A stretch of 32,802 bases of DNA from a bacterium (GTDB taxonomy: Bacteria; CLD3; SB21), in assembly GCA_031402315.1 (NCBI GenBank), contig JANNSF010000200.1, positions 1-32,802 on the forward strand. Direction: 5' to 3'. Both the position numbers and the translations under genes were made by a program. Every line of letters begins with the position of its first letter. Position 1 is the first letter of the stretch. This document shows, piece after piece, positions 1 through 32,802 of this stretch. Under the pieces are notes generated by a model. That model was not told where the DNA came from, searched no databases, and saw only the letters and a program-made list of their open reading frames with translations.

Positions 1-648
1 CATATTCTGGATGCTATGCACTATCAGGGTGCGCTCCGCATAGTTCGCCGCGAAAATGGCATACGACTCTATGGTATACAGGTGCAAGAGCCGGCAATTC
101 GTGACAAGGCAGAACAAAGTTCCCGGCTTGATTCGCTGATCGACATGGTTTTTTGTCTTTATGCGCCGATGCCGGAGGCGAGCCTAAATTCGCTCCTGGC
201 GCGTCTGCGTCTGGCGACGCCGCAGTGGGAAAAAGAAGTTCGTCCGGCGATCAAGCGAGCAAAAACACGTTTTGAAAAAACGGAGATCGGCGGCGTGAAA
301 TGGTATTGGCCCAAACGGGAAGCGCCTGTCAATGCAGACGGCGATCGGGTTCGGTTCCTCGCGCCGTTTGATCCGCTGGTATGGGATCGAAGGCGCTTTG
401 AAGTGTTTTGGGGATGGGCTTATCGTTTTGAAGCGTACACACCCAAGACCAAACGAAAGTTTGGCTATTACGCGATGCCGATGCTTTGGCGTGAGCACGT
501 TATTGGTTGGGCCAATCTCACGGTAGACGATTCTAAATTGATTGGCGATTTCGGTTACGTCGCCGGCCCAGCGCCTCGCGACCGGATTTTCAAACAGGAA
601 CTTGAAGCGGAGATCGGCAGGATGAAGACATTTTTGAGAGTGCGCTGA
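1..648 (+). CDS. C-terminal part (5'-truncated by window edge) of a winged-helix DUF1006/YcaQ(AlkZ)-like protein, possible crosslink-repair DNA glycosylase family
   Basis: The frame is open from nt 1, so the listed start at 16 is not the real start. The translation contains FDPLVWDRRRFEVFWGWAYRFEAYTPKTKRKFGYYAMPMLW, which resembles the conserved C-terminal block of YcaQ/HTH_42 proteins. Family assignment is from memory, not a search. Confidence 0.5.
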   Translation, partial: HILDAMHYQGALRIVRRENGIRLYGIQVQEPAIRDKAEQSSRLDSLIDMVFCLYAPMPEASLNSLLARLRLATPQWEKEVRPAIKRAKTRFEKTEIGGVKWYWPKREAPVNADGDRVRFLAPFDPLVWDRRRFEVFWGWAYRFEAYTPKTKRKFGYYAMPMLWREHVIGWANLTVDDSKLIGDFGYVAGPAPRDRIFKQELEAEIGRMKTFLRVR

Positions 649-762
649 GCCACAAGCTCCTATAAAGTCAAAATATCTATTTGTATCATTTACCTGTTTG
701 ACTATCTTTACATACACATTGGTTCTTAGTTTTTACTCAACACATTCATATTAGGAGATTTC

Positions 763-2217
763 ATGCGACTCGGAAAGAATTTCACGACCATGTTTACGGT
801 TTCTTTGCTTTTTGGCTTTACTTCCTACGCTTTTGCGTCGGGATCCGATCACGCCTTCCAAACGAGCGGCCCAAATATTGCGCTCAAAAAAGTCGCTTCA
901 CAAAGCAGCCGTTCGGAGTGGTCCACGCCGACCGATCCACAAGGCGCCGTCGATGGTATCAAGAATGGCAACTTTGGATTTCATACTAATGAGGAACTAA
1001 ACCCCTGGTGGCAAGTGGATCTTGGCGCCAATTATAAACTCGATTGGGTAGTCCTTAATAATCGCGAAGACTGCTGTTCCGATCGTGCCCGCACGGTGCA
1101 GGTGCTTGTCTCAACCGACGGCGTAAATTTCAAAAAGATGTACGAACACGATGGGGGCAATTTTGGGGGCGTTACTTCGGGCGCACCCTTGTTTGTTGCA
1201 TTGTCCCACAGCGTAGGACGGTATATCCGCTTGCAGCTAAATGAAGTTAATTCCTTTCATCTCGACGAGGTAGAAGTTTTTGGTACGATGTCGTCGGCTT
1301 CACCGGCGATCAATAAGAGTGCCACGCAGTGGGTTCCTTTTAATGGAACGATACCGGCTAATGCGGTAGTCGGTGGATCGGAAAATGGAATGCCCATGTA
1401 CGTTGGCAGGATGGCCTTTCAGGGCGGGCAACATCCCGGAAAAATAATTTCCGGAAAATTTTGCAATATCGGCTGGGGCGGTAAGGAATATTCATTTGAC
1501 AAAGGATTTGAAGTTTTGACGGCGCCTGCGAATTCTCTAACCTGGGTGGAATACACGGGAGCGGTTCCGACGAATGCGATTTTTGGAGGCTTCAATGATG
1601 AGGCCGGACGCGAGCCTTTGTATATTGCCAAGCATGAATATAATGGCGGGGTCCATTGCGGAAAACTTTGGGCCAATGCTTGTAATATCGGATGGGGCGG
1701 CAAGGAGATTGTCCTGAATCAGAAGATTTATGTTCTAGCCACCGCGCCGACGAAATTCAAATCGACCGGTCAAAAAGGAAGCTATACATCCTGGGTAGAA
1801 AAGTGGGAATTGCCAACCGCCGGAAAATCGGCCGTCGTATTCACAGCAGTGGCCGCAAACGATATTCATATTGCTTTTTCCGGCGCGGCGAAGACGCTTG
1901 ATCCTATGTATGAAATTGTCATCGGTGGATGGGGTAATACCAAAACTGCCGTCCGCAGGAAATCCCAGGGTCCGGGCATTGCCGAGAAACTCGGCGGTAT
2001 TCGTAAACCGGGCGTTGCGGATCAATATTGGATGATGGTCGATAAGGATACAAAGACGATCTCCGCGGGTTTCGGTCCATACGTCGGACAAAATGTGGTC
2101 ATCGAAACCAAGGATCCTAATTTTCTTTCGAATGTAAAGTATGTTGCATTTTCAAGTTGGAATACACCGATCGAATTTTGGGATGTGAATACTTATTCTA
2201 TGGAAGGCGGGCAATAG
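763..2217 (+). CDS. secreted multidomain protein: F5/8 type C (discoidin) domain + two DM9 (DUF3421) repeats + C-terminal Methyltransf_FA (farnesoic acid O-methyltransferase-like) domain
   Basis: ATG at 763 follows an AGGAGA RBS. The N-terminal signal peptide is MRLGKNFTTMFTVSLLFGFTSYAFA. The discoidin-like block is WWQVDLG...YIRLQL. Two repeats of the type AVVGG..G.PLY[VI]..H..G..GK...NIGWGGKE...EVL match DM9. The C-terminal ~110 aa has the YEIVIGGWGNTKTAVRR (GWG) motif typical of Methyltransf_FA. Confidence 0.6.
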   Translation: MRLGKNFTTMFTVSLLFGFTSYAFASGSDHAFQTSGPNIALKKVASQSSRSEWSTPTDPQGAVDGIKNGNFGFHTNEELNPWWQVDLGANYKLDWVVLNNREDCCSDRARTVQVLVSTDGVNFKKMYEHDGGNFGGVTSGAPLFVALSHSVGRYIRLQLNEVNSFHLDEVEVFGTMSSASPAINKSATQWVPFNGTIPANAVVGGSENGMPMYVGRMAFQGGQHPGKIISGKFCNIGWGGKEYSFDKGFEVLTAPANSLTWVEYTGAVPTNAIFGGFNDEAGREPLYIAKHEYNGGVHCGKLWANACNIGWGGKEIVLNQKIYVLATAPTKFKSTGQKGSYTSWVEKWELPTAGKSAVVFTAVAANDIHIAFSGAAKTLDPMYEIVIGGWGNTKTAVRRKSQGPGIAEKLGGIRKPGVADQYWMMVDKDTKTISAGFGPYVGQNVVIETKDPNFLSNVKYVAFSSWNTPIEFWDVNTYSMEGGQ

Positions 2218-2252
2218 CGGCCGAAGCGCTTCGTTCCAAGAGATTAATTTTA

Positions 2253-2285
2253 AACCGTTGTTGGGCATCCGGCAACGGTTTTTCT
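2253..2285 (+). terminator. rho-independent terminator after the discoidin/DM9 gene
   Basis: Stem AACCGTTG (2253-2260), loop of 12 nt, stem CAACGGTT (2273-2280), followed by TTTTCTGTT. A second short perfect palindrome CGAAGCGCTTCG sits just after the stop codon. Confidence 0.55.
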
Positions 2286-2410
2286 GTTAACAACCGACAA
2301 TGAATTGGCCCGGTGGCCGCTATCTTTGTCTAACCGAGATTGCCTTATCCAATTTCGTTTCGTACGTTTGGATGATATTAGAAAATAGACTTACTAAATT
2401 GAGGGAGAAA

Positions 2411-3079
2411 ATGAAAAAGAAATTCATCGTTGTATGCTATAGTATGTTGATTCTTTCGAGCGCGGCTTTTGGGCAAAGCGACAGTGTGGTGTTTGCCAAG
2501 GGATTAAAATCCCTGCAGTTTTCCGTTGCGGATTTTATACAACTCTCCTCCTTTCAGGGGTCTCTGATTTCTTACCGCGTATTTAGATCCGATAAGTCAG
2601 CGACACGAATTGGCATTACGGCAAATGGAAATCATGTCAATAATAACCATAAGTATACCAGCATCCCGGTTGATACGTCCAAATATGAACGGCATGACAA
2701 GTTTTCGGAAGCCCACGTGAGTCTTTATGTACTTCGGCAAAACTACTTCAAAAAGTCCGGTATTCTAAATATGTATTATACGCTGGGTATGGTGACCGGA
2801 TTTGACCATTCCTATTATAATGATCGTCGTCAAAATTATTTCTATTCAAGAAATATGGCCTCGATCGGGCCGGTCGCTTCCGTTGGATTTGAATGGATGT
2901 TTTACAAAAACTTTACTCTGTCGGCGGAATATATGTCTGAAGGCCGATTTTCCTATGGGAAGGAACGTGAACAACATGGCAATTACGGCCAAGATACGAA
3001 TTACCGTCGTGATGCTACGATTGACAGCTACTCTTTCTTCAGCAAAGGTGTGCTCTTCGGGCTGTCCGCTTTTTTCTAA
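2411..3079 (+). CDS. outer-membrane beta-barrel protein (hypothetical)
   Basis: Internal ATG at 2411 has a GAGGGAG RBS 5 nt upstream; the track's upstream extension from 2300 has no signal. Signal peptide MKKKFIVVCYSMLILSSAAFGQ. The sequence has an alternating amphipathic pattern and ends with an aromatic C-terminus ...LSAFF. Confidence 0.6.
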   Translation: MKKKFIVVCYSMLILSSAAFGQSDSVVFAKGLKSLQFSVADFIQLSSFQGSLISYRVFRSDKSATRIGITANGNHVNNNHKYTSIPVDTSKYERHDKFSEAHVSLYVLRQNYFKKSGILNMYYTLGMVTGFDHSYYNDRRQNYFYSRNMASIGPVASVGFEWMFYKNFTLSAEYMSEGRFSYGKEREQHGNYGQDTNYRRDATIDSYSFFSKGVLFGLSAFF

Positions 3080-3127
3080 ATAGAATAGAGATTGGAATTC
3101 ATCCGTCATTTGCATTAGCTTTTTTGC

Positions 3128-3652
3128 ATGATTGATTTCAAACTGAGACCGTGGTCATTGGACGATATCGACTCGCTCGTGCCACAAGCAAATAATTATA
3201 ATATTGCCAAAAATCTGACCGATGGATTCCCGCATCCTTATACGCGCGAGAACGGGCTGAAATTTATTGAAATGACGACGAAGGATGATCCGATTCATAT
3301 CTTTGCCATCGAAATTGCCGGTGTGGCGTCGGGAGGAATTGGTATTCACCCGCAGACGGACATTCATCGCAGGAATGCGGAACTTGGTTATTGGCTGGCT
3401 GAAAAGTATTGGGGACAAGGCATTATTACTCGAGCTATTGCCCAAATGGTGGATTTTGCATTTCGCACATATGACATCGATCGAGTTTTTGCACGACCGT
3501 TTGGAAGCAATCTTGCGTCACAGAGAGTTTTGGAGAAAGCGGGTTTCAGACTCGGAGGGCGATTTGAAAAAACACTATATAAAAACGGCTCATACGAGGA
3601 CGAATTGATCTACGCCGTCCGTCGCGGTGACTGGGCCGGACATTCTCGATGA
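3128..3652 (+). CDS. GNAT family N-acetyltransferase (RimJ/RimL-like)
   Basis: 174 aa. The acetyl-CoA-binding core is LGYWLAEKYWGQGIITRA...FARPFGSNLASQRVLEKAGF. Length and motifs are typical of Acetyltransf_3. Confidence 0.8.
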   Translation: MIDFKLRPWSLDDIDSLVPQANNYNIAKNLTDGFPHPYTRENGLKFIEMTTKDDPIHIFAIEIAGVASGGIGIHPQTDIHRRNAELGYWLAEKYWGQGIITRAIAQMVDFAFRTYDIDRVFARPFGSNLASQRVLEKAGFRLGGRFEKTLYKNGSYEDELIYAVRRGDWAGHSR

Positions 3653-4467
3653 CCAAAATCTACATATTCACGATCATCACGATGGCTGCATTTGCGGCTA
3701 ATTCGATTTTATGTCGTCTGGCGCTTCATCATACGGCGATGGATGCTGCGACATTTACCGCGATACGTCTTGTTTCCGGCGCTCTGGTTTTGTGGTTGAT
3801 CGCTCCGCGGCATGAGAGCAAATCCATTTCGTGGCGCCCTTCCTTTGCGCTGTTTATTTACGCCGTTACATTTTCTTTCGCCTATAAAAATCTTACAGCG
3901 GCAACGGGCGCCTTACTCTTATTCGGCGCGGTTCAGGTGACCATGATTTCCGCCGGATTGCGTTTCGGCGAAAAAATGAATCTCCAAAAAATACTTGGCA
4001 TGGTGATGGCGATGAGCGGACTGGTATGGCTTGTACTTCCGGGCATTGAGGCACCGCCTGCACAAGGAGCCATTCTGATGACTATTGCGGGAACCGCATG
4101 GGGAGTTTATTCTATCATAGGACGACCAGCTGTCGATCCTACGGTAGCGACGGCTGTTAATTTTCGGCGCGCGGCATTGCCGGCGATTTTGCTTGCTGTC
4201 GCTTGTCTGCCTTGGGCGTCCTGGGATTTGTCTGGTTGTCTTTACGCAGTCTTGTCGGGGAGTATTGCTTCCGGACTTGGCTACGTCATCTGGTATAAAG
4301 TTCTGCCTTCCCTCAAGGCGGCTAGTGCGTCTTCGTTTCAACTTAGTGTGCCATTAATTGCGGCGTTTGGCGGCGTTATTTTTTTGGATGAAACGTTGTC
4401 GATTCGATTTGCAGTGTCAGCGTTACTGATTCTTGGCGGAATTGTTATGGTATTGCGCGGGCGATAG
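3649..4467 (+). CDS. DMT superfamily (EamA-like) membrane transporter
   Basis: Start overlaps the upstream stop by 4 bp (ATGA). About 10 predicted hydrophobic helices; the second half repeats the EamA pattern (...GYVIWYKVL..., ...IFLDETLS...). Confidence 0.75.
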   Translation: MTKIYIFTIITMAAFAANSILCRLALHHTAMDAATFTAIRLVSGALVLWLIAPRHESKSISWRPSFALFIYAVTFSFAYKNLTAATGALLLFGAVQVTMISAGLRFGEKMNLQKILGMVMAMSGLVWLVLPGIEAPPAQGAILMTIAGTAWGVYSIIGRPAVDPTVATAVNFRRAALPAILLAVACLPWASWDLSGCLYAVLSGSIASGLGYVIWYKVLPSLKAASASSFQLSVPLIAAFGGVIFLDETLSIRFAVSALLILGGIVMVLRGR

Positions 4468-4551
4468 GTGAATCGGATTTTCAAACTCAATCTCTTCCTA
4501 AATGCCGGTATATTTCGATACAATGACTTAGGAATAAGTGGAAGACTATTC

Positions 4552-4884
4552 CTAGATCCCCATATTAGCAAGAAACGTGGCGACATAATTGATCCCATCC
4601 ACGAGCCGCGGGTGAGAGAGTTCGAGGCCGCTCACGGATGCATTCAGGGATTCGATGGAAAGGCGATGAAGCATGGGGTTTTTTTCGGGCCGCATCGCTT
4701 CATGCGTTGCGCGCTCCATGGAGTCCACGATCGCGATCGCATCATCCGCCCGTGATTTGTGAAATTCGGTCAATTCCGGCTTCACTTTACCAAGCAAGCG
4801 GAGGAGATGAATTTTATTTTCATCCTTGATCGAATGTTTCTGCCGAATAGCCTCTTCAATCTTTTCAATACGTTTGTGAATCAT
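4552..4884 (-). CDS. small hypothetical cytoplasmic protein (possibly DUF4404-like)
   Basis: Internal ATG at 4884 is preceded by AAGGAG at spacing 6; the track's TTG start at 4968 is unlikely. 111 aa, hydrophilic, no signal peptide. Confidence 0.45.
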   Translation of the reverse strand: MIHKRIEKIEEAIRQKHSIKDENKIHLLRLLGKVKPELTEFHKSRADDAIAIVDSMERATHEAMRPEKNPMLHRLSIESLNASVSGLELSHPRLVDGINYVATFLANMGI

Positions 4885-5095
4885 ACGAACTCCTTCGGTC
4901 ATCGATGTAGTGTAATATCGGAACAATTTGATGAACACGGTATGATAATTGTCAGGAAATGGTCGCAAGACCCATCAGGACTGTCCGCATTTAGTTCCCA
5001 TAAACAAGTTCAAATTTCTCTTGACTTGCCGTCGATTTCAGATAGATTGATCTATCGTAAATAATATTAGGGTAAGTTTAAATAAGGAGTCTTAA

Positions 5096-6099
5096 ATGAA
5101 AATCTTAAAGTTCTTGGTCATGGTGCTGGTGGTAAGCGCCTCCGTGCTGGCTAAAACGTGGACAGTATCCAATCGACCGGGTTCTAATTTTGCGACACTG
5201 TCGAGTGCGGTAGCCTCCGGCTCAGTCTTGGCAGGCGATACGATACTCGTCACCGGTGCAGCAACATCTTATGCGGGATTTACAATTAGTAAGAAGTTAA
5301 CGATTATAGGCCCCGGATATTTCCTTGGTGAGAATACAGGTTTGCAAGCGGATACGAATGCAGCCAAGATAAATTCTAGCGTTACCATAAATAGTCAAGG
5401 AACGACTATTATGGAGTTCATTTTTTGCAAGGTTTGTGGGTCAACGCAGACAATGTAACGATCACGCGTTGCCGGATGCAGGGTACTACCCTCGGTGAAT
5501 ACCCAATTTATATTTACGGTAGGGATAGTATCATCATCCGTCAGAACTATATAACCCAATCCCAATCTTACTACCATTGCGTTACAGTTGTAAGCGGTGC
5601 GTCTCAGATTTTCATTCAAAATAATTTTATCGACTACACAGGCGGGAACACTAGCTATGGCGCTATTGATATTAATGGGACCATGAGCGGGGACATTTCA
5701 AACAATGTCATTAATGGTGACGTCGATAACGTCGGCGGGGGATTTACATTTAATAATAATATCTTGCGATCGGGTACTTTTTCTACGACCGGCGTTGTGC
5801 CCTATAATAATATCGGCAATAGTACGCAGTTTGGCACTTCAAACGGCAATCAGCAAAATGTCAGCATGACCGGAGTTTTTGTAAGCTCTGGCTCCAGCGA
5901 TGCAAAGTGGAATATTGCGGCGGCAGGTCCTGCAGACAATAATGGATTTGGCGGAATTGATTGTGGCATGTTCGACAATAGTCTCGGCACGGGATACGTT
6001 TTGTCGGGTATTCCACCGGTTCCATCCATCTATTTGTTTAATGCTACGGTTGGTGGCTCCACGATTTCTGTCGATGTAAATGTGAAATCTAATAATTAG
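5096..6099 (+). pseudogene. secreted right-handed parallel beta-helix (pectate-lyase-fold) repeat protein, interrupted by a +1 frame change at a T6 run (5421-5426); either a sequencing error or a genuine frameshift
   Basis: ORF 5096-5458 (signal peptide MKILKFLVMVLVVSASVLA) and ORF 5425-6099 lie in different frames. Adding one T to the TTTTTT run gives a continuous ...TINSQGTTIMEFIFLQGLWVNADNVTITRCRMQG... The downstream part has NxxI/GxxxNN beta-helix repeats (IIRQNYIT, IQNNFIDYT, ISNNVINGD, FNNNILR). Confidence 0.55.
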
Positions 6100-6131
6100 T
6101 AGGCCGAAAACGTGCTAATCCTTCGCGGCTT

Positions 6132-9100
6132 ATGAATAAACTTCTACTCTGGTTAATTCTGACTATAGGGCATATGCATGCCCAGAATATTACGCGGGTC
6201 GAGTATTTTATTGATTCGGATCCCGGGTTTGACAACGCAACAACGATTCCTTTTTCTGAGTCACCCAATGTCACGGTAAACGCCCATAGTATTAGTATTG
6301 CGGCTTTGGACGGTGGATTTCATACATTGTATATTCGGGCGCGTGACGCCAATGGTAAGTGGTCGGCTATGCAGGCAAAGGCCTTTTACAAAACACCGGC
6401 TACCGGCCCTGTTGCGCCGAATGTCACTGCCGTGGAATATTTTATTGATAAGGATCCTGGTCTTGGTCTTGCAACTAACGTGCCCATTACGCCGGGAACC
6501 AACGTGGCTCAAAGTGGGATTTCTGTAGGTATTAGTTCATTGTTAGGAGGATTTCACACGTTGTATATTCGGGCCAAAGATGCGGACAGCAATTGGACCG
6601 TACTAAGCGCTAAGGCTTTTTACAAAATTCCATCGATTACCGATCCTTTGGCGAATATTGTCAAGATGGAATATTTTGTCGACAAAGATCCGGGCTTTGA
6701 TAAGGCTTCGAATATATCAATTACTCCGGGAACGGATATTACGAAGAATGAGGTTATCGATATCAGTGCGGTGAGCGGAGGATTTCATACGTTGTATATT
6801 CGGGCCAAAGATGCGGACAGCAATTGGACCGTACTAAGCGCCAAGCCTTTTTACAAAACGCCATCGATCACCGACCCGTTGGCGAATATTGTAAAGATGG
6901 AATATTTTGTCGACAAAGATCCGGGCTTTGATAAGGCTTCAAATATATTAATTACGCCGGGAACGGATATTACGAAGAATGAGGTTATCGATATCAGTGC
7001 GGTGAGCGGAGGATTTCATACGTTGTATGTTCGGGCCAAAGACTCGGACAGCAATTGGACTGTACTAAGCGCTAAGGCTTTTTACAAAACACCGCCCACG
7101 GTGGCAGCGCCTTCAAAAATTGTCGAAGTTGACTATTATTTCTTGAAGGGCGGAGTCTCAACGTTGACGCGTGCTTTTACCGGATTTTCGGCGTCGGCCA
7201 ATGTTGCCCTTAATTTTGTGCCTGATATATCCGGCCTTCAGATCGACAGTACGTATGATATGTACGTTTATGGCAGAGATTCAAGCGGTCTGCGCGGACT
7301 GGCTTCCGGCAAGTCATTCATTACTCCCGATGTTGTTCCGGCTATGCCAAAAGCGTTGACAGGCGTCGCCCAAAATGGCCAGATAATGCTGTCATGGAGT
7401 AAGAACAACGAATCCGATTTCTTGCGCTATCGCATTTATCGAAGTACTTCACCGAATGCAGTCATTCAAATCGACAGCTCGACCGGCGGAAATGCCGATA
7501 CATCGAAAACTATTTTTGGCTTGGCGAATGGCACGAATTATTATTTCAGGGTGACGGCGGTTGACTCCGCGTTTCAGGTGAGTGCGTATTCGAATGAAGT
7601 GAGCACTTCGCCAGTTGATGCGGTTCCTCCTGCAGTTCCTCAGAGCTTGATTGTAACCGCGGGAGGCCATGCCCAGATAACCATAAAGTGGAAGCCCAAT
7701 TCAGATCTTGATTTTAGACGCTATCGCATTTATCGAAATACCAGTCCGAACGCGTCTCTTCAAATAGACAGTACGAGTGGAGGAATTACGGATACGATAA
7801 GAACATATACGGGTCTTATCCCCGGGACGATGTATTATTTTAGGGTAGGTGCGGTTGACACTTCGTTTAATGTCAGCGCGTACTCGAACGAAGCCAGTGC
7901 TGTTCCGCTCGATTTAATGAATCCGGCCTCGCCGCAAAATCTTACCGCGATTGCGGGCAATGCACAAATTGTATTGACCTGGAACAGAAATTCCGAATCC
8001 GATTTCAAACGATACCGCATTTATCGAAGCACGTCGCCCAATGCGTCGATTCAATCGGACAGTACGAATGGAGGAAGTACGGATACGATAAGAACCTATA
8101 CGGGTCTTGTCCCCGGGACGACGTATTATTTTAGGGTAACGGCCGTTGATACTTCGCTCAATGTTAGTACCTATTCAAACGAGGTGAGTGCCATTCCGAT
8201 TGATTTGTCTCCACCTGCGGCTCCACAAAATTTTTCGGCAACGGCTTATGGATCGGTGGCTACTTTGAAATGGAGAAGAAATTCAGAGCCGGATTTCAAG
8301 CGATATCGTATTTATCAAAGTACATCGGCGGGCGCATCGGTTCAAGTTGATTCAACAACGGCCGGCGCTACGGATACTACAAAATCAATAGCCGGACTAT
8401 CCTTTGGCGTGACCTATTATTTTCGGGCACGTGCCGTGGATACCTCCGGACTTGCCAGCGTGTATTCGAATGAATCTTCAGTGACGACTCCGAATGTATT
8501 AAACCTCACGACTTCGATTCTTCAAAATCCCGCTCTTCCAAAATATACGGATGTTTATGTCGTGGCGGATACTCAGCTGATTTCCGCACCGGAAGTTAAA
8601 ATTTTTATTGGGAATGATTCCACAATTCTCACCATGAACCTTGTGCCTGGTTCTGCGCGAGTTTATAGAGGTTCCTACAGCCTTTTACAAAATGGCAATT
8701 ATACGATACGGACGTCGGGGACGGCGATCACCGGATCCTCGTCATTGCGTAACCGTTCTTTTACAGCGGTTTTGGCGAAGCCGAAAGAATCTTTGTTCCT
8801 AACGACTCCTGATGGACTGGCCGAACTCCGCATGGAACCTGGCATGGTATCATCCGAGGGTTTTATTCTTGGCTTTTCCGACGGTACAGTTGAATTTATA
8901 TCCGCGTTAAAACTTCAGAGGCCGGCAGAGCTTTCAATAACGATCGATCAGAACATACCGGACGTAGATAAGGCATTTATTTATGAATTGAGGGGTGGGT
9001 CTTGGCAAAAACTCAAGACTCGCTTTTACGCATCGGAACATGAACTTCGCACGAAGATTGATCGTTTGGGAACATTTAGGTTCGAGGTTGATCCGGCCTT

Positions 9101-9401
9101 TGCAGGATCCAATTTAGTGCCGGAGTCCTTTGCATTAAAAAGTAATTATCCAAATCCATTTAATCCTTCAACAACGATTGAATACGATCTTTCAAAAGAC
9201 GGTGTGATTGAACTTTCGATTTATAATGTGCTTGGTCAAAAGGTCAAAACGCTGGCGGATGGGTATTCATTAGCCGGCAACTATCGCGTCGTATGGAATG
9301 GTGATAATAGTAGCGGGATGCGTGCCGCCAGCGGGGTGTATATTTACAGGCTCAGCGTGCCGGGATACGTCCGATCGCGCCGAATGGTATTAATCAAATA
9401 G
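6132..9401 (+). CDS. very large T9SS-secreted surface protein: 5 N-terminal ~80-aa repeats (EYF[IV]D.DPG module) + 4 fibronectin type III domains + C-terminal T9SS sorting domain
   Basis: Signal peptide MNKLLLWLILTIGHMHAQ. Five repeats V(E/K)YF(I/V)D.DPG...GGFHTLYIRA.D..W...AK.FYKTP. Four FN3-like repeats each containing DF.RYRIY(R/Q)STSPNA...YYFRV.AVD. The last ~88 aa, FALKSNYPNPFNPSTTIEYDL...GVYIYRLSV...., are a canonical Por/T9SS CTD. Confidence 0.85.
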   Translation: MNKLLLWLILTIGHMHAQNITRVEYFIDSDPGFDNATTIPFSESPNVTVNAHSISIAALDGGFHTLYIRARDANGKWSAMQAKAFYKTPATGPVAPNVTAVEYFIDKDPGLGLATNVPITPGTNVAQSGISVGISSLLGGFHTLYIRAKDADSNWTVLSAKAFYKIPSITDPLANIVKMEYFVDKDPGFDKASNISITPGTDITKNEVIDISAVSGGFHTLYIRAKDADSNWTVLSAKPFYKTPSITDPLANIVKMEYFVDKDPGFDKASNILITPGTDITKNEVIDISAVSGGFHTLYVRAKDSDSNWTVLSAKAFYKTPPTVAAPSKIVEVDYYFLKGGVSTLTRAFTGFSASANVALNFVPDISGLQIDSTYDMYVYGRDSSGLRGLASGKSFITPDVVPAMPKALTGVAQNGQIMLSWSKNNESDFLRYRIYRSTSPNAVIQIDSSTGGNADTSKTIFGLANGTNYYFRVTAVDSAFQVSAYSNEVSTSPVDAVPPAVPQSLIVTAGGHAQITIKWKPNSDLDFRRYRIYRNTSPNASLQIDSTSGGITDTIRTYTGLIPGTMYYFRVGAVDTSFNVSAYSNEASAVPLDLMNPASPQNLTAIAGNAQIVLTWNRNSESDFKRYRIYRSTSPNASIQSDSTNGGSTDTIRTYTGLVPGTTYYFRVTAVDTSLNVSTYSNEVSAIPIDLSPPAAPQNFSATAYGSVATLKWRRNSEPDFKRYRIYQSTSAGASVQVDSTTAGATDTTKSIAGLSFGVTYYFRARAVDTSGLASVYSNESSVTTPNVLNLTTSILQNPALPKYTDVYVVADTQLISAPEVKIFIGNDSTILTMNLVPGSARVYRGSYSLLQNGNYTIRTSGTAITGSSSLRNRSFTAVLAKPKESLFLTTPDGLAELRMEPGMVSSEGFILGFSDGTVEFISALKLQRPAELSITIDQNIPDVDKAFIYELRGGSWQKLKTRFYASEHELRTKIDRLGTFRFEVDPAFAGSNLVPESFALKSNYPNPFNPSTTIEYDLSKDGVIELSIYNVLGQKVKTLADGYSLAGNYRVVWNGDNSSGMRAASGVYIYRLSVPGYVRSRRMVLIK
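6631..7092 (+). repeat. two tandem, near-identical 231-bp repeat units inside the large T9SS protein gene; three more divergent upstream copies start at about 6190
   Basis: 6631-6861 and 6862-7092 differ at only a few positions. Both encode SITDPLANIVKMEYFVDKDPGFDKASNI.ITPGTDITKNEVIDISAVSGGFHTLY.RAKD.DSNWTVLSAK.FYKTP. Confidence 0.85.
9135..9398 (+). other. T9SS C-terminal sorting domain coding segment of the large surface protein
   Basis: Motifs NYPNPFNPSTTIEY, IYNVLGQKV and GVYIYRL are characteristic of type A Por secretion CTDs. Confidence 0.75.
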
Positions 9402-9405
9402 CGAT

Positions 9406-9981
9406 ATGAAAAAAATCTTATTAGTCATGATTGGCATGTTTGCGGTGTCTTGCGGAGGCACTAATACAGACTCCTACTCTTCGCTGTTAGAGGAAGGTTG
9501 GGCGGCTTTTGAAAGCGGAGATTATGTATCCGCGTACGATCAGTTTTCGGCCGCCATTTCGACAGACGAGACGCGCTCCGAGGCTTATATCGGGCGTGGA
9601 TGGACGATGATGCGTCGGGATAGCTTGGATGCGGCCATTCGGGATTTTGAATCGGGTTCATCGGATCCGGGTGACGTGTCGCCGGACCTATATGCCGGAT
9701 GGGCGTTTGCGCTCAATGCACTTCACCAGTACGTTCTTTCTAACACTCAGGCTGCGGAGGCTGTCACAGGAAGCAATGAGGGATGGTCTTTCGAACATGA
9801 TGACAAACTAAATATCGAAGATTTAAGAATCTTGGAAGCAGAAAATTTTTTCGCAATGGGTAATTTTTCTGCATCCCTACTGAGAGTGCAACTTATCAAT
9901 TCTAATTTTTCAGCCAACGTATCCTCGGTTCAGGGTCAGGCTCAGCTCGCAGCCGAAATCGAGCGTTTGCGATCGTTGTAG
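9406..9981 (+). CDS. hypothetical lipoprotein (TPR-like helical?), co-transcribed with the T9SS cargo gene
   Basis: Starts 5 bp after the upstream stop. Signal/lipobox MKKILLVMIGMFAVSCGG. The mature part is acidic and helical. Confidence 0.6.
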   Translation: MKKILLVMIGMFAVSCGGTNTDSYSSLLEEGWAAFESGDYVSAYDQFSAAISTDETRSEAYIGRGWTMMRRDSLDAAIRDFESGSSDPGDVSPDLYAGWAFALNALHQYVLSNTQAAEAVTGSNEGWSFEHDDKLNIEDLRILEAENFFAMGNFSASLLRVQLINSNFSANVSSVQGQAQLAAEIERLRSL

Positions 9982-10198
9982 ATTACTCTTCATACTGAAT
10001 CTCCCTCATAATTTCTTAAGCACCGCAGGTCTCCTCAAATTAATTTCCTCAATCAGCATCTCCAATCTGGAGTACCCCTTTCTGGGGATATGCTAATCAG
10101 TCAATTGTGCGAATATAGTTGAAACCATTTTTGAGAATGCATGTATACAGATTCGAGGAGCCCGCATTGCTTATTCACAATTTTGAAAGGAAAAATTT

Positions 10199-10834
10199 AT
10201 GAAAACAGTATGGGCATTGATCTTACTTGTATCGAGTAGTTTTGCTCAAACGATTAGCTTGTCGGGCGGCGTTACCTCATCAAAACTTGACTGGAGAATT
10301 GATAACTCACACTATCACTATCTTGACGATCGCACACCGGGCTATTCAGCATTTGTTGGCGTAGACTACTACTATATTCGTTTTTTCAATCTTTCAAGTC
10401 ATATAGGCTTTGTCCAAAAAGGCGGCGAGCAGACGGATCGCAAGATTGACAATAATGGCAATGATGTTGGGACATTTACCATAAAGGGCAGGCTTAACTA
10501 TCTCTCTCTCAATACCGTTGGAATTTTCAGATATGAATTAGCTCGCGGATTTTCTCCATTTGTGGGCGTTGGACCTCGTCTTGACGTATTACTGAGTCAT
10601 AATAAACTTTTGGATCAGCTCGAAGAAAGTGAGGATCTGAATGAAGTATCTCTTGGCTTCACACTCCAGACCGGTGTAATGTATAAATTATCACGTTACG
10701 AATTTAGTGTGAAAGGGGAGTATCATTTGAATCTGAATAAGATTGCAAAATTTCCAAAAGGCCCGAATAACTCAGGAGGAAGCGTAAACGATGGAACCGG
10801 CATTGTTAGTTTAGTTATCGGATACAAGTTGTAG
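10199..10834 (+). CDS. small outer-membrane beta-barrel protein (OmpA-beta-barrel/OMP_b-brl-like)
   Basis: RBS AAAGGAAAAA, signal peptide MKTVWALILLVSSSFAQ, alternating hydrophobic strands, C-terminus ...VIGYKL. Confidence 0.6.
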   Translation: MKTVWALILLVSSSFAQTISLSGGVTSSKLDWRIDNSHYHYLDDRTPGYSAFVGVDYYYIRFFNLSSHIGFVQKGGEQTDRKIDNNGNDVGTFTIKGRLNYLSLNTVGIFRYELARGFSPFVGVGPRLDVLLSHNKLLDQLEESEDLNEVSLGFTLQTGVMYKLSRYEFSVKGEYHLNLNKIAKFPKGPNNSGGSVNDGTGIVSLVIGYKL

Positions 10835-11287
10835 GTGGAGTATCCATTAGCATTTCATTGAAGAACAAAATTTCATAACAACTCAGAAAGAGATTGCACG
10901 GGATAATTAAGATGCACAACTTTGATCGTCACGTAATGGTGAATATTTATTGGCGAATCAAAGGAGTGACGACTAAGACAAGAATTGGTATTCTCGGCAT
11001 CGGTGCCGTGAGCAATCAATATCGATACATGGTTAAAGTTCAAAAGTGATCTCCCGAAAAGTTATATAAAAAAACTGGTCAATGAAGCGTATGCGTATTC
11101 GAAGAGTAAAATGAAATCGAAAGAGAATCTGATAACCGGAAGTACCATTACGAAATCTATTTCATCATCCAAACGATCTCCACGCAGGTTCTTGAGTAAA
11201 ACGTAGTTCTTCATGCTTCATGAACTTGCATTTGTTTCTTAAATTAATGAACATGTAATACACTTAACACATAACAAAAAGGATACT

Positions 11288-11797
11288 ATGCAAAAGAAAA
11301 TCGAATCGGCCGTAGAAACCATGATTTTTGCAAGCCGCTGGATTCAGGCGCCTTTATATCTCGGGTTGATCATCGGCGGTATTTTATACGCCTACAAATT
11401 TTTGGTGGAATTGATCCATCTTTGCGTCAGTATTAATGAAATTACGGAATCAGCTCTGATGCTTGGTGTTCTGACGCTTGTCGATATTACGATGGTCGCC
11501 AATCTCCTCATCATGGTCATTATCGGCGGGTACACCACGTTCGTAAGTAGGATGGATATTGACGGGCACGAAGATAAACCCGAATGGCTTCAGAAAGTGG
11601 ACGCCGGTACGCTAAAAGTCAAATTGGCAGGATCGCTCGTTGGCGTTTCAGGTATTCACCTTTTGCAGGTTTTTATCAATATCAAAAACCAGGATTCGGA
11701 ACAGATCATGTGGCAAACGATCATTCATGTTGTATTTCTTTTATCTTCGATTATGCTCGCGTATTCGGAAAAACTCCTGCATGAAAAGCACGGATGA
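11288..11797 (+). CDS. yqhA: YqhA family (UPF0114) inner-membrane protein
   Basis: Close collinear similarity to E. coli YqhA in ASRW(I/L)QAP(L/V)Y.GL, SLVD(I/M)T(M/L)V..L, FVS..DI, K.D..(T/S)LK.K.A.S.V..S.IHLL.VF and MW...IH..F.LS. 169 aa. Confidence 0.8.
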   Translation: MQKKIESAVETMIFASRWIQAPLYLGLIIGGILYAYKFLVELIHLCVSINEITESALMLGVLTLVDITMVANLLIMVIIGGYTTFVSRMDIDGHEDKPEWLQKVDAGTLKVKLAGSLVGVSGIHLLQVFINIKNQDSEQIMWQTIIHVVFLLSSIMLAYSEKLLHEKHG

Positions 11798-11936
11798 TAA
11801 TCGGATCATCAAAGGGCAGTCGCTTTGTTGTTTAACTGTTTTTATGAAAAATAAATTAATATCACTTGTTTGATAATAGATTGAATGATATTTTATAATG
11901 TCGAGACAATGAGGTAATCAAACGGAGGAGCGGGCT

Positions 11937-12794
11937 TTGGAATTCAAGCGGATTGGAGTTGTAGGCGCAGGGACGATGGGGAATGGTATTGCGCATGTTT
12001 TTGCGCAAGCCGGATACGACGTCACACTCATGGATGTCAAACAAGAATTCCTCGAACGCGGGCGCGCGGCCATCGATAAAAATCTCGGTCGTCAGGTTAC
12101 CAAGGGAATTCTTATCGAAGAACAAAAAAGTGCGACGCTGGCACGAATTAAACTTTCAACGGACTTAGGTGATGCAAAAGACTGCGATCTGGTTATCGAA
12201 GCGGCGTCCGAAAATTTCGAAATTAAATCGAATATTTTTAAACAGCTTGATCAGGTGTGCAAACCCGACGTCATTCTCTCGACGAATACGTCTTCGATCT
12301 CCATTACCCAAATAGCCGCGGTGACAAAACGACCCGGTCTTGTGATCGGAATGCATTTCATGAACCCCGTTCCGGTTATGAAATTGATCGAAGTAATTCG
12401 TGGCTTGGCCACGACGCAAAATACGTACGATCTCATTCGACAGCTGTCTGAAAAACTTGGTAAGATTCCCGTCGAAGTGAATGACTATCCCGGATTCATA
12501 TCCAATCGCGTTTTGATGCCGATGATCAACGAGGCGGTGTTTTGTGCCATGGAAGGTGTGGCTTCGGTCGAGGCGATTGATCAGGTCATGAAGCTTGGCA
12601 TGAATCACCCGATGGGGCCTTTACAATTGGCAGACTTCATCGGTCTTGATGTTTGCCTTTCGATCATGAATGTTTTGCACGATGGCCTCGGTGATGACAA
12701 GTACCGGCCGTGCCCACTGCTCAAAAAGATGGTGGTGGCGGGATATTTGGGCGTCAAGAGTGGCAAAGGATTTTATGACTATCCAAAGAAGTAG
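11937..12794 (+). CDS. hbd: 3-hydroxybutyryl-CoA dehydrogenase / 3-hydroxyacyl-CoA dehydrogenase family
   Basis: TTG start at 11937 with a GGAGGAG RBS 6 nt upstream. Rossmann motif [18 protein letters not shown], and an [18 protein letters not shown]-domain typical of Hbd/FadB. Confidence 0.85.
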
Positions 12795-13124
12795 ACGATG
12801 GATGAGTACATTCTCATTCGGAGATGAATAGATTATTTGATTTTTTTTATTTTTTTGTGGCTTATTAAGCGCTTATAGTTTTTATTAGTATAGATAGGTT
12901 CTTTATACCGACCTTGTTCGGTTTGTTTTAAGAGAGATATTGTTTTTAACACAACAATAAGATTTTGTGAATAATGAATTAGTACGATTTCTGTATTCAA
13001 CGCAATATCGGAAATCCGTCAGTCTAAAGACCGACCGATGGACGATCGAAAAGCCGGCCCCATTCGATTCTTACTATTTTAATTTCCTTTCCAGACTAAT
13101 CACTCAACCCTAATACCAAGACTC

Positions 13125-14231
13125 ATGATTGCGGCGCAACTTCATCCACAGATAATAGCTCAAAAAATAAAGGTTTGGGTTTTGGCGCCGTATTTGGTTC
13201 ATCACGATATCAATATCGACCACTATTACGATTTCAGTCAGAGTATTGCCGAATTTACGCAAACGTTTAAGCAGCTTAATCTCGATTGGCAATGGCAACC
13301 GGTCACGGTGGGTAATTACAAAGATGTAATTGATGAAATTGTTCAGGAGCAGATGGTGAAGCATTGCAATCCTGTTATACTCAATCTTTGCGATGGGGAT
13401 GAAGTCAACGGAACACCGGGAATTTCTGTGATCAAGTATCTTGTCAAAAAAGGCCTTCTCTTTACCGGTTCGGATGAATATTTTTATGACGTGACGACGT
13501 CGAAGATATCGATGAAAAATGCTTTTGATAAGGCCAAAGTTCCAACACCCAAGTGGAAAGCCATTCTGAATGCCAGTGACAATCATTTGTCCGACCTTTT
13601 TGATCGAATGGGTTCGCCGATTATTCTCAAGCCGTCCATATCGGGGGGCAGTATGGGGGTTGGTATCAAAAATGTGGTTTATAGTCCGGAACAACTCGAA
13701 GCGCAAATGCAGTTGATGTTCAAGGGTTACAGAGGCTGGCAATTGGCCATAGACGGGCTTGTCGCGGAGGAATTTATTAATGGTCCGGAGTTTACGGTTT
13801 TTATTGTGGGAAATCATGATAAGCCGGACCAGGCGATTATTTATCCTCCGGTCGAAAGAGTTTTCCATGACAGTCTGCCTGAACATGAAAAATTTTTATC
13901 GTTTGACCGGCTTTGGGAAATCTATGAAGAAGAGAAGCCGATGCCCAATGAGGAAAATTTCTACGAGTACGCTATTCCCGATATGAAGCTTCATGCGGCC
14001 ATAAAGCAAATCGCCTGGGATGCTTACGTCGCCGTGAAGGGTATGGGTTATACAAGAATTGATATCCGTGTCGATAAAGAAACGGGAAGACTTTATGTCC
14101 TAGAAGTCAATGCGCAGTGCGGTATCAGCGAGGATGAAGACTATACAAGCATTGGCGCCATCCTGAAGTTTGCCAATACATCCTTTACGGAATTGGTAGT
14201 ACAAATAATCAATAACAGTCTAAATCGTTAG
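13125..14231 (+). CDS. ATP-grasp domain protein, D-Ala-D-Ala-ligase-like fold (unknown substrate)
   Basis: ILKPSISGGSMGVGIKNVVYSPEQL resembles the ATP-grasp core (Ddl FVKPANLGSSVG). VAEEFINGPEFTVFIVGN matches E..I.GRE.. A C-terminal GYTRIDIRVDKETGRLYVLEVNAQCG matches R.D......G..Y.LE.NT.PG. Paralogous to the N-terminal 300 aa of the next gene. Confidence 0.75.
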   Translation: MIAAQLHPQIIAQKIKVWVLAPYLVHHDINIDHYYDFSQSIAEFTQTFKQLNLDWQWQPVTVGNYKDVIDEIVQEQMVKHCNPVILNLCDGDEVNGTPGISVIKYLVKKGLLFTGSDEYFYDVTTSKISMKNAFDKAKVPTPKWKAILNASDNHLSDLFDRMGSPIILKPSISGGSMGVGIKNVVYSPEQLEAQMQLMFKGYRGWQLAIDGLVAEEFINGPEFTVFIVGNHDKPDQAIIYPPVERVFHDSLPEHEKFLSFDRLWEIYEEEKPMPNEENFYEYAIPDMKLHAAIKQIAWDAYVAVKGMGYTRIDIRVDKETGRLYVLEVNAQCGISEDEDYTSIGAILKFANTSFTELVVQIINNSLNR

Positions 14232-14258
14232 CCCAACCGTTCACTTTAATTTCTCACT

Positions 14259-15692
14259 ATGAAAATATGTGTTTTGCAACCGGACTATTCCACCACGTCG
14301 GTTGATTATAAAAATTACGATCCGCCACGCCGATTTGAACACTTATGGCCGGATGCAGAAATCGACAATATTTTCCTCAACAAACTGACCACGTATAAGC
14401 AGCTACTCGCATTGAAGTCAAAGGGCTATGATATTTTTGTTAATCTTTGCGAAGGGTATCTGGAATGGGAAGTGCCATCGATCGACGTTATCTATACGAT
14501 GGAACTTCTAAATTTGCCTTTTACCGGTCCGACGAGTGCTTTGTACGATCCACCTAAAGCTCTAATGAAGTACGTCGCGTATTGCGCAGGCATCAAAACG
14601 CCTCCGTATACGCTGATTACAGCAACCAGTAATCTTGAGAAGGAATGCCAACACCTTCGTTATCCACTGTTTGTAAAGCCTTCAAAAGCCGGCGACAGTC
14701 TTGGGGTGGATGCACTTTCATTGGTGAAGAATTTCGGGCAATTGCAAAAGAAGGTGAAAAGCCTTTTACCGGAATACGGGGAATTGCTGGTCGAAGAATA
14801 TATTGCGGGAAGGGAATTTACGGTAATGGTTGCGGCCAATACCGACGGAAAAACCAGTCGAAGTTTTAAGCCGGTGGAGTATATTTTTCCCGAGGGGAAC
14901 CAATTTAAAACGTACGCCCTCAAGACATCCGAGCTTCATCCCAATGCGAATATACCGTGCGCGGACCCTGCGATTGAAAGCGAACTTCGGTTAGCCGCCG
15001 AAAAAATTTTCAAAGGTTTTAGCGGAGTAGGTTACGCACGCTTGGATTTTAGAATGAACGAGCAGCGGGAACTGTACTTTCTTGAGATTAATTTTACATG
15101 CTCCGTTTTTTATGCCGATGGTTATCAAGGCTCGGCCGACTACATTTTGGAGCACGACGGATTTGGCCAGTCCAATTTTTTGCATCACATCGTCGAGGAA
15201 GGCATGTCGCGATTTCGCCGAAAACAAAAGAAGTACGTTATCAAGGGTAATGCGATCGCGGGTTATGGTATTTACGCGACGCAGAAAATTTTTCCGGGCG
15301 AAGTGGTCTTTGTAGGGGAAGGCCGAGCGCAACGCATCGTGACAAAACGATTTGTCGAAAAAAATTGGAATAAGGAAGAACAGGAAAGTTTTAGGCGGTA
15401 CGCGTATCCGGTCAGTCATGAGATTTATATTTTGTGGGCGGATGATCCGCAAGAGTGGGCGCCTCAAAATCATTGCTGTGAACCGAATACGGCTTACGAC
15501 GGCCTTAATGTTTATGCCATCAAAGAGGTTGCTACGGGTGACGAACTGACGCTAAATTATGCTCAATTTTTGAATGAGGGAATGGAGCCGTTTGACTGCA
15601 AATGCGGCGCGGCCAATTGCATCGGAAAAATCGAAGGTGTCCACAGCAATACAGTGATCGAACGAGAAAAGAAATTGAAAGAAACCGTGTAA
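14259..15692 (+). CDS. fusion protein: N-terminal Ddl-like ATP-grasp ligase domain + C-terminal SET-domain (protein-lysine methyltransferase fold) with a post-SET Cys cluster
   Basis: The ATP-grasp part contains LFVKPSKAGDSLGVDALSL, EEYIAGREFTVMV and GYARLDFRMNEQRELYFLEINFTC. The SET part contains GYGIYATQKIFPGEVVFVGEG (the GxG...GE block), NHCCEPN (the NH[SC]C.PN pseudoknot motif), ELTLNY (the catalytic Tyr block) and CKCGAANCIGK (post-SET CxCxxxxC). Confidence 0.75.
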   Translation: MKICVLQPDYSTTSVDYKNYDPPRRFEHLWPDAEIDNIFLNKLTTYKQLLALKSKGYDIFVNLCEGYLEWEVPSIDVIYTMELLNLPFTGPTSALYDPPKALMKYVAYCAGIKTPPYTLITATSNLEKECQHLRYPLFVKPSKAGDSLGVDALSLVKNFGQLQKKVKSLLPEYGELLVEEYIAGREFTVMVAANTDGKTSRSFKPVEYIFPEGNQFKTYALKTSELHPNANIPCADPAIESELRLAAEKIFKGFSGVGYARLDFRMNEQRELYFLEINFTCSVFYADGYQGSADYILEHDGFGQSNFLHHIVEEGMSRFRRKQKKYVIKGNAIAGYGIYATQKIFPGEVVFVGEGRAQRIVTKRFVEKNWNKEEQESFRRYAYPVSHEIYILWADDPQEWAPQNHCCEPNTAYDGLNVYAIKEVATGDELTLNYAQFLNEGMEPFDCKCGAANCIGKIEGVHSNTVIEREKKLKETV

Positions 15693-15706
15693 TCGTATCG
15701 GCTATC

Positions 15707-16672
15707 TTATTTCTTTTCGTCAGACCGAATCGTTTTCGCGGTGCGAATCTTTCGGATGAGCTTGATGAAAATCCATATTCCAAAAACCATCAAAACAAAT
15801 ACAGGTAGGCCCGCAATAATGAATGTAATGGTGCCTCCGAGAACATTTGCAAACCCGTAAAAGCCTTCTGAAAATCCATTTCCGATCGTGGCCCAGAATC
15901 CGCCGCTGGAACTAACGGCCACCGGATAATGTTCATGAAAGCGAACGGTGATCGTAGAAAGCCCGGTCTGATCAAGCAAATACTTTTTGCGCCCTTCAAA
16001 CTGCTCAATTTCTCCACGAATTCGGCTAAGTTCACGCTGTACTTCTAGAATTTCCGAAATGCTTCCCGTTCGCCGGAGAATATCCTGTACTTGTTTCTCT
16101 TCCAAAAGTTTGTTTCTCAGACGCGCTTCCAGATCATAAAATTCCTCTGTCACATCCTGACCCATCACGCTTTCTCGTTCCAGTTTATTGCCGAGTTTCT
16201 TGATCTCTGCAAACGCCGTTTCAAATTTTTCGGAAGGTATGCGCAGGACCCAAACTCCTGCCTTCACATTCTCGTAGGGGATTTCGGTCGCGGAGCTTGC
16301 AATAAATCCGCCCCAATCGTCCATTAATTTTTGAAGGCGAACTGCACAATCGTCGTATTTGTCAACTTCAAATCCAAGTTCACCCGTCTTAATAACAACA
16401 CGGGCTCTGGATTGAATTTGAGATATTTGGGTGAGTTGCGAATTGCGGCCATAGGATCCGGATTTGTCGGCTTGAAGAATGGCTTCGCTGAGTGCGACAG
16501 GTTTCATGTCCTTATTTGCCGAAATGGAGCGATTTGCTTTCGAAGCTTTCGCACTCCCGGCCACCGCATGCTCGTCGGTGACTCGGACGCTTGAAATGTT
16601 TTCGGATTTATTTCCACAAGACATCGAAACGATCAGCACAACTATAGCGGCGAATTTGACAAACAATTTCAT
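15707..16672 (-). CDS. DUF4349-like lipoprotein with coiled-coil region and C-terminal transmembrane anchor
   Basis: ATG at 16672 with an AGGAGG RBS. Lipoprotein signal MKLFVKFAAIVVLIVSMSCG. The central part is coiled-coil (EEFYDLEARLRNKLLEEKQVQDIL...). The C-terminal hydrophobic helix is followed by a basic tail, as in DUF4349 proteins. Confidence 0.6.
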   Translation of the reverse strand: MKLFVKFAAIVVLIVSMSCGNKSENISSVRVTDEHAVAGSAKASKANRSISANKDMKPVALSEAILQADKSGSYGRNSQLTQISQIQSRARVVIKTGELGFEVDKYDDCAVRLQKLMDDWGGFIASSATEIPYENVKAGVWVLRIPSEKFETAFAEIKKLGNKLERESVMGQDVTEEFYDLEARLRNKLLEEKQVQDILRRTGSISEILEVQRELSRIRGEIEQFEGRKKYLLDQTGLSTITVRFHEHYPVAVSSSGGFWATIGNGFSEGFYGFANVLGGTITFIIAGLPVFVLMVFGIWIFIKLIRKIRTAKTIRSDEKK

Positions 16673-16796
16673 CGTGTCCTCCTGTCGGATTGGTTGCGTT
16701 ACTCCAAATTGCCTCCCATCGTGACAATAATCAAGGGTGATTTTGGTCTTTTTTTGATAGATTGAAGTGTTAGATTTAAACCCTATTGAAAATCAA

Positions 16797-17924
16797 ATGG
16801 TATCTAAAATTCTTGATGTCCCCAAAGTCCTTGGGTTAGGCCTATTCATCCTGTCGTCGTTGGGGTGCGGTAAAAAAACATTGCACGAGGAATTAACCAC
16901 GATCTCCAATTCTGAATTCTCGAGAGTCATCCATGACTTTTCGGAATCTGCCGGTGATTTCCATAGCGACAATCTCATATCCAATGAGGCATCCTATCTT
17001 CAAGTAGCCGCCCAACTCCGGAAAATGAACATTCGGGGCGGGGCGTATATTGGCGTCGGCCCGGAACAGAATTTTTCTTACATCGCGATCTTGAAACCGG
17101 AGTACGCTTTTATTCTGGACATTAGGCGGGATAATTTGATGATCCATCTTTTTTATAAGGCGCTCTTTGAAATGTCGGAGGATCGCTTTTCGTTTTTGTG
17201 TTTGCTTTTTGGAAAAAAGCCGAGGCACGCGGCTCCGGATTCAGCAAGCCTGCAATCGCTCCTGGACTCGCTGGAGCGGCCGCCGTCACAGGAAGACAAA
17301 TGGGAGGCCTCCCACCGTGATATCGAAGAACACTTGGCCCAATATGGAGTCCCGTTAGATACGGCCGACTTAACAAAAATTTTTCGGATCCATGCCGAAT
17401 TTGTCAGGTCAGGAACCGCGCTAACCTATAAGCTACGTGATAAGCCGGCCCGATCATTTTATCCGACCTACCGGGAACTTGCGCTTGAAAAGAACGAAGA
17501 AGGCAAAAGCGATGGATTTCTTGTGAACGAGCAAAATTACAAATACGTGCGCCGCATGCAGCAACAGAATCGAATCATTCCGCTTGTGGGTGATTTTGCG
17601 GGGAAACGTACGCTCTTGGAGATTGGCCGCTATCTTGAAGAGAAGAAACTCACCGTATCCGCATTCTACACTTCCAATGTCGAAGCTTATCTCTTTGAAG
17701 ATTCTTTATTTGAACGGTTTGCCCAAAATGCGGTTTCATTACCTCGGTCCAAAAACAGTATGTTCATAAGGAGTTGTTTTAGATCCGCGATCGGTGCGCC
17801 TCACCCTCGGAGCAAACCACGCTATCACAGCGTTCAATTACTTCAGAACATGAATTCTTTCTCCGAAGTTTTCGCCCGAGGTACCTACAAAACATATGAG
17901 GATTTGGTTTTTGATCGTGAATGA
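16797..17924 (+). CDS. hypothetical (lipo)protein with a GVGPEQNF motif, family unknown
   Basis: ATG at 16797 gives MVSKILDVPKVLGLGLFILSSLGCGKK, a signal with a Cys near the cleavage site. The track's upstream start at 16767 is GTG without a signal. 375 aa, no family recognised. Confidence 0.6.
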   Translation: MVSKILDVPKVLGLGLFILSSLGCGKKTLHEELTTISNSEFSRVIHDFSESAGDFHSDNLISNEASYLQVAAQLRKMNIRGGAYIGVGPEQNFSYIAILKPEYAFILDIRRDNLMIHLFYKALFEMSEDRFSFLCLLFGKKPRHAAPDSASLQSLLDSLERPPSQEDKWEASHRDIEEHLAQYGVPLDTADLTKIFRIHAEFVRSGTALTYKLRDKPARSFYPTYRELALEKNEEGKSDGFLVNEQNYKYVRRMQQQNRIIPLVGDFAGKRTLLEIGRYLEEKKLTVSAFYTSNVEAYLFEDSLFERFAQNAVSLPRSKNSMFIRSCFRSAIGAPHPRSKPRYHSVQLLQNMNSFSEVFARGTYKTYEDLVFDRE

Positions 17925-18015
17925 TTTTGACCTTTGGGCGAATTCGTAGTTGCAATCCTATTGGAATCTTACTAACTTGATTTCATTATACAAAGAGTAA
18001 AATTTCGGAGGTACC

Positions 18016-18459
18016 ATGAAAAAATTATTTCTATTAATGTTTGGTGTAAGCCTGTTTGCTCAGCAGCAGGTGACCATGATAAAATTTGGTTCCAGTTCGG
18101 TTGAAATTCGCTGCTCCAACAAAGCGGCATCCGGCAATTACTATCGAAATATAGAAATTCGCGCAAAAGATGCGCCGGTGCGCATATTTTTTATGAAGAA
18201 CGATAAATCGACCGTTGACATTACAGGCCAGACTATTTTCGTTTCCTATGAAGCCGATGCGAAAGGCGAAGAAAGTTGCGGCATTACCGTTGATCAGACG
18301 AAAAATTTTTGGGGAAGCAAAGCGATATACTTTTTGTCCATTACGGTTCCCAATCGCTATGTCGATATCAATGGAGAACAGCGTGAAGTTGTAGGCAATC
18401 TGAATCTGGACTATCTGGGCCTCCCATTTTGGGTAACCCGGAACGTCGCAAAATCGTAA
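18016..18459 (+). CDS. small secreted hypothetical protein
   Basis: GGAGG RBS, signal peptide MKKLFLLMFGVSLFAQQ, 147 aa. Confidence 0.55.
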   Translation: MKKLFLLMFGVSLFAQQQVTMIKFGSSSVEIRCSNKAASGNYYRNIEIRAKDAPVRIFFMKNDKSTVDITGQTIFVSYEADAKGEESCGITVDQTKNFWGSKAIYFLSITVPNRYVDINGEQREVVGNLNLDYLGLPFWVTRNVAKS

Positions 18460-18573
18460 TCTCGAAAACTACGTCCATCGACATATAGTCCCCTGAGTGA
18501 ATCTTTTTTTAGGGAATTATTTTGGTCTATTCGTGTTACACTTGCGTATCTCTTTTGAATTAAACATTGGCAA

Positions 18574-19314
18574 ATGAAATCTAAGCTAATCCTATGTTTT
18601 GGTCTGTGTGTGACCGCCGGTTTTTTTGTGAGTGCCTGCGACAAAGAGCGTATTCAGGAAGACGAATTAGTTACAAAAGGCCGGGAGTTATTTCGCGACG
18701 TCAAGTTTTCCACCAATCGTGACCAGTCCTGTGAGACATGCCATCCCAACGGGCATATGGATAACCGGAAGTGGCACTTTCCTGCAATTCACGGATTCAC
18801 GAATGGCAAACCGGATTCTCTGAGAACCTTGACGCTGTGGGGAGTCGCGGAGCAAGAGACGTACCTGTGGACCAATCGACGAATGACGCTTGCCGCAATT
18901 ACCAGACTTTATGCCGATACCATAATGGGCGGGGGCGCAACCAATGAGGAAATCGCGGCGCTTGTTGCCTATCAACGCTCGCTGGTATTTCCAAAAAATC
19001 CTAATCTTTCATCGGATGGAAAATTGACGCCGGCTCAGCAACGCGGCAAGGAGCTTTATTTAACCGATATAAAGGGCAATTGTGCACCCTGTCACATTCC
19101 GCCGGTCTATAGCAGCCCAAGTCCTAAGAACATTGGGACGGGCGGCACGTTCAAGACCAGTGGCATTCGCGCCATTTATTCTATGGCACCGTATTTTCAT
19201 GATGGGAGGGCCAAGACGCTACGGGAAGTTATTGACTTTTATGCGGGTCAATTGTTGGTCAACCTCTCACCCGATGAGCGTGAGGATTTAGTTGAATACT
19301 TAAAGACATTGTAA
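18574..19314 (+). CDS. short di-heme cytochrome c peroxidase/MauG-family lipoprotein
   Basis: Lipoprotein signal ...FFVSAC. Two heme c motifs, CETCH and CAPCH, about 120 aa apart. YFHDGRAKTLREVIDFY is the conserved CCP-family C-terminal block. Confidence 0.75.
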   Translation: MKSKLILCFGLCVTAGFFVSACDKERIQEDELVTKGRELFRDVKFSTNRDQSCETCHPNGHMDNRKWHFPAIHGFTNGKPDSLRTLTLWGVAEQETYLWTNRRMTLAAITRLYADTIMGGGATNEEIAALVAYQRSLVFPKNPNLSSDGKLTPAQQRGKELYLTDIKGNCAPCHIPPVYSSPSPKNIGTGGTFKTSGIRAIYSMAPYFHDGRAKTLREVIDFYAGQLLVNLSPDEREDLVEYLKTL

Positions 19315-19342
19315 AATTCAGAGGACATTAGGAAGAGGTAAT

Positions 19343-20116
19343 ATGAGAAGATTTTTTTTATCATTGAGTGTTGTTTGTACAGTTGCTTTTTCGGCGTGTG
19401 ATAAAGAGCGCGTGAAAGAGGATCCTCTGATTACGGAAGGACGAACGCTTTTTAACGACACGAAATTTGACTTGGCCGGTAAATCGTCGTGTGGTACTTG
19501 TCATCCGGGCGGAGACATGGACAACAAGAAATGGTTGTTGCCAACCTTTACCGAGTCTTTAGCGACTCCGACACTCTTCGGGGTATCCGATACGCCGCCG
19601 TACGGCTGGACACGGAATGGCGTCAACGATATTAGGACGTTTTCAAGGTTTGTTATCGAAACGATTTGGGGCAGCACCGCAACGGGCCATGAACTGGATG
19701 CTCTTGTGGCGTATCAGGCCTCGCTTCGAATCCCATCTAATCCATCACTTTACAATGAGAATATGAATTCTGCGCAACTTCGTGGGAAAAACGTATTTGA
19801 AAATCAAGGCCAGTGTTCCGCATGTCATTCCGGAACCAATTTAACCGGGAATTTTAAAGTCAGGATTCATCCTGTAAATAAGGTCATCGACGTTCCATCG
19901 CTTCGTTGGATTTTCGCCACTTCGCCATATTTTCATGATCATTCAAAGCCAACCTTGCGTTCGGTCGTTGACTACTATGCCGATTCAATCTCAACGGCCC
20001 AAATGACGAATTGGCTATGGAATGGAGGGACTAAAGTAACGCCCAAAGCTATTTTTGATATTACTTTGACGGAACAAGAACGAATTGATCTGGTCGAATT
20101 TCTTAAAACTTTATAA
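19343..20116 (+). CDS. short di-heme cytochrome c peroxidase/MauG-family lipoprotein (paralogue of upstream gene)
   Basis: Lipoprotein signal ...VAFSAC. Heme motifs CGTCH and CSACH. Contains YFHDHSKPTLRSVVDYYA. Collinear with the 18574 gene (ALVAYQ(R/A)SL, LRGK/QRGKELY blocks). Confidence 0.75.
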   Translation: MRRFFLSLSVVCTVAFSACDKERVKEDPLITEGRTLFNDTKFDLAGKSSCGTCHPGGDMDNKKWLLPTFTESLATPTLFGVSDTPPYGWTRNGVNDIRTFSRFVIETIWGSTATGHELDALVAYQASLRIPSNPSLYNENMNSAQLRGKNVFENQGQCSACHSGTNLTGNFKVRIHPVNKVIDVPSLRWIFATSPYFHDHSKPTLRSVVDYYADSISTAQMTNWLWNGGTKVTPKAIFDITLTEQERIDLVEFLKTL

Positions 20117-20127
20117 CGGAAACTTTC

Positions 20128-21330
20128 ATGAAACGATTTTTTTACTTTTTACTTCTGTCATCCTTCGCCTTGGCGCAGGAAGAGACCAATGCGGAAGTGA
20201 CTGGAACTGAGCCTGGCGGCGATAATCGCGTTGGCATTGGCGGCATTTTAGACATTGCACATGCGGAAGGTAATCGCAAATCAACCTCAAACGCCAACAC
20301 GCTGGGCGATAACAATTTTAATAATACGCGGGCGCTTCTACGATTCAATTTTGAACACCAAGATAAACTGCGCGCGGACATTGAAGTTCAGTTCGACGAC
20401 GGTTCGGAAGATAAGGTTCGATTGCTCGGCGCTTTTGTGACAATTTTTGACGTTCCAAATTCTTACGTAAACTTCATGGTTGGAAAAATTCCGACGCCGT
20501 TTGGCAATTTTGCAAAGCGCGAAGCTTCGGATGTCAATCCTCTTATTGGTCAGCCGCTTCTGCGCCAGTATCGAACAAGCTTGGATTGGAACAATCTCTG
20601 GGACAATAGAGAACAGTTGATTCTAAAGCAGAAACGTCGCACGCATCACGGTACAATTCCGGCAAACGGTCTTCGCGGCGCCACACCGACGATTTATGAT
20701 GCTCGCTGGGATTTTGGAGTGGAAGTCTTTGGAAATGCGTCGATCGTTGACTACCAGTTTGCGGTCACCGAAGGTTCCGTGTCCAATCCGGAGGCCGATC
20801 AAAACAAAGGAAAACAGTTCCTAGGACGGATTGGGATCAATCCTATCCCGGGCTTAAAAATAGGGGTATCCGGAGCGATGAATCCTTATCTCTCCACCGC
20901 AGATCCACAGCGTTTGCTGGAGGCCGGCAAGGGCAAAGGAGAGTTTAAGCAAGTTGCCTACGGTGTCGATTTGGAAGCGAGCTATCGTTATTTGATTGTA
21001 TTTGGCGAATTTGTAAAGAGCAAATGGGATGCAACGACGAAGGAAAAAGAATTGTCCAATTGGAGTTTTTATGTGGATGGGAAATACAAAATTCTTCCCA
21101 GGCTATATATATCGGGACGTTATGATAGGATGAATTTCAGCAAGATATTGAATCCGGATACACGAAAGAAAGAAGGTTGGGATTACAACGTTCAGCGTTA
21201 CGAAGCCGGCTTAGGCTTCCGAGTTACAACGGATGCGACATTGAAGTTGGTCGAACAATGGACGCAATTTGAAGATTTTGCAATACCATCCATCAAGCTT
21301 ACGGCCGTACAGTTATCCGTACCGTTTTAA
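20128..21330 (+). CDS. outer-membrane beta-barrel protein / putative porin
   Basis: Starts 12 bp after the upstream stop. Signal peptide MKRFFYFLLLSSFALAQ. 400 aa with many amphipathic strands and a terminal ...LSVPF (C-terminal Phe). Confidence 0.6.
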   Translation: MKRFFYFLLLSSFALAQEETNAEVTGTEPGGDNRVGIGGILDIAHAEGNRKSTSNANTLGDNNFNNTRALLRFNFEHQDKLRADIEVQFDDGSEDKVRLLGAFVTIFDVPNSYVNFMVGKIPTPFGNFAKREASDVNPLIGQPLLRQYRTSLDWNNLWDNREQLILKQKRRTHHGTIPANGLRGATPTIYDARWDFGVEVFGNASIVDYQFAVTEGSVSNPEADQNKGKQFLGRIGINPIPGLKIGVSGAMNPYLSTADPQRLLEAGKGKGEFKQVAYGVDLEASYRYLIVFGEFVKSKWDATTKEKELSNWSFYVDGKYKILPRLYISGRYDRMNFSKILNPDTRKKEGWDYNVQRYEAGLGFRVTTDATLKLVEQWTQFEDFAIPSIKLTAVQLSVPF

Positions 21331-21346
21331 ATCAGGAGCAACCGCG

Positions 21347-22054
21347 ATGAAAATATTATTAATAGCATCTGTACTAGTGATGGCCGGACTTTTTGGATGG
21401 CCGACGAAATTTTTTGAATACGCCGAAGGTACCCCATCGGAGGCGATTTTACTTCCCGCGGACGGGAAAGTTTTCGGTAAAGTGTTTTTTTCAAAAGCGG
21501 CAGCGGCCACGAATCGTTCGTCCAAAGGGCTTTATGGCAAATCCACGTCGCGCCTGACGCAAGCCGGCGGTGCTCAATCGGATAAGCGGGCCGTGGTTTA
21601 TATTGTAAAGGTTCCTGGAAAATTTAATGCGCCCCAAAGCCATCCGGCCATGCGTCAGAAAAATGTATCCATCGTTCCGCGCGTATTACCTATTATAGCC
21701 GGCACTACCGTTGATTTTCCAAATGAAGACGAAATTTTTCACAATATTTTTTCATTATCGCCCGGTAAAAATTTTGACTTAGGGCGTTACGCCAAGGGTG
21801 TCTCGAAATCAGTGACATTTTCAACGCTGGGGAATGTTAAGGTATTTTGTGATATCCATTCGAATATGGGTGGCACAATCCTCGTTCTACAGAATCCATA
21901 CTTCACGATAACTCAAGGTGATGGAAGCTATACATTAAGCGGAGTACCTACCGGTACTTTTGACCTTACGGCCTGGAGTGAAAGCGGGGGCTCACAAACG
22001 CAGAAGATAACCGTGGCATCCGGGGCTGGAACAGAAACTACATTTTCCTTTTAA
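21347..22054 (+). CDS. secreted cupredoxin-like (type 1 copper) domain protein with C-terminal carboxypeptidase-regulatory-like beta-sandwich
   Basis: ATG at 21347 after AGGAG; the track's upstream extension from 21269 overlaps the porin gene. Signal peptide MKILLIASVLVMAGLF. Candidate T1 Cu ligands are His in IFHNIFS and C-x-x-H-x-x-M in KVFCDIHSNMGGTILV (cf. amicyanin/pseudoazurin). The tail YTLSGVPTGTFDLTAW is CarbopepD_reg-like. Confidence 0.55.
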   Translation: MKILLIASVLVMAGLFGWPTKFFEYAEGTPSEAILLPADGKVFGKVFFSKAAAATNRSSKGLYGKSTSRLTQAGGAQSDKRAVVYIVKVPGKFNAPQSHPAMRQKNVSIVPRVLPIIAGTTVDFPNEDEIFHNIFSLSPGKNFDLGRYAKGVSKSVTFSTLGNVKVFCDIHSNMGGTILVLQNPYFTITQGDGSYTLSGVPTGTFDLTAWSESGGSQTQKITVASGAGTETTFSF

Positions 22055-22111
22055 AGGCATCGGATTCGACAAACCTCAAGTCTGCCTCCTTAACAAGTTC
22101 TTACAGTTTTC

Positions 22112-22816
22112 ATGAGTCCAGAAATTCTGCATGAAACCATGGACATTATTGTAGTCCATAAACCATCCGGAATGCTCACCATCCCTGATCGATACAACCC
22201 CTTGCTTGAAAATCTTTCCGATATTTTGCGCGAACGGTACGACGAACTTTTTGTCGTGCATCGAATTGACCGCGAAACAAGCGGAGTCGTAGTTTTTGCC
22301 CGCCACGCCCAATCGCACAGATATCTGAATGGACTTTTTGAGCATCATCAAGTTAAGAAAGAATATCGGGCACTTGTTTGCGGTACCACGGACGAGCAAG
22401 GAGAAATTGATTTACCGATCGTGGAGATTAAGCCGGGTATAATGGGGATCAATAAGCGGGAGGGGAAGCCATCGAAGACGCTCTACCGTCGTCTGGAGAG
22501 TTTTGGTGAATATTCCCTGATGGAAGTGACACCGCTCAGTGGAAGGACACACCAAATCCGTGTCCATTTCAAAGCCATTGGCCACCCGCTTGCTGTCGAT
22601 TCCATTTACAATCCGGATGGTTCCATTTATCTATCTCATTTCAAGAAACGTTATAAGCACACAAAAGGAATGGATGAAAAACCGATCATTTCCAGGCTCA
22701 CTCTCCATGCCAATTCTATAGAATTCTTGAGCCCCCAAGGGGAAAACCTCAGATTCGAAGCCCCGTTGCCGAAGGACTTCAGCGGAGTTCTTAAGCAATT
22801 GCGTAAATGGACTTAG
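22112..22816 (+). CDS. RluA-family pseudouridine synthase
   Basis: VVHKPSGMLTIP...; the catalytic Asp motif VHRIDRETSGVVVFAR (the HRLD..TSG. hallmark); 234 aa. Confidence 0.85.
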   Translation: MSPEILHETMDIIVVHKPSGMLTIPDRYNPLLENLSDILRERYDELFVVHRIDRETSGVVVFARHAQSHRYLNGLFEHHQVKKEYRALVCGTTDEQGEIDLPIVEIKPGIMGINKREGKPSKTLYRRLESFGEYSLMEVTPLSGRTHQIRVHFKAIGHPLAVDSIYNPDGSIYLSHFKKRYKHTKGMDEKPIISRLTLHANSIEFLSPQGENLRFEAPLPKDFSGVLKQLRKWT

Positions 22817-23988
22817 AGATGATTCCCGGCGGCAAATCCCGATGACCATGCCCATTGAAAATTATGTCCGCCAAGATGACCGGTCACATCGACGACTTCG
22901 CCGATAAAATACAATCCCTTCTGTTTCTTTGATTCCATGGTCTTCGATGAAAGTTCGTCGGTATTTACCCCACCTTTTGTTACCTCCGCTTTATCAAAGC
23001 CCTCCGTACCTGCAGGACTCAGTTTCCACCGATGGATGGAATCGCTGATTTGTTGAATTTCCGCCTTTGACAAATGGGGTAGTGTTTTTTGAATTTCTAA
23101 TTTTTTGGCCAACGCTTGGGCCAGGCTCTTAGGGAAAAAATTATTAAAAAAAGCCGAAAGCAATACGGCATCCGATTTTCTTTTGTTGATCTCCGTTTCA
23201 ATTGACTTGTCGGGTAGGAGATTGATGGTAATCGCTTCCTGTGTATTCCAATAAGACGATATTTGAAGTATGGCCGGACCGCTCAAACCCTTGTGTGTGA
23301 ATAGGAAATTCTCACGGAACCGGACGTTCAAGCAGGATACTTCGATTTCCGCAGAAACGCCCGAGATCTCCGAGAAAAGCGATTTTTCAGCCGGTCTCCA
23401 CAAGAGTGGAACCAATGCAGGCTCCGGAGGAATCAGGGTGTGGCCAAATTGTTTCGCAACGCGGTATCCAAGATCCGTAGCACCCATTTTCGGGATCGAA
23501 AGGCCACCCGTTGCGATGACCATGGTTTGTGATAAGTACATATTCTTTGCCGTTGTCAATTCAAAGCGCCCGGCGTGACGAATTTTTGAAACGGACTCAT
23601 TGAGCATAATACTCACGCCGGATCGATGACATTCCAATAATAGCAGATCCACAATAGCTTGCGATTTCTCATCGCAAAAAAGTTGACCCAATTTTTTTTC
23701 GTGATAGTGAATACCGTGTTTCTTCACCAGCGCAATGAATTCGGAAGGGGGATACTGGGTAAGAGCCGATTTGCAGAAATGAGGGTTATTCGAAATAAAA
23801 TGGTGTGGTCCGGAATGGAGATTTGTGAAATTGCACCGACCACCTCCTGAAATCAGAATCTTTTTTCCGACTTTCTCCGCATGATCAAGTACAACAACGG
23901 ACAATCCGCGTTTAGCTGCTGTAATTGCACAAAAGAGCCCGGCAGCTCCGGCTCCCACAATGATAACATCGTGGTTAAAGGACGGCAC
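22813..23988 (-). CDS. HI0933/BaiN-family FAD-dependent flavoprotein (aminoacetone-oxidase-like, NAD(P)/FAD-binding)
   Basis: GTG start at 23988 overlaps the upstream TAG by 1 nt. DVIIVGAGAAGLFCAI...KILISGGGRCNFTN dinucleotide motifs are typical of the HI0933 family. 391 aa. Confidence 0.8.
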   Translation of the reverse strand: MPSFNHDVIIVGAGAAGLFCAITAAKRGLSVVVLDHAEKVGKKILISGGGRCNFTNLHSGPHHFISNNPHFCKSALTQYPPSEFIALVKKHGIHYHEKKLGQLFCDEKSQAIVDLLLLECHRSGVSIMLNESVSKIRHAGRFELTTAKNMYLSQTMVIATGGLSIPKMGATDLGYRVAKQFGHTLIPPEPALVPLLWRPAEKSLFSEISGVSAEIEVSCLNVRFRENFLFTHKGLSGPAILQISSYWNTQEAITINLLPDKSIETEINKRKSDAVLLSAFFNNFFPKSLAQALAKKLEIQKTLPHLSKAEIQQISDSIHRWKLSPAGTEGFDKAEVTKGGVNTDELSSKTMESKKQKGLYFIGEVVDVTGHLGGHNFQWAWSSGFAAGNHL

Positions 23989-24407
23989 TATTCGATGGAG
24001 AACGAGTTCGAATAAACGGTGTCCGGGTCAGCTTTTCCGCTAAAAAAAACGACAAATCGATATCTATAGACACCGGGCTTACTTACATAGATACTCTCCT
24101 TATAATTAGAGCCTGCGGGAATCGCTAGAAATTCAACTTGGTTGGAACAACTTGCTTGATACCATAATTTCCATGTCCCATCGACTTTGCGATCACGAAG
24201 AAATAGCAATTCTTTCTCACAAGATTCTATAAGCGCGGCATCGGATGTTCGATTATACAGAACTACTTCTGTTGGATCCGAACTATAAAAATAGTCGGCT
24301 GTCGTAAGGACCGTAAAGGAATCTTTTTTGACGGGGTCTGACGTTTTGAAACGGTCCTCACAAGAAAGCAAAATAAAGCACGATACGATGAGTAAAAAAG
24401 TTTTCAT
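23988..24407 (-). CDS. hypothetical lipoprotein
   Basis: ATG at 24407 is preceded by AAGGAAGGG. MKTFLLIVSCFILLSCEDR is a lipoprotein signal. The track's upstream extension to 24458 adds a non-signal leader. Confidence 0.6.
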   Translation of the reverse strand: MKTFLLIVSCFILLSCEDRFKTSDPVKKDSFTVLTTADYFYSSDPTEVVLYNRTSDAALIESCEKELLFLRDRKVDGTWKLWYQASCSNQVEFLAIPAGSNYKESIYVSKPGVYRYRFVVFFSGKADPDTVYSNSFSIE

Positions 24408-24491
24408 GTCCCTTCCTTTCATTAGATTAGTTTTCGAAAAGAATGAAAATAGAAACAATTAAAGCTAACGAATCATTTTGCATAGGGCAAA

Positions 24492-24818
24492 TTATTTTAT
24501 TTCGATCGCAAAGTAGGCCAGAATTTTTTTGGCATCGCCGATAGGATTCCAGGTGAAATCGGGGCTCAGCCGGTCCTTAACATTCGTGGTAAGCCGAAGG
24601 GAGGCTTGCCGAATGGAGGCTGGATAAGATTCATCCGCCGCAAATCGACGCAGGCGTTCGATGCCGCTTAGCGAATGGAGATTTGAAACATTGCTTAGAA
24701 GAAAGCCTACGGCTCGTCGCGCGCAAGCTCGGGCACGGCCATCGTTGCCTTCCCTCATGGCGGTCTCGGCGTTTGACAATTCCTTTTCAATCACTTTTTG
24801 GAGATCCGTTCGGATCAT
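24492..24818 (-). CDS. hypothetical protein (108 aa), translationally coupled to upstream methyltransferase
   Basis: ATG at 24818 overlaps the MTase stop by 4 bp (ATGA). No recognisable domain. Confidence 0.5.
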   Translation of the reverse strand: MIRTDLQKVIEKELSNAETAMREGNDGRARACARRAVGFLLSNVSNLHSLSGIERLRRFAADESYPASIRQASLRLTTNVKDRLSPDFTWNPIGDAKKILAYFAIEIK

Positions 24819-25714
24819 GATTTAGACAAGGTTGAAATCATGATGATGCCCGACTGAAATTGATTTCGAATTTCAAACAGACTTCTAAATCGGGCATTCC
24901 AGTCACGCAGGCGATGAAACGTCAAACCGGACAAAGCAAGGAATTTCAAAATTGGCCAGGCCATCGAATTCAAAAACAAATTCATGGCAAAAAAAACACC
25001 GTCCGGTTTCAAAATTCGCGATATCTCCTGCAGAGCGATGTCCGGATGGCGATATTCATTGAGTGATCCACCGCATGAAACGCGTCGCGCAAAATTTTGT
25101 CGAAAAGGTAGCGCTTCGACATCCGCCAAAACAAATAGAATGCAATCATCGACACCGCTTTGCGTCGCGCGTTTGGAGGCTTGCTTTAGCATCTTTTTTG
25201 AGAAATCAACAGCCATTACTCTTGCGCTTGATCCTACCTTCTTCAAATGTTTCGCCACTTCGATCGCATAAAATCCATGGCTCGTCCCGATATCGACCAC
25301 CCAATCGTTGCCGGTCAATTCATCAAGCTTGAGCGATTCTTTCAATATGCCCGATTCTCGTGTATTTGAAAAAATGTTGCCGCACATCAGGGTCATACAC
25401 CAAGACCGCCAGTATTTCTGATAGTTCGCCGTGATGAATGGCCAAAAATTAGTGCGCTGAGCCAGCGTTAAGTTTTCCGGACGTTCTTGCAGCATCTCAA
25501 GAATACCCTCATCGTAGTGGTAGCAAGTTTGACATTCATTACAAACAATCACGGCATTCTTGAGAACGATAAGAGCCGTGGATTCGTCATGATACGGTTT
25601 AAACGACGAGGATCGGCACTCCGGGCAGACCAGAAAGTCGATTACTTCCATTACCATCGCTGCATTCGTCGCGGGTAATATTTCCGGTGCTAAATCTCTC
25701 AGTACATTTTCCAT
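24815..25714 (-). CDS. class I SAM-dependent methyltransferase with N-terminal Trm112-like zinc-ribbon
   Basis: Start chosen at ATG 25714 (MENVL...) to avoid overlapping the divergent SPFH gene; the alternative at 25846 cannot be excluded. Cys4 ribbon LVCPECRSS...VCNECQTCYHYD. The Rossmann motif VVDIGTSHGFYAI is motif I; ...VDFSKKML.. and LKPDGVFF are consistent with Methyltransf_11/25. Confidence 0.65.
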   Translation of the reverse strand: MENVLRDLAPEILPATNAAMVMEVIDFLVCPECRSSSFKPYHDESTALIVLKNAVIVCNECQTCYHYDEGILEMLQERPENLTLAQRTNFWPFITANYQKYWRSWCMTLMCGNIFSNTRESGILKESLKLDELTGNDWVVDIGTSHGFYAIEVAKHLKKVGSSARVMAVDFSKKMLKQASKRATQSGVDDCILFVLADVEALPFRQNFARRVSCGGSLNEYRHPDIALQEISRILKPDGVFFAMNLFLNSMAWPILKFLALSGLTFHRLRDWNARFRSLFEIRNQFQSGIIMISTLSKS

Positions 25715-25805
25715 GTATTCATCATGAAAAAAAATGTGGTCAATTTCAATTCTTTTTTTTATTCTAATCCATCGATTGCCATCTAAATCAAACGCAGGAG
25801 TTATT

Positions 25806-26729
25806 ATGGAAGGTTCACTATTTTGTCTCGCCGTTGCGGGATTCATTTTCTTTATCCTATTTATGGGTTCTTTTTTTGTCGTGAAACAGCAAACGGTGGG
25901 CGTCATCGAACGGTTTGGAAAATTCCTCAGGCTGGCTCAACCAGGCTTGCGATTCAAAATTCCAATCATGGATGCGCTCGTGGCGAAAGTGAATATGAGA
26001 GTGCAGCAACTGGATGTCGTCGTAGAAACAAAAACATCCGACGATGTCTTTGTGCACGCCAAAGTATCTGTTCAATATTTGGTTAGGGAAGAAAAAGTCT
26101 ATGAAGCCTATTACAAGCTTACGAACGTGCATCAGCAAATTACCGCATTTGTATTTGATCTCGTGCGCTCCAAAGTTCCAAAAATGAAACTGGATGATCT
26201 CTTTGAAAAAAAGGATGAAATTGCGGATGCCGTGCGGCTTGAACTCAGCCATGATATGGGCGAATTTGGGTATGACATTTTTAAGGCATTAGTCACCGAC
26301 ATCGAGCCGGATCAGAAAGTAAAAGAGGCGATGAATGAGATTAACGCAGCGACCCGTATGCGTATGGCGGCATCGGAAAAAGGCGAAGCGGATCGGATTT
26401 TGAAAGTAAAATCGGCCGAGGCCGAAGCCCAAAGTAAAGCTTTGCAGGGAAAGGGTATCGCCGATCAGCGCAAGGCAATCATCGAAGGATTGCGGGAGTC
26501 GGTGGAGCAATTCCAACAAGCCGTGGAAGGATCGACCGCGAAAGACGTTATGACGCTCGTTCTTATGACGCAATATTTTGATACACTGCAAAATATCGGC
26601 GAGCACTCCAAAACGAATACCATCTTGATGCCGCACTCTCCGGGTGGACTCAATCAGATTTACGACGAAATTCGCAATGCGATGGTGACGGCGGCCGAAG
26701 TTTCTAAAACGCGTACGACGAAGGAATAG
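25806..26729 (+). CDS. SPFH/Band 7 (stomatin/HflK-C-like) membrane protein
   Basis: ATG at 25806 after AGGAG. An N-terminal TM helix, then the VVKQQTVGVIERFGKFLRLAQPGLRFKIPIMD SPFH core and a C-terminal coiled coil (AEAEAQSKALQGKG...). Confidence 0.8.
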   Translation: MEGSLFCLAVAGFIFFILFMGSFFVVKQQTVGVIERFGKFLRLAQPGLRFKIPIMDALVAKVNMRVQQLDVVVETKTSDDVFVHAKVSVQYLVREEKVYEAYYKLTNVHQQITAFVFDLVRSKVPKMKLDDLFEKKDEIADAVRLELSHDMGEFGYDIFKALVTDIEPDQKVKEAMNEINAATRMRMAASEKGEADRILKVKSAEAEAQSKALQGKGIADQRKAIIEGLRESVEQFQQAVEGSTAKDVMTLVLMTQYFDTLQNIGEHSKTNTILMPHSPGGLNQIYDEIRNAMVTAAEVSKTRTTKE

Positions 26730-26758
26730 AACCCGACAATTATAACTACCAAAAAATA

Positions 26759-26787
26759 GCCTTCGAGTAAAATCGAAGGCTTTTTTT
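26759..26787. terminator. bidirectional rho-independent terminator between convergent SPFH and GATase genes
   Basis: Stem GCCTTCGA (26759-26766), loop GTAAAA, stem TCGAAGGC (26773-26780), then T7 (26781-26787). An A6 run lies on the 5' side, so it serves the minus strand too. Confidence 0.7.
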
Positions 26788-26798
26788 GCCTAAGGCTG

Positions 26799-27596
26799 TT
26801 AAAGACGGATCAAATTCCGCTTATTATTCTTATCAATCGTGAGTAGGCTTCTTTCCGGGATCATGGTCCAATTGGGATGGCTGTCCAGAGGTTCGGACGC
26901 GATGACCATTGCCTTGGGGAAGGCCGGGTTTGATGAACATTCGTAAAGCGTTGTCTGACGTTTGCCGTAGTGAAAACGCAGGGCCATTATGGATTCTCCA
27001 TCGGATAGGCAAATATTAATAACGAGATCGGTTTGGAATTTTCTCGCGGCCGTTTCCAAAAGAGTAAGCGTTCCCTTCAGAGCTTCAACCTGCGCCTCAA
27101 TCGAAGCGTTTTCATCCAGTTTTAGAAAGCTCAACCACAAGGCAAAAATACGTTCTGAATCGGTATTTCCTTTGATGAGGGGTAATAGGCGAGAGTCTAG
27201 CTGGGGTGAAATGTCTGCAAAAAGTTTTTCCCAAAAAAAATCAACGGTACCATTATGCATAAAGGTGTAGCGCCCGTAGTTGAAGGGGTGAGTGTTCGTG
27301 ATGCCTACCGGCATTCCGTCGGACGCGCCTCGGACATGCGCCATGACAATAGGCGCCGAAATCTTATCCGCCATCGACATAACATTGGGGTCATTCGTAA
27401 TAGGTAGCGTGTGTCGGTAAACAGCTGCATTTTTTGAAAAACCGCAGTACCACGCAAATCCAAACCCATCGGTATTCATTCCGTCGGTCGCCATTTCAGA
27501 CGCGGCGTAGCTCTGTTTGATTAGTGAATGGGGCGGTTCACTTATTATTTTGGATAGCAGAATTTCCGGACCCTTGTAAATTGCCATGCGACACAT
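26799..27596 (-). CDS. class II (Ntn-type) glutamine amidotransferase, YafJ/EgtC-like
   Basis: N-terminal MCRMAIYKG gives the nucleophile Cys2 after Met removal. HVRGASDGMPVGITNTHPF and FMHNGTV motifs are present. GGAG RBS. Confidence 0.75.
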   Translation of the reverse strand: MCRMAIYKGPEILLSKIISEPPHSLIKQSYAASEMATDGMNTDGFGFAWYCGFSKNAAVYRHTLPITNDPNVMSMADKISAPIVMAHVRGASDGMPVGITNTHPFNYGRYTFMHNGTVDFFWEKLFADISPQLDSRLLPLIKGNTDSERIFALWLSFLKLDENASIEAQVEALKGTLTLLETAARKFQTDLVINICLSDGESIMALRFHYGKRQTTLYECSSNPAFPKAMVIASEPLDSHPNWTMIPERSLLTIDKNNKRNLIRL

Positions 27597-27621
27597 GCGG
27601 TTTCTCCAAACGGGGATAGAT

Positions 27622-28995
27622 TTAGATGTCGTACATAGCTAAACAAATTTTTCGCTCTTGTTCAAGACTAATAATCGGCGGGAAATAACCGGAATTCGAG
27701 AGTTCGAAATTATGAATGGCACGCGGTGACGCTTCGCGCAATTCAGGAACCCAACGTTTGATATATTCTGCCTCCGGATCAAATTTTTTTCCCTGCGTAA
27801 CCGGGTTGAAAATTCTAAAGTATGGCGCGGCGTCAACACCTGTACCCGCAGCCCATTGCCAATTGCCGTTATTGCTTGATAGTTCAAAATCTAAGAGTTT
27901 TTTTGCAAAATATTTTTCACCTAAACGCCAATCCACATGCAGGTGTTTAACTAAAAACGATGCCACAATCATTCTCACACGATTATGCATGAGGCCGGTA
28001 GTATTGATTTCACGCATGCCCGCGTCCACGATCGGAAATCCCGTTTGTCCAAGTCGCCAGGCTTCAAACAGGCGTGAATCATTTGCCCATGCGATTCGGT
28101 CGAATTTAGAATTGAAACATCGTTTCTCAACGTATGGGAATTGGAATAAGATCATCATGAAAAATTCCCGCCAAATGAGTTCGGACAAAAATGTTTGTTC
28201 ACCGATGCCGGAATCATTTCTTAAATCGGCCACGAGGCGTCGGACGGAAATATTTCCAAATCGCAAATAGGGAGACAGATGCGATGTCTTGTCAATAGCT
28301 GGTAAATCGCGATTTTTGTCATATTGGCGAATATCCTTCTGAAAGGTATTCCATGTAGTGGTAGCGGCGGATTCTCCTCCGGTGAGTATATTCGATTGTA
28401 ATTTAAAGCCGATTTCGTCTAAAAACGAAATCGTTGGGATCGTAGATTCAAAAGTCGTAATTCGATTCAATTCAATGGTCGGTGCTTTAAAAAAATCAGA
28501 CGGGAGGAAGGCACAGCCCTGAAGCCATTTGTTTTTATAAGCGGTAAAAACTTTATACGGCGAAAAATCATCCTTCACGATCTCTGATTTTTCAAAAATG
28601 ACATGGTCCTTGAAGGATTCGGCATGAATGGAGAAGCTTTGAGCCTGCGATTTTATTTTGGAATCGCGCTCCATGGCAAACGGTTCATAATCGTGATTAA
28701 AATACAACGCCTGGAATTTTTGGGTCTTATACAGTTCGATAAAGACTTCTTCCGGACGACCGTGGAATAAGGTGACGCCGGCCTGGAATGGTTTCAACTG
28801 ATTCTGCAAATCCATCAGCGATTGCCAAATAAACGTCAGCCGACGGTCATTAGTGGGTAGTTTGCCCAAAATTTCAGGATCGAAAATAAAGATGAGTGAA
28901 ACGTTTTTAGCGTCACGCAAGGCCTCGGCTAGCGCGGTATTGTCGGATAACCGCAGATCGCGGCGGAGCCATACAATTGCGTGGTCAAATGTCAT
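27622..28995 (-). CDS. phr: deoxyribodipyrimidine photo-lyase / cryptochrome-photolyase family protein
   Basis: N-terminal photolyase alpha/beta domain IVWLRRDLRLSDNTAL; C-terminal FAD-binding domain with LSPYLRFG, WREFF, GWMHNRVRM-like (GLMHNRVRMIVASFL) and NGNWQWAAG motifs. 457 aa. Confidence 0.85.
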   Translation of the reverse strand: MTFDHAIVWLRRDLRLSDNTALAEALRDAKNVSLIFIFDPEILGKLPTNDRRLTFIWQSLMDLQNQLKPFQAGVTLFHGRPEEVFIELYKTQKFQALYFNHDYEPFAMERDSKIKSQAQSFSIHAESFKDHVIFEKSEIVKDDFSPYKVFTAYKNKWLQGCAFLPSDFFKAPTIELNRITTFESTIPTISFLDEIGFKLQSNILTGGESAATTTWNTFQKDIRQYDKNRDLPAIDKTSHLSPYLRFGNISVRRLVADLRNDSGIGEQTFLSELIWREFFMMILFQFPYVEKRCFNSKFDRIAWANDSRLFEAWRLGQTGFPIVDAGMREINTTGLMHNRVRMIVASFLVKHLHVDWRLGEKYFAKKLLDFELSSNNGNWQWAAGTGVDAAPYFRIFNPVTQGKKFDPEAEYIKRWVPELREASPRAIHNFELSNSGYFPPIISLEQERKICLAMYDI

Positions 28996-29302
28996 TGAAT
29001 ATCAATCTAAGAATCGGTTTATATGAACGGTTGTATCTCGTTTACGAAGAAACAAGATAATGTTTCATGGAGAAAGATGCGTGAAAGATTCTGTAAACCG
29101 GAGTTGACGTTTCAAAAACGGCACTAGAAGCGATTTGGGAGGAAGCTGGAGTATGGCGCTGTTCTGATTGCCATGTCCGCAATAAATGGCAAAGGTTCAC
29201 AAGAATTATGGTTGTAATTGAGCATGGCTAAAATGTATTTAGTTAAGATGGGTGTCCGACCTGAATGTGTATTGAGAAAATTTTCAAATTAACAAAAATC
29301 AG

Positions 29303-29331
29303 TTGACTCTGTTGAGTTTATCGGTTATTAT
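29303..29331 (+). promoter_or_regulatory. sigma70-like promoter candidate for thrS operon (TTGACT-N17-TATTAT)
   Basis: TTGACT at 29303-29308 and TATTAT at 29326-29331 with 17-nt spacing, about 110 nt upstream of the thrS start. The leader contains a hairpin CGUCCGC-A7-GCGGGCG. Confidence 0.4.
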
Positions 29332-29438
29332 GGCCGCCGTTAGTATATAAAATACGTCCGCAAAAAAAGCGGGCGAACCTGATAACCTGACGTTTCCCGT
29401 GAACGATCAGAAGTTAATAATAATCAAGGTCAAAGAAG

Positions 29439-31373
29439 TTGTCTGAAGTCAAAATCACATTTCCCGATAAAAGTGTTCGTTCCTACGAAGCCGGCGTGAC
29501 GCCGATGGCGATCGCGCAATCCATTTCACGCGGCCTTTCCGAAAAATGTCTTGTTGCCGAGGTGAATGGAAAACAACTGGATCTCTCGACTCCCATTACA
29601 GACAATTCGGAAATCAAGCTATTTACGGCCGATTCATCGGAAGGGATGAATACGTTTTGGCATTCGTCGGCGCATGTAATGGCGCAAGCGGTGAAACGCC
29701 TCTGGCCTGAAGCGAAATTTGAAGACGGCCCTCCTACCGAAGCCGGATTTTTCTATGATATTTTCTTGACACATAAAATCAGCTCGGAAGATTTTCCCAA
29801 GATCGAAGCCGAGATGGAAAAAATTGCAAAAGAAAAATTTTCTTTTTCGCGTAAAGAACTTTCGCGTACAGAAGCGATCGAATTGTTTTCTTCGATCGGC
29901 CAGGATTTCAAAATTGATATTATCAAAAATGTTCCCGAAGGCGCGGTAATCAGTTCCTATACACAGGGCGAATTCACGGATCTCTGCCGCGGGCCGCACG
30001 TGCCGAATACAAGCTATCTCAAAGCATTTAAAATCATGTCGGTGGCAGGTGCTTTTTTTAAGGGTGACGAAAACAATATTCAGCTCCAACGCCTTCGTGC
30101 GATTAGTTTTCCGTCCAAGAAGTTATTGGACGAATATTTGGTTCTTTTGGAAGAAGCTAAGAAACGCGATCATCGTAAACTCGGACAGGAACTTGAGCTA
30201 TTTCACATCACCCCCAAAGTTGGCGGAGGTCTGCCGCTCTGGCTTCCCAATGGAACGGTCATTCGTGAGACACTCATTGACTTCTTACGCGAAGAGCAGC
30301 GCAAGATAGGCTATAGCGGTGTGGTGACACCAAATATCGGCAGTCTGGAACTGTATAAAACATCAGGACATTATCCGTACTATAAAGATTCACAATATCC
30401 ACCGCTCACTTTGGGCGATGGAGAGCAATATCTTCTGAAGCCCATGAATTGCCCGCATCATCACCAGATTTACGATTCCAAGCCGCGCAGTTATAAAGAA
30501 TTGCCGGTGCGTCTATCCGAGTTCGGTACCGTCTATCGCTACGAGCAGTCCGGTGAACTTAATGGACTGTCGCGCGTTCGCGGATTTACGGTCGACGATG
30601 CGCACATATATTGCCGGCACGACCAATTGAAAGACGAAATCAAAAGTGTAATCGGTTTGACACAATTGGTTTTCAAATCTTTTAAGATGAACGTTTCGAT
30701 CCGCTTATCCTTTCGAGATGATAACGATGCGAAATACGGCGGTGAAAAATCCAATTGGGATCAGGCGCAGCGCGAATTGCAAGAGGTCGCCGACGAAATG
30801 GGTCTTGACTATTTTATTGGCCTTGGCGAGGCCGCGTTTTACGGACCTAAAATTGATTTTATCGTCAAAGACGCTTTAGGCCGTAAATGGCAACTTGGAA
30901 CGGTACAAGTCGACTATGTCATGCCGGAGCGATTTAAGCTGGAATACATTGGCTCGGACGGTCAAAAACACCGCCCTGTTATTATACATCGTGCACCGTT
31001 TGGTTCGTTGGAACGGTTCTTGAGTCTTTTAATCGAACACTTTGCCGGGAATTTTCCGGTCTGGATTGCACCCGTACAAGTGGCCATTTTGCCTATTTCC
31101 GATAGCCACATTGCGTATGCGGAAGCTCTCAAAGCGAAGCTATTGTCGCAAAAGATTCGTGTTCAAATAGACACGCGTAATGAGAAAATCGGCTACAAAA
31201 TTCGTGAAGCGGAAGTAAAGAAAATCCCATACATCCTCGTTCTTGGCGATAAAGAAGTGCAAAACGGTTCCATCGCCATTCGCCGCCATGGAAAAGGGGA
31301 TCAGGGGACAAAACCCGTGGATGAATTTATGACTATGATTATCGATCAAATAGTAACGCGATCTTTAGAATAA
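29439..31373 (+). CDS. thrS: threonine--tRNA ligase
   Basis: N-terminal TGS domain KITFPDKSVRSYEAGVTPMAIAQSIS aligns with E. coli ThrRS. Second-domain HSSAHVMAQA; class II core with Zn site CPHHHQIY; anticodon-binding C-terminus. TTG start at 29439 after a purine-rich AAGGTCAAAGAAG. Confidence 0.9.
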   Translation: MSEVKITFPDKSVRSYEAGVTPMAIAQSISRGLSEKCLVAEVNGKQLDLSTPITDNSEIKLFTADSSEGMNTFWHSSAHVMAQAVKRLWPEAKFEDGPPTEAGFFYDIFLTHKISSEDFPKIEAEMEKIAKEKFSFSRKELSRTEAIELFSSIGQDFKIDIIKNVPEGAVISSYTQGEFTDLCRGPHVPNTSYLKAFKIMSVAGAFFKGDENNIQLQRLRAISFPSKKLLDEYLVLLEEAKKRDHRKLGQELELFHITPKVGGGLPLWLPNGTVIRETLIDFLREEQRKIGYSGVVTPNIGSLELYKTSGHYPYYKDSQYPPLTLGDGEQYLLKPMNCPHHHQIYDSKPRSYKELPVRLSEFGTVYRYEQSGELNGLSRVRGFTVDDAHIYCRHDQLKDEIKSVIGLTQLVFKSFKMNVSIRLSFRDDNDAKYGGEKSNWDQAQRELQEVADEMGLDYFIGLGEAAFYGPKIDFIVKDALGRKWQLGTVQVDYVMPERFKLEYIGSDGQKHRPVIIHRAPFGSLERFLSLLIEHFAGNFPVWIAPVQVAILPISDSHIAYAEALKAKLLSQKIRVQIDTRNEKIGYKIREAEVKKIPYILVLGDKEVQNGSIAIRRHGKGDQGTKPVDEFMTMIIDQIVTRSLE

Positions 31374-31393
31374 CCAAACAAGGAGAAACGACC

Positions 31394-31918
31394 ATCGCAA
31401 AAGAAGACAAAATCAGGATCAACGAAAAAATCAAAACGCCAAAAGTGCGTTTGATAGGCGCCGAAGGCGAGCAAATTGGTATTGTGGACATTCAATTCGC
31501 TATTCAAAAGGCACGCGAAGCAAACCTCGACCTGCTGGAGATCGTACCGAATGCGGAGCCTCCGGTTTGTAAGATCATAGATTTTGGAAAATATCGATAC
31601 GAAATTCAAAAGCGTGAAAAAGAAGCGCGAAAAAAACATACGCACACGGGGGAAGTTAAAGAGATTCGCATGCGCCCGGTCACCGACGATCACGATTATA
31701 CATTCAAAATGAAGCATGCGATTAATTTCCTCAAAGAAGGATTTAAGGTCAAATTAGTCATCGTGTATAAGGGGCGGGAAATTGCCAATCGCGATGCCGG
31801 TACGGCTCTGGCAGCCAAAATGGTCGAAGATCTTCTGCCCTACGGGAAGTTGGATGCGGATATGAAATTTGAAGGTCGAAATATGGTGATGATTTTTATC
31901 AAAAATACGGCGAAGTAA
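31394..31918 (+). CDS. infC: translation initiation factor IF-3 with a non-AUG (ATC) initiation codon
   Basis: IF-3 N-terminal and C-terminal domains (VRLIGAEGEQIGIV, LDLLEIVPNAEPPVCKIIDFGKYRYE, KVKLVIVYKGREIANRDAGTAL). The frame is open from 31325 with no ATG/GTG/TTG before the GTG at 31445. An AAGGAG RBS at 31380-31385 is followed 8 nt later by ATC at 31394, matching the known AUU/AUC/AUA autoregulatory starts of infC. Confidence 0.7.
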   Translation: MAKEDKIRINEKIKTPKVRLIGAEGEQIGIVDIQFAIQKAREANLDLLEIVPNAEPPVCKIIDFGKYRYEIQKREKEARKKHTHTGEVKEIRMRPVTDDHDYTFKMKHAINFLKEGFKVKLVIVYKGREIANRDAGTALAAKMVEDLLPYGKLDADMKFEGRNMVMIFIKNTAK

Positions 31919-31964
31919 TTTTTACTCCGCCCAGCGAACGATATAACAAACTAAAGGAGAATAT

Positions 31965-32162
31965 ATGCCGAAAATGAAAACCAACAGTGGTGCAAAAAAA
32001 CGTTTCCAAGTAACGGGCAAAGGAAAATTGCTCCGCAGAAAAGCGTCCAATCGCCACAATCTGAGCGCGAAGTCGAACGCCTGTAAACGCAATCTCGGAG
32101 GCAAAGTCGCCGTATCCGTTTCCGACGAATCGCGGGTTGCGCATTTGCTGGGAATGAAATAA
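31965..32162 (+). CDS. rpmI: 50S ribosomal protein L35
   Basis: MPKMKTNSGAKKRFQVTGKGKLLRR is the L35 signature; AAAGGAGAA RBS. Confidence 0.9.
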   Translation: MPKMKTNSGAKKRFQVTGKGKLLRRKASNRHNLSAKSNACKRNLGGKVAVSVSDESRVAHLLGMK

Positions 32163-32195
32163 TTAAAAATTAAAATAAAAAATTAGGAGACGACC

Positions 32196-32549
32196 ATGCC
32201 TCGTTCAACAAACAATCCGGCGTCCAAAGCCCGTCGCAAGAAAATATTCAAACAAGCCAAAGGAAATTTTGGCAAGCGTAAAAACGTGCTCCGCACGGCG
32301 ATCGAAACCGTCGAAAAGGGAATGACCTATGCGACACGCGATCGCAAAGCCAATAAACGTAATTTTCGTTCGCTCTGGATTGTCCGTATCAATGCGGCCG
32401 TCCGTGAGCACGGCATGACCTACTCCCGTTTTGTGGCCGCCCTCAAAAAAGCCAACGTGGATGTCAATCGCAAAATGCTGGCCGATCTCGCCATGAATGA
32501 TCAGGCGGCGTTTGGAAAACTAATTGAAGTTGCGAAAACGGCCCTATAA
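32196..32549 (+). CDS. rplT: 50S ribosomal protein L20
   Basis: MPRSTNNPASKARRKKIFKQAKG...RSLWIVRINAAVRE is the L20 signature; TTAGGAGA RBS. Confidence 0.9.
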   Translation: MPRSTNNPASKARRKKIFKQAKGNFGKRKNVLRTAIETVEKGMTYATRDRKANKRNFRSLWIVRINAAVREHGMTYSRFVAALKKANVDVNRKMLADLAMNDQAAFGKLIEVAKTAL

Positions 32550-32574
32550 GGTTGTTTCATTAAAGATTCAAAAA

Positions 32575-32605
32575 GGCTGTCCCGAAATGGACAGCCTTTT
32601 ATTTT
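32575..32605 (+). terminator. rho-independent terminator of thrS-infC-rpmI-rplT operon
   Basis: Stem GGCTGTCC (32575-32582), loop CGAAAT, stem GGACAGCC (32589-32596), followed by TTTTATTTT. Confidence 0.8.
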
Positions 32606-32710
32606 CTTGACCACGTGGCGTTATTTTGTGTATGTTGGAATACATGCTTATGGTGGTTTCAATCACGTGTCTTTTTCGACAGATTGAATCGGTCTTCTTA
32701 ATAGGAAGTT

Positions 32711-32802
32711 ATGAAATTAAAAATATTCGCCGGTCTTCTATTCGTCGGCCTGGCTTGTGAAAAACCGCAAGTGCCGGAATTTACCGCCCTTCTTAAAGTT
32801 CC
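32711..32802 (+). CDS. 5' end of a lipoprotein gene (runs off window)
   Basis: ATG at 32711 after AGGAAG. MKLKIFAGLLFVGLACEKP is a lipoprotein signal with Cys. The frame is open to the window edge. Confidence 0.4.
   Translation, partial: MKLKIFAGLLFVGLACEKPQVPEFTALLKV

Follow-up and report, generated by a model that had tools for sequence, protein, structure and literature searches.

The two adjacent genes examined here, AG1 and AG2-SET, are proposed to encode the core pair of enzymes in a conserved ATP-grasp/SET biosynthetic cassette without published function, in which ATP-dependent amide ligation of small substrates would be coupled to SAM-dependent methylation. We assign this reading a probability of about one half. 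The cassette most likely acts on a small, peptide-like metabolite, which it would build and methylate, and less likely on a protein. The family itself is real and uncharacterised, and combines known kinds of enzyme without introducing a new principle. Positions below refer to the window, the whole 32.8-kb stretch of DNA that was analysed, where the features of the locus are as follows.

12907..12922, + strand: hairpin followed by a T-run, terminator-like, 3' of hbd (consensus scan, pattern match only)
12946..12975, + strand: candidate sigma-70-like promoter, TTAACA-18 nt-AATAAT, 10/12 matches (consensus scan)
13125..14231, + strand: AG1, stand-alone Ddl-like ATP-grasp ligase, 368 aa
14232..14258, no strand assigned: AG1/AG2-SET intergenic spacer, 27 bp
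14259..15692, + strand: AG2-SET, complete ORF, 477 aa
14259..15233, + strand: Ddl-like ATP-grasp domain of AG2-SET, residues 1-325
15240..15641, + strand: SET-A methyltransferase domain of AG2-SET, residues ~328-461 (Pfam SET, invariant residues, PDB profile match)

Inspection of the locus bears out an earlier note on this DNA, which had described two ATP-grasp genes 27 bp apart at 13125-15692: both ORFs lie on the + strand at exactly these coordinates, with the TAG stop of AG1 at 14229-14231 and the ATG of AG2-SET at 14259. The short spacer and shared strand suggest that the two are co-transcribed. In close relatives, the two genes overlap by 4 nt at one extreme and lie 154 nt apart at the other. 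The flanks are also as that note had them, with hbd upstream (3HCDH_N 6e-68; NF004474 461 bits) and a convergent DUF4349 lipoprotein gene downstream (E 2.3e-54), the stop of which lies 14 bp from that of AG2-SET. Upstream of AG1 is the AT-rich 330-bp region already remarked on, at 34% GC versus 45% for the window. The candidate promoter falls within this spacer and is a weak call, as the host apparently belongs to the FCB group, whose promoters lie outside the model used by the scan; the hairpin downstream of hbd may mark the upstream limit of the AG1/AG2-SET unit, as far as a pattern match indicates. An Rfam scan of the window returned no match at the gathering score, and a riboswitch or leader RNA 5' of AG1 was rejected, the spacer yielding only PhrS at chance level (E 0.59). 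A 258-aa ORF at 13110-13886 (- strand) is antisense to AG1 and was treated as spurious.

Profile searches of both proteins, the check that had been proposed, identify Dala_Dala_lig_C in AG1 (E 2.9e-16) and in AG2 (E 3.6e-22), and SET in the latter protein. AG1 and AG2-SET are indeed paralogues, with 27% identity over 289 residues (BLASTP E 5e-21). The ATP-grasp fold with Ddl-type N-terminal, central and C-terminal domains is present, and D-Ala-D-Ala ligases are the nearest relatives of both by sequence and by predicted fold. The shared motifs reported earlier (KVWVLAPY/KICVLQPDY, NLCDG/NLCEGY, KPS..G.S.GV and R(I/L)D(I/F)R...LE(V/I)N) are present, except that AG2 has V, not I/L, directly ahead of KPS. 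Catalytic residues were read from an alignment with E. coli DdlB, whose sequence was checked against 1iov/2dln. Both ATP-grasp domains keep the DdlB set of K144, S151, E180, E187, R255, D257, E270 (E or D) and N272, as K169, S176, E215, E222, R311, D313, E327 and N329 in AG1 and as K140, S147, E179/E180, E186, R261, D263, E276 and N278 in AG2. AG1 additionally carries an invariant aromatic/acidic block, FLSFDRLWEIYEE..MP...FYEY, at residues 257-282.

The C-terminal part of AG2-SET is a full SET domain, as first described, here termed SET-A to set it apart from SET-B, the second and stand-alone SET type of related loci. Pfam SET (PF00856) matches residues 335-434 over profile positions 1-104 of 105 (E 7.2e-8; 33.2 bits versus a cut-off of 22.4), and the domain contains GYG (335-337) followed by GE, NHCCEPN (404-410, with NH at 404-405), ELTLNY (429-434, with Y434) and a post-SET CKCGAANC; C407, C447, C449 and C454 make up a post-SET Zn-type cluster. 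These motifs and the cysteine cluster are invariant or nearly so among homologues of 29-47% identity, with H405, C447, C449 and C454 invariant across 26 diverse homologues. A profile of the SET-A family finds the KMT2A SET domain in the PDB at 1.3e-16 over 129 of 137 positions, and the methionine methyltransferase BurB at 1e-13 over the C-terminal half only; on these scores SET-A is most like the canonical histone-lysine methyltransferases (KMT2A/ASH1L/Set1), and it carries a long aromatic-rich insert. The structure model of the fusion is of moderate confidence (pLDDT 76.6), with low values in the active-site loops. Both ORFs are full length and free of frameshifts, and none of the catalytic residues is missing. 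The two ligases and the methyltransferase domain alike look catalytically competent.

To place the locus in context, a four-gene cassette was defined as SET-B, AG1, AG2-SET-A and ABC_membrane_3, adjacent on one strand. This gene order is found in 31 of 33 informative Chitinophagaceae loci, and the ABC_membrane_3 gene in 23 of 36. The three closest relatives (L123-L125, 69-72% identity) carry the full cassette with overlapping stops and starts, the complete form also occurs in most of L001-L036, and a 63%-GC contig carries the same four parts. Neither SET-B nor ABC_membrane_3 has a homologue within the window, which holds AG1 and AG2-SET-A only; the cluster is an incomplete two-gene version of the four-gene cassette. 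The same modules are elsewhere fused in many orders, as AG-SETA-SETB (11), SETB-AG (2), AG-SETA-SETB-AG and AG1-AG2, in addition to AG-SET and tight operons, which argues that AG, SET-A and SET-B form one functional system and supports functional coupling of ligase and methyltransferase. This upholds the coupling proposed in the earlier note. Its further claim, that one protein or peptide is both ligated and methylated, fares less well as stated, given that the partner SET-B resembles an enzyme of free methionine.

Thousands of homologues of the AG-SET fusion exist, most of them in Chitinophagaceae, and the AG/SET combination occurs in soil and freshwater Bacteroidota, many other bacteria, amoebae and green algae. 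The eukaryotic copies of the fusion, amoebal and algal, include single genes with introns; a bacterial operon partner is therefore not needed for function. Among 42 diverse AG-SET loci, about 30 lack SET-B in the flanking sequence available, and no neighbour recurs beyond local synteny apart from adjacent ABC genes, so gene context is mostly uninformative. Exporter-type ABC genes directly adjoin AG-SET in at least five of these diverse loci, a modest enrichment. In high-GC loci, where naive longest-ORF calls gave antisense artefacts, genes were called with a frame-composition score trained per locus on its own AG-SET. A survey of neighbourhoods for a small substrate ORF or ribosomal-protein-type partner, as had been suggested, turned up no small ORF, partner protein or riboswitch that is conserved within the cassette or around it. 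A putative amine-oxidase/demethylase neighbour was discarded, as the DAO gene beside AG-SET in L037 scores 299 bits against glycerol-3-phosphate dehydrogenase and resembles GlpD. AdoMet-decarboxylase genes adjoin AG-SET in two loci only (L038, L040), both below the SpeH cut-off, and are suggestive only. Our literature search found no paper on the AG-SET architecture, in line with the earlier view that it is undescribed. The family is nevertheless very common and already named automatically in databases ("SET domain-containing protein-lysine N-methyltransferase", "D-alanine-D-alanine ligase"), and is thus uncharacterised rather than unseen.

A pointer to the substrate comes from SET-B, whose profile matches BurB in the PDB at 5.6e-24 and its next match, a histone methyltransferase, at 3e-11, making BurB by far its nearest solved relative. 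BurB, itself a SET enzyme, has free methionine as its substrate and methylates it within a sealed pocket, and demonstrates that SET enzymes can act on free amino acids (PMC12542666); it was the sole example of a metabolite-directed SET enzyme found in our literature search. The likeness of SET-B to BurB points to a free amino-acid substrate for the cassette, and the exporter-type ABC neighbours fit a secreted small product.

A sequence of steps can be proposed on this basis. The analysis establishes the identity of the domains, the integrity of their catalytic motifs and the linkage of the modules, while the small-molecule nature of the substrates, the step order and the export are inferred. 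Each ATP-grasp enzyme would use ATP-Mg to convert a substrate carboxylate to an acyl-phosphate, and attack by an amine would then form an amide bond, as in D-Ala-D-Ala ligase; together, the two ligases may assemble a di- or tripeptide-like small molecule. The methyltransferase domain of AG2-SET would bind SAM and methylate a nucleophilic atom in the substrate or product, most likely an amine and possibly more than once. In most relatives, the BurB-like SET-B would add further methylation, and the ABC-type membrane protein probably exports the product. With its ligase-ligase-SET core only, the window may yield a less methylated product or rely on partners encoded elsewhere in the genome. That is to say, the window copy could be functionally reduced, given that SET-B and the ABC-type gene are missing there. 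A more tentative extension is that the cassette is a widespread pathway to a methylated, permanently charged peptide-like metabolite (quaternary-ammonium and/or sulfonium). In that case the SET domains would methylate small molecules, with the BurB-like SET-B providing a building block of the S-methylmethionine type. Such a product could be a new compatible solute, a signal that is secreted or, outside marine settings, a source of methylated sulfur/nitrogen volatiles.

Of the alternatives, the one that deserves most weight, although we consider it rather unlikely, is that the ATP-grasp enzymes attach amino acids to some housekeeping protein, at a side chain or at a terminus, in the manner of RimK or TTL, with the SET domain methylating a lysine or N-terminus of that same protein. 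SET-A has all parts of a canonical SET domain and resembles lysine methyltransferases most closely, characterised SET enzymes to our knowledge nearly all use proteins, and the absence of a conserved neighbour would suit a universal protein target. The ATP-grasp domains, however, group structurally with the small-molecule ligases Ddl and VanA and not with RimK, LysX, TTL or graspetide ligases, and the RimK family model TIGR00768 (rimK_fam) gives 30.7 bits versus a cut-off of 143.4; the BurB-like SET-B and exporter-type neighbours likewise speak for a free amino acid and a secreted small product. Eukaryotic TTLL12 also joins SET-like and ATP-grasp (TTL) domains, but in reversed order, and it reportedly did not catalyse histone methylation (PMC3520985). 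An improbable explanation is that the window holds a decaying remnant, in which an ancestral four-gene cassette has lost SET-B and the ABC-type gene, leaving AG1 and AG2-SET unable to make the native product. The four-gene state of the closest relatives, the missing homologues across 32.8 kb and the unrelated flanking genes are all consistent with such loss. Against it stand two full-length, unframeshifted genes with all catalytic residues in place. Adjacent SET-B is also missing in the Ferruginibacter-type genomes L017 and L032, the partners could sit elsewhere in the genome, and the AG-SET core evidently works alone, since most diverse family members lack SET-B in the flanks available.

Two further explanations can be largely set aside. 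It is very doubtful that AG1 and/or AG2 are cell-wall D-Ala-D-X ligase paralogues supplying a peptidoglycan dipeptide, with SET as an unrelated add-on. Ddl and VanA are the best sequence and fold matches, yet the Ddl models TIGR01205 and NF002378 (curated cut-offs 245.65 and 243) score only 74.2 and 80.7 bits for AG1 and 90.2 and 83.7 bits for AG2. In the DdlB alignment, the N-terminal D-Ala1-binding motif GGxSxExxVS with E15 is absent from both proteins, and AG1 has W and AG2 has T in place of Y216. No mur/fts gene occurs among the roughly 34 ORFs of the window that were scanned, and neither a persistent SET fusion nor copies in an amoeba and an alga fit a role in murein. Least credible of all is a graspetide/RiPP pathway, in which a peptide precursor made by the ribosome would be macrocyclised by the ATP-grasp enzymes and then methylated by SET. 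Tandem ATP-grasp genes are known from microviridin-type clusters, but neither enzyme classified as MdnB/C-type and no conserved small ORF accompanies the cassette. As the earlier note had observed, no precursor-peptide ORF is evident: spacer ORFs of at least 20 aa show no conservation across related loci, and the 48-aa ORF upstream of AG1 has no counterpart in 36 of them.

Should the small-molecule reading hold, thousands of genes bearing the automatic names quoted above would be mis-named and would define a way of making a methylated peptide-like metabolite without the ribosome, and the very short list of metabolite-acting SET enzymes would grow; a two- to four-gene cassette would also be tractable for heterologous expression. 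Were a protein the target instead, the locus would represent a bacterial coupling of amino-acid tailing and methylation on one target, in formal parallel to eukaryotic TTLL12.

Several known systems can be compared with the cassette. Relative to DdlB, DdlA and VanA, aligned homologues are only 20-28% identical to DdlB, AG1 has extra conserved inserts, AG2 is fused to SET and the cell-wall gene context is missing, in addition to the lost E15 D-Ala1 loop, replaced Y216 and low family scores. RimK, LysX and ArgX differ in that no S6 or LysW partner gene is found here, and fold scores of the AG domains to them are clearly below those for Ddl. Ngg of Sinorhizobium/Pseudomonas unites a GNAT acetyltransferase and an ATP-grasp dipeptide synthase to make the osmolyte NAGGN. 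As a functional analogy only, it likewise combines a dipeptide ligase and a tailoring transferase in a single polypeptide to give a modified dipeptide, albeit with GNAT in place of SET and an ATP-grasp of another clade. TTLL12, the only published protein found that joins SET-like and ATP-grasp-superfamily domains, carries its SET-like domain at the N-terminus, ahead of a TTL-type ATP-grasp (PMC3520985), an arrangement that AG2-SET does not share. BurB, the methionine S-methyltransferase of Burkholderia thailandensis (PDB 9l4t), is a minimal bacterial SET enzyme with a free amino-acid substrate and a closed pocket, and stands alone in the DMSP/malleicyprol pathway (PMC12542666). SET-B of related loci matches it specifically, and SET-A shares its C-terminal half and post-SET motif; in contrast, the window has no BurB-like gene, and SET-A is closer to KMT2A and carries the aromatic-rich insert. 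The chemistry proposed here is that of the L-amino-acid ligases and their like (BL00235, BacD/YwfE, RizA, PGM1), ATP-grasp enzymes that convert free amino acids to di- or oligopeptide metabolites without a ribosome or NRPS.

Inspection of the window places the two ligase genes 27 bp apart at exactly the coordinates that an earlier note, made from sequence alone, had assigned to their reading frames, and every motif it quoted is present in the two proteins:

13125-14231, + strand: AG1, stand-alone Ddl-like ATP-grasp ligase (ORF, 368 aa)
14259-15692, + strand: AG2-SET, paralogous ATP-grasp domain fused to a SET domain of the type termed SET-A (ORF, 477 aa)
13887-13964 (residues 255-280) and 13893-13970 (residues 257-282): further AG1 features beyond that note, an aromatic/acidic block and an extra YRGW insert

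The neighbours are also as that note described, with a 3-hydroxybutyryl-CoA dehydrogenase gene (hbd) upstream of AG1 and a convergent DUF4349 lipoprotein gene downstream, whose stop codon lies 14 bp past that of AG2-SET. The 330-bp spacer 5' of AG1, described as AT-rich, indeed has 34% GC versus 45% window-wide, and contains a hairpin resembling a terminator, 3' of hbd, and a single promoter-like site. A 258-aa ORF antisense to AG1 (13110-13886, - strand) was judged to be a spurious by-product of the AG1 reading frame. The remaining genes of the window have no functional connection to AG1 or AG2-SET. A T9SS type-A sorting domain (TIGR04183, 35.4 bits versus a cut-off of 23) ends a 1089-aa fn3-rich protein (6132-9398, + strand) and suggests a Bacteroidota/FCB host. 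Elsewhere in the window, a 484-aa protein (763-2214, + strand) combines discoidin (F5/8 type C), DM9 repeats and a farnesoic-acid-O-methyltransferase-type domain, a mix that looks eukaryote-like although the contig is bacterial. A class-I SAM methyltransferase (Methyltransf_11/25; 24818-25906, - strand) has an N-terminal extension of ~190 residues without a Pfam match. An EgtC-like class-II amidotransferase (26802-27596, - strand; 209.8 bits, just below the EgtC cut-off of 218.65) adjoins a photolyase (27625-28995, - strand), where neither EgtB nor EgtD is visible in the window.

Both ATP-grasp domains match the Pfam family for the C-terminal ATP-grasp domain of D-Ala-D-Ala ligase (AG1, E 2.9e-16; AG2-SET, E 3.6e-22), and AG1 and AG2-SET are paralogous (27% identity across 289 residues, E 5e-21). 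Alignment with E. coli DdlB, identical in sequence to PDB 1iov/2dln, reveals that K144, S151, E180, E187, R255, D257 and N272 (DdlB numbering) are kept in both domains, and position E270 stays acidic. In this alignment neither domain has the N-terminal GGxSxExxVS loop (in Ddl, its E15 binds the first D-alanine), and in place of Y216 AG2 has T and AG1 has W. Ddl family models score the domains at 74-90 bits versus cut-offs of 243-246. By these comparisons AG1 and AG2 are predicted to be Ddl-like enzymes, not D-Ala-D-Ala ligases. AG1 additionally carries an invariant aromatic/acidic block at residues 257-282 (FLSFDRLWEIYEE..MP...FYEY); neither this block nor the YRGW insert is present in DdlB or AG2, and we speculate that the block could form a cage for a cationic, methylated group. 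AlphaFold2 modelled AG1 with pLDDT 86.0 and pTM 0.88, and the fusion with moderate confidence (pLDDT 76.6, pTM 0.71).

The SET fold proposed for residues ~330-470 of the fusion stands up to profile search, where Pfam SET matches residues 335-434 at 33.2 bits (gathering score 22.4) and spans profile positions 1-104 of 105, a full-length domain. The SET part has GYG, NHCCEPN, ELTLNY (Y434) and the post-SET cysteines, and 26 homologues (29-47% identity) all share H405, C447, C449 and C454.

Gene order in relatives was sampled in 36 species-representative genomes. AG1 lies directly 5' of AG2-SET in 33/33 loci with upstream sequence, preceded in 31/33 by a stand-alone, BurB-like SET protein of 160-170 aa (SET-B), and an ABC_membrane_3 protein (~310 aa) follows in 23/36. 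The window fusion's three nearest relatives (72, 70 and 69% identity) all have the cassette SET-B, AG1, AG2-SET, ABC_membrane_3, with gene boundaries down to 4-nt overlaps. On a 63%-GC contig with a fusion 47% identical, all four parts point the same way: SET-B, an ABC membrane protein, AG1 (split into two gene calls) and AG2-SET. In metagenomes, 12 of 42 diverse bacterial AG-SETA loci have a fused or neighbouring SET-B, and exporter-type ABC genes, the only other conserved neighbours there, directly adjoin AG-SETA in at least five. Genes resembling AdoMet decarboxylase lie beside AG-SET in two unrelated contigs (L038 10887-11249, L040 10051-10848; 52-58 bits, where the SpeH model's cut-off is 75.65); the L038 locus also has an AlaDh_PNT dehydrogenase, SET-B and DUF3326. 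An apparent FAD-oxidase link was dropped, the gene being GlpD. Gene context is informative in some lineages only.

Scanning 184 proteins, both representatives and cluster members, with HMMs built for this analysis revealed the modules in several fused forms, a number of them also confirmed by Pfam.

Domain architectures and number of proteins
AG-SETA: 88
AG only, many of them fragments: 58
AG-SETA-SETB: 11
SETB-AG: 2
AG-SETA-SETB-AG: 1
AG1-AG2: 1
Five SET-B units, then AG-SETA (algal protein): 1

The C-terminal domain of one protein (P0126) is 40% identical to Chitinophagaceae SET-B (E 6e-28). At the level of sequence, the analysis shows two predicted intact Ddl-like ligases and one predicted intact SET methyltransferase that are genetically tied to one another.

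The fusion has 3491 significant matches in a 90%-clustered database, and 229 representatives of 50%-identity clusters match at E <1e-30. The best 120 of the 3491 (65-72% identity) bear automatic names only; most are from Chitinophagaceae, Ferruginibacter and Pedobacter MAGs. AG1 has 4390 matches of similar distribution, including cultured Parasediminibacterium paludis. Eukaryotic members occur in Vermamoeba and Mesostigma (M. viride, 1415 aa, five tandem SET-B-like units before AG-SET-A) and in a giant 6220-aa protein with AG-SET-A at its extreme C-terminus. On two contigs of mostly eukaryote-type genes (654 and 667 kb), the ATP-grasp and SET parts were called as separate ORFs with ~0.6 kb between them, a gap compatible with an intron. 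About 40 loci (L082-L122, for example L095, L109, L115, L118, L120 and L121) hold SET-less, stand-alone ATP-grasp proteins of ~330 aa from the same family; a subset shares a neighbourhood of two permease-like genes and an ATPase (ABC components), two further conserved genes and a family-4 glycosidase-like gene.

The best solved relative of SET-B is BurB (E 1.4e-14 by single sequence, 5.6e-24 by profile; next solved match 3e-11), a SET-type S-methyltransferase that acts on free methionine, in a pocket closed off when SAM binds, and for which the related acids tested were not substrates (PMC12542666). The system thus includes at least one SET type from a small-molecule clade. We give a probability of roughly 0.5 to the ligation of small substrates combined with SET methylation. 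Each ligase would pass through an acyl-phosphate to join small substrates by an amide bond, and SET-A would methylate an amine or other nucleophile of either the substrate or the product; where the cassette is complete, SET-B may add a further methyl group and the ABC-type protein may export the product.

Tailing of a protein plus its methylation appears unlikely to us; on this point the fused SET-A domain is by its sequence undiagnostic either way, its profile aligning with the KMT2A SET domain over 129/137 positions (E 1.3e-16) and with BurB at 1e-13. The window's 32.8 kb holds no SET-B or ABC_membrane_3 homologue, and two Ferruginibacter-type loci likewise have no SET-B; that the pair is a functionally reduced remnant seems more doubtful still. 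A cell-wall Ddl and a graspetide macrocyclase receive little weight, because defining features of each were checked and not found.

The earlier note knew of no characterised ATP-grasp-SET architecture, and the literature searched likewise contains no paper describing one. Each part belongs to a known kind of enzyme, and it is their persistent combination that is uncharacterised. The sole published SET/ATP-grasp combination found there is eukaryotic TTLL12, which differs from AG2-SET in its reverse domain order and TTL-type ATP-grasp and is reported not to catalyse histone methylation (PMC3520985). Nearest in function are analogues that include the ATP-grasp L-amino-acid ligases. A further near analogue is Ngg, a GNAT-ATP-grasp enzyme that makes a modified dipeptide osmolyte.

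Follow-up and report, generated by a model that had tools for sequence, protein, structure and literature searches.

The window analyzed here is a 32,802-nt stretch of bacterial DNA, and it contains four closely spaced genes on the plus strand. The first two, dh1 (18574-19314; 246 aa) and dh2 (19343-20116; 257 aa), encode paralogous di-heme lipoproteins. The third (20128-21330; 400 aa) encodes a 16-strand outer-membrane porin, and the fourth (21347-22054; 235 aa) a type-1-like cupredoxin with a CarboxypepD_reg-like β-sandwich. The description of dh1 as a compact MauG-type di-heme c-type cytochrome lipoprotein is based on its ORF, Pfam CCP_MauG, the family profile against the PDB, AF2/Foldseek and the invariance of Tyr223, Trp99 and Cys22. 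The cupredoxin starts at an ATG within a longer TTG ORF that begins at 21269, and the recorded product (P0001) is the 235-aa form. All members of the di-heme/di-heme/barrel/cupredoxin operon outlined in the preliminary description are present on this strand, and the tight spacing also stands, although the gaps given there (29, 12 and 17) are each off by one because they are start-minus-end values; the genes are in fact separated by 28, 11 and 16 nt. Upstream on the same strand lies a gene for a 147-aa secreted protein (18016-18459), which has homologues near the operon in other loci. A literature search on this gene combination found nothing specific.

The order dh1-dh2-barrel-cupredoxin is found in 10 loci, among them L001-L004, L006 and L081-L084, with protein identities of 54-72%. 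Beyond the four operon genes, the window and the related loci have just two genes in common, the upstream one for the 147-aa protein and a 3HCDH gene, so the flanks differ from locus to locus, and an order that is kept despite differing flanks is more than chance. Every complete related locus has a dh2-type orthologue. The 147-aa gene is kept beside the operon in six of the ten (L001-L003 and L081-L083), with a hairpin and T-run 3' of its homologue in L081, L001 and L002; it is probably a separate transcription unit, and its product has no match in Pfam or NCBIfam. In L084, feoAB adjoins the operon. Three loci (L001, L005 and L006) carry the label Bacteroidota and a gene neighboring the operon bears a T9SS Por_Secre_tail, from which we consider the host to be probably an uncultured FCB-group (Bacteroidota-like) bacterium.

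A promoter/terminator scan of 17800-22300 did no better than shuffles. No sigma54-type promoter was matched upstream of dh1, no terminator was found after the cupredoxin gene (z = -0.08), and an alignment of upstream DNA across loci gave no conserved motif. The window has no kinase or regulator homologue, no CopA, CopC/D, PCuAC or Sco genes, and no genes for the alpha/beta partners of hydrazine synthase (HZS); MbnP had no Pfam or NCBIfam match among the window ORFs scanned, a set that leaves out 23988-24458.

CxxCH occurs exactly twice in each di-heme protein: as CETCH at residues 53-57 (nt 18730-18744) and CAPCH at 170-174 (nt 19081-19095) in dh1, and CGTCH at 50-54 (nt 19490-19504) and CSACH at 158-162 (nt 19814-19828) in dh2. 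With these motifs and an identity of about 41-42%, the two are paralogous di-heme proteins of 246 and 257 aa, as originally proposed. Both are also predicted lipoproteins, again as proposed (lipobox VSAC22/DKER in dh1; FSAC19/DKER in dh2), and the lipobox Cys is invariant across the 18 members of the family, in which both CxxCH motifs are invariant as well. Pfam CCP_MauG (PF03150; cut-off 25.6) is passed by dh1 with 52.3 bits, and dh2 alone scores 22.1 bits, under the cut-off. A profile of the family matches all solved superfamily members in the PDB (4e-47 to 2e-26), with MbnH (6e1c) the best at 4e-47, CCPs at 5e-44 to about 1e-31, HZS-gamma at 1e-39 and MauG at 6e-33. In the single-sequence search, HZS-gamma (5c2v chain C) is the best PDB match (1.8e-13), and the top Foldseek matches of the dh1 AF2 model (pLDDT 83) are MbnH (best), YhjA and HZS-gamma. 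The CCP/MauG assignment, for which a family check had been set beforehand, is thus one on which Pfam, the PDB profile and AF2/Foldseek agree. Outside the family, beta-propeller-fused di-heme proteins are among the closest relatives of dh1.

Other assignments were rejected. For c551/c552-type monofunctional cytochromes the NCBIfam matches are marginal (E 0.04 and 4e-4) against strong matches to the CCP/MauG superfamily, and no such protein is among the 34 PDB matches of the family profile at E ≤ 0.001. A TsdA/SoxAX-type di-heme protein is likewise rejected: SoxA/SoxX reach just 4e-4 and 6e-3, with no TsdA or SoxA structure among the profile matches. Scores also rule out the equivalogs of MbnH (TIGR04039; 61.6 and 67.4 bits, cut-off 362.85), HZS-gamma (NF052341; 58.8 and 44.7 bits, cut-off 625) and MauG.

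MauG-type bCCPs (MauG, MbnH and BthA) are defined by a His/Tyr-ligated electron-transfer heme (PMC11892367). By their predicted ligation, dh1 and dh2 are of this type and are not canonical peroxidases. The putative ligand, Tyr223 in dh1 (nt 19240-19242) and Tyr212 in dh2 (nt 19976-19978), is invariant in 18/18 family members and aligns with the MbnH Tyr in the profile alignment; the same column is Met in the Nitrosomonas (Met258, by counting), Shewanella and YhjA enzymes. The inter-heme Trp (Trp99 in dh1; Trp89 in dh2) is invariant in the 18 members and kept in 14 of 16 distant relatives. The CCP distal loop with its NPxEM motif is absent from all 18 of these short proteins, and the Ca-site Asn of RN(T/A)P is replaced (RTLT in dh1; ATPT in dh2). 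Judged from these alignments, dh1 and dh2 lack what marks a canonical peroxidatic bCCP (His/Met ligation, the NPxEM loop and the Asn of the Ca site), and without the loop and the Asn, peroxide chemistry is not assured. The lengths of dh1 and dh2, correctly described as shorter than those of canonical CCPs, are due to the deletion of two loops, the distal one and another in the C-domain. In addition, dh2 has an extra conserved Trp-rich insert after Tyr212 (SISTAQMTNWLWNGG).

The porin has a signal peptide that ends in ...FALA/QEE and a C-terminus of ...LSVPF. It has the features of an OprP-like barrel, with 16 strands, one loop folded inward and an aromatic residue at the C-terminus. The inner loop is about 75 residues long, and its motif GKIP..FGNF..R....NPLIG.PL (residues 119-144) is strongly conserved. 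There is no Pfam porin match above the cut-off and no heme motif in the sequence. The outer-membrane barrel of the preliminary description is retained, and can be refined by fold to an ordinary-sized solute porin, rather than an anchor or a large conduit.

The cupredoxin begins with a hydrophobic signal or anchor. Its candidate copper ligands are His132 (nt 21740-21742) and Cys168-x2-His171-x2-Met174 (nt 21848-21868), in the motifs EIFH132NIFS and FC168DIH171SNM174. The Cys-His-Met spacing (C-x2-H-x2-M) is amicyanin-like, and the His-Asn pair is present. All four ligands are invariant in 22 homologues with identities down to 38%, and N133 is nearly so; the candidate type-1 set put forward earlier is complete and withstands this conservation check. 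The profile matches in the PDB are the C-terminal cupredoxin domain of NirK (1.3e-6), blue copper protein 5fc9 (2e-4), and also plastocyanins and amicyanins, while the protein alone scores 15.2 bits against Pfam Copper-bind, under the cut-off of 21.2. The 235-aa protein has the ligand pattern and fold of a type-1 (blue) copper cupredoxin, with a candidate copper site. The CarbopepD_reg-like tail claimed for it is weak (28.8 bits for the whole protein; cut-off 32.3). Treating the cupredoxin as inserted in a CarboxypepD_reg sandwich brings just a small gain, from 31.4 to 36.4 bits for the chimera; the covered stretch of the profile then begins at position 16 instead of 31 and still ends at 79.

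The porin-cupredoxin pair by itself is found in over 585 species genomes, and soil and sediment genomes account for hundreds of its carriers. A sensor kinase is the immediate same-strand neighbor of the pair in 68 of 80 sampled loci, and di-heme genes are absent there. These kinases share a homologous dCache_3/CHASE4-like periplasmic domain, and a sigma54 regulator is often next. Pair loci of Acidobacteriota also hold a monoheme cytochrome c, small Cupredoxin_1 proteins and a DUF5777 barrel. Neither the porin nor the cupredoxin has a curated family. The pair is an independent, widespread and undescribed unit, usually without a di-heme partner.

The preliminary description left the function undecided between peroxide detoxification, metal handling and protein modification, and we judge this to have been right. 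Tentatively, we favor a cell-envelope redox module, in which the porin would admit a small oxidant and the di-heme pair would reduce it with electrons from the copper protein. The OprP-like porin would let a small solute into the periplasm, which could be an anion or else an oxidant, for instance H2O2. The cupredoxin, held at the membrane through its N-terminal hydrophobic segment and Ig-like sandwich, would act as a one-electron carrier. The lipid-anchored dh1 and dh2, which we infer to face the periplasm, would probably form one heteromeric pair; electrons may pass from the cupredoxin to the His/Tyr C-terminal heme and on to the conserved inter-heme Trp, and the oxidant would be reduced at the N-terminal heme. 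Such a use of two hemes would be closer to that of HZS-gamma than to a textbook CCP.

The physiological donors of bacterial CCPs include the cupredoxins pseudoazurin and azurin, a fact that we count in favor of the redox module. Also consistent with it are the tight four-gene cluster, with its order kept in 10 loci among differing flanks; the place of dh1 and dh2 in the CCP/MauG superfamily, with invariant inter-heme Trp and CxxCH motifs; a compact N-domain that lacks the CCP distal loop, as in HZS-gamma; a complete type-1 ligand set, invariant or nearly so; and a barrel that is a solute porin by fold. The cupredoxin family is mostly found without di-heme genes, which argues that it is not a dedicated maturation substrate, and the monoheme cytochrome c and small cupredoxins of the Acidobacteriota pair loci suggest an electron-transfer setting. 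Against this, a dedicated porin is unnecessary for H2O2, and no gene in the window reduces the cupredoxin. The predicted Tyr ligand is that of MauG-type enzymes, which have low-potential electron-transfer hemes and poor peroxidase activity (PMC11892367). For hemes of this kind, a high-potential blue-copper donor would be thermodynamically awkward unless they reach high-valent states.

The same Tyr, which is present in 18/18 members and in MbnH where canonical CCPs have Met (PMC11892367), suggests a different chemistry that we consider unlikely, namely that H2O2 or O2 would bring one or both di-heme proteins to a bis-Fe(IV)-type state, and a partner residue would then be oxidized. The parallel would be MbnH, which makes kynurenine in the copper protein MbnP, beside the outer-membrane transporter MbnT; here, candidate partners would be the cupredoxin, the conserved inner loop of the porin or the 147-aa secreted protein. 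MbnH is the best match in NCBIfam as well as in the PDB profile search, and the triad of di-heme enzyme, copper protein and outer-membrane barrel, together with the conserved Trp-rich insert of dh2, points in this direction. However, the TIGR04039 scores are far under the cut-off, the cupredoxin ligand set is an ordinary type-1 set and not MbnP-like, and the porin-cupredoxin pair needs no di-heme enzyme, since hundreds of genomes keep it without a di-heme gene nearby. The distal-pocket residues Gln103, Pro107 and Glu113 of MauG (PDB variant entries) also lie, we presume, within the loop that is deleted in dh1 and dh2. The kinases beside the pair, often followed by a sigma54 regulator, argue instead for uptake and sensing of copper (or another metal), with the pair feeding a periplasmic sensor kinase in most phyla; in this lineage, the di-heme proteins would replace the kinase link, and might control whether copper is present as Cu(I) or Cu(II), or guard against copper-driven oxidants. 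The Acidobacterial loci with Cupredoxin_1, monoheme cytochrome c and DUF5777 barrel are in keeping with this, as are a possible precedent in the curA operon of Myxococcus xanthus (PMC3707914) and the tie of MbnH, the closest characterized relative of dh1 and dh2, to copper homeostasis (title of 6e1c). We nevertheless regard it as unlikely, given that type-1 sites with His/Cys/His/Met ligands are buried, serve electron transfer and are atypical for copper trafficking, and that the window lacks the kinase, the regulator, the copper-handling genes named above and a sigma54-type promoter upstream of dh1.

Very improbable, in our estimate, is a trans-outer-membrane conduit, a minimal porin-cytochrome system in which surface-exposed dh lipoproteins, the porin and the periplasmic copper protein would trade electrons with Fe, Mn or some other substrate outside the cell. 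An operon that joins lipoprotein cytochromes to a barrel and a carrier protein of the periplasm might be likened to MtrCAB, and Cyc2 with rusticyanin is a further parallel; feoAB beside the operon in L084 and a probable FCB-group host, where lipoproteins are often surface-exposed, fit as well. The barrel, however, has just 16 strands and its own inner loop, which leaves no room inside for a protein or heme domain; it has no heme motif, and two hemes per protein are too few to span the membrane. The mature N-termini (C-D-K-E) partly resemble the Bacteroidetes export signal K-(D/E)2 (PMC5080379), but the K-E-R of the dh proteins differs from it. A broader proposal, which seems to us unlikely, is that the porin-cupredoxin pair is an unrecognized, phylum-spanning envelope cassette for redox or metal sensing, in which the state of the copper protein would be read by a periplasmic sensor kinase in most lineages (Acidobacteriota, Ignavibacteriota/Bacteroidota, Gemmatimonadota and some Gammaproteobacteria), and that it was rewired here to a stand-alone, lipid-anchored, HZS-gamma-like/MauG-type di-heme pair with chemistry unlike that of characterized CCP-family members. 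If the copper protein is indeed the sensor input to a histidine kinase, this would be a new kind of three-component signaling.

The CCP/MauG superfamily has been a repeated source of new chemistry (MauG, MbnH, BthA and HZS-gamma), and the operon adds a minimal, duplicated, lipid-anchored form. In the dh pair, a predicted Tyr ligand of the MauG type goes together with a missing distal loop, as in HZS-gamma, and a type-1 copper protein is an obvious candidate partner; the operon thus offers a small system in which to study what determines the reactivity of this fold.

Several known systems resemble parts of the operon. The phosphate-specific porins OprP/OprO (PDB 2o4v) have a similar 16-strand barrel, but identity is only 15%, and the operon family is marked by a different conserved loop motif, NPLIG.PL. 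The copper-induced curA operon of M. xanthus, with a cupredoxin, the HAMP histidine kinase CorS, the sigma54 regulator CorR and a cytochrome c, is similar in gene content to the wider porin-cupredoxin-kinase loci, whereas the window has no kinase; curA also includes a multicopper oxidase and CopA, and its published table has no porin of the operon family and no CarboxypepD_reg-cupredoxin (PMC3707914). Canonical CCPs with a cupredoxin donor (Paracoccus CCP and pseudoazurin) share the di-heme fold and the inter-heme Trp, and the operon likewise encodes a cupredoxin as a plausible partner; dh1 and dh2 differ in having Tyr for Met, no NPxEM loop and a replaced Ca-site Asn, and in being lipid-anchored, about 80 residues shorter and duplicated. 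The N-domain of HZS-gamma (5c2v chain C) also lacks the ~30-residue CCP distal loop, and the dh proteins align through this position without an insertion. HZS beta-gamma fusions are likewise matched by the beta-propeller-fused relatives of dh1, but HZS-gamma has Asn in the Tyr ligand column, and its setting of alpha/beta genes and anammox is not that of the window. MbnH is of the same superfamily and fold, shares the predicted Tyr sixth ligand of the electron-transfer heme and the inter-heme Trp, and is encoded with a copper protein and an outer-membrane barrel. Relative to MbnH, dh1 and dh2 are short by about 100 residues and have neither the distal loop nor one loop of the C-domain; a type-1 cupredoxin takes the place of MbnP as copper partner, and the barrel is a 16-strand porin rather than a TonB-dependent transporter such as MbnT. 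Finally, MbnH is a single enzyme, whereas dh1 and dh2 are two paralogues, both predicted lipoproteins.

The four genes lie on the plus strand at 18574-22054 of the window, as the preliminary description had it, and comprise ORFs for two compact di-haem lipoproteins, dh1 (18574-19314, 246 aa) and dh2 (19343-20116, 257 aa), a barrel protein (20128-21330, 400 aa) and a cupredoxin (21347-22054, 235 aa). The gaps between them are 28, 11 and 16 nt, each one less than the 29, 12 and 17 given previously. The cupredoxin ATG is internal to a longer TTG ORF, and the public record (P0001) is the 235-aa product. The components are members of known superfamilies, and the cautious interpretation originally placed on them is supported.

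The di-haem proteins are 41-42% identical to each other; both carry a pair of CxxCH motifs, and in both D-K-E-R comes after the lipobox Cys. Their shortness, remarked on earlier, is genuine and reflects the loss of two loops: a ~30-residue N-domain loop, which bears the “NP.EM” motif in CCPs and MbnH, and a C-domain loop of 25-35 residues. HZS-gamma (hydrazine synthase gamma) likewise has no N-domain loop, and aligns through the site without an insertion. For Pfam CCP_MauG, dh1 scores 52.3 bits and passes the cut-off of 25.6, while dh2 alone scores 22.1 bits and falls below it. In NCBIfam the two proteins score best against MbnH (62 and 67 bits), with 59 and 45 bits against hydrazine synthase gamma; all scores are far under the equivalog cut-offs, and neither protein is assigned to these equivalogs. 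A profile built from 34 relatives and run against solved structures matches MbnH (6e1c; 4e-47), canonical CCPs (5e-44 to about 1e-31), HZS-gamma (1e-39) and MauG (6e-33), and the top structure matches of the dh1 AF2 model (pLDDT 83) are MbnH, YhjA, HZS-gamma and CCPs. The profile and the model thus both place the proteins with CCP/MauG members rather than with the c551/c552-type cytochromes that had been raised as an alternative.

In the profile alignments, the ligand column of the electron-transfer haem holds Met in canonical CCPs (Met258 in the Nitrosomonas enzyme, its position confirmed by counting) and Tyr in MbnH; the literature tells MauG-type from canonical enzymes by His/Tyr as against His/Met ligation (PMC11892367). 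All 18 short-family members have Tyr in this column (Tyr223 in dh1, Tyr212 in dh2), the inter-haem Trp is invariant in this family, and the Ca-site Asn is replaced in dh1 and dh2. Together with the loop deletions, these features indicate that dh1 and dh2 are neither textbook peroxidases nor textbook MauG proteins. On sequence comparison, we consider the pair to be a new subfamily, novel in the way its features are combined.

The stand-alone form is rare. A word-indexed search returned about 28 clusters of 240-270 aa di-haem proteins, all from MAGs, beyond which identity falls abruptly to ~30%, against longer proteins that include some YVTN beta-propeller fusions. An exhaustive HMM search found 8,076 proteins at E ≤ 1e-10, of which the best 150 were considered; at E < 1e-90 there are no more than two representatives (clustered at 50% identity), of which one is dh1-type and the other dh2-type, and four further short proteins lie at about 1e-42 to 1e-46. 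Many members of this best 150 are proteins of ~550-700 aa (P0293-P0436), in which a single unbroken match to the compact domain covers the C-terminal ~220 residues, so that the compact domain is widespread as a fusion. In one of these (P0300), the N-terminal ~380 residues are repetitive and do not match the di-haem profile, and relatives of it carry the annotation of a YVTN beta-propeller fusion. The free-standing lipoprotein pair is thus a small offshoot.

The barrel protein, whose signal peptide is cleavable and whose C-terminus reads ...LSVPF, matched no Pfam or NCBIfam family. The AF2 model (pLDDT 81, pTM 0.80) shows a barrel of porin type into which a loop of ~75 residues folds inward, and within this loop lies the segment best conserved across phyla, GKIP..FG.F..R....NPLIG.PL. 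The outer-membrane barrel of the preliminary description stands as a porin-type structure, with one refinement: judging from the model, it is a predicted solute channel, neither a large conduit nor merely an anchor.

The cupredoxin carries the motifs EIFH132NIFS and FC168DIH171SNM174. The copper ligands proposed previously proved to be conserved, with H132, C168, H171 and M174 invariant, and N133 nearly so, in 22 homologues with identity down to 38%. The profile of the family matches NirK-fused cupredoxin domains (1.3e-6) and the blue copper protein 5fc9 (2e-4), and also plastocyanins and amicyanins. The C-x2-H-x2-M spacing is that of the short, amicyanin-like loop. The C-terminal part of the protein matches CarboxypepD_reg positions 28-79; in a chimera to which two N-terminal strands were added, coverage is extended and the score rises slightly, from 31.4 to 36.4 bits. 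These N-terminal strands (GKVFGKVFFSK ... RAVVYIVKV) may complete the C-terminal sandwich, in which case the cupredoxin would be an insertion in the CarboxypepD_reg domain; the parts of the protein concerned are residues 36-92 and 176-235.

Ten loci share the order dh1-dh2-porin-cupredoxin: the window, L001-L004, L006 and L081-L084. Their flanking genes vary, and the seemingly short first gene of L084 is dh1 with its gene call cut short. Relatives are labelled Bacteroidota, and one neighbouring gene has a T9SS tail domain. Ahead of the operon, six related loci encode a conserved 147-aa secreted protein (18016-18459 in the window); it belongs to no family, and Cys33, Trp99 and a KNDK motif are invariant. 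Its homologues in three loci (L081, L001 and L002) are followed by a terminator-like hairpin plus T-run, and therefore the operon probably starts at dh1. There is no kinase or regulator in the window, and no match to a sigma54 promoter upstream of dh1.

Several other features of the flanks may be recorded. In L084, feoA-feoB (ferrous iron transport; 2781-5057) lies divergently, immediately upstream of dh1. Relative to L001-L003 and L081-L083, the window has an inserted gene block (15707-17924) that separates the 147-aa gene from the 3HCDH gene. Among its genes, one on the minus strand (15707-16672) encodes a membrane protein with DUF4349, and another (16767-17924) a lipoprotein of the DUF7790/LIC_10091 family. 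To this inserted block also belong the ATP-grasp genes at 14259-15692 and 13125-14231, an unusual fusion of a D-Ala-D-Ala-ligase-like ATP-grasp to a C-terminal SET domain beside a second ATP-grasp gene. A single secreted protein of the window (763-2217) combines an F5/8 type C domain with DM9 repeats and a farnesoic-acid-methyltransferase-like domain, the latter two being better known from arthropods.

The cupredoxin and porin have a much wider distribution. With each species represented by one genome, cupredoxin homologues turned up at more than 585 loci, and neighbourhoods were judged in the 80 best. The barrel gene is adjacent in 72 of these, and 68 (within L007-L080) have a same-strand, directly adjacent histidine kinase or HAMP protein; di-haem genes are confined to the closest five or six (L001-L006). 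The N-terminal periplasmic sensors of the kinases are mutually homologous and of dCache_3/CHASE4 type, and a sigma54-dependent regulator commonly follows (for example, L020:4772-9796 and L010:5827-11204 are kinase cassettes), with hybrid kinases or an OmpR-type regulator (L045) in its place at some loci. Loci without a kinase are mostly of the di-haem clade or on cut contigs. Porin-cupredoxin-kinase(-regulator) looks like a three- or four-gene signalling cassette, spread over Acidobacteriota, Ignavibacteriota/Bacteroidota, Gemmatimonadota and Lysobacterales, and it appears to be undescribed, with no curated family and no description found in the literature searched. At acidobacterial loci (L053:10038-12648, L047:9887-11748, L072:9809-11717, L018:9797-11094), small Cupredoxin_1-like proteins, from one to three in number, are encoded downstream of the sigma54 regulator, together with a monohaem cytochrome c lipoprotein of ~150 aa and an outer-membrane barrel of the DUF5777 type; these may constitute a regulated electron-transfer or copper set.

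For the window operon, we tentatively favour, at somewhat less than even chances, an electron-transfer module in which the di-haem pair would reduce a solute admitted by the porin. A small oxidant or anion would enter through the porin, and the type-1 copper protein, as a single-electron carrier, would pass electrons to both di-haem lipoproteins by way of their His/Tyr haem and Trp. The solute would then be reduced at their N-terminal haem, as in HZS-gamma and not as in a classical CCP. This is suggested by the electron-transfer type of the cupredoxin site, by the occurrence of its family mostly without di-haem enzymes, and by its association with cytochromes elsewhere. Against it, a MauG-type Tyr implies a low-potential haem and a poor peroxidase, the catalytic loop is missing from dh1 and dh2, and the cupredoxin has no known reductant.

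Oxidation of a partner protein by the di-haem enzymes, as by MbnH, is a rather unlikely explanation of the operon, and a role in copper handling or sensing, inherited from the kinase-linked cassette, is an unlikely one. A minimal conduit across the outer membrane is highly improbable. The size of the barrel speaks against it, and the C-D-K-E-R start of the lipoproteins is only a partial match to K-(D/E)2, the Bacteroidetes surface-export signal (PMC5080379).

Known systems resemble parts of this picture. The ~550-700-aa fusions, with their beta-propeller-like N-terminal region, recall the hydrazine synthase beta-gamma fusions, but occur outside anammox contexts. By gene content, a published analogue of the wider kinase-linked setting is the copper-induced curA operon of Myxococcus, which combines a cupredoxin and a cytochrome c with CorS and the sigma54 regulator CorR (PMC3707914).
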